A program made the translations under genes and the position numbers. This document shows positions 1 to 64,000 of a DNA stretch of 64,000 nt, in pieces (positions within the stretch are counted from its first letter, which is position 1; every line of letters begins with the position of its first letter). This DNA comes from Akkermansia sp. (GTDB taxonomy: Bacteria; Verrucomicrobiota; Verrucomicrobiia; Verrucomicrobiales; Akkermansiaceae): assembly GCA_017398355.1 (NCBI GenBank), contig JAFQGD010000002.1:6926-70925 (forward strand). Direction: 5' to 3'. The notes beneath the pieces are model-generated. The model was not told the origin of the DNA. It saw only the letters and a program-made list of their open reading frames with translations, and searched no databases.

Positions 1-2
1 AT

Positions 3-2198
3 GCCGGGGAAAGCGCCCAAGAAGCTCCATTTGCCTTTCTGGCCACTTTTGTACACAAAGCAGGGCAGGATGGCAGCGCACGCCATGCCCCACTGGGAAT
101 GGCCCCTCAGCTGCTTCAGGAAGGCTCCCATGCGGCCTTGCTGGCCTTGCTACAGCCCTTGCAGCAAGTGGCAGCAGAGCATGCTTTCCTGCGCGAGCTC
201 ATCGATTCAGGCGGGGTATATCGCGTCTGCGCATGGAATGCCCGCCAAGCATATTGTTTTTTAGAATGCATCCCGGCTTTGGAACGCGCCGGGATAGAGA
301 CACGCATCGTCAATCTCTGGCGCACCCTTCCTCCGCGGGCAGAATTGGAAGTGGCGCTGGAGCCCGGGGATTCCACGCACGCCAAGGCAGATGGAGCACC
401 CGCGCTGAATGTGGGTTCGCTGCTGCGTTTTATCCCCCGTGTGGCGCTGGGAAACCATTATCTGAGCGAAGATGAGCTCGCAGCCCTGCTTGCCGGGGAT
501 GATGGCTTGGTGCGCTTCCGGGGAGATTGGATACGGCTGGATAAAGAGAAACTGCAGAGGCTGCTGGACTCTTGGCGGCAAGCCAACCGCATGGCTGCCG
601 GGGGCATCCCCCTCATCGCCGGGCTGCGCTACCTCCTGGGGCACCGCAGCGAGGCCCTGCCCCAGCTTCCCCCACCGGAAGAAGGGGTACGCATCATCCC
701 CGGAGAGCGCCTGGCACAAGCGCTCCAATCCCTCACCTTGGCTGCCCCCACCCCGCAATTGCCGCCCAATTTGGAGGCCATCTTGCGCCCCTACCAACGG
801 GAGGGGGTGCGCTTTTTGCTCGGAGTCACCGAGACCGGTTTTGGCGCTTGCCTGGCAGATGACATGGGCTTGGGGAAGACCCTGCAAGTGATAGCGTGGC
901 TGGCACACCTGCACCAAAGCGGGGCGCTGGATAAGGGGGCGGCGCTCATCGTAGCGCCGGCCTCCCTGCTGGAAAACTGGCAGGAGGAGCTGCGCCGCTT
1001 TGCTCCCGGGCTGCGGGTGCAAGTGCTGCATCCCTATGCACTCACCCCTGCCGATGAACACTACCTGCGCACCAACCCGGCATGGCTCTTGCGCCGGGGT
1101 CATGTAGCCCTCACCACCTACGGCATGGTCACCCGCAATGAGTTGTTGCAACAGTGCCATTTTCCCGCCGTGGTGCTGGATGAAGCCCAGGCCATCAAGA
1201 ATGCGGATTCGCAACGCAGCCGGGCCATTGCGCGCCTTTCTGCACCCCGCCGCGTGGCGCTCTCCGGCACTCCGGTGGAAAACTCCCTCTCAGAATTGCG
1301 GAGCCTCTTTGAGTTCCTCACCCCGGGATTGCTGGGCACAGAAAAAGAATTCAACGCCATGGTGCGCAGCTTGGGTGCGGATTATGCCCCCTTGCGGCGC
1401 CTCATACGCCCTTTCATGCTGCGCCGCCTCAAGAGCGATTCATCCCTGCTGCCGGAGCTACCGCCCCGCAGCGAAAAAGCGGCCTATTGCCTGCTCACCC
1501 CCGAACAAACGCGCCTCTACACCCACGAGGTAGAGCACCTGCGCGCCGTCATCACCGAGCCCGACCCTCAAACACGCCTCACGCTTGTGTTGCCCATCCT
1601 CGGCCGCCTCAAGCAAATCTGCAACCACCCGGCCCAATACCTGGGAGAAGAGTACATGGACCCCGCCCGCAGCGGCAAAATGATGCGCCTGGCTCGCTTG
1701 GCCGAACAGATTGCCGCCACGGGGGATGCGTGTCTGGTATTCACTCAATACCGCAGCATCATGCCGGCTCTGCATGATATGCTGGCAGAAATTTTCGGCG
1801 CACCGGGACTTATGCTGCATGGTGGCACACCCATTGCCGAGCGCCAGCAGCTTGTGAGCCAATTCAGCCAACCCGGCGGCCCGCCTTTCTTCATCCTTTC
1901 CCTCAAAGCAGCCGGTACCGGCCTCAACCTCACCCGCGCCTCCCACGTCATCCACTTCGACCGCTGGTGGAACCCCGCCATTGAAAACCAAGCCAGCGAC
2001 CGCGCCTACCGCATCGGCCAAAAAAAGCATGTGGTCATTCACCCCCTCATTTGCCGCGGCACCATCGAGCAAAATATCCACACCATGCTCACCCGCAAAA
2101 GCGCCTTGGCAGATGCCCTGCTTGGCTCCGGGCTGGAGTCCCTGCTCTGCCGCCTCTCCCCGCAGGAATTGCTGGAAATTGTTGGCCAAGGGGTATAA
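3..2198 (+). CDS. SNF2-family (SWI2/SNF2) helicase/ATPase, 5'-partial
   Basis: Helicase motifs LADDMGLGKT, DEAQAIKN, ALSGTPVEN, SLKAAGTGLNL and HFDRWWNPAIENQASDRAYRIGQ. The frame is open from position 3 (EAPFAFLATF) to the ORF-track ATG at 99, so the gene starts upstream of the window. Confidence 0.93.
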   Translation, partial: AGESAQEAPFAFLATFVHKAGQDGSARHAPLGMAPQLLQEGSHAALLALLQPLQQVAAEHAFLRELIDSGGVYRVCAWNARQAYCFLECIPALERAGIETRIVNLWRTLPPRAELEVALEPGDSTHAKADGAPALNVGSLLRFIPRVALGNHYLSEDELAALLAGDDGLVRFRGDWIRLDKEKLQRLLDSWRQANRMAAGGIPLIAGLRYLLGHRSEALPQLPPPEEGVRIIPGERLAQALQSLTLAAPTPQLPPNLEAILRPYQREGVRFLLGVTETGFGACLADDMGLGKTLQVIAWLAHLHQSGALDKGAALIVAPASLLENWQEELRRFAPGLRVQVLHPYALTPADEHYLRTNPAWLLRRGHVALTTYGMVTRNELLQQCHFPAVVLDEAQAIKNADSQRSRAIARLSAPRRVALSGTPVENSLSELRSLFEFLTPGLLGTEKEFNAMVRSLGADYAPLRRLIRPFMLRRLKSDSSLLPELPPRSEKAAYCLLTPEQTRLYTHEVEHLRAVITEPDPQTRLTLVLPILGRLKQICNHPAQYLGEEYMDPARSGKMMRLARLAEQIAATGDACLVFTQYRSIMPALHDMLAEIFGAPGLMLHGGTPIAERQQLVSQFSQPGGPPFFILSLKAAGTGLNLTRASHVIHFDRWWNPAIENQASDRAYRIGQKKHVVIHPLICRGTIEQNIHTMLTRKSALADALLGSGLESLLCRLSPQELLEIVGQGV

Positions 2199-2233
2199 AA
2201 ACGGCTGCTGCATGGTCCCCCCACGCAGCAGCC
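2197..2233 (-). terminator. Intrinsic terminator between convergent genes
   Basis: 9-bp stem GGCTGCTGC (2203-2211) / GCAGCAGCC (2225-2233) with an A-tract on its left, which is a U-tract for the minus-strand gene. Confidence 0.6.
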
Positions 2234-2255
2234 TAGCATAAAGTCTGTTTCAATA

Positions 2256-2777
2256 TCAATCTTCCATCATTTTGATGAACACCTGCACAGCCGGGGCGAA
2301 CTCCTCCGGGGCTTCATCAAACGAACGCTTGGAGGCATCCTCATAATCCTCCATGTATTTCTCCAAATTCTTGCCCACAATGGCTCGCTGCTTGGCAAAG
2401 GGTTTCTGCGCCTCGCGGATTTCATCCATCGTCAGTTTGCGGTCTGTCACCGTGACATCAGCCTTGGCACCGGGACCATACAATACCAAATACGGCTCTG
2501 CCATCTTCTCCAGCTTCTTGGCCATTTTTTCCGCCTCTGCGGGCTTCTTGGCTGCCTTTTTCACCATGGCTGCTGCCTTCTTGGCAACGACCAATTCTTT
2601 TTTCACCCACCCGGCCAATGCAGACTGGCGCTTCTTATCCACCTTGGGAGTCTCCTCCTCCGCGGCGGCTGTCTCCTCCGTCTTTTCTTCAGTAGCCTCG
2701 TCCTGCGCCATCACAGGGGCACTCACCAGGCAGAAAAGACCCAGCATCCATGCAGCAAATAAAGTTCTCAGTTTCAT
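2256..2777 (-). CDS. Exported Lys/Glu/Ala-rich helical hypothetical protein
   Basis: Start moved to MKLRTLFAAWMLGLFCLVSAPVMAQ, a Sec signal peptide. TTGAAA-18-TATGAT promoter lies 12 nt upstream. Confidence 0.7.
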   Translation of the reverse strand: MKLRTLFAAWMLGLFCLVSAPVMAQDEATEEKTEETAAAEEETPKVDKKRQSALAGWVKKELVVAKKAAAMVKKAAKKPAEAEKMAKKLEKMAEPYLVLYGPGAKADVTVTDRKLTMDEIREAQKPFAKQRAIVGKNLEKYMEDYEDASKRSFDEAPEEFAPAVQVFIKMMED

Positions 2778-3022
2778 AAGCGTGCCGCCATCATAACACA
2801 CGCCTCCCCCGCTTTTCAAGCTTGAATTTTGAGCATCTATGGCTTTATCAATCCAAAAAAGTGCCGCCGGAGCCACTCCCGACAAGTACAGTCTGAATAC
2901 CGTTGCTACCTCTCGGTCCTGGCGGGGTTTTCCAGCTGCACCTCCGGGGAACCCCGACGGCAGGGGCATTGTGCCACATGGCTCCCTGACCGTCAAGTTG
3001 AAAATATGATTTACCGGGGCAA

Positions 3023-3976
3023 TTATCTTTTTTTCAGGGCAGCCAGTGCGGCTTTGAGGGCACCCCAGTAGCCGGCAGATTCAATGGAGACGGTAAATTT
3101 GCGGTACCCACACCAGCGGTAGTACCAGCCCAGCGCAGCGTGAGCCGCCAGCTTCATCCACTTCTTCAGCAGAAAACGGGGGCTGTGGAAAATCTTGGCA
3201 AAAGTAGCGGCATCCACAAAGGTGACCGGCCAAGAGTCCTGCCCCAACGCGCCGATACCGTGTTGGATTTCATGGTGCTCTATATCAGAGTAATACAAGC
3301 CTTGTGAACACAGATTGGGGTAGCAGCCCAAGATGGTTCGCTTGGCTACCCGGCCAAATTCATTGGCAATCCATGAATCATACGATAAGTGCGTAGCCTG
3401 CCATTCCCACACATTCTCCTCTGTGGGCAAATCATTCAGCATATCATCATAGGCTGAGGCATGCACAATGTAACAATGGGCGCACAATGGCCCCATGATG
3501 CGGGCAGCCGTTACCTCCCCATGTGGCGTGTTGATTTGTTTGACGGGGGAGGCCAAGGGATAATACGGAGTACTGCCCAAAAAGAACATCTGCCAGTAGC
3601 TCTGCTCTTGCATCACCTCTACCAGCATTTGCCCTATGTCTCCACTCAGTGAATCATGAAACACGGCATCATCTTCCAAGATAAGCACACGTTCCCATTG
3701 GTGGTCCTTGGCATACTGCACACACCTGCGGTGTGACAGCAAACACCCGGCGCGCCCTGCCCAGAACAAGCTCTCCTCCTCCGTGCAACCCGCAAAATAC
3801 GGTCCCTGCTTGTAGTCCGGCAGCATTTTGCCCCAGGTGGCGCTGATGCGGTGTATCTTACCGGCCGGCACATGGGTCAATTGTTTGCAAAGCTCCTGCC
3901 AACGATCCGTGCGGTGATCCAGATTAATCACGCATACACCATCAATATAATCCCAAAACTGCACCACTGTACTCAT
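3023..3976 (-). CDS. Glycosyltransferase family 25 (LPS/LOS biosynthesis type)
   Basis: VINLDHRTDRW, GCLLSH and ILEDDA motifs. Start at 3976 overlaps the GT4 stop codon (ATGA). Confidence 0.85.
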   Translation of the reverse strand: MSTVVQFWDYIDGVCVINLDHRTDRWQELCKQLTHVPAGKIHRISATWGKMLPDYKQGPYFAGCTEEESLFWAGRAGCLLSHRRCVQYAKDHQWERVLILEDDAVFHDSLSGDIGQMLVEVMQEQSYWQMFFLGSTPYYPLASPVKQINTPHGEVTAARIMGPLCAHCYIVHASAYDDMLNDLPTEENVWEWQATHLSYDSWIANEFGRVAKRTILGCYPNLCSQGLYYSDIEHHEIQHGIGALGQDSWPVTFVDAATFAKIFHSPRFLLKKWMKLAAHAALGWYYRWCGYRKFTVSIESAGYWGALKAALAALKKR

Positions 3977-5175
3977 GAAATAATGGCTTGGTAAAATTGT
4001 TCTAATGTACTGATTTTTGAATCCCACGTCATATGCTGCCGGAGCCAGTCGCAGCGCTCGGCATGCCATTGCGGCAAGCGTGTGGTATCTGCAGCTTCTT
4101 GCAAAGCAGTAGCAATAGCCTGCTCCATAGCAGCAGAGCTTGCCTGCACCGGCACCTTGCGGCAAAACATTTCCGGCAACCATTGCTGGCTTGGTATATC
4201 TAAGCAAACGATGTTGCACCCCTGTGCCAATGCCTCCAGCAAAGCCATGCTGCCACTATCCCGGTACACGCAGGAAAGCATGGCCGTGGCCTGCTGCATG
4301 TAGGCCAGCATACAGTCGCGGCTCACCTGCGGCTCCAGCTGCAGGGCTTCTCCCGGGAGGGATATACTCTGCGCGTATTGGCGAATGGTGGCTGCATCTG
4401 CCGGCGGCACACCCACCATGCGCAGCGCCATGCGCGCTCCCCCGGCCCAAAGCCGCCGGAAAGCACGCAGCGCAAGCCAAGTGCCCTTTTGCGGGCGGGC
4501 CAGCCCACCATCGAACAAGATGTAGGGAGAAGTGGCATTTGCACCCGCAGGGCTCTCCACAATTTCATGCTCGTGGATGGCAATAGCCGGGCAAATGATG
4601 GGCGCTACCGGCAGGGCTTTCAGGCGCTCTGCTGTGGCGCTGTTGCTCACCAGCACCTGCCCCCGCGAGCGACTCCGCTTGCACCTGGAAACCAAGGGCA
4701 TAGCATCCCACGGTACATAGCGCAGCGCCTCTTTGATGCGCATCTTGAGCGGTAAATCCCCATAGCGCATCAGCGGTGGCGGTATCAACTCCGCCCCGCC
4801 CACAGGCCCTATCACATAGGGCAAATCAGCGGCAAAGACATCTTGTATGTTGCGGTATTGGTTGAAAGTGACATGGTGGACCACATCGTACTTCTCCTTG
4901 CTTGCTGCCCGCTTGATGACCGCGCCTATCTTCCGCTGCCACTGCCTGTATGAAGCCGAGCCGGGATAATAGCTTACACCGCAATCCTCCTCTATCAAGC
5001 GGATGTTGAGCCCTTCTTCTGCGATGGCTCGGTGGTTGCTCTCCCCAAATTCATGGGTGGTCACCACCGTCACCCCATGACCCCGCCGCGCCAAGCCGCA
5101 AGCAACATTCCACCCCACCCCGGCCTCGCTGCCACGGTGTGCACCAAATGAATAGGATGAAAGCAAAATATTCAT
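3973..5175 (-). CDS. Glycosyltransferase family 4 (GT-B)
   Basis: N-terminal GSEAGVGWN, VHHVTF, IGPVGGAE; C-terminal DSGSMALLEALAQG (EX7E-like region). Confidence 0.88.
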   Translation of the reverse strand: MNILLSSYSFGAHRGSEAGVGWNVACGLARRGHGVTVVTTHEFGESNHRAIAEEGLNIRLIEEDCGVSYYPGSASYRQWQRKIGAVIKRAASKEKYDVVHHVTFNQYRNIQDVFAADLPYVIGPVGGAELIPPPLMRYGDLPLKMRIKEALRYVPWDAMPLVSRCKRSRSRGQVLVSNSATAERLKALPVAPIICPAIAIHEHEIVESPAGANATSPYILFDGGLARPQKGTWLALRAFRRLWAGGARMALRMVGVPPADAATIRQYAQSISLPGEALQLEPQVSRDCMLAYMQQATAMLSCVYRDSGSMALLEALAQGCNIVCLDIPSQQWLPEMFCRKVPVQASSAAMEQAIATALQEAADTTRLPQWHAERCDWLRQHMTWDSKISTLEQFYQAIIS

Positions 5176-5193
5176 TGCACCGTTCTCCCCTCT

Positions 5194-5222
5194 AAGCTAC
5201 TTATTTTTCCCGAAGGGGTCAA
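5194..5222 (-). promoter_or_regulatory. sigma70-like promoter for the GT4-GT25 operon
   Basis: TTGACC-17 nt-TAGCTT on the minus strand, 18 nt upstream of the ATG at 5175. Confidence 0.55.
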
Positions 5223-5271
5223 GTAAAAAGAAACTTCACCGGCTGTTTGAAACGCTTCTGAAGCTCTCTTT

Positions 5272-8200
5272 TCAAGAACGGCGGCGGCGAGCCAGCAAGG
5301 TAGAAAGTGCCAACAAGCTGAGGGTTGTTGTCGTAGGCTCCGGCACAGCAATGTATATCATGTAGGGGGATACATTCATACCCAAATCGGCCGATACTTG
5401 GGATGAGGCTAGCCAACGCTCCGTTATATCATGGCCACGGGCATCCACCAACACGCGATTTTGGGAAAGGAAGTTGCCGTTGTCATCTTCAAAAAGGAAC
5501 TGCCCATCCGTACCGCCAATCTGAATCGCTACATACTGCGCACCATGGTGGTATGCGTGGTGCAAGAAGTAATCAGACGTCAGGTGGATGGTGAGAAGAC
5601 CATCTGCACCGTTGTTGAAGGCTTGCACGTTCACATCTTGAAACTGGTTTACCTGGGCCAATACCAAGCCCTTGTGATTGGTGATGTAGGGGGCAATATC
5701 CGTCACCGTGATATCCACCGTTGTGTTGGCGCTCACATACACAGTCTCACCGGCAGCGGCAGGCGGGGTACCATCGGCATCCACATAAATATCATAAAAA
5801 TCCTGCAAGCCGAACACGGTCTCTGCGGCCAGGGGCATGACTGCATAGGGGTCTGTCGTGCCTTTCACGGTGGTGTGAGAGGCCACATAAACCATATCGC
5901 TCATGTCCAAACTAGCGTTTTCCTTCAGCTCAACAAGGCTATAGTGGAAATGGGTATGATGCACCTTGTGCGTACCCTCATCTGTATGAGCTGTGAGGTG
6001 TACATAGCGAGCCTCATTGGTATGCTCTGCATCACCCCCCAAGGTAGCAGCTGTGCCGGAAAGATCTGTATGCACATGGTTCATGGTGGCACCATCTGCC
6101 ACAGGTACGGCATCTTGATGCGCCCGGACAGACATTTGAATACCTTCAGCCTCCAAATCCAAGGTATCAAGCTTGCTTCCATCTGCGTTGGATAAGGAGG
6201 TTTTCTCTGCACCGCCCAGTAAAAGAGAACCACCCTGTGCGCCAAGACGCAGCTGCTCAATGTACTGTGTTTTAGCATTTTCTACTACCTGCATGGCTGC
6301 ATCTATACCATCAAGCGTAGCCGTCAGAGATGATTCGGCCGAGGCAGATTCCAACACCTGCAAGACTGTGCGGTTCTGTACCTTGATATCGCCGCTCAGC
6401 ATGTTGTGGTCGCGTATGGCAATATAACCCAACCCATCTGCAATCTCCGTTTTTTCTTCTTCCGATGCACCGGGGCTGATTTGGCTGTTGTTGAAGGTCA
6501 CCGACACACCTTGACCGGTCAGCTTGCCAAGTAGCTGGATGATATGGCTGCTGCCAAAGTGGTCAAAATGCTCATGAGCCGTGCCATCTTCTTCAATGTG
6601 AGCATGGTCTGCATGATCTGAAGTAATGTAGGGGTCCGGCGTGTAGTTGTGAGCATTGATGGTAACGGAAGAGTTAGGGGAAATATCCACCTGCGTATCT
6701 GTGAACCAATCCGTATGCGCCGTCACCAAGGCACCATCCTGCAACTGTACCCAGCCTTTGTTATCCGTGGTCACGCCGGGTTTGATGGTACTCCATGCAT
6801 CGAATTTCGTGATACCGTCATCCTCAAAGAGCCGCGTATCCATCGAGAGGATACCGCCCGCCCCCACGGTGAGGGCGTATACCGTGCTCAAATTGCTCAC
6901 AGAACCCACAAAGATGCGCTGCCCCGCACCGGAATAAATGGTGCGCACCTGCAACGCGTGGTCTACCACAAATGTGCCGCCTGCTACATCCAACTCATCC
7001 AACCAAGCATCATACACACTCTGGGTGGTACCGGCACCTTCCTTGCGTACGCTCAAATCACCTAATGTACCGCAGCCGTAGTGGTGACACGTTTCACCCA
7101 CCATGGGAATATCATCGCGGTGGGTCGTATCATAATTGGTGGTGCGCTGGAATTCACCATAGCCCAAAGCACCGTCATAGTCACCATCCTTCAAACCACG
7201 GATGACGAGGGTAATACTCTTTTCCTCGCTCATATTGACAACGGAGGAGTTGATAGGGCCACCATCGTTACCGGCGCCAACCAACGAGTTGATGATAGCC
7301 TCTTGCGTATCGGCATAGGCTGCACCCTCAATGGCATCCAAAGCCAAAACCGTACGCTCCGTACCGTTTGCAACAGAAAGGTCTATGTTGGTCTTTGTCC
7401 AGTCCTTGGTGGCCACTTCATCCTGCGAAGTATCGGATTTGGAGGTGGTCATGATTTCCAGCTGCACCTTGCCGCCAGCTGCATCTGTGGCAGCCCCCCA
7501 TAAGTTACCATCCATGCAGATGGTGCCGGCAAAGGTGCTGGGGTCCAGCACTTTGAACACAGCATAAGTCCACGCCGGGCGGTCGCGCCCCTCCAGCGTC
7601 TCCATATCCTCTCCGCTCGTGGGAGCAGATACGCCATACAAAGTTACAACTGTATCGGATTCACCATGTAGAGAACTGAGTACCAATTTGTTATCGTGTG
7701 AATTAGCTATACGTGCATCCACCACGGTATCGTAATCAGCATTGTTGGGGTCCACATACACATTGGCAATGACAGGGTTGCTAATGGTGCAAGTGACCAT
7801 GCCCTCACCAATATAAGCGCCGCCATATGCTTCTTGCCACGCCTTATCAACCTGATCATCATTAAAATCACCCCAAAGGGTAGCACCATTGAGAATGGTG
7901 ATATTGCCGATACCCAGAGCATCTTTGTTCTGCATGACCAACACACCACCCTGCAACCAAGAACCACCGCTATAACTATTGGCCGTAGCAATCACTGCCA
8001 TGCCATCACCCATTTTTTGGAGGGTGGTCTTCCAGTTACCATTAAAATGATGACCTGTCAACTCAACCGGTGCAGCATCGCGTATGCTACCGCTGCCATA
8101 GAAGTAGTAGTTGGTGGCATCTTGTGTACCGCTCACACCGGCCAAAGTATACTCTGAGTTGAGGATAATTGAGACGGGAGCCACCTCTCCTTCAATCTGT

Positions 8201-11200
8201 ACTTTCTGGAAACCAAGGGGCAACTTGACAGAACCATCCACCTTGAACCCATCTTCCTCTGATACCACCACACCGCCATGCAGCGGAGCATTCACCTTGA
8301 CTGTTTCAGCACTGTTTTCTAGGATGGTATTTTCTTTCCAATTTTCCGGCTGGTAGAGGTTACCAAACAATACCACTTGGCCATTTTCAAAGGGTAATTG
8401 CTCTTTCCAGCGTTTATCAAATGTGGTGATAGCTCCTTCTTCTTTGGGAGCAGAGGCAGCCCAGGTGTATGTATCAGTCATGCCGGACCATGTGCGGCGC
8501 GGATCACCACTCACCGTCATCACCAGGTAATCTCGTGTCCCGGCATCTGCGGTCGATACGTCATCCATCGTGTCCAAGATACCGAAATAACCATAACCTA
8601 ACGAAATTAAGCGCTCTGTAAAAGCGGAGGAATCCTCCGTTTTGGTAATCGAGCCGTCCTCCCCGTAAGTGACAATGGAAATATCATTGGCAGCGGCCAA
8701 ATAATATGTTTTGTCGGAAAAATCCTCACTTGAGAAATCCACTCCGCTGAAGTTAATGGACACATTGGAGGGGTTATTTACCATCGACAAATCACCCGAT
8801 ACATCTAACAGCACTTGTTCCTTGTTGGTAGAGGGGATGACGTCTTCCACGCGGAATGTGAGGGCAGCACCCGGTTTCAACGCAACATCACCCTCCAACC
8901 AAGCGGTCTTTATGCTTTGATTTGCCCCCGAATTTCGGGTGTAAACAGTCAAAGTCTTGGATTCATTGATGGTGACAAGACGGCTCGTGGGTACAACGGC
9001 ATAGCTCTCGCCATCCTGACTCTTGAATGAGGATGTGGTATCTGCCGCAATGGGTGTCCAGTTCACAGCTCCGTCTGTATTTTCAGCCGTGGCACCCAGC
9101 TGCAGGGTTGTACCCCCCTACCAGGTTCATGTTTCCTTGTAAATCCAAGTTATTGAAACCCAATGTACCACCATAAAGATAAACATCCTGCAACAAGGCG
9201 GTGTGAATGTATTGAGAAGAAGCGCTGCGCTTCGTAATACTCAGCTCTGTAAGGCCATTGTGGAAGCCGCTCTGTTGCTGGGTCCAGAAAGAATCCGTCT
9301 CTGCCGGGCTCGTTTCAAAGCCATCGCCCCAGAAAATGTGGCCCTCGGTAGGCTCAGCATAGGATTGGGCATACCCCATGGCGCCGGAGTAAACATACTT
9401 GGCCGTAGCATCATCTTCTTTCGCGCCAATGGTTAGGTTGGTAGTGGCATTCACAACCGTGCGCACATGCCACACTTCTTCATTCTGGGCAAAGGTGTGG
9501 AATTCACCTTTTTCAATGGCATCGCCATTCTTATCAATGTAGATGTAGCCGGAGCCATGAAAATCTGCCTTGAGGCCACGCAGGCCCACATTGCCGGAAA
9601 GCACCAAAATGTTACTGTAAGTCTGGCGGGTCTTCCCGTTATCTTGAGTCAGGGGTACACCGGAAAGGAGAGTACTATCCATCACCACGCTCTCACGCGT
9701 CAAATCCAAAAGAGCATGTTGTAATTTATTGTCCTGCAATACCACCTGAACCGAACCGGCTGTTCGCTGGTCGATGCAGTTAGAGCGCAAAGGTGAGGTA
9801 TTGATGGTATTTTTCAGCTCCACGGTACCGTTGAATGTGCTCACGACATCCTTGTTGCTCTTCGTGGACTCATTGAGGAGAATGGAGGTAATGTAGGAGG
9901 AATCATGGTACCCACCCCAAGTGGAACAATAACCGGTGAGGATGAGTTTATCTGTCTTCTTGCCGGTACCCATCAACGCTCCGCTTACAGTAAGGTGACG
10001 CCAGTGGCGAGGCAGGTTCTCATGGTTCTGCGTGCCGGCATGAGTATAGGCGGCTGTGGAAAATGAGATGGTGAGCTGCCCGGCCTTGCTCGGGTCGTTA
10101 TCCACCATCACAATATCATTGGTGATGGAGGGAGAGCGGTAACCGGAGGTGTGGCCGGTCTCATGCAAATAACACACCATGATTTCCGTACCGGTCACGG
10201 TGCGTGAAATCCACTGTCCGTCCTCACTTTGATTCGCGGTGGTGTTGCTCTGCCAAAGGGGCAAATCCCATGTGTTATCCGTATGCACGGTAATGGCACC
10301 TTGGCCTGCAGCCCCCACAGCTGCCAGATAGAGACCACCTTGGTTCACCTCTATACCACCGGTAAAGGTATTGTAGGAGCCCAATACCAGCATGGCCTCG
10401 CCATCTTTCACTATTTTAGTGGGTGTCACGCTGCCATCTGCCGCTACATGATCGGTGATGGTGATTTCTCCATCCGTAGCATCCAAAGCATAGCCAAATT
10501 TCAGGCGCGCTTCGCCCCCGTTGCTCACAATACCCAAATTTTCATTGGCCGTCACATGGATGTGCCCGGGGGCCACTTGCCCCTCAATCAGCACGATGCG
10601 TCCCTCAGCCCCCACGGTGTCGCCATGATAGTTTGTATCACCAAAATTCACTCGGATACCATCTACATACACACCGGGGCCTTTGCCATAGCTCTGCTCA
10701 TGCCAGCCGGTGTTTTCGCTGCTGCCATCTGCCCGCCAGGTATTGCCCAGCACCATGCCGCGATGCTCTTCCGGGGTAGTGCCGGCAATTTCCCCACTCC
10801 ATATATACCCCACGGCGGGGTCTACAACAGGTGGCCATACATCCTTCACCAAGTCAATGTATACGGTGTTGCCCTCCGTACGCAATGTGCCGTTGTATGC
10901 ATGGCCATCTACCGTGTTCAAATAAATGCCGCTGCTTTCATTTTGACTCAGCGTGGCTGCATTGTTCAGGGTGGCAAAGACTAGGGTGGCTGTGTCTTCT
11001 TCCAGTTGCCACCCGTTCAGGGTCATATCACTCCCAAAGTTTACACTTGTACCATCCAGGTTGAACCATGGTGTATCAAGTTCAGGAGCGGTGCCATTGT
11101 ACACAAAAGCCTCGCTTATGCTTAAGCTCCCGCTTCCTGTCAGGTTGACTGTTTTGCCGGTACCCAACCCGTTTAATTGCAATTCTGCAACTGCCGTGTT

Positions 11201-12307
11201 GCCGCCAACGTTCCACGTGGAACCTGCGGAAAGCGTGGCTGACCCCACCGTCGTGTTGTCGACTGTCTGCAATTCACCCGCCTGCAATACAAGCTTGGTG
11301 ACGCTTAAATCACGGTCAAAATCCAAGATACCCCCCAGCACCCGCACGTCCGTCAAGGAGCTGGAAGAACCATTGTCTACAATTGTTTGGCGGTTGCTCC
11401 CCACTTTGATGAGGTTCAACCCGGCAGCCAATCGGCCACCGTAGCTATAATCGCTGTTGGCATCGCTTGTACCCAGCGTCAGTGTGTAGTCCGAGCCAAT
11501 GTTATTTTCTACCAGCACATCGCCTGTATCATCACCTTGGTCCAAACCTTTGATGCTTGTATCACCGGTAAGCACCAAGTTGATATCCTGCGGGGAACTA
11601 CCCGTTGTATCTACCGGGCTGTTGCTCAGTCCTGCGCTGCGGGTAAAATCAAACACCGTGTTCTTCCAATGTGCCCCGGATATATGCAAACTCACCGTCC
11701 CTCCATTCGAACTTTGATAGATACGCCCCGCAAACCAATTCCCCGTGTCTGTCCCATCGAATTTGAATATGGTCTCCCCGCTTGTGTTGGTGGCCTGCAA
11801 CAATAAATCACCACTGCCAGTCAAGTTCTCAAAATCATAGGTACCCGCACTCGGCAAATAAGTACCCACTATGGCCATATCCCCGGTCGCGGCACTCTCG
11901 GTTACGCTAATGGTGCCTTTGTACGTATTGTTCTCGCCTCCTAAGTAGAGAGAGTTCCCCTCCCCTACTTCTATCTGTGTAAGGGTCTGCCCCTCCAAAC
12001 CGTTGCTTGCCGTACCATAGGAGAAGCTGCCGACTTGTTCTCTATCCACCCAAAAGCCAACACTACCGGATGTATCCCATCCTGCACCGTTGTACGAACC
12101 ATATTGCTCTATGGAATATGTTGAGAAGATGAGGTAGTAGTTTCTTTTTACCTTTGTCGGCCCCTGTGCTGTCAGCCCATCACTTCCCACATAAATTGCC
12201 GCTACATCATCGACTACAAGAGGCTCTCCTGCTGCCATTACTACAGTAGACATGCTTACAAAGCTTACAAGCCATTTGTACAGCTTAGGGTGAAGATGCA
12301 GTTTCAT
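5272..12307 (-). pseudogene. Giant (~2,340 aa) PEP-CTERM surface protein with autotransporter-associated beta-strand repeats, split by a 1-nt frameshift into ORFs 9083..12307 and 5272..~9118
   Basis: The signal peptide is on the upstream ORF only and the C-terminal VPEPTTTTLSLLALSTLLARRRRS sorting signal is on the downstream ORF only. PATR-like motifs KDGEAMLVLGSYNTFTGG and KMGDGMAVIATANSYSGG occur in both halves. Deleting one G of the G6 tract (9113-9118) fuses the frames as ...NLVGGTTLQLGATAENTDGAVNWTP. Confidence 0.85.
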
Positions 12308-12349
12308 TCCGTTCGTAGATAGCGTTGATGTGTGAAAATTTTCCCGGGA

Positions 12350-12377
12350 AGTATAGTCCCTTTTTACCCTTTGTCAA
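12350..12377 (-). promoter_or_regulatory. sigma70 promoter of the PEP-CTERM gene
   Basis: TTGACA-16 nt-TATACT on the minus strand, about 42 nt upstream of the ATG at 12307. Confidence 0.65.
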
Positions 12378-12637
12378 GCCATCTAATATTAATATTTTAA
12401 TGTTAGATACTGTACTGAACCACCCCTAAGCTACTTGTTTTTTGCATAAAAAAATGTGTAAACGCATGAGAATCATGGACAAAGTAATCATTCCTGAATT
12501 GAAATGTTAAAATGATAATTTCTTGAAGTTAACAAACTTATATCGGCTATAAATCAAGAAATTCACTACACCTCCAAAACGCTTGAGTCAGCATGTTTTC
12601 CTTGCCTGGTTTGCAAATACTATGTACAATCAGGCTC

Positions 12638-13006
12638 ATGCAAGAGGAGCAACAGATGCTTACACCAAGCATGAAACTTTTGAGAGATACCGTACTGGCC
12701 GCCACAGATCCCCTGCACTTGCCGGTACACAACGCTGTAGCCAAGGCGTGCCAACTCATCCGCCAAGAGACTCAGGTACGCGGAATAATTGATGCCATGA
12801 TTGAACGGGATGAATGCTATTTTGAAGCCATTCAGCGAGAATCCCCTGCATACCACGCGGCCGTACACCATGCGCTAGAGCTTATCCCCCTGCTAATAGC
12901 CGCCGGCGATAGCCCCAGCCCACAAGCCCTTGCAAGTGCACGTTACAACTGCGACCCGCTTATTCAGCAAGCCATACTCGGCCTCTTGCCCCGTCTTCCC
13001 CTTTAA
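12638..13006 (+). CDS. Small hypothetical protein with a weak ankyrin-like segment
   Basis: TTGCCT-17-TACAAT lies 7 nt before the ATG at 12638; an alternative start at 12656 has a GAGGAG Shine-Dalgarno. PAYHAAVHHALELIPLLIAAGDSP loosely resembles one ankyrin repeat. Confidence 0.55.
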   Translation: MQEEQQMLTPSMKLLRDTVLAATDPLHLPVHNAVAKACQLIRQETQVRGIIDAMIERDECYFEAIQRESPAYHAAVHHALELIPLLIAAGDSPSPQALASARYNCDPLIQQAILGLLPRLPL

Positions 13007-13106
13007 ATTGCGTTATCAACTTCTTGCTAGGCAACATCTCGCTTGACATGAGGGCGCGGTGGGGCTACAATTCCCGCGGACTCGTATCAAGCCCGTTTTG
13101 AGAGTT

Positions 13107-14306
13107 ATGTACAACCCTGATTTTAAGAACCGATTGATATCAGACTTGGCTGATTTGAAGGCAGCCGGTTTGTTTAAGGAAGAGCGCTTTATTGCCACCC
13201 CGCAGTATTCTGAAGTGGGGTTGAAAGATGGTAGCAGCGTCATCAACATGTGCGCCAACAACTACCTTGGCTTGGCCAACAGCCCTGAGCTGGAGGCAGC
13301 AGCCAAGGATGCCATCGACCGCTGGGGCTATGGCATGGCCTCTGTTCGATTCATCTGCGGCACCCAGACCCTGCACAAGACACTGGAGGAGCGTCTGAGC
13401 GCATTCCTCGGCACGGAAGACACCATCCTGTTCGGCTCCTGCTTTGATGCCAACGGTGGTTTGTTCGAAGCCTTGCTCAGCAAGGAAGATGCCATCATCT
13501 CCGACTCTCTGAACCATGCCTCCATCATCGATGGTGTGCGCCTGTGCAAAGCAGCCCGCTACCGCTACAAGAACAACGACATGGAAGACCTGGAAGCCAA
13601 GCTGCAAGAAGCTAAGGCCGCCGGTGCCCGCACCATCCTGATTTCCACGGACGGTGTATTCTCCATGGACGGTATCGTGGCCAGCTTGGACAAGATACAC
13701 GAGCTTGCCGAGAAATACGGTGCGCTGGTACACTTTGATGAATCGCACGCCACAGGTGTGTTGGGCAAGCGTGGTCGTGGTACGCACGAGCATTGCGGCC
13801 TTTTCGGCAAGATAGACATCACCACCGGCACCTTCGGCAAGGCACTGGGTGGTGCCTCCGGCGGCTACGTATCTGCCCGCAAGGAGATTGTAGACATGCT
13901 GCGCCAGAAATCCCGCCCCTACCTGTTCTCCAACAGCGTGATGCCCGCCATCGCCGCCACCACCATCAAGGTGCTGGATATCTTGGAAAGCTCCACCGAG
14001 CTGGTAGAGCGCGTGCAGAGCAACGCTGCCTATTTCCGCAAGGGGATGGAGGAATGCGGCTTCACGCTGGCCGGTGCCGGCCACGCCATCGTGCCTGTGA
14101 TGATTGGTGATGCTGCCCTCTCCCAGAAGATGAGCAACCGCTTGCTGGAGCTGGGTGTGTACGCCATGGGCTTCTTCTACCCGGTGGTGCCCAAGGAACA
14201 AGCACGCATCCGCACGCAGATTTCTGCGGCCCACACCACAGAGCAGCTTGACCGCGCCATTGCTGCCTTTGCCACCGCCGGCAAGGAGCTAGGCCTCATC
14301 AAATAA
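13107..14306 (+). CDS. kbl: 2-amino-3-ketobutyrate CoA ligase (glycine C-acetyltransferase)
   Basis: [54 protein letters not shown] and [17 protein letters not shown]-17-TACAAT promoter at 13043-13071. Confidence 0.95.
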
Positions 14307-14327
14307 GACTTTCGGTCTTCATATCCC

Positions 14328-14366
14328 TGCCCGACCCGCTCCTTATCAGCCGGGTCGGGCATTTTT
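14328..14366 (+). terminator. Intrinsic terminator/attenuator between kbl and sdaA
   Basis: 11-bp stem TGCCCGACCCG / CGGGTCGGGCA followed by a T run. Confidence 0.7.
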
Positions 14367-14392
14367 CACCTGCCATTCTTCCCCACCGGCTC

Positions 14393-15772
14393 ATGTACAC
14401 CAGCTTTTTTGATGTGTTCTCCATTGGTATTGGCCCCTCTAGTTCGCACACCATGGGCCCTATGCGCGCCGCCGCTCGCTTTGTGGCAGATTTGCAACGC
14501 AGTGGCAAGCTCTCTTCCGTATGTAGCGTGAAGGTGGATTTGTATGGCTCCCTGGCGCTCACCGGTGAGGGGCACGGCACCCCCTCTGCGGTAGTATACG
14601 GTCTGCTCGGACTGGAAGCTGAAACCATGAACCTGAACCATGATTTTCTGGGCGAGGTAATGGATCAAAAAAAACTGGCGTTGAACGGCAGCCACACTAT
14701 TGATTTTGACTTTCAGGCGGATATCATCTTGCAAAAAGACACCTTCCTGCCGCAACATGCCAATGGCATGCGCTTCCGCGCGCTGGATGCCCAAAACTCC
14801 CACCTGGCAGATGAGGTATATTTCTCCGTAGGTGGCGGAGCCGTGCGACGAGCGGATGAAATGAACACGCCCCCGCAATCCCCCAAACCTGTGCCTTTTG
14901 AGTTCAATTCATGCAATGAATTGGTCTCCCTTTGCTACAAACACAAAATGAGCATTGCAGAGCTGGTGCGCCGCAATGAAACTTCTCTCTACCCGGCCCC
15001 GCTACTCAAGGCACGCCTGCGCCGCATTATCAATACCATGCAGCAAGCGGTGGAACGCGGTATCAGCACCTGGGGCACCCTGCCCGGCGAGCTCCAACTC
15101 GCTCGCCGAGCTCCCCAAATTTACATGAGCTTGGAAGACCAATTCCACCGCAACGCGACTGATGCTCTCACCATCATCGACTGGATTAACCTCTGGGCTT
15201 TTGCCGTCTCTGAAGAAAATGCCGCCGGTGGTCGCGTAGTGACAGCCCCTACCATGGGCTCTGCCGGGGTGCTCCCCGCTGTGCTCCGCTATTTTGAACG
15301 CTACGGCAGCAAAAAAGCCCCTACGGACCTTGAAACCGGTATGGAAACCTTCCTGCTCACCGCCTCGGCTATTTGCAGCCTGTACCGCTCCAACGCCTCC
15401 ATCTCCGGCGCAGAGGTGGGTTGCCAGGGTGAGGTAGGTGTGGCTTGCTCCATGGCAGCTGCGGGCCTTACCGCCGCCATGGGTGGCACTGTGGCCCAAG
15501 TGGAAAACGCCGCAGAAATCGCCATGGAACACAACCTCGGCCTCACCTGCGACCCTATCTGCGGTCTTGTCCAAGTCCCCTGTATTGAGCGCAACGCCAT
15601 CGGTGCTGTCAAAGCTGTGAATGCCGCCCGCTTGGCCATGCGGGGGGATGGTTCCCATTTCGTGAGCCTTGATAGCGTCATTGCCACCATGGATGAAACC
15701 GGCCGCGCCCTCCAATCCGGCTACCGCGAAACCGCCCTCGCAGGTCTCGCACGCAACGCCTTTACCTGCTAA
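14393..15772 (+). CDS. sdaA: L-serine dehydratase, Fe-S dependent, single chain
   Basis: [66 protein letters not shown]. Confidence 0.95.
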
Positions 15773-15773
15773 T

Positions 15774-16829
15774 ATGACAAATGCATTGCACACTCTCTCC
15801 TCCAGCGAGGAAACAGCCAAGGAACGTATCATTTGGCTAGATAGTCTCAAAGGGGTGGGGATTCTTCTTGTTGTCATTTTTCACACGCTTTCTGCCACAC
15901 CTTTCGGGACTTACCTGACGGCCTGCTATATGCCGCTCTTTTTCATTGCCTCAGGCTACATTTTCTATAAAAAAGGAAGAAAAAATTGGCAATTGAAAAG
16001 GCTTCTCGTACCTTATACCATATGGATTATTTTCTATTTATGTTTGGTCTGTGCTTTTCTTTTGCTCAACAATGCATTTACTTGGAAACAATGCTTAACC
16101 TACGCAGGAGGAGCCATTTGGTCGCGTTTCTCACTGTTTCCTATTGATACTACGCCTAACATCGTTCTTTTACCACCGGGTGCCCGCCCTCTTTGGTTCC
16201 TTACCTGCATGGTTTTGTCCTCCCTGCTCTCCCTGCCTCTTATACGAACCCAACAAAGCAAGCTTCGTCTTTTACTAGCCATCGGTTATATTATTCTTTC
16301 TATTGCCTTGGCATATTTACCTATTCTCCTGCCATGGAGTTTGGACACGGCTTTTATGGGGGCTCTCTTCATCTGGTCAGGTTATATGGCTGCACAATGG
16401 AATCTTTCTCACAAATCCCAATTAGCACTCTTTGTATGTGCTTTGGCATTATATATTCTTCTCGTCTATGTGAACGGCGAGATAAATATGTCCGTTCGTA
16501 TCTATGGAGATTTCGCCGCTTGGAGTATCCCTTTATTTCTTTCAATCGGCATCTTAGGTACTTATTGTTATGCATTTGTATGCAATTTGCTAAACTCGAA
16601 CTTCATTGGCCGCTCTTTGGCTTATTTAGGGCAAGCCTCCTTGACTATCATGTGTGTTCACAGTTTGTTTATCATCCTCTTTGATGATATCTTCAATCTA
16701 ACACAGTGTTTAAATTTTCTTCCTTATCCTATCCAAATGGTGTGCCTCACATCGATTGTTATTTTGGCAAGCTATTCTGTTGATTTTCTCCTCCACTTGC
16801 CTAAACGCTTCCTCAAACATTCCTCTTGA
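15774..16829 (+). CDS. Acyltransferase family 3 (OafA-like membrane O-acyltransferase)
   Basis: RIIWLDSLKGVGILLVVIFH, YMPLFFIASGY, LWFLTC and YLGQASLTIMCVH; about 10 TM segments; visibly AT-richer than the flanking genes. Confidence 0.88.
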   Translation: MTNALHTLSSSEETAKERIIWLDSLKGVGILLVVIFHTLSATPFGTYLTACYMPLFFIASGYIFYKKGRKNWQLKRLLVPYTIWIIFYLCLVCAFLLLNNAFTWKQCLTYAGGAIWSRFSLFPIDTTPNIVLLPPGARPLWFLTCMVLSSLLSLPLIRTQQSKLRLLLAIGYIILSIALAYLPILLPWSLDTAFMGALFIWSGYMAAQWNLSHKSQLALFVCALALYILLVYVNGEINMSVRIYGDFAAWSIPLFLSIGILGTYCYAFVCNLLNSNFIGRSLAYLGQASLTIMCVHSLFIILFDDIFNLTQCLNFLPYPIQMVCLTSIVILASYSVDFLLHLPKRFLKHSS

Positions 16830-16979
16830 AGAAATAAGCTACCTTTCCTTTAAGAAAACTAAAATATCATTCTTTTGTCAGCAATCCACAGAATGTGTGG
16901 GAAAAATTTTAAAAACCACAAGATATAGTACAACTTGATAGAAACTTATAGAAAATCTGGTAATTTTAGATAATTGAGC

Positions 16980-17008
16980 TTGCAAGGGGGAGTAGAAAAA
17001 AGTAAAAT
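16980..17008 (+). promoter_or_regulatory. dnaN promoter
   Basis: TTGCAA-17-TAAAAT, followed by an AAGGA Shine-Dalgarno before the ATG at 17033. Confidence 0.6.
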
Positions 17009-17032
17009 GCAGTCAACCTAAAGGAACAAGTC

Positions 17033-18121
17033 ATGAAATTCGCCCTTGCAAAACAAGTACTGTTGGACGGCCTGAACAAAGTAGCCGGCGTGGTATCGAA
17101 CCGGCCGAGTCTGCCGATTCTCTCCAACGTGTTGCTGGAAGCAGCTGATGGAGAGCTGAAGCTGACCACCACCAACATGGAGTTGACCATTCTGGCTAAA
17201 GTGCCCTGTATTGTGACCACCCCCGGTGCAGCAACCCTGCCGGCCAAGAAGCTGCAGAGCATTGTGCGCGAGATGCGGGATGGGGAAATCAGCATAGAAG
17301 TACGCGGCACAACGGCCACCATTTGCTGCAACCGCGCCAAGTTCCGACTGAACGGCATAGCAGCAGACGAGTACCCGCAGTTACCTGTTTTCAAAGAAGC
17401 CCGCGAGTTCAAAGTTCCGCAAGCGATGCTGAACCGTGGCATTCGCTACACCGAGTTTGCCATTTCTAACGATGGTACGCGCTATGTGCTCAACGGTATT
17501 TACACCTGTTTCCAAGATGGCAAGCTCACCTTGGTGGCAACGGATGGGCGCCGCTTGGCTCTGTTTGAAAACGACTTGGAGTTCCCGGAATCCCAGCAGG
17601 TGTGCATTGATATTCCCAGCCGCGCCGTAGCAGAAATTCACCGCTTGCTGGGCGATGCAGGCGATGTGATGGTGCGTATCACCAGTAACCAGGCTTCTTT
17701 CGACTTTGGCGATACACTACTCATCACCAAGCTGATTGACGGCAACTACCCGAACTACCGCCAGGTGATTCCCAGCCGCTACAGCGAGCGCATCTCCATG
17801 CCCGCACAGGACCTCAACGAGATTGTACGCCGCGTATCCCTGCTCTCCGCAGAGAAGACCAATACAGTTACTTTCCGCTTCACGCCGGGTATGATGGAGG
17901 TGCAATCCAGCGCAGCAGAACTGGGTGATGCCAATGAAGAAATGCCCATTGATTACAGCGGCCGTGAGCTGGCTATCACCTTCAATGCAGATTTCATCCA
18001 GGCTCCGCTCAAGGCCGTAGGCGACAATGAAGTGGCACTGGACTTGATTGATTCTTCCAGCCCGGGTGTCATGCGTGTGGCAGATGAGTTCCTGTATGTG
18101 CTCATGCCCATGCATTCCTGA
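17033..18121 (+). CDS. dnaN: DNA polymerase III beta sliding clamp
   Basis: LPILSNVLLEA, TRYVLNGI, VATDGRRLA, SKLIDGNYPNY-like motif and YVLMPM; 362 aa. Confidence 0.97.
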   Translation: MKFALAKQVLLDGLNKVAGVVSNRPSLPILSNVLLEAADGELKLTTTNMELTILAKVPCIVTTPGAATLPAKKLQSIVREMRDGEISIEVRGTTATICCNRAKFRLNGIAADEYPQLPVFKEAREFKVPQAMLNRGIRYTEFAISNDGTRYVLNGIYTCFQDGKLTLVATDGRRLALFENDLEFPESQQVCIDIPSRAVAEIHRLLGDAGDVMVRITSNQASFDFGDTLLITKLIDGNYPNYRQVIPSRYSERISMPAQDLNEIVRRVSLLSAEKTNTVTFRFTPGMMEVQSSAAELGDANEEMPIDYSGRELAITFNADFIQAPLKAVGDNEVALDLIDSSSPGVMRVADEFLYVLMPMHS

Positions 18122-18167
18122 TAAGGAAGCAACAGATTTTTTCTCACTGACATAATTCCAGGGGTTT

Positions 18168-18210
18168 GGGAGGAGAGGCGCGGATGTTATAGCCTCTCCT
18201 CCCTCTTTTT
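18168..18210 (+). terminator. dnaN terminator
   Basis: 12-bp stem GGGAGGAGAGGC / GCCTCTCCTCCC followed by TCTTTTT. Confidence 0.7.
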
Positions 18211-18342
18211 GTCTTTGTACGCAAAAAAGGCCGCAAAATCGCTTTGTGGAGCGTTTTGCGACCCTCATGAGGGAAATTACCAAATACCGATAAAACGAGC
18301 TGTTTTGGGCTATTCTGTGCCTTGGAAGCAGGTTTAATTGCT

Positions 18343-19101
18343 TTACTTGAGCACAAGGGAGACCGGACAATGGTCGGAGCCTGTCACATCTGCATGGATA
18401 TTGGCTTCTTCCACGCGGGGCAAGAGCGTTTCAGATACGCAGAAGTAGTCAATACGCCAGCCCACGTTCCTAGCGCGGGCACCGCCACGGAAGCTCCACC
18501 AAGAGTAAGCATCGCGTGCATCGGGATGAAGGCGGCGGAAGGTATCCGCAAAACCGGCTTGCAGAAGGAGTGTAAAGCCGGCACGTTCCTCATCTGAGAA
18601 ACCGGCGCTGAAATGGTTGGCAGCGGGGCGTGCTAAGTCTATTTCCTCATGTGCCACATTCAAATCTCCGCAAAAGACAACAGGCTTTGTTTCTGCTAAG
18701 CGGGCAACATAGGCTCGGAAGGCGGCATCCCACTCCTGGCGGTACGGCAGGCGAGCCAACTCATTTTGAGAGTTGGGCGTGTAGCAATTCACCAAGTAAA
18801 AATCTTCAAATTCCATGGTGGCAACGCGCCCTTCTGTATCATGCTCCGGCACTCCAATGCCTGTGGAAGTGCTCAACGGCTGCACCCGGGAAAGGATGAG
18901 CACACCGGAATACCCCGGACGCTGAGCAGGATTCCACAGAGCATGTGGCCAAGATGCCAGCCAGAGGTCACTTACCTGCTCCGGGCGTGCTTTTATCTCC
19001 TGCAAGCAAAGGATATCAGGTGCCAATTCATCCATCTTCTCTGCCAAGCCTTTGCCCAGCGTAGCGCGGATACCGTTGACGTTCCAGCTGACAATTTTCA
19101 T
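18343..19101 (-). CDS. xth: Exodeoxyribonuclease III / AP endonuclease
   Basis: SWNVNGIRA, LCLQEIKA, CGDLNVAH, WRIDYF and GSDHCPV. Confidence 0.96.
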   Translation of the reverse strand: MKIVSWNVNGIRATLGKGLAEKMDELAPDILCLQEIKARPEQVSDLWLASWPHALWNPAQRPGYSGVLILSRVQPLSTSTGIGVPEHDTEGRVATMEFEDFYLVNCYTPNSQNELARLPYRQEWDAAFRAYVARLAETKPVVFCGDLNVAHEEIDLARPAANHFSAGFSDEERAGFTLLLQAGFADTFRRLHPDARDAYSWWSFRGGARARNVGWRIDYFCVSETLLPRVEEANIHADVTGSDHCPVSLVLK

Positions 19102-19119
19102 GGTGTTGTAAGAGGGTAT

Positions 19120-20076
19120 TTACTTCTCGTATGTAACAATCTCCAGCTTAGGAGCGTTGATGAGCTTCATCACGTCTTCGCCGGGTTCCTTAGCTGTAGA
19201 GGGGATAGGGAGCAGCTTATTTTCCCAAGGCTGGAATGAGGCATCCGGCTTAATATCCCCACCTGTGGCCAATGAGAAGAAGCCGAGCGTGGGATTAAAG
19301 CGGCAGTTGATTTCCATGTTGGGGTTGCCATCCTTGGTGAAACGGAACTCGGAAGCTTGGCTCCACTTATTGTCTGCCCAGCGCCAAGCGGGGCCGAAGG
19401 TAGCGCGGCGTTCATACTTCTTGGATGCCACATTGCGGCGGAAGTCCTCCACAAAGCCACAGCCACCACCCAGACCACGGTTCAGTGCCTGAATACGCCA
19501 GCAGCTCAATAGCTCCCATTGCTTTGTTTCCGGATCCCAAATATACCCCGCCAGTTGGCGGAAATCCTCGCCATCCGGCCGCTCAATCACCAAGGTGCGA
19601 ATCTTTTCGCCCTCTTTCCAATTAAACGGGCGCATAGAATTACCACCCGTACCCTCACCACCAAAGCGGCGTGTGGTTACAAGGCGCCCCTTCTGCACCA
19701 GCTTGGCGCGTTCCTCCTCAGGGGCAGCGTGCGGATTATCCCCGCTGTCTTTCGCATCCCAAATAGAGAAAATAGCCACGCGCTCACCCCTGCCACCGGG
19801 TTCTTTTTCTGCCAGTTCCTGCACACCAATATAGCCACAACCAAAATTGTTGCAGGCAAAATAGGTACCGGGAGCGCTCTTTTCTACCACCATTTCGGTA
19901 TAGGCGGCAGAATGTGAACGAATGGCCGGCAAGTAACCCAGATGCACGGATGCACATTGGCGAGCAGCCATATTTTCCGGAGCCCAATAGTCCGAATTGC
20001 GGTCGGCCATAGCCTGCTGCCCACAGAGTGTGAGAGCAGCCACGGCTCCTGCCAGTATGGATATGACGGGTTTCAT
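19120..20076 (-). CDS. Exported DUF3472-like protein
   Basis: Signal peptide MKPVISILAGAVAALTLCGQQAMA; motifs GTYFACNNF-GYIGVQEL, IFSIWD, RRFGGEGTGG and FVEDF. Promoter TTGCCA-17-TATCAT lies 8 nt upstream. Confidence 0.65.
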   Translation of the reverse strand: MKPVISILAGAVAALTLCGQQAMADRNSDYWAPENMAARQCASVHLGYLPAIRSHSAAYTEMVVEKSAPGTYFACNNFGCGYIGVQELAEKEPGGRGERVAIFSIWDAKDSGDNPHAAPEEERAKLVQKGRLVTTRRFGGEGTGGNSMRPFNWKEGEKIRTLVIERPDGEDFRQLAGYIWDPETKQWELLSCWRIQALNRGLGGGCGFVEDFRRNVASKKYERRATFGPAWRWADNKWSQASEFRFTKDGNPNMEINCRFNPTLGFFSLATGGDIKPDASFQPWENKLLPIPSTAKEPGEDVMKLINAPKLEIVTYEK

Positions 20077-20181
20077 CGCCGCACATGATAGCAAATTTAT
20101 TCACATTTGGCAAGCTCCACCACGTTGTCATCGCAAGGTTTTGACTTGTCAGCGCTCAAGATGAACGATAGAATAGGCGGC

Positions 20182-22218
20182 ATGCAGGATTTTTCCCCAA
20201 CGCGGCGCACTCTGTTGAAAGGGCTGGGGTTACTGGCCTTGGCAGCTCTGCCGGCATGCCGCCGCGCACAGGAATATGCAGTACAACCGGAAGAATGCCC
20301 GGAATGGATGCACCCCGGCAAAGCCACCTGCTTTGCCACCTGCATGCCCTGGGCAAACGGAGCCTTGCCTATGCTGGCTGTATGCCACCGGGGAGTTCCC
20401 ACTTCTCTACAACCCAACCCTGCTTACACCGCTAAGCGTGGCTTGCCCGCTTTTGCCCAAGCTGCTATCTTGGATTTGTATGATGAACACCGCTTGGCGA
20501 AACCCAGTTTCAATGGCAAGTCATATCCATGGGAGGGCCTGCAAGGAGCTTTCCGGGCTTGGGCACGGGCGATTCAGAGCGGACGCCGTACAGCATTTTT
20601 GTTACCACAGGGATACTCCCCTATCCGCCAACAACAATGCGCGGCTCTTGTAGCCCACAGTGGGGTCAAATGCTATGCCTACGATACCGTTTGCCAACCC
20701 CGTAGCAGCACTTTTGAGGCCTTGGAAGCCATACAAGATGCTACGGTGGGCCCCCCACGCTTGTTTTCCACCGGTTTCGGCTCATTGGATGACTTGATAG
20801 CCGATATGCCCGACACAGATTTGCTTTTCATCTTCACCCCGGCAGATGTTGCGGCCTATAGACCTGATTTTGCCCGAATACTGCAACAAACAACTGCTGA
20901 AACAGTACGGTTTTGCCTGTTTGCGGATGAAACATCCAAATGCTGCCAATATGCAGTACCGCAGACTCATTTTTTGGAAGAATGGGGAGCGGAAGCCGAT
21001 GCGTACGGCAACCTGTGTTTGCGGCAACCGGTCACTCTCCCTCTCCGCCAAGCCGTAGCAGAGGCCGATGCCCTCCATGCATTGCTGCATGAAGGACGTT
21101 TACCTTTGGAAGATGCCACCCACACTTTACCCAGCCGCACATGGGTGGAAAAATCTGTAGGCAACTTACAACAAGCACTCAAAAAAGGCTTTGTGAGCCA
21201 AGCTTGCCCGCTGCCCGTCCTGTGTCCCCCGGCAAATCAATCTGTGCCGTATGTTCATCCATTCTTTGCGGATGGGCGTTTCCTGCATAATCGGTGGCTG
21301 CAAGAAACTTACGATCCACTCAGCGGCACGGCCGGAGCACCGGCCGTTTATTTGCACAGCAGCAACAGAAGGAAACGGCCCCCCAAATATCCCCATGCCT
21401 CTGTGCAGGTGAAGCAATACACCCTGCCTGCTCAATCCTGGCCCGGGTTGCCGGAAAGATTGTTCCCCATGTTACCGGGATTGGAAAAAGTGGACTTCTA
21501 TGATTTGTGCGAACAAACATACCCCTTGCTCAAGCCAAAAGGCCCCTGCAAACCCACAATATCCACCTATAGTGCGCCGCCTGCTCAATCTCCCCAATGG
21601 GGGATGACGATTGATGTGAGCGCTTGCATTGGCTGCGCTGCCTGCGTGCTGGCTTGCCGCGCGGAAAACAATATCCCCACCGTAGGTAAAGAGGAAATGA
21701 TGCGCCATCGGGATATCCAGTGGCTGCGCATCGACCACTATTTTGATGCGGTGAAGAAAAAGCCTCTTTTCGTGCCGATGGCATGCCGCCATTGCGAGGA
21801 TGCGCCATGCGAAGCTGTATGCCCGGTGAACGCCACGGTACACACAAGCGATGGGCTCAATGCCATGGTGTATCCCCGCTGCTGGGGTACGCGTTATTGC
21901 GCGGCAGCGTGTCCTTACCAAGTCCGCACGTTCAACTTCCACGATTATGCCCGCCAAGCTCATGCTGCCACCCACTTGCCACCCAACCCGGACGTGACGG
22001 TGCGCTCCCGCGGTGTAATGGAAAAATGCACCTATTGTGTGCAACGCATCAATCTGGCCAAAGCAGAAAGCACCACGCCCCAGGCTGCTTGTCAGATGGC
22101 TTGCCCCACTCACGCTATCAAGTTGATAGATTTGGTGAAGGATGCCCCGGCTCAGGTGTGTACGAGTTTTGATGCGCCCGGCACAAAACCCCACACGCTC
22201 TACCTCCTCAGCAAGTAA
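20182..22218 (+). CDS. ActB-like Tat lipoprotein: reduced molybdopterin-oxidoreductase-like domain plus a C-terminal multi-Fe-S ferredoxin domain
   Basis: Tat motif TRRTLLK and lipobox LAALPAC. Fe-S motifs CIGCAACVLAC, CRHCEDAPCEAVCP, CWGTRYCAAACP and KCTYC...ACQMACP. VRSRGVMEKCTYCVQRI and WLQETYDPLSG are ActB-like. Start fixed by TTGTCA-17-TAGAAT-7-ATG. Confidence 0.8.
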   Translation: MQDFSPTRRTLLKGLGLLALAALPACRRAQEYAVQPEECPEWMHPGKATCFATCMPWANGALPMLAVCHRGVPTSLQPNPAYTAKRGLPAFAQAAILDLYDEHRLAKPSFNGKSYPWEGLQGAFRAWARAIQSGRRTAFLLPQGYSPIRQQQCAALVAHSGVKCYAYDTVCQPRSSTFEALEAIQDATVGPPRLFSTGFGSLDDLIADMPDTDLLFIFTPADVAAYRPDFARILQQTTAETVRFCLFADETSKCCQYAVPQTHFLEEWGAEADAYGNLCLRQPVTLPLRQAVAEADALHALLHEGRLPLEDATHTLPSRTWVEKSVGNLQQALKKGFVSQACPLPVLCPPANQSVPYVHPFFADGRFLHNRWLQETYDPLSGTAGAPAVYLHSSNRRKRPPKYPHASVQVKQYTLPAQSWPGLPERLFPMLPGLEKVDFYDLCEQTYPLLKPKGPCKPTISTYSAPPAQSPQWGMTIDVSACIGCAACVLACRAENNIPTVGKEEMMRHRDIQWLRIDHYFDAVKKKPLFVPMACRHCEDAPCEAVCPVNATVHTSDGLNAMVYPRCWGTRYCAAACPYQVRTFNFHDYARQAHAATHLPPNPDVTVRSRGVMEKCTYCVQRINLAKAESTTPQAACQMACPTHAIKLIDLVKDAPAQVCTSFDAPGTKPHTLYLLSK

Positions 22219-23788
22219 AAGAAGCCAATACGGCCTCTGCACAGCGGCGACCATCCAAGGCCGCAGAAACAATACCACCTGCATAGCCTGCTCCCTCGCC
22301 ACAGGGGAAAAGACCTGCCAGTTGGGGATGCTGCAAGGTAGCAGCATCTCGCGGTATGCGCACAGGAGAGCTGGTCCGCGTTTCACAGCCGATGAGCAAA
22401 GCATCCTCCCCGGCAAAACCGCGCAATTTGCGATCAAAGAACTGCAAACCTTCACGCATGCGTGTACAAACACTATCCGGCAAAAGGGCATTCAAATCCC
22501 AAGAGGTAATACCGGGATGATAACTGGTGCGCGGCAGGGTATCAGATACGCGCCCGGCCAAGAAATCTATCACACGCTGAGCAGGTGCTTTTTGCATACC
22601 GCCACCGGCTTGGGAAGTGGCTATTTCCAAAGCTTTTTGATACGCTATACCGGAGAGCATCCCGTACTCCGGCAGGTATAAATCCGTGTCTTCCGGCTCC
22701 ACCGTCACCACGAAACCTGAATTGGCAAAGGGGGAGTTGCGGCGGGAAAGCGACATGCCATTCACCACCACTTCATCATTTTCCGTGGCGGCCGGTACGA
22801 TAAACCCACCGGGACACATGCAGAATGAATGCACGCCGCGTTCACGTATCTTCGTAGCCAAGGTATAGCGGGCAGCAGGCAATTCCTGAGGGCATTTTTC
22901 GCCGGGTCGCAGGTGATATTGGGCAGCATCAATGAGGGCTTGCGGATGCTCTATGCGTACCCCCACGGCAAAGGGTTTGCGCTCCAATTGAACGCCCTCG
23001 GCATACAACATGCGGTACACATCGCGTGCGCTGTGTCCGGTGGCCAAAATCACGGCATCCGCCTCCCATTCGCGGCCATCTGCCGTGCGCACACCACGCA
23101 GCCTTTTTCCATCTGCAGATTTGAGCAAACCGTTCACCCGTGAACCGAAATATACTTCTCCCCCGGCATTGAGGATACTGTGGCGCATGGCACGGATGAT
23201 GTTGGGCAATTTATTGGAGCCAATATGCGGGTGCGCATCCGTCATGATTTCCGGTGCCGCGCCGTGGGCTACAAAGGTCTTGTAAATCTCCATCACCGGA
23301 CCGCGTTTCGTAGCACGGGTAAAGAGTTTTCCATCCGAGAAAGTACCGGCTCCACCCTCACCAAAGCAGTAGTTGGAATCCTCTACTACATAGCCTTTGC
23401 AGTTGATGGGTTGTAAATCAAACCGGCGGGCAGATACATCCTTGCCTCGTTCTAAAATAATGGGTTTAAGCCCCAATTCCAAGCAGCGCAATGCAGCAAA
23501 AAGACCGCCTGGTCCACTCCCCACGATGATGACGCGGCGTGCCTCTGCTGGAACAGACGGATATTGGCACACCAATGCCTCGGCAGCCGGCAAAGCCTCA
23601 TCTACTGCCACAAGATAACGTAACTGCTTGCAAATGGGACGTCGACGAGCATCTATACTCTCTTTGAGCAAACGCATCCCCATAATACGTTTGGGGGAAA
23701 TGCCCATCTTTTGCGCTGCCGCCTTGCGGCAAGCTTCTTCTTTGCCGGCCTTGCGCAATGGCAGGTGAATGTCCAGCTCCCGAATCAT
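22208..23788 (-). CDS. FAD-dependent oxidoreductase (widespread uncharacterised ~530-aa family)
   Basis: IVGSGPGGLFAA Rossmann motif, FGEGGAGTFSDGKL, LATGHSARD, SFCMCPGG and GEGAGYAGGIVSAALDG. Confidence 0.88.
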   Translation of the reverse strand: MIRELDIHLPLRKAGKEEACRKAAAQKMGISPKRIMGMRLLKESIDARRRPICKQLRYLVAVDEALPAAEALVCQYPSVPAEARRVIIVGSGPGGLFAALRCLELGLKPIILERGKDVSARRFDLQPINCKGYVVEDSNYCFGEGGAGTFSDGKLFTRATKRGPVMEIYKTFVAHGAAPEIMTDAHPHIGSNKLPNIIRAMRHSILNAGGEVYFGSRVNGLLKSADGKRLRGVRTADGREWEADAVILATGHSARDVYRMLYAEGVQLERKPFAVGVRIEHPQALIDAAQYHLRPGEKCPQELPAARYTLATKIRERGVHSFCMCPGGFIVPAATENDEVVVNGMSLSRRNSPFANSGFVVTVEPEDTDLYLPEYGMLSGIAYQKALEIATSQAGGGMQKAPAQRVIDFLAGRVSDTLPRTSYHPGITSWDLNALLPDSVCTRMREGLQFFDRKLRGFAGEDALLIGCETRTSSPVRIPRDAATLQHPQLAGLFPCGEGAGYAGGIVSAALDGRRCAEAVLASFTC

Positions 23789-24606
23789 GATTCAGATATA
23801 CTTTGGCGCATTCCTAAGGCCGGAACATCTTCATTGACGGAGCCTACCAGCTCCGCAGGTACCCCGGCAACTGTTGTATGCGGGGCCACATCGTGCAACA
23901 CAACAGATGAGGCCGCTATTTTTGCACCCTCACCAATTTCTACACGCCCCAATACCTTGGCACCCGCGCCAATGAGCACCCCACTGCGTACAATCGGGTG
24001 GCGATCACCACCTTTTTCTTTGCCTGTACCGCCCAAGGTCACTTCGTGCAACATGGATACGTCGTTCTCGATAATGGCAGTTTCACCCACCACAAATCCG
24101 GTGCCGTGGTCCAACAAAATGCCACAACCTATGCGTGCTGCGGGGTGAATGTCTACCCCAAATACCTCGCTGCCGACACTTTGGAAAAGAAGTGCCAACA
24201 AATGCCGCCCTTCTTGCCACAGCAAGTGGGCTACGCGGTATGTGGCCAAGGCATGAAAACCTTTGAAGAACAGAAGTGGCTCCAAAACATTGTGACAGGC
24301 GGCATCGCGGTCTACCACGGCCATCAAATCCGCAGCCAAGCAATCCACAGTCACCGGATTATTGCGCAAAATGGTGCGAATGAGCGGCTCCAAATCATCC
24401 CGTCCAATGTCTCGGCGGGAAAGCTTGCGAGCCAAACGGACAGCGACCGCGCTGCAAAGTGAGTTGCGGCTCAACACCACATCATCTAACATGCCGGCAA
24501 GTTTCGGCTCTGCCAGAGCTACTTTTTCTGCCTCGGCATAGATGAGTTTCCACACCGTTGTTGCCATGCCAGGAGTTTGCGGCACCATTTTTTCGGGGCG
24601 TATCAT
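23785..24606 (-). CDS. cysE: Serine O-acetyltransferase
   Basis: DRDAAC, FFKGFHAL, GVDIHPAARIGCGILLDHGTG, VTLGGTGKE and DRHP; hexapeptide repeats. Confidence 0.95.
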   Translation of the reverse strand: MIRPEKMVPQTPGMATTVWKLIYAEAEKVALAEPKLAGMLDDVVLSRNSLCSAVAVRLARKLSRRDIGRDDLEPLIRTILRNNPVTVDCLAADLMAVVDRDAACHNVLEPLLFFKGFHALATYRVAHLLWQEGRHLLALLFQSVGSEVFGVDIHPAARIGCGILLDHGTGFVVGETAIIENDVSMLHEVTLGGTGKEKGGDRHPIVRSGVLIGAGAKVLGRVEIGEGAKIAASSVVLHDVAPHTTVAGVPAELVGSVNEDVPALGMRQSISES

Positions 24607-24620
24607 GGCTCAAATAGGTG

Positions 24621-25628
24621 TTATTTGCAGCAGTCGCGCAGCATTTCATCCACACGATAGGTCATTTCCGCCAGGGCTTCGCGAGCTGGCGATTCCGGGA
24701 ATAACCATAACTCTTCACGCGCTTCCTCCATGCGTGCAAGGCCTTCATCTACAGAAAGTCTAATAGCTTCAGCAAATGCTTCTGTATTCTTCAGTCGACT
24801 GTAATCTATGGTGCGGTGATTCTCTATCGCCTCATGCATATAAGCGGCTACATCCTCACTGCTGGATTCCAAGAGGAAGAACATGGGAAGTGTTAATTTT
24901 CCCTTCTCTGCATCGGTTCCCAGCGTCTTGCCGGCTTCATCATCTGCACCGGTCAAATCCAAGCAGTCATCATAAATTTGATAAGCAATTCCCAGCAAGG
25001 TTCCCATGCGGTTCAGGTGTTCCACCATTTCATCGTCAAGACCTTGCAAATACCCTGCACCACTCATGGCCACTGCAAACAAGGTGGCTGTCTTCTTGCG
25101 GATGATTTCGTAATATTCCGCACGGCTCATCTCCAAATCCCACAGGCGGGTGGATTGCTCTACCTCGCCTTGGCACAAATCCCGCATCGCCATCGCCATC
25201 TTGCGGCAGAATTTGCTGCCGCCTATCTCCGTGCCCATCACGATAGCCTGGGCCAGCAAAGTATCACCCAACAATACAGCTAACTCATTTCCCCACAAAG
25301 CATTGGGTGTAGGCAAATCACGGCGTGTATCGGCTTTATCCAGCACATCGTCATGCACAAGGGAAGCCATGTGAATCATTTCCAGCAAGGCCGCAAAGGT
25401 GATGTGCTCATCTTTAATGCCTCCGGTGGCTGCTGCGGTAAGCAACACCAAGCCGGGTCGAATCATTTTGCCCTGCCCCTTACACACTTTGACCATGTAC
25501 TCGCGCACATAGGGTTCAAAAGCTTCGGCCTGGCTCGCAATCTCTTCGCGTACTTTCTGCAACTCGTTGCGAACGAGTTGCAAGTATGCTTTCTTGTTGC
25601 GAAGTTTGCTGAAAAATGGGAAACTCAT
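24621..25628 (-). CDS. Long-chain polyprenyl diphosphate synthase (IspB/HepT family)
   Basis: GKMIRP, HMASLVHDDVLD..TRR (FARM), KKTATLF and AYQIYDDCLD (SARM), GKTLGTDAEKGKLTLP. Confidence 0.93.
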   Translation of the reverse strand: MSFPFFSKLRNKKAYLQLVRNELQKVREEIASQAEAFEPYVREYMVKVCKGQGKMIRPGLVLLTAAATGGIKDEHITFAALLEMIHMASLVHDDVLDKADTRRDLPTPNALWGNELAVLLGDTLLAQAIVMGTEIGGSKFCRKMAMAMRDLCQGEVEQSTRLWDLEMSRAEYYEIIRKKTATLFAVAMSGAGYLQGLDDEMVEHLNRMGTLLGIAYQIYDDCLDLTGADDEAGKTLGTDAEKGKLTLPMFFLLESSSEDVAAYMHEAIENHRTIDYSRLKNTEAFAEAIRLSVDEGLARMEEAREELWLFPESPAREALAEMTYRVDEMLRDCCK

Positions 25629-25709
25629 AAAAGAAGAAAGAGGGGCTGTTATGTTTCACAACGCCCTCGCGGGATAATGATAGCAAATTTTACCTCAATG
25701 TGCAATCCT

Positions 25710-27272
25710 TTATTTTAAACGCTCAGGATTTGCATCTGCAGCTGTTTTGCCGGTGGCAAAGGGTCGGAGAGCATGTTGTGCGGACTCACCGGATTTTCTA
25801 TACAATAAGTGACCATGTGGCGTTTGTCCAAAAAAATTTTTGTAACAGAAATGTTGGGGATGATTGAGATGTCCTTGCCAATCATCACGAATATTTTTTT
25901 TCATGGCTTGGGCATCCCATGTGTATTTATGCACAATACGAAAACCTACATCCCATATGAATTCCCCGGCAGAGAATAGAAAAAAAGCAATGAGAATCAC
26001 ACGCCACCAGCCACGAGCATGTACCACACGCGAAGCATACAACACGACGAGCAACATGAAAATGGTGGCGCTTCCCTTAAACAGTAATTCGTTGTTTTCA
26101 TAGCCAACCCACACAATGGGAAGAAACAATATGAGTGCGGCGCACAAATGTGGTATGCCGGTCTTGCGATAATGCTTACCCAGAAAAACGAGCAACGGAA
26201 CCATCATCATGCAGATAATGGCAACGCCCTTAAGGCAGCGCGTCTGCGTGTCAAGCATCCAGTCATTGTAAAACGGCGCATCAGTATGGATGAAATGAAC
26301 CATACCGGTATCAGAACATACGAAGTAGTTTCCTACCAAATATAATAATAATAATCCGCTCCCTAGTGAGTAGGGATTGAAAGCATCTTTCCACGCGGAG
26401 CGCGAACGCAGCTTACCAAGCATTTGAACAACCAGCCACGGCAACATTACCAGAGCGGCCAAAGGAGACCACAATACAGTGAGCGCTGCCGTAAAAGGAA
26501 TATATTGCCAAGGTAGTCTTTTGCTGAACACCAAAGCTATCATCATACAGATGGGAATGGCAGAATGAGGCGTGTTGCACGCTATTTGATTCCACAGACC
26601 AAGAAAGAAATAATTGGTCCAATCTGCAAAGATAGATGCATAGGGCTCTATCCATTCCAATGCGGGGGACTGTTCCCAAACCCATTTCGCGAAACCATAG
26701 ATGCGCCGCAAATCATTCAATGAGCCTAAAGCAAACATCAGAAGCATGATAAGAAGCACCCTTTTTCGCCACCGCAACCAAAGGAGCAAAAGAAGAAGAA
26801 GCACTCCGGAAAAATTCCACCACCACAGCACCGTTGTGGGAGATATCCACTCCATGCTTATTTTAGAAATCAGTGCCGGTGGCAACCAATATGCCATGTA
26901 ATAGACAAAGTACCCACCTTCTGCATTAAGAAGAGGCCAATCACAACGAACCAATGTTTCGTAAATGGGATTGCGCACCGTAAAATCCCATTGCTGGGGT
27001 ACATGACCATGTAAACCCAAAGAAGCAGTACAACCTACTGCACCCAACACAAGTAGCGCCACTACCCATGCATCGCTACGCTGTAAGCGTATAGCTTTGC
27101 AGGGAATTGTTCGACAAAGTTTCCCAAAAGAGACGAGCAGGACAAGAACAGATGGCCAAGCGATGTACCATGTTACCCAACCAAAAAGAAAAAGTATATT
27201 GGGTAGCAGCAAATACATGATTGCTACCGCCACAATCCACGTTCCACTGTAGTATCCCTTACCCTGCTCCAT
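25710..27272 (-). CDS. Polytopic membrane protein, GT-C-like (paralog 1)
   Basis: More than 10 TM segments; first-loop motif DFTVRNPIYETLVRCDWP..GGYFVYYMAYWLPPA; clear paralog at 49803..51251. Confidence 0.7.
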   Translation of the reverse strand: MEQGKGYYSGTWIVAVAIMYLLLPNILFLFGWVTWYIAWPSVLVLLVSFGKLCRTIPCKAIRLQRSDAWVVALLVLGAVGCTASLGLHGHVPQQWDFTVRNPIYETLVRCDWPLLNAEGGYFVYYMAYWLPPALISKISMEWISPTTVLWWWNFSGVLLLLLLLWLRWRKRVLLIMLLMFALGSLNDLRRIYGFAKWVWEQSPALEWIEPYASIFADWTNYFFLGLWNQIACNTPHSAIPICMMIALVFSKRLPWQYIPFTAALTVLWSPLAALVMLPWLVVQMLGKLRSRSAWKDAFNPYSLGSGLLLLYLVGNYFVCSDTGMVHFIHTDAPFYNDWMLDTQTRCLKGVAIICMMMVPLLVFLGKHYRKTGIPHLCAALILFLPIVWVGYENNELLFKGSATIFMLLVVLYASRVVHARGWWRVILIAFFLFSAGEFIWDVGFRIVHKYTWDAQAMKKNIRDDWQGHLNHPQHFCYKNFFGQTPHGHLLYRKSGESAQHALRPFATGKTAADANPERLK

Positions 27273-27277
27273 ATGCT

Positions 27278-28324
27278 TTATCGGATAATTCCACGGATGA
27301 GGATATCTCTCCCGCAGCTAAGGTGATATTCTGTTTCAAAATCCAGCTCTTTTGGCAGATAATCCCCGGGTAACAATTCATCAGGTCCACCGGTAAGGCG
27401 CGGGGTTAGAATCTGCACCCATTCATCCACCAGACCTTGTTCCAAAAATTGCCGCAGCAAATTGCCACCGCACTCCAACATGAGCTGCACAATGCCGTAC
27501 TCTCTATACAAGGTCTCCAACCAAGTAGAGAAATTCTTCACATTTTCGCATATCAATGTTCGTTGGGCTTCGTCATCACTCAAAAGTTGAGATGTGGAAG
27601 GAATGCTGCTTTCATCCCTTGTCAATACGATACGCCAAGGCTGTATTTTCGCTTTGGGTATACTTGTCTTTGGCGTGCGTATGGTGAGCGCCGGATCATC
27701 TGTTCGCACTGTATTGCCTCCCACCAAGATAGCATCACTCTCCAATCTCAGTTGATGTGCTTCTTTCACAGATTCAGGGCAACTAAGCCACCCCCCGTTT
27801 TGTCGGGTCATTCTTCCGTCCAGGCTGCATGCCACTTTTGCAACGACCCAAGGTCTTTTGTGCCGGATAGCGTGCATCCATGGCCTTAAAAGACCATCAC
27901 AGGCCTCTTTACATACCCCGCTGCGTACTCTCACCCCTGCGGCTTTCAAAACTTCATCTGCTCGCCCCCGGTGGCGTTTATCAGGGTCTGTGCTGCCATA
28001 GACCACTTCACTAATTCCACATTGTATGATGGCCTCTGTACATGGCGGCGTGCGACCATAGCTGGAGCATGGTTCAAGTGTCACATAAATCGTTGCACCT
28101 TTCAGGCGCGCTTCATGTCCACGCAAAATGGCATTGGCTATTGCTCGACGCTCTGCATGCGGCTCCCCTGCCCTTTCGTGAAACCCCTCTCCTAAAAGCA
28201 AATTGTCTTTGACGATAACTGCTCCTACCGGCGGATTCGGACTGGTTGTACCTAACCCCTGCCTGGCTTGTGCCAATGCTCGGTACATCCAAAGTTCATC
28301 CGGGCTTATTTCCTGCGTGTTCAT
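27278..28324 (-). CDS. ribD: Riboflavin biosynthesis bifunctional deaminase/reductase
   Basis: PNPPVGAV, HAERRA, YVTLEPCSSYGRTPPC, KVACSLDG, DAILVGGNTVRTDDPALT and ECGG. Confidence 0.95.
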   Translation of the reverse strand: MNTQEISPDELWMYRALAQARQGLGTTSPNPPVGAVIVKDNLLLGEGFHERAGEPHAERRAIANAILRGHEARLKGATIYVTLEPCSSYGRTPPCTEAIIQCGISEVVYGSTDPDKRHRGRADEVLKAAGVRVRSGVCKEACDGLLRPWMHAIRHKRPWVVAKVACSLDGRMTRQNGGWLSCPESVKEAHQLRLESDAILVGGNTVRTDDPALTIRTPKTSIPKAKIQPWRIVLTRDESSIPSTSQLLSDDEAQRTLICENVKNFSTWLETLYREYGIVQLMLECGGNLLRQFLEQGLVDEWVQILTPRLTGGPDELLPGDYLPKELDFETEYHLSCGRDILIRGIIR

Positions 28325-28379
28325 GCCGCTATTGTACTGCTAGAGTGGTCTCTTGTCAAAAAACGAATGACGTCCGCTC

Positions 28380-28620
28380 GTTCGTTACCTACCTGATGAT
28401 AGAAGAATTTAAATTTAAATTTCTTCATCATATACTATGTGAATAACTCTAATAAGTCGCCTATCTGATTGATTTTAATATAAAAACTAGGATGATAACC
28501 GGTGAATAATTTGGGGGATAAGTGACCGTTGTTGTTAAGGAAAAAATTATTCACCGGTTCATTCACACTTATTCACATACTTTATTAACATTTTGTGTTA
28601 ATAAAGTATGCAAGTTATTG
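28380..28620. other. Candidate chromosomal replication origin (oriC)
   Basis: AT-rich intergenic region. TTATTCACA boxes at 28438-28446 (rc) and 28569-28577; variants at 28501-28509, 28513-28521, 28547-28555, 28559-28567, 28582-28590 and 28596-28604. AT-only run AATTTAAATTTAAATTT. parS cluster adjacent. Confidence 0.75.
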
Positions 28621-28624
28621 ATTA

Positions 28625-29272
28625 TCAATCTGTTAAACTAAACTCTGAGAAGAACTTGATTGGCGCCATGATGGGAATTGCCAGATTATATAGGACCGTT
28701 CCCGGTACGTCTATTACAAGAAAATCTACTTTACTAAATATGTTATTCATGATGGGTGTTTCTCTTGGCGTGCGCTCTCCTACTATTATACAGTTTTCTA
28801 TCTTCTTAGGGAGTTTAATCTCTGCACGTATAGGATATACTTTTGCCCCTTTTAAGGTACTCTTCCACTCACCCGGTGTTGCTTTGATTTCTTCTGTCAA
28901 ATCCTCGATGTCGGCATATCCATCTTGCCTCATAAGTACATGTGCGGTTCCCTCGGATATGCGGTGATACATAATCACATCTTGGGCATCTTTTCGAATA
29001 ATTTGATACTCCGGTTCATTGTTCTCTGTGTGCAAGATGGTATCCTTTACGATGGGATAATCCTTCTGCAACGTGACAACTTGAGCCGGTAAATACCAGT
29101 GTCCCTCAGATTTGTAAATGTTCCATGTGGAACATTTTTGGTTGGAAAGTAACTTACCATGATAATGGCATCCCATCTCTTCTACTTGTTTATGAGTTTG
29201 CATATAGGCACAAGATGTGCATAGCGTGCAAATGCAGAGTAAGGATAAGAGAGAAAAAAATTGCCTATTCAT
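28625..29272 (-). CDS. Hypothetical lipoprotein
   Basis: MNRQFFSLLSLLCICTLCTSC lipobox-type signal; TTGACA-16-TAAAAT lies 9 nt upstream; hydrophobic C-terminus. Confidence 0.65.
   Translation of the reverse strand: MNRQFFSLLSLLCICTLCTSCAYMQTHKQVEEMGCHYHGKLLSNQKCSTWNIYKSEGHWYLPAQVVTLQKDYPIVKDTILHTENNEPEYQIIRKDAQDVIMYHRISEGTAHVLMRQDGYADIEDLTEEIKATPGEWKSTLKGAKVYPIRAEIKLPKKIENCIIVGERTPRETPIMNNIFSKVDFLVIDVPGTVLYNLAIPIMAPIKFFSEFSLTD
29119..29134. promoter_or_regulatory. parS-like site 1 (inside the lipoprotein CDS)
   Basis: TGTTCCATGTGGAACA, the reverse complement of the other three copies; resembles the parS consensus TGTTTCACGTGAAACA. Confidence 0.8.
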
Positions 29273-29328
29273 GATAGGCAAATTTTATCAGAACTGTGGC
29301 AAATGTCAAACAGTAAGTAAAAATTAAA

Positions 29329-29344
29329 TGTTCCACATGGAACA
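29329..29344. promoter_or_regulatory. parS-like site 2
   Basis: TGTTCCACATGGAACA, intergenic. Confidence 0.85.
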
Positions 29345-29352
29345 TTTAAAGC

Positions 29353-30774
29353 TCATTCCCCTGCCCTGCTCTGCTGGATGGAATGCGTGGTTGGAATGAC
29401 CGGTGGGAGTAAAAGATGGGGGATTGTTTGCGCTGCTTTAGCGTTGTCCCTCCAAAGTTCTTGTGTATCCTGGTAAACTTCAGCTTTTGCAAGATTAATT
29501 GCAATGCAGCAGGCTTCGTGCATACGTTTCCATGGAGTAATAAGGTATGCAGACTGCTCGGTTACTCTCTCGAAAGAATTTTGGAAGCGATTGAAAGCTT
29601 CTTGAGAGACATTAAGAGAATGCTGGGCTTCCTTCCATTTTCCTTGCTGAGCTTTTAAGCGAGCTGAAAGAGAAGCCCGCAAGCAATCTCTGACAAGGAT
29701 GACGGCATCAAAGTGTTTCCATGCCGGATGAGGAGTTGCTGCTTGAGAAGCAGCTGTGATATTGCCTTGAGAAAGTTTTTTCTGTTCGGCCACAAGTATA
29801 CGTAATGGTAAGGTATTGCATTCCCATCGTTGTAAAATACCGACGGGGCTTAAAGCTTGTTCTTTTTTTACCTGAGCAGCGTTGAGCGCTTTTCTAAGTT
29901 TTAAAGCTTCGCCATAATTTCCTGCGCTCCATAGAGCGGTGGCTTCATATATGCGAGATTTCCACCAGAGGGGAGATTCATGAAGAGATAATCCTCTTTG
30001 CGATGAAAGAAGTGCTGCTTTATTGAAATAAGTGGCGGCTTCTTGATGATGGCCTATCCGGCTGAGAAGATGTCCCATGAGATGTTGTGGCATGGGATGA
30101 TTTGAATAGACATCTGCAGCTTGTAATGCAGATGCGAGCGCATCTGATGATATACCGGGTGCAGTTTGCTCCACGTACGCGCGCGCGTAGCATATAAGAG
30201 CATCATCCGGATACTGTTTGCATAGCTTGGATATCCTTTCTAAAGCTCGTTGTTGAAATGAACTCGGTTCACCGGTTTCCGGGTGGTAAGCTACATCTAT
30301 GCTATGAAGTAGAATAATGGCCCATACGGCAGAGATTTTATCTGCTCTGAATTGATCAGCACGCTTGCATAAATCTTCACACGCACCGGCGTAATCCCTA
30401 GCGGAGAGTTTAAGCATTGTTTCCACGAGGAACAATTCCTGTGGAAGAAGTGATGAACTTCCAACATATTCTTTAAGCTTAGCTCGTGAATCGGGACCTG
30501 TATCGCCTCCTACCAGGCACATTCCGGCGTGCGCAAATATACATGTTTCATCTACTGAAAGGGCAGTTTCAAAGTGTTTTCTGGCAGATTCATCCCAGCC
30601 GAAGATTAAATCTAAGAGAGCACTCCTGCATTCATTTTGGGCAGTGATATTGTCTGTGCTAAGAGGAAATGCAAGAGTCGGCACATTATTTTGTGCCGAC
30701 TCTACTTCTGCCATTGCCGTTAATATGATACCGGGAAGGGCAACTAAAGCGGAAATTTGTTCCACATGGAACAT
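29353..30774 (-). CDS. TPR-like helical exported protein
   Basis: Ala/Leu-rich helical repeats (YPDDALICYARAY, HPMPQHLMGHLLSRIGHHQEAATYFNKA); signal-like N-terminus; starts 2 nt after the argS stop. Confidence 0.7.
   Translation of the reverse strand: MFHVEQISALVALPGIILTAMAEVESAQNNVPTLAFPLSTDNITAQNECRSALLDLIFGWDESARKHFETALSVDETCIFAHAGMCLVGGDTGPDSRAKLKEYVGSSSLLPQELFLVETMLKLSARDYAGACEDLCKRADQFRADKISAVWAIILLHSIDVAYHPETGEPSSFQQRALERISKLCKQYPDDALICYARAYVEQTAPGISSDALASALQAADVYSNHPMPQHLMGHLLSRIGHHQEAATYFNKAALLSSQRGLSLHESPLWWKSRIYEATALWSAGNYGEALKLRKALNAAQVKKEQALSPVGILQRWECNTLPLRILVAEQKKLSQGNITAASQAATPHPAWKHFDAVILVRDCLRASLSARLKAQQGKWKEAQHSLNVSQEAFNRFQNSFERVTEQSAYLITPWKRMHEACCIAINLAKAEVYQDTQELWRDNAKAAQTIPHLLLPPVIPTTHSIQQSRAGE
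30758..30773. promoter_or_regulatory. parS-like site 3
   Basis: TGTTCCACATGGAACA; overlaps the start of the TPR gene, where it encodes MFHVEQ. Confidence 0.85.
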
Positions 30775-30776
30775 TT

Positions 30777-32531
30777 TTACATCCTGTCTGGCATATCGAT
30801 ACCGAAGAGTCCCATGCCGTGCTTCAGGACACGGGCTGTCAATTCGCAGAGCGCGAGTCGGCTTTCTCGCACTTCTCCTTCGCTACGCAAGACGGGGCAT
30901 GCTTCGTAGAAACTATGGAAAGCACGGGCCAAATCGTAGAGATAAGCAGCTAAGAGGTTGGGTCGGCAATCGTCTAGGGTTGAGGGTACAACCTCGCCAT
31001 ATCTCACGAGCATGCGTGCCAAATGAATCTCGGCATCGGCTTCAAGATGGATGTTTTCCGGGGCAGAGAAGGGGGTCTCTATCTTACGGAAAATAGAACG
31101 CACGCGAACGTAGGAGTTCTGAAGGTAGGGGGCTGTGTCACCGGTGAGGGCAAGCATTTTATCCCAGTCGAAGATGTAGTCACTCATGCGGTTTTGGGAC
31201 AATTCTGCGAACTTGATTGCACCGATACCGACCATTTGTGCGACCTCAGCTTTTTGATCAGCCGGCATGTCAGGACTCTTCTCTTCAATGACCTTTGTAG
31301 CACGCGTAACTGCTTCATCTATAACGTCTTGCAAGCTTACAGTGTCTCCGGAACGCGTTTTGAAGGGCTTGCGATCTTTCCCGAGGATAGAACCGAATGC
31401 TACGTGGCGGAAATCGCCTGTCACACCGCGCATACGTTCGATGTCGAATATCTGCTTGAAGTGCTTATCTTGTGGAGCGCCTACTACATACCAGATAGAA
31501 TCGGCGTTGAAATTTTGTGTGCGGTAATCAAGAGTAGCCAAGTCAGTTGTGGCGTAGAGGAAACCACCATCCGCCTTGCGGATGATGGCAGGGACGGGTA
31601 ACCATTCTCCATTTTTTTGCACGAGGAAGGGGTCATTCTGTGGCTTATGGAAACCATCGGAGAAGACACAAATAGCGCCGTCACTTTCTCGGGCAATACC
31701 CTTGGCGATGAGGTCTTCGACAAGCGGAGCGAGAGCATCATTATATGCACTTTCGCCCAGCCAGTAGTCAAAGCTGATGTTAAGTTGGCTGTAAATCTTC
31801 TCAAGACCAATCTTGGTAACGGCGATACATTTCTTCCAAATTTCCAAGTTCTCCGTATCACCGCTTTGCAGTTTCACCAACTCAGCTTTACAGGTTTCCA
31901 AGAGCCCTTCTTCTTCCTTGCATTTTGTGTTCACTTCCTTATACACAGAGAGCAGGGCTTCGATTGGGTCTTTATCAAGGTCTTCTTGGTTGAGGATATT
32001 TTTCCAACCCCAGAGAATCATGCCGAATTGGGTACCCCAGTCACCGATGTGGTTATCTGTAATGACTGTGTGTCCCATAAATCGAGCTAAGCGCCCGAGT
32101 GTATCACCAATGATGGTAGAACGAATATGCCCCACGTGCATGGGCTTGGCCACATTGGGGGCAGAGAAGTCGATGACGAGCGTTTTCGGTTGTTCTACAA
32201 GCGCCACACCTAAGCGTTCATCGTGGAGCATGGCGGCCGTATTAGCTGCAAAGTACTCCGGGCGTACACGGAAATTGATAAATCCGGGACCGGCAATTTC
32301 CAAGCTTGCAATGGGCGAATCTCCGAACTGTTCCACTACTTGTGTTGCCAGCTGACGCGGATTGGTGCGGGCTTGCTTAGCGAGCATCATAGCCGCGTTG
32401 CTTTGATAGTCACCAAAACGTAAATCTTGTGATGGCGTAACGGCCGGGCTAAAGCCTTCCGGGAGAGCATCACCCAGAATTTGCTTCAGCACAGAGGCAA
32501 GTTTTTGGGAAAGTTGTGTAGGAATTGTCAT
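30777..32531 (-). CDS. argS: Arginyl-tRNA synthetase
   Basis: GDYQSN, GPGFINF, DFSAPNVAKPMHVGHIRSTIIGD, HIGDWGTQFG and TGDTAPYLQ. Start moved to 32531, downstream of a TTGACA-17-TATATA promoter (32569-32541). Confidence 0.97.
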   Translation of the reverse strand: MTIPTQLSQKLASVLKQILGDALPEGFSPAVTPSQDLRFGDYQSNAAMMLAKQARTNPRQLATQVVEQFGDSPIASLEIAGPGFINFRVRPEYFAANTAAMLHDERLGVALVEQPKTLVIDFSAPNVAKPMHVGHIRSTIIGDTLGRLARFMGHTVITDNHIGDWGTQFGMILWGWKNILNQEDLDKDPIEALLSVYKEVNTKCKEEEGLLETCKAELVKLQSGDTENLEIWKKCIAVTKIGLEKIYSQLNISFDYWLGESAYNDALAPLVEDLIAKGIARESDGAICVFSDGFHKPQNDPFLVQKNGEWLPVPAIIRKADGGFLYATTDLATLDYRTQNFNADSIWYVVGAPQDKHFKQIFDIERMRGVTGDFRHVAFGSILGKDRKPFKTRSGDTVSLQDVIDEAVTRATKVIEEKSPDMPADQKAEVAQMVGIGAIKFAELSQNRMSDYIFDWDKMLALTGDTAPYLQNSYVRVRSIFRKIETPFSAPENIHLEADAEIHLARMLVRYGEVVPSTLDDCRPNLLAAYLYDLARAFHSFYEACPVLRSEGEVRESRLALCELTARVLKHGMGLFGIDMPDRM

Positions 32532-32590
32532 CTCGCGCGTTATATACACCTTCATAAGTGTTTTGTCAATCTCTACGCACGTCTGTATAT

Positions 32591-32606
32591 TGTTCCACAT
32601 GGAACA
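32591..32606. promoter_or_regulatory. parS-like site 4
   Basis: TGTTCCACATGGAACA, intergenic between two divergent promoters. Confidence 0.85.
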
Positions 32607-32636
32607 AAAGTTATCGTGTAGTCACGTCTAAAAAGC

Positions 32637-32665
32637 TTGCTGTATAGGGAAATTTATGCTATATA
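32637..32665 (+). promoter_or_regulatory. sigma70 promoter with no downstream plus-strand ORF
   Basis: TTGCTG-17-TATATA with an extended -10 TG. It points into a 150-nt non-coding stretch that ends at a convergent gene. Confidence 0.6.
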
Positions 32666-32668
32666 AGA

Positions 32669-32812
32669 CTCGCTGCTGCGTTCGTGACGCGTGGTTCTAC
32701 AGGCCCGGACCGATGTAATATAATAAGGGGCACAAAAGCCAAGGGAGTTAATGTTCCGTCCAGATGGATACCTCAGAGAACCCCGGCTCCGCACCCACCT
32801 AGCTAACGGGAA
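32669..32812 (+). ncRNA. Putative structured small RNA, 6S RNA-like
   Basis: It has its own promoter and no ORF. The 5' end CTCG..GCT can pair with the 3' AGCTAACGGG; GGTTCT (32693-32698) pairs with AGAACC (32777-32782); inner GGAC/GTCC. This gives a long imperfect rod with internal bubbles. The family call is inference. Confidence 0.5.
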
Positions 32813-32820
32813 CGTGGCTC

Positions 32821-33336
32821 TCATACCACTGACGGCGCAGCGGCTTCTTTATTTGTCCAGATAATGGAGTAGTGTGAATCGAAGGGGCGTACACTTTCGG
32901 GGAAGCGGTTAGCATAATCCAAAAGGGAAGGGAGAAGTTCACCGGTGGCATAGCTGACTAATTTTTGCCAGGTATCCTGATGAAGCAGGGCAGGGCAATC
33001 TTTGTAGCAGGCGATACAGAGTTCGTGCCGGTCATTTTTCATGAGGCGAATAGGCCAGACTCTGCATTCAAAGGGGCGTTGTTCACGAGGAAGGGAGCAA
33101 CCTTTTGCGGGGTCGAGAAGGGGGCAATTGCAGGTATCTTCCGGGTTATGGGATAAGAAGTGCAGAGCGAAGCTTTGTGAGCCATTTAGGCGGGTAGTGA
33201 GTTGTATTTTTTGCTCGGCCAGTTGAGCAGCCAGGGGAGGCTCAAGAAAAGGTGTTTCCCAAGCAGACCGTTGGCAAAAATTACAACACAGTCGGCATTG
33301 GGCACAAGTCGAGGGACTGAAGATGTGGGTCAACAT
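32821..33336 (-). CDS. YkgJ-family cysteine-cluster (CxxCxxCC) protein
   Basis: CAQCRLCC ... CPLLD..KGCSL....RPFECRVWP. Confidence 0.8.
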   Translation of the reverse strand: MLTHIFSPSTCAQCRLCCNFCQRSAWETPFLEPPLAAQLAEQKIQLTTRLNGSQSFALHFLSHNPEDTCNCPLLDPAKGCSLPREQRPFECRVWPIRLMKNDRHELCIACYKDCPALLHQDTWQKLVSYATGELLPSLLDYANRFPESVRPFDSHYSIIWTNKEAAAPSVV

Positions 33337-34232
33337 AAAGAGATGCGTGGTATGGCATTTAATTTGCGAAGAAGCAGGGCAGGGCGGTAGGATAGCTTAG
33401 CTTGCCGCAAGCCGGGTTGGTTTAAATCCTCTTCACGGTTGATGAAGGTACAGGCAAGGGAGAGAGCCATCTCGCGGTTGATGATGGGGTAGGCATCTCT
33501 ATATTCGGGCAGGCATTTTTCGTAATGAACATCGGCCGTATCCTGGGAGATAAAAGAAGCAAGTGTCATCGCAACGGGTGTGTCATCTACATAGAGCACA
33601 CCACCCATCAGGGAGAGTTCGCGGAAGTTACCCAGCGCGGAGCAAATGGCTTTTTGTTCATGCAAAAGGGAAGGGGAGTCATCTAGCCGCGCGGCATACC
33701 ATTGTTTTGCTACGGTGAAGGCATCACCTATATTTGCATCTACCAATGGTAAAAAGCTCCATTGCGGGAACCGGCGAGAGAAGCGAGCGATATGGTTGCG
33801 TTTTTTATGAAAAGCAGTGCCGGGCAATTCTGCCAAATCTGTGCGGCGGTAAATATAGTCAGCATCTCCGGGGTCTGTTGTGAAATCGTATAGATTGGGG
33901 CGGAGCTGTTGCAGCAAGGCCGCATCCGTTTCGGTAAGTAAGCAGAATCGACAGGGACGCTGGCGCGCGGTGGCATCTGCCTCTATTTGCCTGAGTGCCC
34001 ACTCCGTATCACCCATGCCACAGGGAAAGGCGTAGCCTTGGAATCGTCCCTGACCCCCATAATGGCGGAATAAAAAATCCCTTTGAATGGCCACTTGTGT
34101 CTTGTATTTTTCTTGCAGCAAATAAAGATTGGCAAAAGCTAAATCATTACCCATACCATGTGCAGCGGCAACCAAGGAAGAGATGGTGGGTGCGTCATCC
34201 AAGACGGGAGCATAAAAAGGAAGAGCGTGCAT
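33330..34232 (-). CDS. DUF2156 / phosphatidylglycerol-lysyltransferase C-terminal-like GNAT protein
   Basis: FANLYL, DYIYRRTDLAELPGTAFHKKRNHIARF, VHYEKC and INREEDLNQPGLRQAKLSYRP. Confidence 0.85.
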   Translation of the reverse strand: MHALPFYAPVLDDAPTISSLVAAAHGMGNDLAFANLYLLQEKYKTQVAIQRDFLFRHYGGQGRFQGYAFPCGMGDTEWALRQIEADATARQRPCRFCLLTETDAALLQQLRPNLYDFTTDPGDADYIYRRTDLAELPGTAFHKKRNHIARFSRRFPQWSFLPLVDANIGDAFTVAKQWYAARLDDSPSLLHEQKAICSALGNFRELSLMGGVLYVDDTPVAMTLASFISQDTADVHYEKCLPEYRDAYPIINREMALSLACTFINREEDLNQPGLRQAKLSYRPALLLRKLNAIPRISLC

Positions 34233-34245
34233 GGTAGGGGGAGAG

Positions 34246-34956
34246 TTAATCTTGCAAGTTCCAGCCGTGTTCCCCGTGGTATATCATTTGGCGGGTCATG
34301 CCGCCATCTATGCAGATGTTTTCACCGGTAATGAATCCGGCCTTATCGGAGCAGAGGAAAAGCACCATGTGGGCGATGTCTTCCGGTACACCCACTCGGC
34401 CGGCCGGATGTTGTGTAGCGTCCGGTCCTTCGTATGATGTACCTCGCGTTTCAATCCACCCGGGGGAGATGGAGTTTACGCGAACGCGCCCTGCCAAGGA
34501 GACAGCCAAGGCATGAGTAAGGGCAGCAATGCCGCCTTTGGCCGCAGCGTAGCATTCTGTACCGGGCATACTCATCCTATCCCGACTGGATGATATATTG
34601 ACGATAGCAGCTCCGGGAGCAAAGTGATTCATGAAAAGTTTTGCCAGCATGTAAGGTGCAGTCACCCCTACTTGCAATGCATAGTTAAACTCTTCCCAGG
34701 TACAATCGGGAAGTCCTTTGAAAAGCGGAGCAGCATTATTGATGATAAAGTCCACCTTACCAAATTTTGCCAACACTTGTTCAGCAAAAGTACGCAAATC
34801 ACCTTCGCAAGCCAAGTTCCCCACAAATCCGGGATTATCCTGCACGTCAAAAATGCACACATTGGCTCCTGCAGCGTGGAATTGCTCTGCTATGCATTTG
34901 CCTATTCCCTGTGCAGCTCCGGTGATGATGGCTACTTTTCCTTTAAAATCCAGCAT
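34246..34956 (-). CDS. Short-chain dehydrogenase/reductase
   Basis: TGAAQGIG, NNAA, NISS, YAAAKGG and RVNSISPGWI. Confidence 0.92.
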   Translation of the reverse strand: MLDFKGKVAIITGAAQGIGKCIAEQFHAAGANVCIFDVQDNPGFVGNLACEGDLRTFAEQVLAKFGKVDFIINNAAPLFKGLPDCTWEEFNYALQVGVTAPYMLAKLFMNHFAPGAAIVNISSSRDRMSMPGTECYAAAKGGIAALTHALAVSLAGRVRVNSISPGWIETRGTSYEGPDATQHPAGRVGVPEDIAHMVLFLCSDKAGFITGENICIDGGMTRQMIYHGEHGWNLQD

Positions 34957-34992
34957 GAGCTTATCTTAACGGTGGGCAGCGTTTTTGTCAAT

Positions 34993-36495
34993 CTACTTGC
35001 GCGCGGCTTTCGTTTGTCTCACTATAGTGTACATAGCTCGCGCCAAGGAAGCTTTATCACTCAGCGGTACATCAGTATCGTATGCCCATATCATCACACC
35101 GCCAAATTTCTCTTTTTTCATCCAACGGCATTTTTCGCGTATCAAATCCGGTCCGTTAAAACTATGTACAGGGCCAATTGAGCCATCCTTATTTTTGGAG
35201 ATACACTCATTCACATTCGGCTTGAGTCTCGGATACCAGCTGCGTATTTGAGAGTAGCCGAATTGTTGTGTCAGTTTGCCCTTTTCATTGCTGTAAAAGG
35301 GCAGGCCTATGACAATGCGCTGGCGCGGCATCTTAAAATCATTGAGGCATTTATTTGCATCATTTTGGAATCGCCACATAGAGGAATGCTCAGCAGCCAG
35401 GTCATCGTAAGACATGGTCATAATGAAATCCAGCTGGTCTGTCACATAAATGATGGGGATTTTGTAGGTCACGGATGCCGCAAGGCTGATAGAAAGATCT
35501 GAGCCCGCCAATTCTTCTCGCAATTCTGCCAGAAACAGGCCGAAGTTTTGCCATTGTTCCGGTGTGTCGGGGTATTCCCAGTCAATATCAATGCCGTTAT
35601 ACCCTCGTTTAATGGCCCAGCGGGCCATATTGCGTGCAAGCATCCGGCGGGTATCGGGTTGAGCTACAGCGGCGGTCATGGGTTCATCCATGTGGCCGAA
35701 CCCGGCAATCAACCGTGCTTTGCCCTTGCTTTCTTTGCGCAAGCGTTTGATTTCTTGTAAGGCTTCATCTACCACTTGCGTAGCATCTGCCCCTTCTCCT
35801 ACCCATTGCAACCCCACTTCACCATCCGCTGTCACGGTGTAGGCAAAGTGAATCAAATCCGTCAGGAGTTCAAAATGCTGTGGCGTAAGGTGTACGGCCT
35901 TGGGGGCATTGCCCCAACCTTTGACCCAGCGTGGTCGGTAATACGGCACCACTCGGTGTGCAAAGGGGTACACACGCGCATATGTTTCGTTTTCCAGTGC
36001 TTCGCATTCCACCAACTCGGGAGAAATAGTTCCGCTTTCGGTTTGAATGCTGATACACTCGGCATCTATGATGTTGTTGGGAGCCGCGCTGCCGGCAAGA
36101 TCATAGACGAGCCAAAAATGATTCACTCCTTCCTGCAACTTGATTTTGCGTTTAAAGGTAAACTCCGGTTGCAGTGTTTTGACTTGGCCCAGCTCAGTGG
36201 CTCGGTTGTTTTCATCCCTCGCGTGGGGAGCAAACCCCGGATTGCTCCCCGAGGTGTACAACCTGGCTGCACGTATATCAGATATTTTCTTTGTTTGTCC
36301 GGTGGAGAAATGAAAAGCATGGATAGATTCCCCGGTGGTAGCGTACACCTTCACTTGCAGCAAGGCTTGGCGAGGCAATCCGCGGTAAAAGACATTGTGC
36401 GTGCGGCGTATTTCAGCCGTAGCGCCGCATGCAGAGCCAAGGCTCACGAAAAGGCCCAAGGAGAGAGAAAGTACAGAAGACAGGCGCCACAGCAT
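34993..36495 (-). CDS. Exported GH18 glycoside hydrolase (chitinase/endo-beta-N-acetylglucosaminidase-like) with a sialidase-associated N-terminal beta domain
   Basis: Signal peptide; LQEGVNHFWLVYDL...IDAECISI (BNR_assoc_N-like); catalytic GYNGIDIDWEYP; MSYD; GGVMIWAYDTD. Confidence 0.88.
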   Translation of the reverse strand: MLWRLSSVLSLSLGLFVSLGSACGATAEIRRTHNVFYRGLPRQALLQVKVYATTGESIHAFHFSTGQTKKISDIRAARLYTSGSNPGFAPHARDENNRATELGQVKTLQPEFTFKRKIKLQEGVNHFWLVYDLAGSAAPNNIIDAECISIQTESGTISPELVECEALENETYARVYPFAHRVVPYYRPRWVKGWGNAPKAVHLTPQHFELLTDLIHFAYTVTADGEVGLQWVGEGADATQVVDEALQEIKRLRKESKGKARLIAGFGHMDEPMTAAVAQPDTRRMLARNMARWAIKRGYNGIDIDWEYPDTPEQWQNFGLFLAELREELAGSDLSISLAASVTYKIPIIYVTDQLDFIMTMSYDDLAAEHSSMWRFQNDANKCLNDFKMPRQRIVIGLPFYSNEKGKLTQQFGYSQIRSWYPRLKPNVNECISKNKDGSIGPVHSFNGPDLIREKCRWMKKEKFGGVMIWAYDTDVPLSDKASLARAMYTIVRQTKAARK

Positions 36496-36577
36496 ACTCA
36501 CATCGTACCACAGCATGCGCATTTGTCAAACCTTCTTCTGCTTGACATTCGCGTAGCGGGCGCGTATGATAGCGCGC

Positions 36578-37987
36578 ATGAACAGTGCAGACTACCGCGT
36601 GGCGGATATGTCTCTGAGCGATTGGGGACGCAAGGAAATTGAAGTATCCGAATTTGAAATGCCGGGCCTGATGGCATGTCGGGAGAAATACGGTCCTGAG
36701 CAGCCCTTGGACGGGGTGCGTATCACCGGTTCTTTGCACATGACCATTCAGACGGCCATTCTCATCGAGACACTCGTAGCATTGGGTGCAGAAGTACGCT
36801 GGGCCAGCTGCAATATCTTTTCCACCCAAGACCACGCCGCCGCCGCCATTGCTGCTGCCGGAGTGCCCGTGTTTGCTTGGAAAGGTGAGACCCTGGAGGA
36901 ATACTGGGAATGCACCTGGCAGGCGCTTAGTCACAAGGGAGGGCAGGGGCCCCAGCTCATTGTGGATGATGGTGGTGATGCCACCTTGTTGCTGCACAAG
37001 GGCTATGAAATGGAGAATGGGGATGACTGGGTGAACACCCCATCTGTCAGCGAGGAAGAAGCTGTCATCAAGAATCTGCTCAAGCGCATTTCTGCGGAGC
37101 AACCGGGCATTTTCCATAAGTGGGTGCCGGAGATTATGGGCGTGTCCGAAGAGACCACCACGGGTGTACACCGCCTCTACCAGATGGAGCGCGAAGGCCG
37201 CCTCCTCTTCCCGGCTATCAATGTGAACGACTCCGTGACCAAGAGCAAGTTCGACAACCTGTACGGCTGCCGCGAAAGCCTGACGGACGGCATCAAGCGC
37301 GCCACAGATGTGATGATTGCCGGCAAGGTTGCCGTCATCTGCGGTTATGGAGATGTGGGCAAAGGATGCGCCCAAGCCTTGCGCGGGTTGGGTGCCCAAG
37401 TGATTGTGACGGAGGCCGACCCCATCTGCGCTCTGCAAGCAGCCATGGAAGGTTACCGCGTGCTTACCGTGGAAGACACCTTGGGCATGGCAGATATCTA
37501 TGTGACCTGCACGGGCAACTGCGACATCATCACCCTGGAACACATGGAGCAGATGAAGGACCAGGCCATCGTGTGCAACATCGGCCATTTCGACAACGAG
37601 ATTCAGGTAGCCCGCTTGCAAGCCCGCGAGGGGATTGTGTGCACCAACATCAAACCGCAGGTGGATAAATACACCTTCCCGGATGGCCATAGCCTCTACC
37701 TGCTGGCAGAGGGACGCTTGGTGAACTTGGGTTGCGCCACAGGGCATGCCTCCTTTGTGATGAGCAACAGCTTCACCAACCAAGTGCTTGCCCAGATTGC
37801 CCTGTGGAAAGAGCGTGCGACTGCCCGCCCGGGCGTGAAAGTACTGCCCAAGATTCTGGATGAAGAAGTGGCGCGCCTGCACCTGGCAAAACTCGGTGTG
37901 CGACTCACCACCCTCACCCAAAAACAGGCAGACTACATAGGCGTGCCCGTAGCAGGTCCCTACAAGACGGATGCCTACCGCTACTAA
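36578..37987 (+). CDS. ahcY: Adenosylhomocysteinase (SAH hydrolase)
   Basis: [52 protein letters not shown] and [12 protein letters not shown]. Start fixed by TTGACA-17-TATGAT-7-ATG. Confidence 0.97.
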
Positions 37988-38004
37988 ACCCCCTTTTCGC
38001 ATCT

Positions 38005-39225
38005 ATGGCAGATACCTCGCTGGCGCAAGAGCTCACTTGGCTGTATTCCACCCAAACCTTTGGCATTAAGCTGGGTTTGGAAGGCATCACCCGTTTGCTC
38101 AAAACCTGCGGGGTATACTACCCCAAGGCGCGTGTGATACACGTGGCCGGCACCAACGGCAAGGGCTCCACCTGCGCTTTTGCGGAATCGGTGGCTCGCG
38201 CAGCGGGATACAGCACGGGGCTCTTCACCTCCCCGCACCTAGTGGAGTTCGGCGAGCGCATTCGCGTGAATGGTCGCAACATACCCGCCGAAGATGCCGC
38301 GCGGCTTATCGCGCAGGTGCGCACCACCATTGCCGATTGGGAGACTCCGCCCACCTTCTTTGAAATCGTGTTGGTGGTGGCTATGCTGTATTTTGCCGAG
38401 CAGCAGGTGGATATCATCATCTTGGAAACCGGTATGGGTGGTCGCTTGGATGCCACCAACGCCGTACCCAAAGATGTTGCCGTCATCACCCCCATTGATA
38501 TTGACCACACCCAGTACCTGGGGAATACCCTCTCTGAAATTGCCGGTGAAAAAGCCGCCATCATTGCTTGGCACCGCCCGGCGGTGATTGCCCCCCAGCT
38601 GCCGGAGGCCCTCCGCGCCATCCATGAGGCAGCAGCGGCCATGGATACAGATTACCGCATCATCACCGAGGAGTGCGAATACCCGCTTGGCTTGCGCGGC
38701 AGCTACCAGCGCCGCAATGCCGCCTTGGCTCTGGCTGCCCTCCGTGCGCTGCCGCATTTCCTTTGCTCCGAGGCAGAATTAGCCAAGGGCTTGGCAGAAG
38801 TGCGCTGGCCCGGCCGCTTCGAGGAGCTTGCCCCCGGCGTTATCATGGATGGCGCCCACAATCCGCAGGCTATCCGTGTGCTCGTGCAAACCTGGCAGGC
38901 TCAATTCCCCGGTCAAAAAGCCCGCTGCATCTACGCCGGCTCGGCCGATAAAGCGCTGGATGAAGTTATCTCCCTCCTTTCCCCCATTGTGAGCGAGTGG
39001 GTGCTGCCACCCGTCAACTCCCCCCGCATCTTGCCACCGCCGGAAATGGCTGCCAAAATCCGCAGCCTTTGCCCGGGTATTCCCCTTACTCTCCCGACCA
39101 CGCTGGCAGAGGTACTCCCTTTTACCGCACCCGGCGTGCCCACGCTCATTTGCGGCTCCTTCTTCCTACTGGGGGAGGCCAAGGCGCACATGACGGAAGC
39201 CGTCTATCATCCCACGACTCAATAA
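38005..39225 (+). CDS. folC: Folylpolyglutamate synthase/dihydrofolate synthase
   Basis: HVAGTNGKGS, GLFTSPHL, ETGMGGRLDATN, IAGEKAAI, WPGRFE, DGAHNP and CGSFFL. Confidence 0.95.
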   Translation: MADTSLAQELTWLYSTQTFGIKLGLEGITRLLKTCGVYYPKARVIHVAGTNGKGSTCAFAESVARAAGYSTGLFTSPHLVEFGERIRVNGRNIPAEDAARLIAQVRTTIADWETPPTFFEIVLVVAMLYFAEQQVDIIILETGMGGRLDATNAVPKDVAVITPIDIDHTQYLGNTLSEIAGEKAAIIAWHRPAVIAPQLPEALRAIHEAAAAMDTDYRIITEECEYPLGLRGSYQRRNAALALAALRALPHFLCSEAELAKGLAEVRWPGRFEELAPGVIMDGAHNPQAIRVLVQTWQAQFPGQKARCIYAGSADKALDEVISLLSPIVSEWVLPPVNSPRILPPPEMAAKIRSLCPGIPLTLPTTLAEVLPFTAPGVPTLICGSFFLLGEAKAHMTEAVYHPTTQ

Positions 39226-39345
39226 TTTTCGCAAGCCGCGTTCTTAGGGAGAAGCGTATTCTGCAACACAAAAAACGTTTCTGAACTCACCTGTTGCATT
39301 TTTAGGATTGAACTAACTGCTACAGATGATATAATGTGCTCCGTT

Positions 39346-41205
39346 ATGAGTACAGATGCAGCAAAGGCCGAATTGCCGGCCTCCGTTAAGAGCTACGCCC
39401 TCTATTTGATGGTGATGGCTGGTCTTGGTGGTCTCTTGTATGGTATTGACGTAGGCGTTATTGCCGCCGCCGTGCCCTATATTGAGAAAACATCTTCCTA
39501 CACACCTTCGGACATCTCATTGGTGGTGGCAGCTGTGCTGTTCGGCTCAGTGCTCTCCTCCCTGTTCGCCGGTATGCTGGCCGAATGGCTGGGCCGCAAG
39601 AAGGTCATCATCATCTCCGCATTCCTCTTCACGCTGAGCATTCCCATCATCTGCTTCTCCAACGGCGTGTTCGGCATGCTCATGGGTGGCCGTATTCTGC
39701 AGGGTGCCTCTGCAGGTTTGGTGGGTGTGGTTGTTCCCATGTATTTGGCAGAATGCTTGGATGCCAACTCCCGTGGTAAGGGTACCGGCATGTTCCAGCT
39801 GCTTCTCACCGTGGGTCTTGTATTCGCCGCCGTGATTGGTCTTGTAGTCACCATGTTGGTAGGCGCTGCTGATGATCCTACCGTAAGCGCAGACAGCAAG
39901 GTCATGGCATGGCAGACCATCTTCTGGTGCTCCGCCATTCCCGGCATCATCCTCATGATTGGTGCCTGCCGCCTCAAGGAATCCCCCCGCTGGCTGTACT
40001 ACCGTGGCCGCAAGGAGGAAGCTCTGCTTTCCCTCGCCTCCAACAACGGCGAAAAAGCTGCCCGCGAAATTTTGGATGAAATGATTGCTGCCGATGAGGC
40101 AGAAAAGGCTCAGAAGGAAGCCATGAAAGAAGCTGCCAAGGGTGATACCCTCTTCCAGCGCAAGTATGTCATCCCCTTCATTCTGGCCGTTGTGGTGCTT
40201 GCCTGCACGCAGGCTACCGGCATTAACTCCGTGCTGAACTACTCCGTGAAGGTGTTCCAGCAGGCCGGTTTGGAAGGCTCCCAGGCCAACTGGGCAGACT
40301 TCTCCATCAAGATTGTCAACATGCTCATGACGATTGTGGCCGTATCTCTTGTAGATAAGAAGGGTCGCACCTTCTTGCTCAAGATGGGCACGCTGGGCAT
40401 CATCGCCGGTTTGGCCGGTGTGGGCGCCATGTTCCTCTCCGTGGAAAACAACCGTGTGGATGTGACTCAGGATGTAGCCGCCCTTGTGAGCGACAACAGC
40501 CTCAACGTCTCCGTGGCCGATGCCGTCGCCAAGGCCATGCAGAACCCCGAAGTGGCCGAGAATCACCCCGAATTCATGCAGGGTCAGTCCGTGGCTCCCG
40601 GCATGCAGCTCATCGTTACCTATCAGCATGGTTTGGACAGCAAGCAGGATGTAGCAGAATTCCGCGCTGCAGATGTAGCAGAAGGTTCCGCTATTGCTGT
40701 TGCTCAGGACAAGGCTCTCAAGCCCAATGTCTTTGATAAGATTTGCTTCTGGAGCACCCCGCTCCCCGAGGGCACTGTGAAGGAAATCACCATCACGCGT
40801 GCAGAAATCGGCATGAAGCCCTCTCCCGTCACCGGTTGGTTGGTCACCGGTTTCTTTGTGGTGTTCATTGCCTTCTATGCTGCCGGTCCCGGCGTGTGCG
40901 TATGGCTGGCCCTCTCTGAGCTGATGCCCACCCGCATCCGCGCCAACGGTATGGCCATTGCCCTTCTTATCAACCAAGGTGTGTCCACCACCATTGCAGG
41001 CACCTTCCTGCCTTGGGTTGGCTCCGCAGGCTACTCCAGCGTCTTCTTCACGCTGGCCGGCTTCACCGTCATCTACTTCATCACGGCCGCTTTCTTCATG
41101 CCGGAGACCAAGGGCCGTACCCTCGAGGAAATCGAACAGTACTTCACCACCGGCAAGATGCCTTCCCGCAAGGATGAGGAAGACGAAGCCAAGGCTGAAG
41201 CTTGA
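39346..41205 (+). CDS. MFS sugar porter with a large extracytoplasmic insertion
   Basis: GGLLYGIDVG, LGRK, GRILQG, PMYLAE, ESPRWL, TQATGINSVLNY, WLALSELMP and PETKGRTLEEIE. Start set after TTGAAC-16-TATAAT. Confidence 0.92.
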   Translation: MSTDAAKAELPASVKSYALYLMVMAGLGGLLYGIDVGVIAAAVPYIEKTSSYTPSDISLVVAAVLFGSVLSSLFAGMLAEWLGRKKVIIISAFLFTLSIPIICFSNGVFGMLMGGRILQGASAGLVGVVVPMYLAECLDANSRGKGTGMFQLLLTVGLVFAAVIGLVVTMLVGAADDPTVSADSKVMAWQTIFWCSAIPGIILMIGACRLKESPRWLYYRGRKEEALLSLASNNGEKAAREILDEMIAADEAEKAQKEAMKEAAKGDTLFQRKYVIPFILAVVVLACTQATGINSVLNYSVKVFQQAGLEGSQANWADFSIKIVNMLMTIVAVSLVDKKGRTFLLKMGTLGIIAGLAGVGAMFLSVENNRVDVTQDVAALVSDNSLNVSVADAVAKAMQNPEVAENHPEFMQGQSVAPGMQLIVTYQHGLDSKQDVAEFRAADVAEGSAIAVAQDKALKPNVFDKICFWSTPLPEGTVKEITITRAEIGMKPSPVTGWLVTGFFVVFIAFYAAGPGVCVWLALSELMPTRIRANGMAIALLINQGVSTTIAGTFLPWVGSAGYSSVFFTLAGFTVIYFITAAFFMPETKGRTLEEIEQYFTTGKMPSRKDEEDEAKAEA

Positions 41206-41252
41206 TTCCCCTCCTGATACACTTCTCTCTCTCTCACCATAACTTACTCTAC

Positions 41253-41287
41253 ATGCATGCCGGGTTCTCACGAGCTCGGCATGTATT
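41253..41287 (+). terminator. Hairpin after the sugar porter
   Basis: ATGCATGCCGGGTT / AGCTCGGCATGTAT stem with G-U pairs; weak U-tail. Confidence 0.5.
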
Positions 41288-41344
41288 GTCGTATACGTAT
41301 CGTTTGCGCTTGAGTTAGCGTGGAAGATAAGGTAGAATGCTTGC

Positions 41345-41896
41345 GTGAAGCCCGTACTCTTTTTGATGGCTCCCGGATTTGAGGAGATAGAATTTTGCGC
41401 ACCGGTAGATATCTTGCGGCGCATGGAAGTACCTGTCACCCTTTGTGGGGTGCAGGGTCGCCAGGTAGAAGGCGCACATGGCATCACCATGCAGGCGGAT
41501 ATGCTGCTGGTAGATGTGGATAGCAGTCAATATAGTGGAGTTGTGCTGCCGGGTGGTGCAGCTTCCTGGACCCTGCGCGATACTCCCGCCGTGCTCAAGC
41601 TCGTGCGCGAAATGCAGGCTCAGGGAAAACTGGTGGCGGCTATTTGCGCGGCTCCCATTGCGTTGGAAGCGGCCGGGGTCATCAATAATCGCCACATCAC
41701 CTGCTACCCGGCTGAAGATGTGACCAAGGATATTACCACAGCTGCATCCATTTCCGAGGCTCCGGCCGTGAGGGATGGAAATCTCATCACCGGGCGCGGT
41801 CCCGGAGCCGCCCTTGAGTTTGGCTTTACACTTGCTGCATATTATTGCTCGCAAGAAAAGGTGGATGCCTTGCGCCAAGCCATGTGTGTTGAGTGA
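41345..41896 (+). CDS. DJ-1/PfpI (YajL/ThiJ-like) protein
   Basis: GFEEIEF, VVLPGG, AAICAAP and ITGRGPG; GTG start 6 nt after TAGAAT. Confidence 0.92.
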   Translation: MKPVLFLMAPGFEEIEFCAPVDILRRMEVPVTLCGVQGRQVEGAHGITMQADMLLVDVDSSQYSGVVLPGGAASWTLRDTPAVLKLVREMQAQGKLVAAICAAPIALEAAGVINNRHITCYPAEDVTKDITTAASISEAPAVRDGNLITGRGPGAALEFGFTLAAYYCSQEKVDALRQAMCVE

Positions 41897-41973
41897 TAAA
41901 AGAAGAATGTGCAATGAAAAGGCCGCTGCTCGTAATGGAGCAGCGGCTTCATAGCGAAGCGGGCAAGAGCTTC

Positions 41974-44900
41974 TCAGGATTCCTTGGCACCGTATTTCAC
42001 GAGCAAATCAGTGAGTGCTTGAGGCATTGTTTGTCTAAATCCCTGGTATTTACCTTTCAAATAATCCAAGAGGGTAGGCTTGCCGTTTTCTTCTTCTTGG
42101 ACATCTGCACCAAGCTTTATGAGCTCTTCCATTGTGGCGAGGAACTTTTGTTGCATTTCCGGTTTCTGGTGTGAAAAAATCGAGGGGGCTTTCCTGCACA
42201 TGTATCGCAAGATACTGTTTCCCTCATGGTTGCGGGTATTCAGATTAAAACCTTTTTCCTTGAGCAAACGAGCAACTTGGGGGATGTTGGCCCACGTGGC
42301 TTGATTATCTACCATGGTGTACAACAAGTGGTTGCCGCGTTCATCGCATGCGTTGGGATCTGCACCGTGTTGCAGTAGCAAGCTTACCAACTCCGGATTA
42401 CCTCTTGTATACAATAAGGGGTATGTGTAACCACCACGCCCCATGGAATTCGGGCTGGCCACGTTGGGGTTTGCTCCGCGTTCTAGCAACAATTTTAACT
42501 TCTTGGGTCTGCCGGATTGTACAGCACACAGCAGCATAGGTGTGGCATCTGTTGAGCGGCGGGTCATGCGGCTACCGCGGTTGAGAAGAAGCTCTACCAT
42601 AGCCACGGGGCAATTCCCCAGCAGAGCTACATGCAGGGGTGTGCTGGTGGTATCAGCACAGGTCATATTGGCCAGATGCGGGTGCGTGCAGAGTAGCTCT
42701 TCGACCTTGGTCATATTGTTAGACCGGATGGCTGTAAAGAGGTCATTTTTGAGTTGCGGGTCGGGAGTATCCGCAGAGTAAACATACTCTTTTACAATAG
42801 GATTATCTACAGAGAGAAGTTCTACGACAAAGCCTTTCCGGTAAATATGGTCCTCTGCCGGTACATCTTGCGTATTGCAGCGTTCGGCATTTTCGCGCAG
42901 GATGTTCATGACCTCTTGCCCCAAGGAATCCCAGCTCCCCTGGGCATCTTGGTAAGCTACGGCATGCACATAACGCGTGGCACTTTTATCATTCTTTATT
43001 TGTCGGTTAAATAAAGCTTCTTCTTCACCACCGCGTTGTCCCAGCATGTGTACACGTATGCCGGTCTTGCGCCGAGTAGCTTCGGCTTCTGCTTGGGGTA
43101 GGCTATCGAAATAGCGGATGAACTCCGTTTCTTCGATAGGATAGCCGGCAAGAGCAGTGCGCGATTCATCATTCAGGATGTCAGGGTACACAGTAAATCG
43201 ATTCCCATCGGGTGCGATAAAGTGTACATTCTGGAAGCTGACAATGGGAATACGGTTTATTGTGCGCTTAAGGGAGGTTTTGGGTGATTGAACAATGCGC
43301 TCCACTTTCGCATCAAAAGAAGCACCGCTCATGTTGGTGTGGTATGTCCATGTATGGATATTGTTTTTCTCTTTCCAATGGATGATATTTTCAATATCCT
43401 CGGTAGCAATTTCCGCTAAGGGGATTTCCAGCAAACGGCCGGATTCCAGCTGAAGCCACAGCTTGTTCTGATCTTCATCTTTGTTTTCGTAATCTGCTTT
43501 CAGGATGCGCGCCTTAATCGTTTGGGTTGTGGCATGGCGACCGGCTTGGGTAGCAAATTCCTTCTCCGCAGATAAGCTGGTATCTTGCTGCATGGCTGCT
43601 TGGGATAAGTGCCATGTATAAAGCTCAGAAGAGAAGGGGAGATGAGCATTGATATCTTGATTTGCATGGGGGGTGTGGTCGCGTTCTGCTACGGCAGGGT
43701 GATCTTCCACGGCCGTAGCTTGAAGCAAGCGCAGTGCAGCTGCGTATCGGGGTGCAGGGGTATTGTAGGCAGCTAGCCATTGTGTGCGCCATTGCTCACG
43801 CTCTGCTTGCGGTATTTTATCGCAATGCAAGATGCAAGGAATCAGATGTTGACCAAGCTCCGGGAAGCGGGCAATGGCAGGTATGGCCGTGTTCAACAAG
43901 CGGCGTGCATCTTGCTCTCGGCCTTGTTGGAGCATGGCCAAAGCGCGGTATACATCCGCCTCAATACGCAATTGAGCCAAATGAGCCTGTGAGCCGCGGT
44001 AGCCTGATGAAACTGCCACACCATTCAACGTAGTCAGCAAACACTCTGCATTGAAACATGCACTTTCAAACTGCCCGTTGGCAGCAAAGGCCGGGATGAG
44101 TACTTCCCGGGCAAAATGGCGGCTGCGAGAAGGCAAAAGTACTTGCAAGCGCTCGGTTTCCGTGTATTTTTCAGCATCAAGTAGCACTTGCAAAGCTTCC
44201 TCAATTTGGCCGGATTCCGGGGCTGCCAGTGAATAGTCGATAGCTGCCTGTGACACAGCAAGTTTCTCGTGCCACTTGGCTGCTTTTTCATCATGATCCA
44301 GCCTTGCAATCAGTGCTGCTGCAAGGCGGGTGGCAATGTAGCGGAAATTGACGGGGTTGGCAGACATATCCTTAAAGATACGGCGGGCGGTATCATGTTC
44401 TCCGCGTTCTACGGCATGCCGCACCATGAGATAACCCAATTTGGCAGCAGGTCCTCTGTATTTTTTGGGATCGAGTGACGTGTCGAACAAGGCATCGCAC
44501 ATACGATGATGATTGAGGATTGCACGCAGGGTGTTTACCTTGGGATATTGCTTACCATATGCTATCCATTTGCGGAGTATTTCCTCTTTCTCTGCATCCG
44601 ATTCAGGGGATATTTTGTTGCGAATGACCAGCAATTCATATATGAGCATGGATAGGGTTTCTGCATTCAATACGGCATCTCCAAATCCGTCTTTCTCTGT
44701 GCTTATGTGCTCTGCCAGGGTAAGCGCCATAGAGCGGGGCTTGAGTACTAAATCAACCCAAGCGCGCAACATATTCTGATTGTGGGTACAATGAGCCGTG
44801 AGGGCAACGATGCTGCGCGGGCTTAGTTGGCGCATAGCATATTGATTAAGCATGAGCGGCCAAGCGCGGTATTCATTGAGCACCGCTGCCAGTTCAGCCG

Positions 44901-46275
44901 CGGTTTTGCCTAGTTCTTCCAGTTTACCGTCTCTATCAAAAATGGCCATTTTGAGGGCACAGCGGTGTAGTGCCACCGTCAGGGTATGGTAGCGGCGGCG
45001 CATTTCGTCATCATCGCGCGAAAAGCGGGGTCCTTTCTCATCAATGAGCACATCAATGCCGTTTTCGGAGACCTCGATGTCAAATGATGCATAGCTGCGG
45101 AAATGCCCGTCGCGGGGTATCCAAGGCCTATATGCATTGTCTTTTTGAGCGAGTGCATCTTCTGCCAAGGTGAAGAGAAGCAAGGTAGAAAAGTTTTTAT
45201 CTTGAACCTCTTTCTGGACGATTGATCGGAACCGAGCCACATCTTGTTCTGCACTTGTATTACTGCCGAATAGTGTATCGCTCCACTGGGGAAGCAAAAC
45301 GGCAGAACAATCAGGCATTTCGTAAAGAGATGCAGCTGTATCCTCCAAGTTCTTCCACGGCATGCAGGTGGGATCTGCCGCCAACATGCTACGCACGGTA
45401 AAGGCTTTCATCTCCCCATTGAGCGGAGCGGCTTCTTGGGAAATTGCTTGTATTTCCGCAGGGGTGGGGAGCTGCCCTTGGTGGCGTTTTTGCATCAATT
45501 GCATGGCTAGTCTGATGGATTGGGGCAGGTCCTTTCCCCAAGTGTAGTGCCAGCAAGTTAAACCTTTTTCTTTGTTTGCATCAAATAAGACAGAATAATC
45601 ATGCAAGAGGTATCGCAGCTTTGTTTTGGAGCTGTTCAAACCTGTTTGGCGGATGAAATCTGCATTGCCTTCTGGGTTACTCCATAGGCGGTTAGCTTCT
45701 TCAGCCAGTTGAAGTGAGCGCAAGATGGAGTATTTGCTGCGCATAAGAAGCGGGTGCAATCCGCGTTGCGCATCAGTGATACCTAACAAGATGGCCGCAT
45801 GCGTGCGAGGCCAGTGCGTCATCATCGCCAGGAAATTTTGCTGGTATTGTTGAAGCACCGGGTAATGGGTTTCATAGGGGAACAGGAGGTGGTTTTGGCA
45901 GTATGATAATTCGTTGTTGCAAAAATGGTTATTCCACACCCTGTTGGCGTTGATAATCATATACACATTGCCATCGGTATTGTGCCCTTTCATCATATCA
46001 TGAAAAAGCATCGTGTGTAGTGTAAGCCACCGTTTGTTTTTATCCTTGGTGTTCCAAGCTTTCTCCAAGCGCTCATAAGTGGCGCGGTGTATATGCCCGG
46101 GAAAATGGGGCAAAGCCTGGATAGCCTGTTGAGCATCCCATCCCTCAAATTCTTTTTTACTGAGGCTTTTTGGGGGTAATGGTTCATGTGTGCCGAGCAT
46201 TTCTTCTGCTGCATGTGTGGACAATCCGCACAGAATGCAGCTCAACAATATGTGTTTGAGAAAAGTTTTCATCAT
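41974..46275 (-). CDS. Large exported multidomain protein: helical/TPR-like region, two SHD1-like domains, C-terminal ankyrin repeats
   Basis: Signal peptide. IKARIL...LWLQLESGRLLEIPLAEIATED and HTWT...VHFIAPDGNRFTVYPDILNDES are SHD1-like. Ankyrin repeats include STPLHVALLGNCPVAMVELLLNRG and TPMLLCAVQSGRPKKLKLLLERGANPN. Confidence 0.75.
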   Translation of the reverse strand: MMKTFLKHILLSCILCGLSTHAAEEMLGTHEPLPPKSLSKKEFEGWDAQQAIQALPHFPGHIHRATYERLEKAWNTKDKNKRWLTLHTMLFHDMMKGHNTDGNVYMIINANRVWNNHFCNNELSYCQNHLLFPYETHYPVLQQYQQNFLAMMTHWPRTHAAILLGITDAQRGLHPLLMRSKYSILRSLQLAEEANRLWSNPEGNADFIRQTGLNSSKTKLRYLLHDYSVLFDANKEKGLTCWHYTWGKDLPQSIRLAMQLMQKRHQGQLPTPAEIQAISQEAAPLNGEMKAFTVRSMLAADPTCMPWKNLEDTAASLYEMPDCSAVLLPQWSDTLFGSNTSAEQDVARFRSIVQKEVQDKNFSTLLLFTLAEDALAQKDNAYRPWIPRDGHFRSYASFDIEVSENGIDVLIDEKGPRFSRDDDEMRRRYHTLTVALHRCALKMAIFDRDGKLEELGKTAAELAAVLNEYRAWPLMLNQYAMRQLSPRSIVALTAHCTHNQNMLRAWVDLVLKPRSMALTLAEHISTEKDGFGDAVLNAETLSMLIYELLVIRNKISPESDAEKEEILRKWIAYGKQYPKVNTLRAILNHHRMCDALFDTSLDPKKYRGPAAKLGYLMVRHAVERGEHDTARRIFKDMSANPVNFRYIATRLAAALIARLDHDEKAAKWHEKLAVSQAAIDYSLAAPESGQIEEALQVLLDAEKYTETERLQVLLPSRSRHFAREVLIPAFAANGQFESACFNAECLLTTLNGVAVSSGYRGSQAHLAQLRIEADVYRALAMLQQGREQDARRLLNTAIPAIARFPELGQHLIPCILHCDKIPQAEREQWRTQWLAAYNTPAPRYAAALRLLQATAVEDHPAVAERDHTPHANQDINAHLPFSSELYTWHLSQAAMQQDTSLSAEKEFATQAGRHATTQTIKARILKADYENKDEDQNKLWLQLESGRLLEIPLAEIATEDIENIIHWKEKNNIHTWTYHTNMSGASFDAKVERIVQSPKTSLKRTINRIPIVSFQNVHFIAPDGNRFTVYPDILNDESRTALAGYPIEETEFIRYFDSLPQAEAEATRRKTGIRVHMLGQRGGEEEALFNRQIKNDKSATRYVHAVAYQDAQGSWDSLGQEVMNILRENAERCNTQDVPAEDHIYRKGFVVELLSVDNPIVKEYVYSADTPDPQLKNDLFTAIRSNNMTKVEELLCTHPHLANMTCADTTSTPLHVALLGNCPVAMVELLLNRGSRMTRRSTDATPMLLCAVQSGRPKKLKLLLERGANPNVASPNSMGRGGYTYPLLYTRGNPELVSLLLQHGADPNACDERGNHLLYTMVDNQATWANIPQVARLLKEKGFNLNTRNHEGNSILRYMCRKAPSIFSHQKPEMQQKFLATMEELIKLGADVQEEENGKPTLLDYLKGKYQGFRQTMPQALTDLLVKYGAKES

Positions 46276-46292
46276 GTGTTAAAGTGGCTGGG

Positions 46293-47228
46293 TTAGAACA
46301 TATCCGTCACAACATCAGGCAGAGTTTGGACGGGTGCTGTCGGGTCATCCTTCCATACCTTGATTTTCAGCATGACCGCTTCAGATTCGCTACTTTCTGT
46401 TTTTGTTTCGTCTTTGGTACTCGCTTTGGAGGGGGAGTTTGTGTTTCTGTTGCCAAGCAAACGTTGCATCATGGCGTTGCGTTTTTCTTGGGCTGCTTGC
46501 GCTTGGATAGCTTTGTGTTCCTCCACTTGGGCTGCCGCATCTGCCGGTACCCAGAAGGTCCAGCTTTTAGCGGCCGGAATTTGTTCTGTTTGTAGGCGTA
46601 TGGCTTCCGGCAATTCATTGAATCTTAATTTACGCGTTACGCGAGTATAGAAAGCAACACCTGTTTCGCGGGTTCCGCGGTTGATGTCTTTTAATGGCGT
46701 ATCACCCGCTTCTATTTCCATCTGCACTCCGAATTTAAGCGTTTGTACACCCTCTCTGCCGGCATTAGCTGCCAAAATTTCTTTTTCTTTTACAGCCTCT
46801 CTCTGCCGCAGAATGGGGCGGTATGCCTCGGCAACTTTTTTATACAATTGGCGCAGGTGATTGTCTGTAGTCTCTTCATCCCAAGTGCTTTGGTTGAGGA
46901 TGGTTTGTATGCGGTTGATGACTGCTTCGGCATCATAATCGCGGCGCTCAAATTGCTTGAGGGTGGCATTGCTCCAATATGTTGCTGCAGGGCAATCTGT
47001 TTTTTTCTCATCTTCAATCACTTGCCCTTCCCTGAAGGCTTTGGCAAATTGTCCTGCGCACACGTCTTGTGCAAAGGCTTTTCCGTAGCTCTCGGATGCG
47101 GAGCGTATACTGGCAGCGGTGCGGGTGGCAATGAGTTCGGCTATATCTTGCCGCAAGTTTTCCGGTGCGTCCTGAGCGTGCAGGGGAAGACTCACACATA
47201 TAAGAAAAAAGAGTTTTGCTATATTCAT
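46293..47228 (-). CDS. Exported protein, degenerate FKBP/FkpA-like
   Basis: Signal peptide. EILAANAGREGVQTLKFGVQMEIEAGD and ELPEAIRLQ..IPAAKSWTFWVPADAA loosely match FkpA/Mip N-domain and C-terminal PPIase segments. Confidence 0.5.
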   Translation of the reverse strand: MNIAKLFFLICVSLPLHAQDAPENLRQDIAELIATRTAASIRSASESYGKAFAQDVCAGQFAKAFREGQVIEDEKKTDCPAATYWSNATLKQFERRDYDAEAVINRIQTILNQSTWDEETTDNHLRQLYKKVAEAYRPILRQREAVKEKEILAANAGREGVQTLKFGVQMEIEAGDTPLKDINRGTRETGVAFYTRVTRKLRFNELPEAIRLQTEQIPAAKSWTFWVPADAAAQVEEHKAIQAQAAQEKRNAMMQRLLGNRNTNSPSKASTKDETKTESSESEAVMLKIKVWKDDPTAPVQTLPDVVTDMF

Positions 47229-47234
47229 AATCGT

Positions 47235-47957
47235 TTAATCGAGTGAAAGGTGAAAAAAGGAAGGTATGCTTTCAATGTGGCAGCGGATACGCACGCGCAA
47301 TGGTGCAGGCAAACATGTTTCTGCACCCCGGCCAAAGATTCTGTATGATTCATCCGCTTTGTTTTTATCGTGAAACACCTCTGTGAGTGTAAGTGTATCT
47401 TCATTGCCGGATAGAACGAGCGTACTTTTACTGCCATAGAAGAATAAATAGCAAAGTGGAGCGTAGCTTGGCTCAGGATGAAGTTGGCGAATGCGGGCAA
47501 AACACTCTTTCATGATTCCCCTATCGGGTGTTTCCTTCGTTAATTCTGCCGCAATAAGATGTTGTTGGTGGATGATAGCATCGATTTTTTCTTCGCCCAA
47601 ATGGCGTTCAGAGGGCCGAAAAACCGCTTGGGGTGTAAGGCGGTTTCCCATCTTCAGTGTACGTGTGATGGTGTAATCTTTGCGTTGCAGGGTTAGTGTG
47701 AGCTCTTGCCCCGGGGGTGTGGCAGTTATGAGTGCTCGCAATTCCTCTCGGGTTGAAAGTTTTTTGCCGTTTATGAGCAAAATGTAGTCCCCTGTATTAA
47801 TTCCCGCTTTGTCGGCCGGCCCACGGTGTGCTATTTCGGTCACGATTAGTTTGCCACGAGTGCCTGGAGCAGCTGCCAAGCCGGCGTATGGAGCAGCTTC
47901 TTCCCCACAGCAAATCCCCCCTAGCACTGCCAAAATGGTAAATACAAACGGTTTCAT
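47235..47957 (-). CDS. Exported PDZ-domain protein
   Basis: Signal peptide; PYAGL...LIVTEIAHRGPADKAGINTGDYILLINGK is a PDZ signature. Confidence 0.8.
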   Translation of the reverse strand: MKPFVFTILAVLGGICCGEEAAPYAGLAAAPGTRGKLIVTEIAHRGPADKAGINTGDYILLINGKKLSTREELRALITATPPGQELTLTLQRKDYTITRTLKMGNRLTPQAVFRPSERHLGEEKIDAIIHQQHLIAAELTKETPDRGIMKECFARIRQLHPEPSYAPLCYLFFYGSKSTLVLSGNEDTLTLTEVFHDKNKADESYRIFGRGAETCLPAPLRVRIRCHIESIPSFFHLSLD

Positions 47958-48031
47958 GTTATGTATGATATTTTATGGAATTATGCGAGAAATGCAAGTA
48001 TTTAGCTACGAAATACCAAAGTGGTAGAAAA

Positions 48032-48619
48032 TTAATTTTCCCTCGTTTTGTCGGAAATATCTTTATAGGGGGATTCTGGGTATATTTGCTTGATAATGAG
48101 TTGCCCGAGTGTTTCATTTTTGCGGCCGGGGATGTAGCAGTGGCGCCATTGGGCGGCGCTGCGGCGGGGGCGGCTTTTGTAGTAGCGGAGGATTTCTCCC
48201 GTTTGCGCGTGGCATAGCGCATAGCGGGGTTGGCGCTGCAGGTGCGGGGGGGTGAAATCTTGCAAGGGCTTGGTAGCGCGCGTATCAGTAAGCCCCAAAA
48301 GGGAGCAATATTGGCGCCAAATAGCTCCGTGTGCGCGTGCGCGGCGGTGTTGCCAAGCGAGGGCATGTGCTATCTCATGCAGCAGGGTGAGGTGAATTTC
48401 CTGTGGGTCAATGCTCAGGTATGCCTCCACAAAGTAGCGGGAAAGAGAAATCGTGCGCAGGGCAGGGCGGCAACAGCCCATGCGTTTCACAGCGCGGTCC
48501 CACACAAAATGCCAATCTTCCAGCCCCACAGCCGCCAAGCAGCTTTGGGCATGGGTGGCTACTGCCTCCCTGTTTGGCAGAGCCGGGCAGGGGGGGAGGA
48601 TGTAGGGCGGATGTTGCAT
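48032..48619 (-). CDS. SprT-like zinc metalloprotease
   Basis: WDRAVKRMGCC...ISLS, TLLHEIAHAL and HGAIW. Confidence 0.85.
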   Translation of the reverse strand: MQHPPYILPPCPALPNREAVATHAQSCLAAVGLEDWHFVWDRAVKRMGCCRPALRTISLSRYFVEAYLSIDPQEIHLTLLHEIAHALAWQHRRARAHGAIWRQYCSLLGLTDTRATKPLQDFTPPHLQRQPRYALCHAQTGEILRYYKSRPRRSAAQWRHCYIPGRKNETLGQLIIKQIYPESPYKDISDKTREN

Positions 48620-48621
48620 GC

Positions 48622-48664
48622 AGAAAAAAGCACCCGGCAGTGGCGCGCGAACTCACTACCGGGT
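48622..48664 (-). terminator. recA terminator
   Basis: CACCCGGTAGTG / CACTGCCGGGTG stem followed by CTTTTTT on the minus strand. Confidence 0.7.
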
Positions 48665-48699
48665 GGGTTTGTGTTTGAGAAAGGATGAATGAAGTAAGC

Positions 48700-49734
48700 T
48701 TAGCGCCCGGCTTTTTCTTCCAGCTTGGCGCGTACTTTATCGGCAATCTCGTTGTAGAGCTCAGCGTTGTTGCGCAGCACTTCCTTGGCGCCATCGCGCC
48801 CTTGGGCAAGCTGGCCGCCGTTGTAGCTGAACCAGGAGCCGCGCTTCTGCACGATATCGTATTCCATGGCCAGGTCAATAAGGCTGCCTACGGAGGAGAT
48901 ACCCTCGTTGTACATGATATCGAACTCGCATTCGGTGAAGGGGGGAGCCACCTTGTTCTTTACTACCTTGAGCTTGGTGCGGTTGCCGGCTACAGTACCA
49001 TCCGAGCCTTTGATTTGGCCGATGCGGCGGATATCGCAGCGCACGGAGGCATAGAACTTGAGGGCTCGGCCACCGGGTGTCGTTTCAGGGTTGCCGAACA
49101 TGACACCAATCTTCTCGCGAATCTGGTTGGTGAAGATGCAGATGGTGCGTGCCTTGGAGATGAGGGAAGTGAGCTTGCGCAGGGCGGCGCTCATCAGGCG
49201 AGCCTGGGCACCCACGGTGCTATCCCCAATGTCGCCCTCCAATTCCTGGCGGGTCACTAGGGCTGCTACGGAGTCTACCACAATCACATCAATGGCGTTG
49301 GAGCGCACCAATGCTTCGCAAATTTGCAAGGCCTCTTCGCCACTACCGGGCTGGGAAACTAAAAGGTCATCCAAATTCACGCCAAGCTTGGCGGCATAGG
49401 CCGGGTCGAGCGCGTGCTCCACATCGATGAAGGCAGCCAAGCCACCGGCCTTTTGGGCTTGGGCTATGACGGTGAGGGTAAGGGTGGTTTTACCGGAGGA
49501 TTCGGGGCCGAATACTTCCACAATACGCCCGCGGGGGAAACCACCCACGCCCAAGGCGCGATCTATCAGCAAATTGCCGGTAGGAATGACCTCCACTTCC
49601 ATCTTTTTCTGGTCGCCCAGGCGCACAATGGCGTTCTCGCCGAAGTCTTTCTGAATCTGCAACATAGCGGCATCCAAGGCGCGTTGGCGTTGGGCCTGAA
49701 TTTTCTGTTGCTCAGGGGAAATTTCTTTACTCAT
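48700..49734 (-). CDS. recA: Recombinase A
   Basis: [53 protein letters not shown] and [11 protein letters not shown]. Start set at MSKEISPEQ. Confidence 0.98.
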
Positions 49735-49802
49735 ATCACAGAGCAGCTTACCTGTTTGGGCGGCGCCTTGCAAGCTAAATTTCTGCCAGTGGACACTTTG
49801 TA

Positions 49803-51251
49803 TCAATGGCCGGGGATGCGAAATAAAAGAGGATTTGGTTGCCGCGAACGGAATGAGGTGTAGAGCGGGTCTTGCGGATGGTTGAGGTGCCCTTGCCATT
49901 CCCCGCGAATGTGCTCTTGGACCGTTTTCGGCTCCAAGCTCCAGGATTTGATGCACACACCCACTAAGCACACCCCCGCCATGGGAGCTGAAAGCAGCAA
50001 AAAGACTGCCCAGCGCCAAGGATAGCGCCACCCTGTGTGCCACATAGCATGTGTGTAGAGCCACACCAGGCCAAACCACATCACACCACTGGCTTTCATG
50101 GCCAATTCATTGTGGCGCGTACCCACCCACACAAGGGGGTAAAGCAATGCCACCACATACACACTGTGGAAAAGAGCTGTGCTACGGTAGCGGCGCGGCA
50201 GCAGCCACCATGCAGGTAGCAAAATAGAGGCAGCAGCTACGGCATATACTGCCAGCCAGCCAAGGCCACCTATGGTGGCATACTCTGTTGTGCCAATCCC
50301 GCAGGGGCTCAAAAAAATGTGGCTCCCTTCATTGGCTGCCAAATACAGCAAAGGCAGGGGCAAATATAGGCAAGCTGCCATGGTAGGGCTATTGAGCAGG
50401 CTGCGCCAGCCCTCCTGCCGCAATACCGGCAGCATCCGCCAGCCCAGCCAGGGGAGAGTACCCAGTGCGCCCAAGGGGGAACACAGCACCACAAAGGAAG
50501 CGGCGCAAAGCTCGTGGTGGGGACGGAGGCCGCGCGCGAGCAGCAAACTCATCAGCAACCAAATGGGGATGATGTGGTTGAACATGTTGCGCAGGTGGGT
50601 CCAGCTATCTGTGTACGGAAAGGTGAACCACACTTCGTGCTCCAAAAGCCATTGGGTACAGGGGCTATCTGCACCGCTCAGTTTTGACATCACCGGGATG
50701 ATGTAGTGCCGATACCAGATGGATACATCCCCCACGAGCGCCAGTAACACCAAAAATAATACTGCTCGCCACCGCCACCGCACATATAGTTGCAGCATTC
50801 CCAGTAGCACTCCCAAATAGGCCCAGGCGTACAGCCAGTATGCTGCATCTACCCACGGTATCATTTTGCTGAGCCCTGCCGGTACCAACCAAAAGGCGTG
50901 ATAGTAGCTGAAGTATCCCCCCCCGGCACCTGTGATGGGCCATGTTTCCCGCACCAAGGTGTCGTAGATGGCATTGCGTACAATAAAATCGTTATGCTGG
51001 ATGACGTGGCCATTCAACCCGATGGATTCTACCCACCCCAAGCATAGCAAGGCCAATACCACTAATCCAAGCGTATCTTTACCTCGCCAAGGCGCCATCT
51101 CTCCGGCTGTATGTTTCCATATATACCATGTTGTTATCAGAAGCAGTATTCCGACCACACCGGCGACAACAGGCTGCACCCATCCCGCTAAAAATAGCAA
51201 GTTGGGTACCAGCAAATATAGCAGTGTAGCTGCGTTCAACGCCCTGCGCAT
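49803..51251 (-). CDS. Polytopic membrane protein, GT-C-like (paralog 2)
   Basis: [33 protein letters not shown] and C-terminal WQGHLNHPQ shared with 25710..27272; TTGCCA-18-TAGACT-6-ATG. Confidence 0.7.
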
Positions 51252-51570
51252 GCCCCTAGTCTACCTGATGTTTCATGCTGATGGCAAGTCTAAAGCGCTA
51301 TTTTCGTACTCCGCCGCTCAATAGAGTCGGTTTTATCCCGACTTGTCGTAGAAAAGTTTTACAGGATAAAGGTGTGGTGTATGCCCCCACCAAAGGAGAG
51401 CTGGAAAGTGAAGGTAAGAAGGTGGAAATAAACCCTTCGGTGGTAATCACGCAGACCGGTAAGGGGGAAATCAACATCATCAAGGGTATCGATTTGAATA
51501 ACTACCACAATGATGCCACCGGAGTAGCTAAGACATTTGGTATTACAAACAAACGAACAATTATACCAAA

Positions 51571-51600
51571 CCTGCCGCCCTTATACGGGGCGGTGGGTTT
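51571..51600. terminator. Bidirectional terminator-like hairpin
   Basis: AAACCTGCCGCCC-TTATAC-GGGGCGGTGGGTTT, downstream of the CoA-transferase stop. Confidence 0.6.
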
Positions 51601-51632
51601 CTACATGAGTATAAGAAGCCTAGAGGTGCGGC

Positions 51633-53117
51633 TTAGGAGAAATCTACGTTGCGCATATCGCCCGTCTCCAAGAAAGCTGTTTGGAAGGCAAAAGCCTTGG
51701 TGAGGCTGTGGGGAGTATGGCCAATCGGGGTGAGGGACAAGTAGTGGCGCAGCAGAGGGCGGTAATCCGGGTGGGCGCAGTTCTCGATGACGATTTTTGC
51801 GCGTTCGCGAGGGGATTTACCGCGCAGGTCGGCCACGCCTTGTTCGGTGACGATGACATCCACATCGTGCTCCGTGTGGTCGGTATGAGAGACCATGGGC
51901 ACAATGGAGGAGATGGCCCCGCGTTTGGTGACAGAGGGGCAGGTAAAGATGGTGAGCACGGAGCAGCGGGCAAAGTCTCCCGAGCCACCGATGCCGTTCA
52001 TGATACGGCTGCCGTAGAAGTGGGTGGAGTTGATATTGCCGAAGAGGTCTGCCTCGATAGCAGTGTTCATGCACACCACACCCAAGCGGCGGATGACGGA
52101 GGTGTTGTTGGAGATTTCTGCCGGGCGCAGCAGGAACTTGTCGCGGTAAAAATCAAAGTTTTGGTACACTTCCTCCAGCATCTCATCAGAAAGCAGTAGC
52201 GAGCAGCCAGAGGCGAAGGAACAGCGCCCGCGCTGCATGAGCTTCACCACAGAATCCTGTATCACCTCGCCATACATGCGCACCGGCGGGATGATATCCG
52301 AATCCCCCAGCGCTGCCAGCACCGAGTTCGCCACATTGCCCACACCGCTCTGGATGGGTAGGAAACCCTCCGGGATGCGCCCCATGCGGTATTCTTCCTC
52401 CAAAAAGCGTACTACGTTGCGGCCAATGCGGTCTGTCTCCGGCGTGCCTTCCTTGAAGGCGGGAAAGCCGTCCGGGCTGTGGGTGGGTACAATGCCCACA
52501 ATCTTTTCCGGGTCTATCTTGAGCACGCGGGTGCCGATGCGGTCATCCTCATGGTACAGTGGCACCAAGCAGCGGCCGGATTCATCGTGCGAGATGTAGA
52601 TATCGTGTATATCCTTGAGTTCGGGCTTGTGATAGGTGTTGAGCTCCAGAATGATGCGGTCTGCCAGCATGCAGAAAGCCGGGCTGTTGCCCATGCCCAC
52701 GGTGAAGGTGAGCTCACCTTCATCCGTCACCTCGCTCACTTCCACAATAGCCGTCTTGACGCGCGGGATGTGCCCATGGCGCATGGCTCGCATCATGAAG
52801 GAAAGGTGCATATCGTTGTACGCTATGTCCCCCCTATCTATGGCTTTGCGCGTCACCGGGCAGGATTGATACGGCATGCGCAGCGATACCGCTTCCGCCT
52901 CCGACAGTAGCTTGTCCACCAAATCCGTGGTGGAGGCACCCGTCATCAGCTTGATTTTGAAAGGCCGGCCTGCCTCATGCTCCGCCTTCGCTTTCGCCGC
53001 AATGGCTGCGGGAATTTTCTTGAGAGCTCCTGCATGGGCAAATCCGCTCATCCCTACGCATTCATCATGCTCGATGAGCGCGGCCGCTTCTTCCGGGGTC
53101 AGTATTTTGTAGCGCAT
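51633..53117 (-). CDS. Acetyl-CoA hydrolase/succinyl-CoA:acetate CoA-transferase family
   Basis: GMSGFAHAG, MTGASTT, DMHLS, PIQSGVGNVAN, YGEVIQD, NTAIEADLFGNINST, MNGIGGSGDFAR and VTEQGVADLRG. Confidence 0.93.
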   Translation of the reverse strand: MRYKILTPEEAAALIEHDECVGMSGFAHAGALKKIPAAIAAKAKAEHEAGRPFKIKLMTGASTTDLVDKLLSEAEAVSLRMPYQSCPVTRKAIDRGDIAYNDMHLSFMMRAMRHGHIPRVKTAIVEVSEVTDEGELTFTVGMGNSPAFCMLADRIILELNTYHKPELKDIHDIYISHDESGRCLVPLYHEDDRIGTRVLKIDPEKIVGIVPTHSPDGFPAFKEGTPETDRIGRNVVRFLEEEYRMGRIPEGFLPIQSGVGNVANSVLAALGDSDIIPPVRMYGEVIQDSVVKLMQRGRCSFASGCSLLLSDEMLEEVYQNFDFYRDKFLLRPAEISNNTSVIRRLGVVCMNTAIEADLFGNINSTHFYGSRIMNGIGGSGDFARCSVLTIFTCPSVTKRGAISSIVPMVSHTDHTEHDVDVIVTEQGVADLRGKSPRERAKIVIENCAHPDYRPLLRHYLSLTPIGHTPHSLTKAFAFQTAFLETGDMRNVDFS

Positions 53118-53267
53118 AATGTTCCTTGACTACGAGTATCTGCTAAAGCTAGAGTCAAGTCAAGCAAATTCACTCGCTCTTTGCAGAATAACAGCTCACT
53201 ACCGCAGCAAGGCGTACGCGAAAGTGGCTTGCAATTTAAGTGGTGGGGGGATAGAATGGGGACGGCC

Positions 53268-54224
53268 ATGTTGCAAAAGATACAGAGCATCAGTGCGTGG
53301 TTGGCGCAGTATACCTCACCCTTTGTGGTGGGGGTGGCAGTAGTGGCTTTTTTTGTGCCTGGCATGTTCAGCTGGGTGCAGGGGGATGTGCAGGCACTGG
53401 TGTTGGGATTCATCATGCTGACGATGGGGATGACCCTGCGGCCTGTGGATTTTAAGGTGCTGGCGGCTCAGCCGGTGGATATTATCATCGGGTCGTGTGC
53501 GCAGTACAGCATCATGCCGCTGGTGGCTTGGCTGCTGGTGGAGAGTTTTGATTTGCCGCGTGGCATTGCTGCCGGGCTTATTTTGGTGGGTTGTTGCCCC
53601 GGCGGGGTTTCCAGCAATATCATGAGTTTTCTTTGCAAAGGGGATGTGGCCTACTCTGTGGGCATGACGACTGTTTCCACCTTGCTGGCACCTTTTGTCA
53701 CCCCGCTTTTGGTGTTGTGGTTGGCCGGGGAGAGCATAGATGTGGATGCGCTTGGCATGTTTCGCAGCATTCTCTTTGTCACGATTTTGCCGGTAGGTGT
53801 GGGTGCGCTGTGCAACGGGCTATTTGGGCGAAAAGCGCTCTACGGCGAGGTATGCCGCATGATGCCGGGGCTCTCTGTGTTGGGGTTGGCGTGCATTGTG
53901 GGCGGGGTCACTGCGGCCAAGGGTGCAAGTTTTTTCACAAGCGGGGTGCTCATCTTCATCACTTGTTTTCTGCACAATACGCTGGGCTATGTGCTTGGTT
54001 ATATGGCCGGGCGCTTGGCGCGCATGAACCGCCCCAAGCGCCGCACTCTCTCCATTGAGGTAGGCATGCAGAATGCCGGCTTGGCCACTGTGTTGGCCGC
54101 TCGCCATTTTCCCGGCATGCCGGAAGCCGCCGTGGCTGCGGCCATCTGCTGCGTGTGGCACAGCATTTCCGGCACTCTGCTGGCCGGGATTTTCAATGCA
54201 CTCGACCGTCGCCATGGCGTGTGA
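53268..54224 (+). CDS. Bile acid:Na+ symporter (BASS) family transporter
   Basis: MLTMGMTL, QYSIMPL, LVGCCPGGVSSNIMSFLCKGDVAYSV and SIEVGMQNAGLA. Confidence 0.93.
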   Translation: MLQKIQSISAWLAQYTSPFVVGVAVVAFFVPGMFSWVQGDVQALVLGFIMLTMGMTLRPVDFKVLAAQPVDIIIGSCAQYSIMPLVAWLLVESFDLPRGIAAGLILVGCCPGGVSSNIMSFLCKGDVAYSVGMTTVSTLLAPFVTPLLVLWLAGESIDVDALGMFRSILFVTILPVGVGALCNGLFGRKALYGEVCRMMPGLSVLGLACIVGGVTAAKGASFFTSGVLIFITCFLHNTLGYVLGYMAGRLARMNRPKRRTLSIEVGMQNAGLATVLAARHFPGMPEAAVAAAICCVWHSISGTLLAGIFNALDRRHGV

Positions 54225-54260
54225 TGGGCGCATGCAGCTCCCTGGTGCGCGTGCTACTAC

Positions 54261-55760
54261 TCATTGGGGTTGAGTAGTATACCATACTGCGTTGCGGGTT
54301 TGACCCCGTCGCTGGATGAGCCCTTGTTTGTGGAGGGTTTCCAGTTTGAGGGCAACTGTTCTGCGGCTGATATTGAAGGTGGAGCAAAGTGTGGAAAAAG
54401 ACACGGGCTGGTTGTGTTGAATGTAGTCCAGGATGTCTTGTTCTGCAATAATGGTGCGAACTTTGCGCGCTGCTTTTTGCGGTGGCAGGGGCGCAGGCGG
54501 ACGATTGGTGTATCCTTCATCAGCGCCGGAGGGCTCTTGCGCCGTCAGAACTTGCTCTTTGAAATGCGGTGGCGGGTAAAACCGGTAGGAGGTGGGGTCG
54601 ATGAGTTGTCTCCTTACCGTGATGAGGACGTCGCTATCACTTACTTTGTACTCAGGAACGGGGAGTCTCGCTTCTTGGAAGCTCTCGAAGATACGCCGGA
54701 TACCTGTCCCCCATTTCTCAACAATTCTCATTTTGTGGAATACATCTGCCAGCAAGGGATTGCGCAGCGAGGAGCTGCCACCCGCAAGCATTTTCTCCGG
54801 GGTGATATCGCCATATAATCCGCCGGGTGAAAAAAACTCGATACGGTCATCATAGATGGATACCTGGATGAATGAGTTGCGCAGATAGTTTCGGTGCAGG
54901 ATTGCGTTGACAATGAGTTCTCGCAAGGCTGGGAGCGGAATTTCGTACAGATCCTGCCGATAGGTTCCTTCGATGCGGGCAGCCACGCGCGTGTGCTTGA
55001 CGACGAAGTTTTCCACTTCGTCAATGAGTTGATAGAGTGGGCCTTCGAATTCTTTGCGATCGAGAAAATGCACTTTATCTGTTCCTTTGAAGAGGGCGCA
55101 TTGAATGCGCGAAAAGTAGATGGAGCGGGGGCGCGCCAGCAGGCAGAATGCAACACTGGGTTGTAGGCTGTGGTCTTCTTGTTCTTGTAATAGTTGCCAG
55201 CTGATGAGGTGTTCTGTGGTGACTTCCCCTTTATTTTTGCCTACTCGTTGTTCAATGTAGGTGCAAAGGGTGTCAATTTCTTGTTGGGTGGCCGGTGCTT
55301 CGTTGCCGGGGAAGGTTTCATCGTAGTGGAGGCGTTGGCCTTTGAGCACGAGATCCAATAGGATTTCTCCTTCTGCACGCCGCGTTGTTGCGCCAACGCG
55401 AATGTATGTGCCGTTGTTTAATCCTTCGCTTTTGATGTAGTAGGGGGTGCTGCGCCCGGGGTATACGCGTACGACGATGAGTGTTTTGTCATCGACTGTT
55501 TCTAGGGTGATGTCCGGTACGAGTTGGGGTTGGCAGTTGTCTACGATAGCGTTGGTGATGGAATCGAGTGTTCGGTTAATGCTGGTTACTTCTACGCCGA
55601 CGATTTGCAGGGTCGCATCATCTACGCCGAATACGAGCCGCCCTCCTTTGCCGTTGGCAAAGGCGACTACCGTTTTGATGTATTTGCGGTCTTTGGATGG
55701 TAGTTCTTTTTTGAACTCCAGGGTCGAGGATTCGCCGCGGATGATTTCGTTTTTGAGCAT
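54261..55760 (-). CDS. AlbA_2 (Schlafen-like) DNA-binding + HATPase-like + C-terminal wHTH protein ('RecG-like ATP-binding' family)
   Basis: GESSTLEFKKEL, KTVVAFANGKGGRLVFGVDD, ALRELIVNAILHRNY, SPGGL, RNPLLADVF and EKWGTGIRR; C-terminal HTH. Confidence 0.88.
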   Translation of the reverse strand: MLKNEIIRGESSTLEFKKELPSKDRKYIKTVVAFANGKGGRLVFGVDDATLQIVGVEVTSINRTLDSITNAIVDNCQPQLVPDITLETVDDKTLIVVRVYPGRSTPYYIKSEGLNNGTYIRVGATTRRAEGEILLDLVLKGQRLHYDETFPGNEAPATQQEIDTLCTYIEQRVGKNKGEVTTEHLISWQLLQEQEDHSLQPSVAFCLLARPRSIYFSRIQCALFKGTDKVHFLDRKEFEGPLYQLIDEVENFVVKHTRVAARIEGTYRQDLYEIPLPALRELIVNAILHRNYLRNSFIQVSIYDDRIEFFSPGGLYGDITPEKMLAGGSSSLRNPLLADVFHKMRIVEKWGTGIRRIFESFQEARLPVPEYKVSDSDVLITVRRQLIDPTSYRFYPPPHFKEQVLTAQEPSGADEGYTNRPPAPLPPQKAARKVRTIIAEQDILDYIQHNQPVSFSTLCSTFNISRRTVALKLETLHKQGLIQRRGQTRNAVWYTTQPQ

Positions 55761-55773
55761 GTGTATGGGGTTT

Positions 55774-55917
55774 TTGGTGCATTTATTAGAGCATTTATTG
55801 GTGCATTTGTCAAGTTTATTGGTGCATTTTTCTGTGAATTAGTGTATTTGTTGGGGGGGGTAAGTGGTTTTTAGTGTATTTGTACGGTTTATTGGTGCAT
55901 TTTTATAATTGCACTAA
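55774..55917. repeat. Array of 8 copies of an 11-nt motif (TTGGTGCATTT and variants) over the AlbA-gene promoter
   Basis: Exact copies at 55774, 55798, 55819 and 55892; variants TTAGAGCATTT at 55786 and TTAGTGTATTT at 55839 and 55871; an inverted variant at 55907. They overlap TTGACA-17-TCTAAT on the minus strand. Confidence 0.8.
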
Positions 55918-56052
55918 TTGGTTTTGGCTATGTGGTATGCTATGGGGCTGTCGGGCTTTGAGCTTGTCATTAGGTGGGAATCATGGTAAGGTGGCGACAG
56001 CGGGTAGGAGAGAGCCGACCTGCAAGGCACACAGAACCACATCTTACATACT

Positions 56053-57477
56053 ATGAACGCCATTCCCAACGTACTGGCCGGTCGCTATGCCTCCGGCGCC
56101 ATGAAATCCATTTGGTCTGCCGAAGGGCGCATCGTGCTTGAGCGCGAGTTTTGGATTGCAGTCATGAAAGCGCAAAAGGACTTGGGCTTGGATATACCGC
56201 AGGAAGCAATAGATGCCTATGAGAGCGTGAAAGGGCAGGTGGATATTGAATCTATCAACAACCGCGAGCGTATCACCCGCCACGATGTGAAGGCCCGCAT
56301 TGAGGAGTTCTGCGATTTGGCCGGGCACCAGCACATTCACAAAGGCATGACCAGCCGTGACCTGACGGAGAATGTGGAGCAGTTGCAGGTGTGGCGCGCG
56401 ATGCAAATCATCCGCGATAAGGCTGTGGCGGTGTTGGACCGCATGGCCAAGCATGCCGCCAATTGGAAGAACCTGACACTGGCGGCTCGCACACACAATG
56501 TGGCCGCACAGGCCAGCACCATGGGCAAGCGCATTGCCATGTTCGGCGAGGAGATGCTGCACTGGGCTTGGGCATGGGTGAGCATCATGGACCGCTACCG
56601 CGTGCGTGGCCTGAAAGGCGCTGTGGGTACCCAGTTGGACCAACTTTCCCTCTTCGGTAAGAATGCAGAAACCGTGCGTGAGCTGGAGGAGCGCATCTGC
56701 GCCCACCTCGGCATCGGTACCAAGTGGCTCAACGTGGGGCAGGTGTATCCCCGTTCGTTGGATTTTGAGGTTATCTCCGGTCTTGTGGGTCTTTCCTGCG
56801 CGCCCAGCAGCTTCTGCAAAACCTGGCGCCTGATGGTAGGGCATGAGCTTTGCACAGAAGGCTTTGCCAAGGGGCAGACAGGCTCTAGCGCCATGCCGCA
56901 CAAGATGAATCCCCGCTCCTGTGAGCGCGTGAACGGCTTCCACGCCATCCTCAAGGGGCATCTGAGCATGATTGGCGGCATTGTGGGCGACCAGTGGAAT
57001 GAGGGTGATGTGTCCTGCTCCGTGGTGCGCCGCTGCGTACTGCCGGATGCTTTTATGGCGGCAGATGGTCTGTTTGAGACCTTCATCACCGTGCTGGATC
57101 AGATGCAGGTGTATGAACCGGTCATCAACACCGAGCTGGACCGCTACCTGCCCTTCCTGATGACCACCACCATCATGATGGCGGCGGTGAAGCGCGGCAT
57201 GGGTCGCGAGGAGGCTCACGAGGTCATCAAGGAACACGCCGTATCCGTATCCAATGACCTGCGCAATGGTGCTATCTCCCGCAATGATTTGCTGGATCGT
57301 CTCGGTGCTGATGAGCGCCTGCCGCTCTCCCGCGAGGAAATACAGCAGATTTACGATAAAAACGCCGGCGACACCGGCATGGCTGCTGACCAGGTGAACG
57401 GTTTCGTCTCCTTGGTGGGCGAGATTGCCGCCATCTACCCGGATGGCGTAGGCTATACCCCCGGCGCTATTCTGTAA
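56053..57477 (+). CDS. purB: Adenylosuccinate lyase
   Basis: RYAS, TRHDVKA, HKGMTSRD, signature GSSAMPHKMNP, and WNEGDVSCSVVRR. Confidence 0.95.
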   Translation: MNAIPNVLAGRYASGAMKSIWSAEGRIVLEREFWIAVMKAQKDLGLDIPQEAIDAYESVKGQVDIESINNRERITRHDVKARIEEFCDLAGHQHIHKGMTSRDLTENVEQLQVWRAMQIIRDKAVAVLDRMAKHAANWKNLTLAARTHNVAAQASTMGKRIAMFGEEMLHWAWAWVSIMDRYRVRGLKGAVGTQLDQLSLFGKNAETVRELEERICAHLGIGTKWLNVGQVYPRSLDFEVISGLVGLSCAPSSFCKTWRLMVGHELCTEGFAKGQTGSSAMPHKMNPRSCERVNGFHAILKGHLSMIGGIVGDQWNEGDVSCSVVRRCVLPDAFMAADGLFETFITVLDQMQVYEPVINTELDRYLPFLMTTTIMMAAVKRGMGREEAHEVIKEHAVSVSNDLRNGAISRNDLLDRLGADERLPLSREEIQQIYDKNAGDTGMAADQVNGFVSLVGEIAAIYPDGVGYTPGAIL

Positions 57478-57504
57478 AGCCTGCACCAACCCGTACTCTG
57501 CCCC

Positions 57505-59682
57505 ATGAATTCCACCCCGGAAAGCATCCTGTACGCGAATGAGGCCTACCGCCTCACCTCGCTGCGTTTGGAGCAACCGGGGTTGGTGGCAGAACTGGTG
57601 GGGCCGGGGCATAGTACCCTGCGTATCACCCGCAATGGCGAGGTGAGCGAACGGCCAATTCCCCCGGTACCCCGGGAGAAAACCGGCTACCGTGGCAGCA
57701 TTCCTGTGCTGACTGCTATGTATGCCATGGCCGTGCAGGAGATGCAGCAAAACATTACCCCGGAGGGCTTGTTGCTGGCCGGTGCCTCGTGGCATACGGC
57801 TTGGACCCGCGATACGGCTTATGCCGTGACCCTGGGAGCTGCTTATCTGGAGCCGGAAGCATGCCGCCACAGCTTGGAATCCCGTGTGCGGGACGGTATC
57901 ATCATGCAGGATACAGGAACCGGCGGCGGGTGGCCGATTTCGACCGACCGCGTATCTTGGGTGCTGGCAGCTTGGACGTATTATTTGGCATGCGGAGACC
58001 GTGAGTGGTTGGAATACAGTGCCCAAGTGGCTATGAATACCTTGGCGCAGGATGATGCGGTGCTGACATGCCATGGGCATTTGCGCCCCGGCGAAACCAC
58101 ATTTATTGATTGGCGGGAGCAAAGCTACCCTTCGTGGATGAATACGGCAGAAATTGGTGCTTCCTACGCATTTGGTACGAATGTGTTGCACTATGTAAGC
58201 CGCCGCATTGTAGCCCGCATGCTTGCTGAGCTGGGGCGGGAAAAAGAGGCTACCCCGTGGGCAGAGGAAGCCACTGCCATAGCAGCAGATGTGCAGGAGT
58301 ACTTTTGGAGCCGTGCTGCGCAATGTTATGGCATGATGCGCACGGAAAATAGCTTGGAAGAGCGTGTGGATGCCCTGGCTACTGCCCTCTCCGTCATCAC
58401 CGGGCTTTCCAGTGGTAAGCAGGCACACCAAGCAATGAATACACTTCCCCGCACCCTGTGGGGTACACCGGTGTTTGCTCCTTTCAAAGAAGAAGAACAA
58501 GCTGCCTACCACAATCGGGCCATCTGGCCTTTTGTGGAGGCATACGTGCTGCTGGCCCACGCTGAGTTGCAGGATACACGTGGCGCTGCCCAATCTATGG
58601 CATCTTTGCTGCGCGCGGCTATGGCTTTCGGGACGAATAAGGAGAATTTCCAAGCCGTCAGTGGGGAGGCCACCGGCACCATCCAGAACTCCGACCGCCA
58701 GTTATGGAGTGTAGCCGGCATGCTGGGTATGTATTACTTTGGGCTGTTTGGTATGCAGTATGAGGGGGATAACTTGGTCTTTGCCCCCTGTGTACCCAAG
58801 AATTTCGGTGGTAGCCATTGGCTGACCAATTTGCGTATTCGCGATATGGTGTTGGATGTACACCTCAATGGCTATGGTACGGATATTTGCTCTGCCCGCA
58901 TTAATGGCAAAGCAGCTTCCCCCATCATCCCGCTGGATACGAAAGGGCGCCTGCAAATCGAGCTGGAGCTCATGCCCTCCGAAGATGAGCAAGAGGCTCA
59001 CCCGGCCTACCCTGCCGCCGTAGATGACCTGCCCACCCCGCAGTGGGAAGAGTGCGGACCGGCGTTGCTGCGTTGGCGTGCCGTCCCCGGTGCAACGAGC
59101 TACTGCGTGTATGCCAATGGCACGGCTATTACTACCACAGGGCAGCCGGTCTATGCCCCGGCACCCGGTGCAGCACATTTCACAGAGTACCGCGTACAGG
59201 CCACATCTGCCTCCAATGCTTCTGCGCTGAGCCGCCCGTGGGAGTATTCCCGCCCCGGTTCCCGCCAGTTGTTGGCTCCCACACGTATTGGTGAGAAGCC
59301 CGAATACATGGTGGAAAACAACCGCGCTTGGTTGGATACCCGCCCATGCACAGCGCACTTGGAGTATGAAGCTATCACCCTGGCGGCAGGTATCTACCGC
59401 ATCCGCTTCCGATATGTGAATGCATGTGCTTCTCGCCGGGATGGTGATACCTGTGCTCTGCGCCAACTCTTCATCAATGATACCCCCGGTGCTATCATTC
59501 CCTTCCCGCACAATACAGAGCAAGGGGATTGGGAGGATTACACCCACACTGCCGGCGTGCAGCTGCAACTCCCCGCAGGGGTTCACACTTTCTCCTTGCG
59601 TTTCACCTCTCTCTGCGCCAATACCGCCGGGCATACGAACCAATGCATGGTGGGGTATTTGGAAATCACCCGCTTGGCATAA
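57505..59682 (+). CDS. (alpha/alpha)6-barrel glycoside hydrolase (amylo-alpha-1,6-glucosidase/MGH1-like) with Fn3-like and C-terminal CBM-like domains
   Basis: AWTRDTAY, GGGWPISTDRVSW, GETTFIDWREQSYP and YHNRAIWPFV; C-terminal GIYRIRFRYVN...RQLFIND (CBM35-like). Confidence 0.78.
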   Translation: MNSTPESILYANEAYRLTSLRLEQPGLVAELVGPGHSTLRITRNGEVSERPIPPVPREKTGYRGSIPVLTAMYAMAVQEMQQNITPEGLLLAGASWHTAWTRDTAYAVTLGAAYLEPEACRHSLESRVRDGIIMQDTGTGGGWPISTDRVSWVLAAWTYYLACGDREWLEYSAQVAMNTLAQDDAVLTCHGHLRPGETTFIDWREQSYPSWMNTAEIGASYAFGTNVLHYVSRRIVARMLAELGREKEATPWAEEATAIAADVQEYFWSRAAQCYGMMRTENSLEERVDALATALSVITGLSSGKQAHQAMNTLPRTLWGTPVFAPFKEEEQAAYHNRAIWPFVEAYVLLAHAELQDTRGAAQSMASLLRAAMAFGTNKENFQAVSGEATGTIQNSDRQLWSVAGMLGMYYFGLFGMQYEGDNLVFAPCVPKNFGGSHWLTNLRIRDMVLDVHLNGYGTDICSARINGKAASPIIPLDTKGRLQIELELMPSEDEQEAHPAYPAAVDDLPTPQWEECGPALLRWRAVPGATSYCVYANGTAITTTGQPVYAPAPGAAHFTEYRVQATSASNASALSRPWEYSRPGSRQLLAPTRIGEKPEYMVENNRAWLDTRPCTAHLEYEAITLAAGIYRIRFRYVNACASRRDGDTCALRQLFINDTPGAIIPFPHNTEQGDWEDYTHTAGVQLQLPAGVHTFSLRFTSLCANTAGHTNQCMVGYLEITRLA

Positions 59683-61028
59683 TGCAGGCCCCCTCTTTCC
59701 CCATGATTGAAGAAAAGACCATTGCAGCCGTAGCCACTCCGCCGGGTAGCGGTGCTATTGCTGTGGTACGCATGAGCGGGCCACAGGCGCATGCCATTGC
59801 GGCTACATGCTGCGGCCGCAGCTTGGAGGCTCGCCGCGCTACCTTGGTGCGCTTGCGCAATCGAGATGGGGCACCAATCGATGAAGCGGTGGCTACATTC
59901 TTTGCCGCACCGGCTAGTTATACCGGCGAAGATGTGGTGGAAATATCCTGCCACGGTGGCATGCTGGTGACTCGCCGTGTGCTGGAGTGTCTCTTGCAGG
60001 CCGGGGCGCAACCTGCCGAACCGGGAGAATTTTCCCGCCGGGCATTTGCTAATGGTAAGTTGGATTTGACCCAAGCAGAAGCGGTGATGGATATCATCTC
60101 TGCCGGGAGCGATTTGGCCCTTCGTGCGGCCCAAAACCAGCTCCAAGGTGCCATCAGCTCCCGTGTGCAAGCGGCGGCAGACAGACTCATCTCTACCGCC
60201 GCCCATCTGGAGGCCTATATTGATTTCCCGGAGGAAGAAATCTCCCCCGATACCACAGAGCAGCTTGCAGCAGCTATGCTTGGCGTCCGGCAGGATTTGC
60301 AACAGCTCCTCGACACGGCCGATGAGGGAAGACTTCTTCGTGAAGGAGTGCGCACAGCCATTGTCGGCGCTCCCAATGTGGGCAAATCCAGCTTGCTTAA
60401 TATGCTCCTTGGTTATGAACGCGCCATTGTGAGCAATGTGGCAGGTACTACCCGTGATACGATTGAAGAATGCGTGAGCCTTGCCGGCTTGCGCCTGCGC
60501 CTCACCGATACGGCCGGCTTGCATGAAAGTGATGATGCCATTGAGCGCGCCGGTATGGAGCGCAGCCGTCGCGCCGGGGCAGAGGCTGATTTGGTGCTGG
60601 AGGTAGCAGACCTCACCCAGCCCCCGCCTGCTCCCTTGCCTTTGCCGCCGGGCAGCATGCGCCTGCTCGTGCTCAACAAAGCGGATTTGCCGCCCCACCC
60701 TGCCTGGGAAGGGCAGGAGGGTATCCGCATTTCTTGCCATACCGGGGCCGGCCGCAAGGAGTTGGAACAGGCCATTGCCGCGCTCTTCCTGCGTCATGAT
60801 ACCACCGCCGCCGATTTTGCTGCCATCAACACCCGCCACCGCTTCGCTCTACAACAAGCATTGCAGGCCCTGATGCAAGCGCATGCCTCCCTCCTTGCAG
60901 GGGATTCTCCCGAACTTACGGATGTAGACCTCCGCGCTGCTCTGGATGCCCTCGGTTCTATCATTGGCCGCATTGATACCGAGGATATCCTCACTCGCGT
61001 CTTTGCCACGTTCTGCCTCGGTAAATAA
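59682..61028 (+). CDS. mnmE: tRNA modification GTPase
   Basis: IAAVATPPG, EISCHGG, GEFSRRAFANGKLDLTQAE, GAPNVGKSSL, AGTTRD, DTAG and FCLGK end. Start is 59682 (TAATG overlap) or 59703. Confidence 0.96.
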   Translation: MQAPSFPMIEEKTIAAVATPPGSGAIAVVRMSGPQAHAIAATCCGRSLEARRATLVRLRNRDGAPIDEAVATFFAAPASYTGEDVVEISCHGGMLVTRRVLECLLQAGAQPAEPGEFSRRAFANGKLDLTQAEAVMDIISAGSDLALRAAQNQLQGAISSRVQAAADRLISTAAHLEAYIDFPEEEISPDTTEQLAAAMLGVRQDLQQLLDTADEGRLLREGVRTAIVGAPNVGKSSLLNMLLGYERAIVSNVAGTTRDTIEECVSLAGLRLRLTDTAGLHESDDAIERAGMERSRRAGAEADLVLEVADLTQPPPAPLPLPPGSMRLLVLNKADLPPHPAWEGQEGIRISCHTGAGRKELEQAIAALFLRHDTTAADFAAINTRHRFALQQALQALMQAHASLLAGDSPELTDVDLRAALDALGSIIGRIDTEDILTRVFATFCLGK

Positions 61029-61164
61029 CCCCCCACATCGTAAATCCTACATTCCAAAGGGCTTGTTTGAAAGAAAATTTGCAGTTTAAGTGGAGTTTTG
61101 CTTGACGTGAAGCCAAATTCGTGTAGAATAGCGCTCCGCATAAATCTTAACCCCCAATAAAATT

Positions 61165-61443
61165 ATGTCCAGAATCTGCAATATTACGTTTGCTATGCCG
61201 CACAAGGGCCGTCGCATTCATCGCTCCGGTCTTGCCAAGAAAAAGGGTGGTATCGGTCGTCACGTCACGAAAGTTGTGAACCGCACAGTTTATCCGAACC
61301 TGCAGGAAAAGCGTATCTGGGTGCCTGAGCTCAATGGTGGCAAGGGTGGCTACATCCGCATGAAGCTCTCCTGCAAGGCTCTCCGTACGATTTCCAAGAA
61401 CGGCGCTTTCAATACGCTCAAGAAAGCCGGTATCCTTTATTGA
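61165..61443 (+). CDS. rpmB: 50S ribosomal protein L28
   Basis: MSRIC...VVNRTVYPNLQEKRIW; promoter TTGACG-16-TAGAAT at 61102-61129. Confidence 0.93.
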   Translation: MSRICNITFAMPHKGRRIHRSGLAKKKGGIGRHVTKVVNRTVYPNLQEKRIWVPELNGGKGGYIRMKLSCKALRTISKNGAFNTLKKAGILY

Positions 61444-61595
61444 TTCCGGCTACTGCGTTCAGTTTTTTTTGAACGCTGCGGCAAGTTCAGGTGTCTCCCT
61501 TTCAAGACTACAACAGGATTTGCTGCTGAACTGCTCCGAAACGGACACGGATGTATGCAGGATTCCTCCTGTTAATCACATCACAGTTTACGAAA

Positions 61596-61823
61596 ATGAC
61601 ATCCCCCCAGACCAAAATCGCGCTTCGTATCAACGACGATAACCTCAATCACCACCTGTGGAATAACCGCGGTGTGTGGTGGTGCCACGTTACCGTTCAT
61701 AAGCCGGATGCTACGGCTGAACGCCTTCGTTTCTCCCTGCGTACGCGGGATATTAAGAAGGCTCGCACGCTTCGCGACCGTATTTTTGCGGACATCCAGC
61801 GTCACTTCGGTATAGCTGCCTGA
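61596..61823 (+). CDS. Small basic hypothetical protein (75 aa), possibly nucleic-acid binding
   Basis: NLNHHLWNNRGVWWCHVTVH...ERLRFSLRTRDIKKARTLRD resembles three-stranded arm-type DNA-binding folds; it has its own terminator. Confidence 0.7.
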   Translation: MTSPQTKIALRINDDNLNHHLWNNRGVWWCHVTVHKPDATAERLRFSLRTRDIKKARTLRDRIFADIQRHFGIAA

Positions 61824-61860
61824 TGTGTGGCCCGCAATGGGCTCTGCTCAGATTGTTTTC

Positions 61861-61893
61861 AAAACCGCATCGGGTTTGTCCCGGTGCGGTTTT
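61861..61893 (+). terminator. Intrinsic terminator
   Basis: AAAACCGCATCGGG / CCCGGTGCGGTTTT, a 14-bp stem with one G-U pair. Confidence 0.75.
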
Positions 61894-62044
61894 GCTGTCT
61901 CGTATGGGCATTTTGGGATGATGGCACACAAAGTCACCCTCAGGACTGATATTGTGCTTGCATTTAGGGGACAAGGTGATAGATTGAATTCAGGCACACC
62001 CGTTTAGCACAGGTGCGCTCCGCAACGAACAGACTTATACAACA

Positions 62045-63022
62045 ATGGATATTCTTCACGACAAGGACGCCGATGTGAGCGTTCTGAATGGCAAGACCGT
62101 GGCTGTGATTGGCTACGGTGCTCAGGGTCGCGCCCAGGCTCTTTGCATGCGCGACAGTGGCGTGCATGTCATCATCGGTCTGCGCCCCGGCAAGAGCTGG
62201 GATGCAGCTGTGCAGGATGGCTTTGAAGTCATGCCCGTAGATGAAGCAGCCGCCAAGGCCGACATCATCCACATCCTCCTGCCCGATGAAAAGCACGGCG
62301 AGGTATACACCAACCAGATTAAGCCCGGCTTGAAGCCCGGCAAGACACTGTGCTGCTCCCACGGTTTTGCATACGTGTTCAAGACCATTGAGCCCCCGGC
62401 AGATGTGGATGTCATCATGGTGGCTCCCAAGGGCCCGGGCACGGAAGTGCGCCGTGTGTTCGAGGAAGGCTTTGGCTGCCCCGGTCTCATTGCCGTATTC
62501 CAGAATCCGACCGGCAAGGCTCGCGAGGTAGCACTTGCCATGGCCAAGGCAGAGGGTCTTACCCGCGGTGGCGTGTTGGAATGCACCATGCAGCAGGAGA
62601 CCTACGAAGATCTCTTTGGCGAGCAGAACGTGCTTTGCGGTGGTCTCGTGGACCTGATGAAGTATGGTTTCGAGACACTGATTGAAGCCGGCTACCCCGC
62701 CGAGATGGCCTACTTCGAATGCGTACACGAAGCCAAGCTCATCGTGGACATCATCTACAACAAGGGTATCCAGGCCATGAACGCCGTTATCTCCAACACC
62801 GCAGAGTTCGGTGAATACTACAACGGCCCGCAGATTCTTGGTCCGGAAGTGAAGGAGAAGATGAAGGAATCCCTCAAGCGCATCGAAAGTGGCGAGTTCG
62901 CCCGCGTGTGGCTGGCAGAAGCCGCCGCCGGTGCTCCCAATCTGCTTGCCAAGCGTGCTGCTTTGGCAGAGCACCCCGTGGAAATCGTGGGCAGCAAGAT
63001 TCGCGAGCTTTTCGAGCGTTAA
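62045..63022 (+). CDS. ilvC: Ketol-acid reductoisomerase (class I)
   Basis: IGYGAQGRAQA, LLPDE, SHGF, VAPKGPG, DLFGEQNVLCGG, AYFECVHE and SNTAEFG. Confidence 0.97.
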   Translation: MDILHDKDADVSVLNGKTVAVIGYGAQGRAQALCMRDSGVHVIIGLRPGKSWDAAVQDGFEVMPVDEAAAKADIIHILLPDEKHGEVYTNQIKPGLKPGKTLCCSHGFAYVFKTIEPPADVDVIMVAPKGPGTEVRRVFEEGFGCPGLIAVFQNPTGKAREVALAMAKAEGLTRGGVLECTMQQETYEDLFGEQNVLCGGLVDLMKYGFETLIEAGYPAEMAYFECVHEAKLIVDIIYNKGIQAMNAVISNTAEFGEYYNGPQILGPEVKEKMKESLKRIESGEFARVWLAEAAAGAPNLLAKRAALAEHPVEIVGSKIRELFER

Positions 63023-63057
63023 TTCACGCTTCATATTTACACAGCTTATTGCAAAAC

Positions 63058-63086
63058 AAAGGCGCAGGAGAAATCCTGCGCCTTTC
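63058..63086. terminator. Bidirectional terminator
   Basis: AAAGGCGCAGGA-GAAA-TCCTGCGCCTTT between convergent genes. Confidence 0.75.
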
Positions 63087-63110
63087 GTATGCGTCAATGT
63101 GGAAGAGATA

Positions 63111-64000
63111 TCAGCCGCGGTTAAATAAGCGTGTTTGCTCCGGATCCGGCATGATTTCTACGAGGGCAAAATCATCTTCTTGCAGGTCGTAGACAGCATC
63201 AAAATCTGCGGCGCAGTAGATGGGTATGTATTTGGCATTCCAGAGGCGTGCCAAATCCTTGAGGTTGCAGGCGGGGATTTGCGCTTCGGGGGTGTTGACT
63301 GTATCAGCTGCCAGCACCGCGACTACACGCAAGCCGGGTTCAAGCTGGGGCAGGAAGGTGGAGGCGGCACAATCGCGCATCAGAGCCACATCACCTGCAA
63401 GGCAACAGGCACTTTGCTTGGCGGCAGAGTAGCCGAGGAAAGCGGATACGGTGCCATCCGTACTGTGCATATTGATTCCGCGCACCATGCCGAATTCCCG
63501 CTCTGATTGAGCGTATTTACCCCACAGAGAGGATACGCGGGTGCCACTCAGGCACACTTCATCGCAAATGACGGCGTAATGCGAGAAGGCGCGTACCAAA
63601 GCGGCCTCACTCTCGGGGTAGGAAAGGAGCAATTCCTCAATGCGTGCAGCGCGGCGCCGGCTCAGGCTGAGTAGCCCTGTGGGGTCATGGCGGCGGGGAA
63701 TATCCCCCAACGCTTGCATGATTTGCTCGATATCGCCCTCAAACACATGGCTTTGGCGGCGCAAGCCGGCAAAGCCGGTGCGGGTTACAGAGTATACCTC
63801 CACCTTGGGCATATCTTCCAGTGCTTGCCAGAAAGGCCCGGTGGGCACTTCGCCAAAGCGCAAGACGATGGGGGGAGGGTTGTCCAGCAAGAGGGCATCG
63901 GCATCGGCCAGCACATACTGGTGCATTTGCTCGCGCATGTTGCTGGCGGGCTCTGCCAACATGGGCACACGCAGCAAATCTGCCAGCCATGCTACGGCGT
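63111..64000 (-). CDS. MenD-like thiamine-diphosphate enzyme, C-terminal part (gene starts beyond the window), divergent
   Basis: VPMLAEPASNMR, VLRFGEVPT, RGINMHSTDGTVSAFLG and CLAGDVALMRD align by eye with MenD central and PP-domain motifs. The frame is open to the window end. Confidence 0.55.
   Translation of the reverse strand, partial: AVAWLADLLRVPMLAEPASNMREQMHQYVLADADALLLDNPPPIVLRFGEVPTGPFWQALEDMPKVEVYSVTRTGFAGLRRQSHVFEGDIEQIMQALGDIPRRHDPTGLLSLSRRRAARIEELLLSYPESEAALVRAFSHYAVICDEVCLSGTRVSSLWGKYAQSEREFGMVRGINMHSTDGTVSAFLGYSAAKQSACCLAGDVALMRDCAASTFLPQLEPGLRVVAVLAADTVNTPEAQIPACNLKDLARLWNAKYIPIYCAADFDAVYDLQEDDFALVEIMPDPEQTRLFNRG

What the first reader, a model, noticed from the sequence alone, without database searches (positions are those of the whole stretch)
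28380..32610. Probable oriC with an adjacent cluster of variant parS sites, but no dnaA, parA or parB beside it
Seen: eight DnaA-box-like 9-mers using TTATTCACA rather than TTATCCACA, arranged in perfect inverted pairs (15-bp AACCGGTGAATAATT at 28497-28511 / 28545-28559; 12-bp ACTTTATTAACA at 28579-28590 / 28596-28607). Beside them is a near-palindromic AT tract (GAAGAATTTAAATTTAAATTTCTTC) that could be the unwinding element. By eye, plus-strand sequence is C-rich to the left and mostly G-rich to the right, with folC an exception. Established: parS sites and mnmE/dnaN usually cluster near oriC. Inference: this is the origin, placed between ribD and a lipoprotein gene and uncoupled from dnaA, which would define the origin architecture of a poorly studied lineage.
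Basis: partly seen in the sequence, partly recalled or inferred. Interest (0 to 1): 0.7.

Follow-up and report, generated by a model that had tools for sequence, protein, structure and literature searches.

The report
Akkermansia replication origin beside ribD
This stretch is very probably the chromosome's replication origin in an uncultured gut Akkermansia, with its segregation (parS) sites alongside and the dnaA gene far away; the same layout is already predicted in the DoriC database for Akkermansia muciniphila, so it is a sound but ordinary finding.

Summary
The 300-bp gap between ribD and a small exported-protein gene (window 28325-28624) has the densest cluster of DnaA-box-like 9-mers in the 2.26-Mb draft genome. 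It also has a 20%-GC near-palindromic tract and the contig's best GC-skew change point. The 14-mer GTTCCAYRTGGAAC occurs five times in the genome, all in this window, and four lie within 3.5 kb right of the boxes.

The boxes, AT tract and parS sites are conserved beside ribD in every Akkermansia genome examined, but not in three other genera of the family.

In two complete Akkermansia chromosomes the only minus-to-plus skew switch falls at ribD. In three, counting A. muciniphila, a single-copy dif-like site lies 50-53% of the chromosome away. dnaA lies 0.96-1.24 Mb from the origin in those genomes. In this genome it is about 11 kb from the dif-like site. parA and parB are on other contigs.

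DoriC already places the A. muciniphila origin in the same ribD-upstream gap. TTATTCACA fits the accepted TTATNCACA consensus. The parS differs by one central base from the known Pseudomonas aeruginosa parS. No binding or replication experiment exists, and the coverage test was uninformative.

The parts
27278..28324 (-). ribD (riboflavin deaminase/reductase), the conserved left neighbour of the origin
   Evidence: Pfam RibD_C 2.5e-33 and dCMP_cyt_deam_1 1.8e-22. Its orthologues flank the box cluster in every Akkermansia genome examined.
28331..28359 (-). ribD promoter (TTGACA-17-TACAAT); the -10 hexamer ends 6 nt before the ATG
   Evidence: 11 of 12 consensus match. Both hexamers are invariant in the 5-species alignment.
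28360..28624 (.). oriC core: DnaA-box cluster plus AT-rich unwinding candidate
   Evidence: Genome-wide densest box window. Skew change point at window ~28475. 82% mean identity across 5 species, with boxes and AT tract nearly invariant.
28396..28431 (.). Candidate DNA-unwinding element: near-palindrome ATGATAGAAGAATTTAAA/TTTAAATTTCTTCATCAT, 20% GC
   Evidence: It is almost invariant in 5 species, and a homologous purine-repeat plus AT-rich tract is present in G054, G087 and A. muciniphila.
28438..28446 (-). DnaA box, perfect TTATTCACA, directly beside the AT tract
   Evidence: invariant in the alignment.
28501..28509 (-). DnaA box TTATTCACC, left arm of the 16-nt perfect inverted repeat
28547..28555 (+). 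DnaA box TTATTCACC, right arm of the 16-nt inverted repeat
28559..28577 (+). Two tandem DnaA boxes, TCATTCACA and perfect TTATTCACA
   Evidence: In relatives these positions read TGTGAATAA or TGTGGATAG, so position 5 varies between T and C.
28582..28604 (.). Inverted pair of TTATTAACA boxes (28582-28590 on +, 28596-28604 on -)
   Evidence: TTATTAACA is also the box chosen in the published A. muciniphila oriC entry.
28625..29274 (-). Small exported or lipoprotein-like gene with no Pfam family, the right neighbour of oriC; contains parS site 1
   Evidence: ORF, no family, promoter TTGACA-16-TAAAAT at 29309-29282.
29119..29134 (-). parS site 1 (TGTTCCACATGGAACA read on the minus strand), inside a coding sequence
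   Evidence: position conserved in L003 and L004.
29329..29344 (+). parS site 2, intergenic; also scores as a terminator-like hairpin
30758..30773 (+). parS site 3, overlapping the start of the TPR-protein gene
32591..32606 (+). parS site 4, at or upstream of the argS start
11209..11224 (.). parS site 5, CGTTCCACGTGGAACC, with a perfect palindromic 14-nt core, 17 kb left of oriC
29353..30774 (-). TPR-repeat protein gene lying within the parS cluster
30777..32600 (-). argS (arginyl-tRNA synthetase) lying within the parS cluster
   Evidence: Pfam tRNA-synt_1d 1.6e-106.

Best explanation
Window 28360-28624 is the DnaA-dependent chromosomal origin (oriC) of an uncultured Akkermansia species.

Inferred mechanism, drawn from established oriC and ParABS biology: DnaA is encoded far away on contig C56. 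It binds the seven or eight TTATNCACA-type boxes, several of them in inverted pairs, and oligomerises. It then melts the adjacent conserved 20%-GC tract at 28396-31 so that helicases can load. The two forks leave in opposite directions, which produces the C-rich-left, G-rich-right skew switch seen exactly here.

The four TGTTCCACATGGAACA sites 0.5-4 kb to the right, plus one 17 kb to the left, are centromere-like parS sites. The genome's single canonical ParB (contig C48) nucleates on them. A ParA-like ATPase (contig C25) then segregates the newly replicated origins.

What is shown: motif enrichment, conservation, and position relative to GC skew and to the dif-like site. What is inferred: DnaA and ParB binding, unwinding and origin firing.
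For: 1. Box density: highest in the genome, 7 in 400 bp against a next-best 4 and a mean of 0.44 per kb.

2. Skew: the best change point of contig C2 falls at the boxes, although flanking genes from 22 to 36 kb are all on the minus strand. Coding-strand bias therefore does not explain it.

3. Conservation: the intergenic region is 82% identical across 5 species, with boxes, AT tract and ribD promoter nearly invariant. Five more distant genus members, whose ribD is 47-57% identical, keep 1-3 perfect TTATNCACA boxes upstream of ribD and a TGTTCCACGTGGAAC[A/T] site just downstream of it.

4. Complete chromosome G087: sampled skew is uniformly negative from 2.35 Mb through the wrap to 0.368 Mb, and positive from 0.435 to 2.2 Mb. 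ribD is at 425 kb, the cumulative minimum is at 417.5 kb, and the best box cluster in 107 kb is the ribD upstream region.

5. Complete chromosome G054: the cumulative skew minimum within the 120-kb fine-mapped interval (1.18-1.30 Mb) is at 1,238,408. The boxes are at 1,237,894-1,238,002.

6. dif: a dif-like 26-mer is present exactly once in each of 8 genomes. It lies 49.6% (G054), 52.6% (G087) and about 51% (A. muciniphila) of the chromosome away from the ribD boxes.

7. dnaA regions show no skew switch and no box cluster.

8. DoriC ORI94030296 places the A. muciniphila ATCC BAA-835 oriC at 958,674-958,698. That is about 150 bp upstream of ribD at 957,488-958,519.

9. parS: the 14-mer occurs 1-5 times per genome in 12 of 12 genomes, against 0 for the reversed control. 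It is origin-proximal wherever that could be checked.

10. The genome encodes a ParB with ParB_N, HTH_ParB and ParB_C domains, and a DnaA scoring 476.9 bits against the TIGR00362 cut-off of 343.9.

11. TGTTCCACGTGGAACA is an experimentally studied parS in P. aeruginosa.
Against: There is no experimental evidence for DnaA or ParB binding, unwinding or autonomous replication in any Akkermansia that I could find.

The marker-frequency check was uninformative. Logan contig depths at the putative origin against the dif/dnaA region were 17.5-21.9 vs 15.6-17.5, 8.0-8.3 vs 7.1-8.0, 11.8-14.6 vs 11.1-11.7 and 34.9-35.2 vs 31.5-36.1. The direction fits, but the ratio is about 1.0-1.1 from coarse contig means.

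This genome is a 67-contig draft, so its own whole-replicon skew cannot be drawn. Several other contigs also show local skew change points.

In G087 the cumulative skew minimum is 7.6 kb from the boxes.

Most genes for tens of kb to the right are head-on to the proposed rightward fork.

The conserved A-middle trinucleotide repeats lie on the opposite strand, relative to the nearest box, from the canonical DnaA-trio arrangement.
Confidence: 0.88

Rival explanations
1. The box cluster is a DnaA-regulated promoter region or a DnaA titration or reactivation site (datA- or DARS-like) for ribD and the lipoprotein gene, and the true origin lies elsewhere.
For: The boxes sit between two divergent-looking promoter regions. 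DnaA-box clusters outside oriC are known in E. coli (my own knowledge). Read coverage did not single out this locus.
Against: No other locus in the genome has a comparable cluster. The cluster coincides with the ori-type skew switch in this contig and in two complete relatives, and lies opposite dif in three. It includes a conserved 20%-GC tract. DoriC's independent method picks the same gap in A. muciniphila.
Confidence: 0.05
2. The TGTTCCACATGGAACA palindromes are not centromere sites. They would instead be operators of a local transcription factor, or transcription-terminator hairpins.
For: Three of the four sites lie in intergenic DNA or at gene starts. Site 2 scores as an intrinsic terminator, with an 11-pair stem followed by a T run.
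Against: The sites match the P. aeruginosa parS2/3 at 15 of 16 positions, and relatives carry the identical 16-mer. There are only 1-5 copies per genome. They are always origin-proximal in complete genomes, and the reversed control finds none. Site 1 lies inside a coding sequence. A canonical ParB is encoded in the genome.
Confidence: 0.07
3. The origin is next to dnaA, as in many bacteria, and the ribD locus is a relic or secondary site.
For: dnaA-adjacent origins are the commonest arrangement (my own knowledge), and assemblies G054, G101 and G105 are numbered from dnaA.
Against: In G087 and G054 skew is uniformly negative across dnaA. In G054 no box-like 9-mer lies within 7 kb of the start of the assembly, where dnaA sits. 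In this genome only scattered single boxes lie near dnaA. Here dnaA lies about 10.6 kb from the dif-like site.
Confidence: 0.02

Closest known systems
DoriC entry ORI94030296, the predicted oriC of Akkermansia muciniphila ATCC BAA-835, as listed in the supplement of Pelliciari et al. 2021 (PMC8287927)
   Same: Same genus and same position, the gap immediately upstream of ribD. It uses the same box types (TTATTCACA, TTATTAACA, TGTGGATAA) and has a homologous purine-repeat plus AT-rich tract. dnaA is about 956 kb away.
   Different: A. muciniphila has a single parS, TGTTCCACGTGGAACA, on the ribD side. This species has four CA-centred copies on the other side plus one distal site. The inverted-pair arrangement of the boxes differs. 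Both origins are predictions without experiments.
E. coli-type oriC, which is unlinked from dnaA (gidA-mioC locus)
   Same: A DnaA-box cluster beside an AT-rich unwinding element, sited at the skew switch opposite dif, with dnaA elsewhere on the chromosome.
   Different: The flanking genes differ. There is no evidence here for GATC/SeqA control or IHF/Fis sites. In E. coli dnaA is about 40 kb from oriC (my own knowledge), whereas in Akkermansia it is 0.96-1.24 Mb away and, in this genome, next to the dif-like site.
Pseudomonas aeruginosa chromosomal parS cluster (parS1-4, TGTTCCACGTGGAAC[A/C]) (PMC4368675)
   Same: The same 16-mer family with C at position 5 and G at position 12, and a cluster of four sites next to oriC.
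   Different: The four sites in this window carry G9A, which breaks the central CG dyad; P. aeruginosa parS5 has the same CA centre. Here parA and parB are unlinked from each other and from oriC.
Basal unwinding system (BUS: DnaA box plus DnaA-trios) of B. subtilis and others (PMC8287927)
   Same: A DnaA box followed within 0-12 nt by trinucleotide repeats with a central A (TAG AAG AAG AAG in G054 and A. muciniphila; TAT GAT GAA GAA here) and then AT-rich DNA.
   Different: In the canonical BUS the A-middle trios lie 5' of a box read as TGTGGATAA. That orientation was checked against the E. coli/Shigella row of the paper's table. Here they lie 3' of a box read as TTATTCACA, which is the other strand.

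Membership tests
Bacterial DnaA-dependent oriC | Cluster of DnaA boxes (TTATNCACA-like) | tested here: met
   Seven boxes at one mismatch or less within 170 bp; top-ranked window of the genome.
Bacterial DnaA-dependent oriC | Adjacent AT-rich unwinding element | tested here: met
   20% GC at 28400-28449 against about 53% for the genome, and conserved. Actual unwinding was not testable.
Bacterial DnaA-dependent oriC | Located at the minus-to-plus GC-skew switch of the replicon | tested here: met
   Own contig change point at window ~28475. In complete relatives G087 and G054 the switch is at the orthologous ribD locus.
Bacterial DnaA-dependent oriC | Roughly opposite the terminus/dif | tested here: met
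   A single-copy dif-like site lies 49.6-52.6% of the chromosome away in three complete genomes.
Bacterial DnaA-dependent oriC | Cognate DnaA encoded in the genome | tested here: met
   TIGR00362 476.9 bits against a cut-off of 343.9; Bac_DnaA plus Bac_DnaA_C domains.
Bacterial DnaA-dependent oriC | Coverage (marker-frequency) peak in growing cells | tested here: inconclusive
   The origin to dif-region depth ratio was about 1.0-1.1 in four metagenome runs, taken from coarse contig means.
Bacterial DnaA-dependent oriC | DnaA binding, and initiation or autonomous replication | not testable with these tools
   Needs EMSA or ChIP, an unwinding assay and a minichromosome test.
Basal unwinding system (box plus DnaA-trios) | At least three NAN trios within 16 bp of a box, on the strand 5' of TGTGNATAA | tested here: not met
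   No run of three NAN trios within 30 nt 5' of TGTGAATAA at 28438 on the plus strand. The conserved A-middle repeats are on the other strand. A minimal three-trio pattern at 28583-28604 overlaps a palindromic box and is at chance level.
Chromosomal ParABS centromere (parS) | 16-bp inverted repeat matching the parS consensus | tested here: met
   15 of 16 to P. aeruginosa parS2/3 and 13 of 16 to TGTTTCACGTGAAACA.
Chromosomal ParABS centromere (parS) | Few copies per genome, concentrated near oriC | tested here: met
   Five copies, all within 21 kb and four within 3.5 kb. 1-6 copies (exact or degenerate 14-mer) in the genus genomes that carry the motif, which usually share one contig; the exact 14-mer was absent from 15 of 41, and reversed controls gave 1 hit and none.
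Chromosomal ParABS centromere (parS) | ParB with HTH domain and a ParA ATPase encoded | tested here: met
   ParB has ParB_N, HTH_ParB and ParB_C domains and scores 185.7 bits on TIGR00180. The ParA-like protein hits PF13614 at 2.1e-57 but falls below the NCBIfam equivalog cut-offs.
Chromosomal ParABS centromere (parS) | Specific ParB binding and spreading | not testable with these tools
   Needs ChIP-seq or in-vitro binding.

The most novel reading that the evidence does not exclude
Akkermansia origins may use a non-canonical unwinding geometry. The conserved A-middle trinucleotide repeats next to the AT tract lie on the opposite strand, relative to the flanking DnaA box, from the B. subtilis/E. 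coli box-plus-trio system. That would imply a DnaA filament loading on the other strand or from the other side. In addition, dnaA has drifted to within about 11 kb of the terminus in this species, which would give the initiator gene the lowest possible dosage during replication.
Probability: 0.12. Interest if true: 0.55.

Novelty: new member of a known kind. Interest (0 to 1): 0.3.

Why it matters
It fixes the origin, the parS cluster and, via the dif-like site, the terminus for a group of uncultured gut Akkermansia. That helps with growth-rate (peak-to-trough) estimates from metagenomes, with ordering draft contigs, and with designing replicating vectors for a genus of probiotic interest. It is also another clear case showing that dnaA is a poor marker of the origin; the OMM12 Hi-C study (PMC10197239) makes the same point. 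It does not reveal a new kind of origin, because DoriC already holds the orthologous prediction for the type species.

Tried and rejected
1. Ordering this draft's contigs by synteny to the complete relatives, to draw a whole-genome skew or coverage curve. Gene order is too scrambled between species for this.

2. Marker frequency from Logan contig depths. Depths at the origin and at the dif/dnaA region were nearly equal, so the test was uninformative.

3. A DNA-level search for the oriC fragment across the family. Only the genome itself was found, because blastn E-values are too weak for short AT-rich DNA. Protein-anchored loci worked instead.

4. An exact scan of genome contigs for the published A. 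muciniphila BUS string found nothing. The genome search found it at the published coordinates.

5. Avoidance of a restriction site as the reason for the CA instead of CG centre of parS. CACGTG is not notably depleted: observed/expected is 0.74 against 0.81-0.87 for CACATG and CATGTG.

6. An FMN riboswitch or other known RNA in the ribD leader. Rfam found only an SRP RNA elsewhere in the window.

7. Canonical DnaA-trio (BUS) membership was rejected on strand orientation.

8. Literature search for experimental work on the Akkermansia oriC or parS found nothing specific.
Full report
**What the window is.** The window is contig C2:6926-70925 of a 2.26-Mb, 67-contig draft genome. Its closest ribD relatives, at 83-88% amino-acid identity, are Akkermansia sp. 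MAGs; two are named from goat rectum and water-buffalo colon.

**1. The observation**

- The 16-nt repeat AACCGGTGAATAATTT at 28497-28512 is 100% complementary to 28544-28559.
- The ACTTTATTAACA / TGTTAATAAAGT pair at 28579-28590 and 28596-28607 is the perfect core of a longer 41-nt inverted repeat.
- The AT tract is an 18+18-nt near-palindrome at 28396-28431, and GC falls to 20% there.
- Seven 9-mers within one mismatch of TTATTCACA lie between 28438 and 28604. The eighth box needs two mismatches.

Across the genome, 9-mers within one mismatch of TTATYCACA occur at 0.44 per kb. The 400-bp window holding these boxes ranks first in the genome, with 7 hits against a next-best 4.

The 16-mer TGTTCCACATGGAACA occurs four times in the window, at 29119 (reverse orientation), 29329, 30758 and 32591, where shuffles give 0.63 matches at up to 3 mismatches. 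It occurs nowhere else in the genome, and the canonical TGTTTCACGTGAAACA is absent. Allowing either centre (GTTCCAYRTGGAAC) adds one more site, at window 11209.

**2. Surroundings**

- To the left is ribD on the minus strand, with a strong promoter (TTGACA-17-TACAAT, 28359-28331) that is conserved across species.
- To the right, all on the minus strand, are a small exported-protein gene, a TPR-protein gene, argS and further genes.
- The plus-strand GC skew changes from -0.072 to +0.029. Its best change point is contig position 35,400, or window ~28,475, which is inside the box cluster. Genes on both sides share one strand, so coding-strand bias cannot explain the switch.
- Other contigs also have local change points, but none of them has a box cluster.

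The initiation and partition genes are elsewhere.
- dnaA (TIGR00362 equivalog, 476.9 bits) is on contig C56. It lies between an Rrf2 regulator gene and thiL-like, CAAX-protease and dnaG genes, with no dnaN beside it.
- parB is on C48 and has all three ParB domains. It is flanked by a response regulator and an M28 peptidase, not by parA.
- A ParA-like ATPase is on C25, next to a comF-like gene.

**3. Conservation**

In four related Akkermansia MAGs the ribD-upstream gap aligns at 82% mean identity. The boxes, the stretch TTATTCACATAGTATATGATGAAGAAATTTAAATTTAAATTCTTCTATCATCA and the promoter hexamers are almost invariant. Position 5 of individual boxes switches between T and C, which is what a TTATNCACA site should tolerate. 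The parS-like 14-mers sit at matching positions in those MAGs.

Five more distant genus members, whose ribD is 47-57% identical, still have 1-3 perfect TTATNCACA boxes just upstream of ribD and a TGTTCCACGTGGAAC[A/T] site just downstream of it. Three complete genomes from other genera of the family have neither feature beside ribD.

Across the genus the exact 14-mer GTTCCACATGGAAC is found in 26 of 41 genomes, at 1-6 copies that usually share one contig; the reversed control gives one hit in total. The degenerate form is found in 12 of 12 genomes, at 1-5 copies, with no control hits.

Large-scale gene order between this genome and the complete relatives is scrambled. Persistence of the ribD-box-parS block is therefore itself informative.

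**4. Whole-chromosome tests in complete relatives**

*G087 (3,497,179 bp, one contig).* I sampled 20 kb every 87 kb. Skew is negative in every sample from 2.35 Mb through the wrap to 0.368 Mb. It is positive in every sample from 0.435 to 2.2 Mb.
- ribD is at 425,310.
- Fine mapping puts the cumulative minimum at 417.5 kb.
- The best box cluster in the 107-kb interval is at 424.9-425.4 kb.
- dnaA, at 2.807 Mb, sits in uniformly negative skew.

*G054 (3,175,525 bp).* Sampling was coarser, 20 kb every 160 kb. Skew is negative from 2.88 Mb through the wrap to 1.24 Mb, and positive from 1.245 to 2.72 Mb.
- The cumulative minimum within the 120-kb fine-mapped interval (1.18-1.30 Mb) is at 1,238,408.
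- The boxes are at 1,237,894-1,238,002.
- dnaA, at position 422, has no skew switch, and no box-like 9-mer lies within 7 kb of the start of the assembly.

*The terminus.* At the opposite, ter-type switch of G087 I found a dif-like sequence, ATTTTGCATTACATATATTATGCGAAGT. The 26-mer TTTTGCATTACATRTATTATGCGAAG occurs exactly once in each of eight genus genomes, with no control hits. Its distance from the ribD boxes is:

| Genome | Distance from ribD boxes (% of chromosome) |
|---|---|
| G054 | 49.6 |
| G087 | 52.6 |
| G101 | about 51 |

For G101 I used the 2.66-Mb size of ATCC BAA-835 from my own knowledge; the tool reports 2.7 Mb. An origin and a dif site are expected to lie opposite each other, so this supports the origin independently of skew.

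**5. What was already known**

The supplement of Pelliciari et al. 2021 (PMC8287927) lists DoriC entry ORI94030296 for A. muciniphila ATCC BAA-835, with a box-plus-trio element at 958,698-958,674. That string matches genome G101 exactly, at those coordinates. ribD in G101 is at 957,488-958,519.
- The published predicted oriC of the type species is therefore the same ribD-upstream gap.
- Its dnaA is at about 2.3 kb, roughly 956 kb away.
- Its only parS-like site is at 956,704.

The 16-mer TGTTCCACGTGGAACA is the perfect parS2/parS3 of Pseudomonas aeruginosa, and that organism's parS5 has the same CA centre as the sites here. TTATTCACA lies within the long-accepted TTATNCACA consensus (my own knowledge). 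The OMM12 Hi-C paper, which includes A. muciniphila YL44, already notes that origins do not always sit next to dnaA. I found no experimental study of an Akkermansia origin.

**6. Coverage**

Four gut-metagenome runs hold this sequence, but only as assembled contigs with mean word depth. Depths at the two ends of the proposed replichore were:

| Run | Proposed origin | dif/dnaA region |
|---|---|---|
| X1 | 17.5-21.9 | 15.6-17.5 |
| X2 | 8.0-8.3 | 7.1-8.0 |
| X3 | 11.8-14.6 | 11.1-11.7 |
| X4 | 34.9-35.2 | 31.5-36.1 |

 The direction fits an origin at ribD. The ratio of about 1.0-1.1 from contig means is too weak to count as evidence.

**7. Mechanism and open detail**

The best reading is a standard DnaA-dependent origin with an adjacent ParB-parS centromere. 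Binding, unwinding and firing are inferred, not shown.

One detail does not fit the textbook. The table in PMC8287927, checked against its E. coli/Shigella row, shows that canonical DnaA-trios (central A) lie 5' of a box read as TGTGGATAA. In Akkermansia the conserved A-middle repeats lie 3' of a box read as TTATTCACA, which is the other strand. These repeats are TAG AAG AAG AAG in G054 and A. muciniphila, and TAT GAT GAA GAA here. Either they are not trios, or the geometry differs. I leave this as the most novel reading not excluded.

**8. Verdict**

It is an orthologue of an origin already predicted in DoriC, built from box and parS types that are already known. The points specific to this genome are:
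- expansion from one parS to four plus one;
- the shared asymmetric CA centre of the four clustered sites;
- dispersal of dnaA, parA and parB;
- dnaA lying only about 10.6 kb from the dif-like site.

I rate interest as modest.

Noticed in passing
G000 contig C56:30586-31989 (dnaA) and C56:42630-42655 (dif-like); outside the window: In this genome dnaA lies about 10.6 kb from the single dif-like site, close to as far from oriC as a gene can be. In the complete relatives it is 350-540 kb from dif. Local skew on C56 changes only weakly (+0.02 to -0.02), so the placement rests mainly on the dif-like match.
   Followed up: partly
G087:2266118, G054:2812041, G101:2312985, G105:2632478, G000 C56:42630: The dif-like 26-mer TTTTGCATTACATRTATTATGCGAAG is single-copy in 8 of 8 Akkermansia genomes and lies opposite the ribD origin. 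By eye it matches E. coli dif at 19 of 28 positions. It looks like a usable terminus marker for the genus.
   Followed up: partly
window 28322-28359 and 29272-29309: Both strong promoters here end their -10 hexamer only 6-7 nt before the ATG: ribD with TTGACA-17-TACAAT, and the exported-protein gene with TTGACA-16-TAAAAT plus an upstream TG. This suggests leaderless mRNAs. The ribD arrangement is conserved in five species.
   Followed up: no
window 29324-29349: parS site 2 with its flanks (TTAAATGTTCCATGTGGAACATTTAA followed by a T run on the minus strand) also scores as an intrinsic terminator directly after the TPR-protein gene. The site may do double duty.
   Followed up: no
window 28625-36522 and 41974-55760: Almost all large genes to the right of the origin, including argS, are on the minus strand. 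They are therefore head-on to the rightward fork, yet plus-strand GC skew is positive there. Co-orientation bias appears weak or absent next to this origin.
   Followed up: partly
window 28396-28446; L097:1400-1475; G054:1237994-1238050: Conserved purine-rich trinucleotide repeats with a central A sit between a DnaA box and the AT-rich tract. They are on the opposite strand from canonical DnaA-trios.
   Followed up: partly
whole genome versus G087 and G054: Gene order between Akkermansia species is heavily scrambled: neighbouring genes on one G000 contig map to places hundreds of kb to more than 1 Mb apart in the relatives. The ribD-oriC-parS block nevertheless stays together.
   Followed up: partly
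L100:16946-17030 (G000 C56:42946-43030): A short element at 10-50 times the local depth, about 300 bp from the dif-like site, breaks the contigs in all four metagenome runs. The loose ends look like the end of a tRNA gene.
   Followed up: no
window 30758-30779 and 32589-32607, in runs X1 and X3: A 5,406-bp contig from a more abundant organism in the same samples (depth 60-73). In X1 it matches both parS-like words, about 1.4 kb apart on the contig; the X3 listing shows only the first. A co-resident relative probably uses the same centromere sequence.
   Followed up: no
window 2863-2958 (minus strand): Bacterial small SRP RNA (Rfam RF00169, 50.5 bits); the only Rfam family that passes its threshold in the window.
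   Followed up: no

Follow-up and report, generated by a model that had tools for sequence, protein, structure and literature searches.

The 155-nt spacer on the + strand between rpmB and a gene encoding a 75-aa protein (ORF75), in the 64-kb stretch of Akkermansia DNA analysed here (the window), carries a promoter-like motif that is kept genus-wide and an RNA hairpin, P1, that is supported by covariation and holds the -10-like box of that motif in its apical part. To judge from the comparison of homologous leaders, the region is very probably not a ligand-sensing riboswitch, and it stands where other Verrucomicrobiota carry a SAM-I/IV riboswitch. We tentatively propose, with somewhat less than even confidence, that it is a lineage-specific control region of ORF75, in which an ECF-type promoter would be superimposed on an RNA hairpin that insulates read-through transcripts. 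The features of the locus are listed below.

61102-61129 (+): sigma-70-type promoter-like site of rpmB, TTGACG-16-TAGAAT, from a consensus scan (10/12 matches)
61165-61443 (+): rpmB, ribosomal protein L28 (Pfam Ribosomal_L28, E 2.1e-10)
61463-61470 and 61469-61474 (+): T-run and -35-like TTGAAC, respectively, the latter invariant in alignment A1 as TTGAACG
61478-61526 (+): hairpin P1, with 5′ arm 61478-61488 and 3′ arm 61516-61526 (MFE fold)
61491-61496 with 61505-61511 (+): inner stem of P1 (MFE fold)
61492-61497 (+): -10-like TGTCTC in the apical part of P1, with GTC invariant and a 17-nt spacer from TTGAAC
61535-61552 (+): P2 (TCCG-AAA-CGGA, 61535-61545) and an ACGGA block, corresponding to GUUC-NGAAAC-GAAC-GCGGA of relatives
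61550-61582 (+): P3, with outer GAUGU/ACAUC and inner GCAGGA/UCCUGU (MFE fold, species-variable)
61596-61823 (+): ORF75, predicted 75-aa stand-alone integrase-arm-type (DUF6538-like) protein
61865-61893 (+): canonical intrinsic terminator 3′ of ORF75, CCGCATCGGG/CCCGGTGCGG then TTTT, read from the sequence

Organization of the rpmB-ORF75 locus

The gene order in the window is mnmE, rpmB, ORF75, ilvC. All 24 same-genus genomes of the first sample, and the 31 drawn later, have the rpmB-ORF75 pair, with mnmE and ilvC as its flanks in the two closest relatives only; at the loci examined from outside the genus, rpmB was adjacent to ORF75 in none. Forty-eight distinct same-genus spacers between the two genes, 108-207 nt long, were compared.

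No canonical terminator could be read in the window sequence between rpmB and ORF75. The T-run was considered as an rpmB terminator and ruled out, since no consistent hairpin precedes it in this genus and the energies of the 45-nt segments are ordinary. Sister Akkermansiaceae genera have canonical terminators directly after rpmB and this genus has no such consistent hairpin, so that rpmB and ORF75 are probably co-transcribed to some degree here.

Hairpin P1 and its comparative support

The folding energy predicted for 61476-61600 is -37.6 kcal/mol, with a z-score of -2.79 relative to dinucleotide-shuffled sequences. In the window, P1 pairs 61478-61488 with 61516-61526 in the register GCGGCAAGTTC/GGATTTGCTGC, its arms being GCGGCAAGUUC/GGAUUUGCUGC, and the corresponding arms in other species are GCGACAC/GUGUCGC, GGAGCCCCUGC/GCAGGUGCUCC and GUUGUUACACC/GGUGAGCAAC; one variant elsewhere is an 18-bp stem (AAAAAGGCGCC...). 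Despite such very different arms, a P1-type hairpin is predicted in approximately 43 of the 48 genus sequences, with a mean z of -2.2 (dinucleotide shuffles). Throughout the genus, its 5′ arm begins 4-8 nt 3′ of GAAC and thus inside the promoter-like spacer, the GTCT box is found in its apical part, and its 3′ arm follows 25-45 nt further on.

Covariation was scored in alignment A3, which comprises 25 distinct sequences of one subclade aligned with MAFFT and left unfitted. Changes on both sides are found in 10 of the 12 P1 pairs, for example C17-G69 to U-A in the close relative G009 and G19-C67 to A-U in G018, and the covariation score is 0.25 against 0.15 ± 0.016 for shuffled alignments (0/500). 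When the partner was slid by 1-3 columns, the score was at most 0.115, and the share of P1 cells able to pair fell from 78% to approximately 40%. After fitting to the model, all 12 pairs show double changes and the score rises to 0.345, against 0.142 shuffled (0/500) and at most 0.12 in slid controls. A covariance model built from A3 has a single match in the 64-kb window, at 61463-61553; it matches nearly all the genus loci searched, weakly in divergent clades, and has no match in the tested loci of other Akkermansiaceae genera.

An earlier note on this DNA had described a riboswitch-like leader upstream of a small protein, possibly part of a lineage-specific RNA-protein module, and had proposed aligning the upstream regions of homologues as a check, with the caution that short stems can arise by chance. 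A structured RNA element specific to this lineage is borne out by that alignment, and the objection is contradicted by the covariation of P1 above both shuffle and slide controls. Chance complementarity in an ordinary, functionless spacer is accordingly an exceedingly improbable account of the region: short stems do arise easily, and a long-range pairing that the note had proposed is not conserved, but 48 distinct sequences share the invariant motif and its fixed spacing, and the covariance model matches the window once, at this site, and none of the tested loci in other Akkermansiaceae genera.

When the P1 segments were folded on both strands, the sense strand was the more stable in 36 of 48 (Wilcoxon p = 1e-4), and the folds contained 87 G-U pairs on the sense strand against 46 on the antisense strand. 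The sense-strand stability and the excess of G-U pairs indicate that selection acts on P1 as sense-strand RNA or, less likely, as non-template single-stranded DNA.

P1 is not followed by a U-tract in the window, where UGAACUGC comes next, or in most species. It therefore lacks the immediate U-tract which, with a G+C-rich hairpin, makes an intrinsic terminator; canonical hairpin-plus-U terminators are used elsewhere in the window.

Two other pairings were considered and set aside. Pairing of the P1 3′ arm (GCCGC) with a downstream GCGG is ruled out, as the compensatory changes track the 5′ arm and break the alternative. The helix P0 from RNAalifold, which joins GAAC (5′) with GUUC, is unsupported because all its bases are invariant; its flanking pair 13/77 varies between G-U, G-G and G-C, and a T-to-C change in the window itself makes the helix weaker.

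The segments on which the earlier note based its fold are all present in the sequence: AGTTCAG (61484-61490) and CTGAACT (61526-61532) with the enclosed GTCT/AGAC, the TCCG-AAA-CGGA hairpin (61535-61545), and AACAGGA (61512-61518), TCCTGTT (61567-61573) and CAGGA (61558-61562). The note was right in seeing a long hairpin in the first pair, but not in its register, which competes with P1 and is available only in the window and its two closest relatives. The pairing of AACAGGA with TCCTGTT is not kept: in G022, which is 90% identical, the two segments read ATGAGGA and TTCCTGTT with no compensation, and other species have no equivalent. Neither the mutually exclusive pairings that the note had built on it nor the supposed pseudoknot finds support in the comparison.

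A bipartite promoter-like motif overlapping P1

Nearly all of the 48 distinct genus regions retain the T-run and GAAC. In its genus-wide form, the motif consists of six to nine T, GAAC, and then TC(T) 19 nt (rarely 18 nt) later, and this GAAC-N19(18)-TC spacing does not change from clade to clade, whatever the sequence of the hairpin. The three bases G53 T54 C55 are invariant in alignment A1.

A -35 AAC and a -10 GTC are hallmarks of ECF sigma promoters. The window sequence TTGAAC-17-TGTCTC (61469-61497) shows the -35 AAC, the -10 GTC/CGT and the fixed 16-17 nt spacing of this type, and several further sites in the same genome are aimed at genes, as would be expected of a regulon. The T-run-GAAC...GTCT arrangement reads as an ECF-type promoter with its -10 box within the P1 loop, which would place the start of transcription near 61503-61506.

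The extended motif occurs at four sites in total in the genome of the window, one of which is the ORF75 site. The other three, of the form T-run-TGAAC-N17/18-GTCTAC (C36:39652 (+), C58:56225 (-) and C67:29656 (+), all outside the window), are intergenic and aimed at ORF starts 8-46 nt away; a comparable hairpin is found at none of them. The ORFs behind them encode a 343-aa protein, a 149-aa protein and a 198-aa protein after hemA, the first two of which have signal-peptide-like N-termini, and Pfam gave no informative family for any of the three. These genes are candidate members of the regulon of an alternative sigma factor. In 31 genomes of the genus, the strict motif pattern has 81 matches against 15 for the reversed control, an enrichment of approximately 5-fold. 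The hemA-side site, marked by GAACAAA, seems to be shared by 10 or more species of the genus with varying spacers, as judged from the matched strings alone. Besides RpoD, the genome has genes for four small sigma70_r2 proteins; upstream of one of the four genes is TTTTTTGAAAC-N17-GTTTA, which is similar but not identical to the motif.

A. muciniphila ordinarily uses promoters of the -35/TATAAT type, and 10% of the transcripts have no leader (PMC4782308), which fits the very short motif-to-ORF distances at the other sites.

In general terms, ECF (group 4) promoters such as those of sigma-E, sigma-W and EcfG combine an 'AAC' -35 with a 'CGT/GTC' -10. The window resembles them in its T-rich tract, its TGAAC, the 17-nt spacer to xGTCTx and the strictness of the spacing, as well as in the recurrence of the motif before several genes in a genome with four small sigma genes. 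It differs from them in that its -10 box is enclosed by a conserved hairpin made up of the spacer and the early transcribed region; to our knowledge, this is not a feature of any known ECF promoter.

A related site outside the window, C59:45389 (-), reads TTATTGAAC-N19-GTCTG and lies 29 nt before a 97-aa ORF (FLGWRVSIQRCGRIITRYF...YGSEEES), the product of which looks like a small AP2/arm-type DNA-binding protein.

ORF75 paralogues and the ownership of the module

Where ORF75 is duplicated, the module follows the gene. In G095, a strong terminator precedes the second ORF75 copy, which retains T8-GAAC-N18-GTCT together with a GUCU-looped hairpin, and the rpmB-adjacent copy has no T-run. In G170, the second copy is found 2 kb from the first and keeps T7-GAAC and a hairpin. 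Retention at these copies marks the motif-plus-hairpin module as that of ORF75, not of rpmB.

The same copies bear on the possibility that P1 serves rpmB, either as a U-tract-less or factor-dependent terminator or as a 3′ stabilising or processing hairpin that happens to overlap the ORF75 promoter. P1 lies 35 nt after the rpmB stop codon, a canonical terminator is missing between the two genes, unlike in the sister genera, and hairpins between cistrons are well known to stabilise the segment upstream of them. We nevertheless regard this role as quite unlikely, given that hairpin and motif persist at ORF75 paralogues away from rpmB, in one case directly behind a strong terminator, that the rpmB-adjacent copy in G095 is the one without a T-run, and that a U-tract is missing in most species, when canonical hairpin-plus-U terminators are used elsewhere in the window.

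Tandem or 2-kb-apart ORF75 paralogues are found at G095:C9:26683-27419, G170:C1:354235-356808 and G166:C66:41273-41794. More distant extra copies, with 31-48% identity, occur in other genomes, for example G041 and G103.

The ORF75 protein

ORF75 shares 88-100% amino-acid identity across the first 20 same-genus loci. It matches DUF6538, an N-terminal domain of integrases, at E 7.6e-5 and 22.7 bits, short of the curated cut-off of 27; 52 of 56 family members match DUF6538 at E up to 0.01, all below the cut-off. The AlphaFold2 model (pLDDT 77) comprises three strands and a helix (E21-24, E27-35, E41-47 and H53-71), and thus has a three-stranded sheet on a C-terminal helix, as lambda Int 1-64 does. 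VIA-align matches were 3jtz (Z 4.5, rmsd 2.2 A over 50 residues), 1z1b (Z 4.3) and 2wcc (Z 3.8); scores of 3.8-4.5 are weak and are tied with those of unrelated folds, with AP2 domains and the arm-type domains of the HPI and lambda integrases among the best. A Foldseek search of the model against the PDB gave nothing significant, and a sequence search for solved structures gave only spurious matches to designed WD-repeat proteins. Database homologues are all labelled 'hypothetical', the named ones being from Rubritalea and Akkermansiaceae, and the family occurs in 70 of 151 genomes within the order; of 251 genomes sampled evenly across the phylum, 42 have it. The family is thus widespread in Verrucomicrobiota, and by its predicted fold ORF75 is an integrase-arm-type (DUF6538-like) domain that stands alone, in keeping with the earlier note's impression of a nucleic-acid-binding type of protein.

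ORF75 is like the arm-type domains of tyrosine integrases (lambda Int N-domain, HPI integrase, DUF6538) in fold and weakly in sequence. It is unlike the tyrosine integrases in having no recombinase domain and in being a vertically conserved chromosomal gene across the phylum; its ties are to SAM riboswitches and metK, whereas integrase arm domains are tied to mobile elements.

In the main rival to the promoter-plus-hairpin reading, P1 would be a protein-binding operator RNA: ORF75 or another factor would recognise the flank UUUUGAAC and the apical GUCU, resulting in autoregulation of translation or stability. A variable, covarying stem with an invariant flank and loop at fixed spacing is typical of such operators, the structure is on the sense strand, the module accompanies ORF75 paralogues, and the predicted fold of ORF75 is of a nucleic-acid-binding kind. 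The operator is still fairly unlikely. The motif is enriched genome-wide and occurs before other genes without the hairpin, for which a DNA promoter is the better fit; arm-type and AP2-like domains are known as binders of double-stranded DNA; and the GGA motifs of the leader would not be CsrA sites in a genome without a CsrA gene.

SAM-I/IV riboswitches upstream of ORF75 homologues

Outside Akkermansiaceae, a SAM-I/IV-type match is found just upstream of ORF75 homologues at 24 of 31 loci, sub-gathering scores included. Among the first 17 loci, five matches score above the Rfam gathering score and 11 others fall short of it (E up to 0.1), including one that matched as SAM-I; a further 14 loci across the class and phylum have eight SAM-I/IV matches, one above the gathering score. 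Directly after the ORF75 homologue, metK is found in four loci (L067, L068, L070 and L071), and two other genera of Akkermansiaceae have a Cys/Met PLP-enzyme gene before ORF75. This context makes the ORF75 family, whose protein is uncharacterised, a candidate regulator of methionine/SAM.

The homologues at loci L055-L071 and L098-L109, of approximately 75-95 aa, are a recurrent SAM-I/IV target across the phylum. In L058, L062, L066 and similar leaders, CCUGAUGC is the exact reverse complement of the aptamer 5′ strand GCAUCAGG, and, as read by eye, it can alternatively pair with ACUGCAUCA, which abuts the AUG. A three-way competition of this kind would be a plausible translational expression platform. 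Several of the SAM-I/IV-led ORF75 loci also carry a terminator.

The window leader is like the SAM-I/IV leaders (RF01725) in its position 5′ of the same gene family, and both end in a GAUG...CAUC-type hairpin near an AU-rich start region. The SAM-I/IV core (GGCAACC, AAGGUGCC and P1 GCAUC/GAUG), however, is absent from the window, and the promoter-like pair is conserved in its stead. The earlier note had recognised no Rfam family, and a permissive cmscan of positions 60000-64000 of the window likewise gave no match in the region at E up to 10, SAM-I/IV included. No SAM-I/IV match (RF01725) was found in the whole genome at E up to 1, SAM-I gave noise matches elsewhere only, and Rfam scans of the genome's own metK and of the other motif loci gave nothing. 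As a positive control, the same covariance-model tool detects the aptamer before ORF75 homologues in other families. The note's suggestion of SAM as a ligand has an indirect basis: homologues elsewhere do sit behind SAM-I/IV riboswitches, but the aptamer is missing here.

The aptamer of a riboswitch is expected to be conserved wherever the regulated gene is conserved. Across the genus, the leaders share P1 and the promoter-like boxes and no aptamer core, and no junction or pseudoknot with conserved unpaired bases is backed by covariation. A new class of ligand-sensing riboswitch (for SAM, SAH or methionine, for example) in place of the SAM-I/IV aptamer would be attractive, in that such aptamers precede homologous genes in other families, P1, P2 and GCGGA are conserved structured elements in a leader with a marked fold z-score, and a genome with neither SAM-I/IV nor SAM-I might have another sensor. 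It is very unlikely, though, as a promoter would explain the invariant bases, the A. muciniphila-like clade has ~150-nt UTRs that bear no relation to the window's, and the P2/GCGGA element is single-copy and is absent from the genome's own metK, which has no leader.

A broader proposal, that a new regulatory RNA (P1, plus P2/GCGGA) replaced the SAM-I/IV riboswitch and binds ORF75 or senses a methionine/SAM-related signal, is also unlikely. In a still more exotic variant of it, the hairpin would expose the -10 box in single-stranded form, as a hairpin promoter. The best reading of the leaders is that the promoter-plus-hairpin region replaced the SAM-I/IV riboswitch in this lineage.

The stop codon of an ORF of 308 aa or more, which has no Pfam match, lies 14 nt before the start of the genome's own metK (C17:35000-37300, L072). 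The arrangement suggests that metK is in an operon with an unknown protein.

The remainder of the leader

The sequence of P2 and GCGGA is conserved in one large subclade only (A3, 25 distinct sequences), where the P2 cells are 95% paired and essentially invariant, and show no covariation. Two substitutions in the window move the P2 register to UCCG/CGGA and retain the hairpin. For the TCCG/CGGA hairpin of the earlier note, conservation thus holds, in the form GUUC/GAAC and within one subclade, but covariation does not. No further copies of the P2/GCGGA element were found in the genome. The closest relatives, G009 and G022, have the same P3 or almost the same, and other species have unrelated hairpins in its place; in the A. 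muciniphila-like clade, the UTR of approximately 150 nt is unrelated in sequence, and the protein is approximately 86% identical.

A CsrA/RsmA-regulated leader was considered and rejected: GGA motifs are present, but CsrA (PF02599) was not found in the genome, which is 95% complete.

Proposed control of ORF75

In the promoter-plus-hairpin reading, one stretch of sequence would carry two signals. The DNA signal would be an alternative-sigma (ECF-type) promoter composed of the T-run, TTGAAC, the 17-nt spacer and TGTCTC; starting near 61503-61506 in the P1 loop, its transcript would have a 5′ UTR of approximately 92 nt with P2 and P3. The RNA signal would be P1, which would form only on transcripts entering from upstream, because its 5′ arm lies 5′ of the inferred start. 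As there is no terminator between the two genes, the entering transcripts would be read-through from rpmB. P1 would mark or insulate this RNA through processing, decay or lowered translation, which we infer to be its most economical role, and ORF75 would then owe most of its output to its own promoter.

Several observations sit uneasily with this account. If the start lies within the P1 loop, the transcript of the ORF75 promoter cannot itself form P1, so that the benefit must come from read-through, which is unusual, and the conservation of P2 and GCGGA is left unexplained. A fixed flank-to-loop distance on a covarying stem is equally expected of a protein-binding RNA hairpin. When long and short transcripts were folded in silico, the start codon was more open in the short form in 35 of 46 sequences; it was unchanged in the window and opposite in one clade, and the change in accessibility is thus inconsistent.

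The arrangement may be compared with the E. coli rpsU-dnaG-rpoD type of operon, in which a ribosomal-protein gene is likewise co-oriented with a regulatory gene and the genes downstream of it are partly insulated. Read-through, an internal stress-type promoter (putative here) and a structured intercistronic element are common to both. The E. coli operon has a true terminator (T1) and a sigma-32 promoter within a coding region, whereas the window has a U-less hairpin that overlaps the promoter.

Akkermansia is among the most studied beneficial gut genera, and its gene regulation is almost unmapped. The locus offers a strongly covarying, unannotated RNA structure, a candidate alternative-sigma motif that would define a small genus-wide regulon, and the unusual placement of a promoter spacer and -10 box within a conserved RNA hairpin. 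The ORF75 family, as a main SAM-I/IV riboswitch target across Verrucomicrobiota and often followed by metK, is a candidate for the phylum's missing methionine/SAM regulator. If the hairpin is regulatory, it would exemplify how a lineage rewires a riboswitch-controlled gene after loss of the riboswitch; if it were instead a new ORF75-binding or SAM-sensing RNA, it would represent a lineage-specific RNA-protein module central to SAM homeostasis in a medically important gut genus.

Within the leader, the words GAAC, GUUC or CGNAC recur three or four times, at 61469-61475 (the -35 box), 61527-61531 (following P1) and 61535-61546 (the two arms of P2). They are possible half-sites for a DNA-binding protein such as ORF75.
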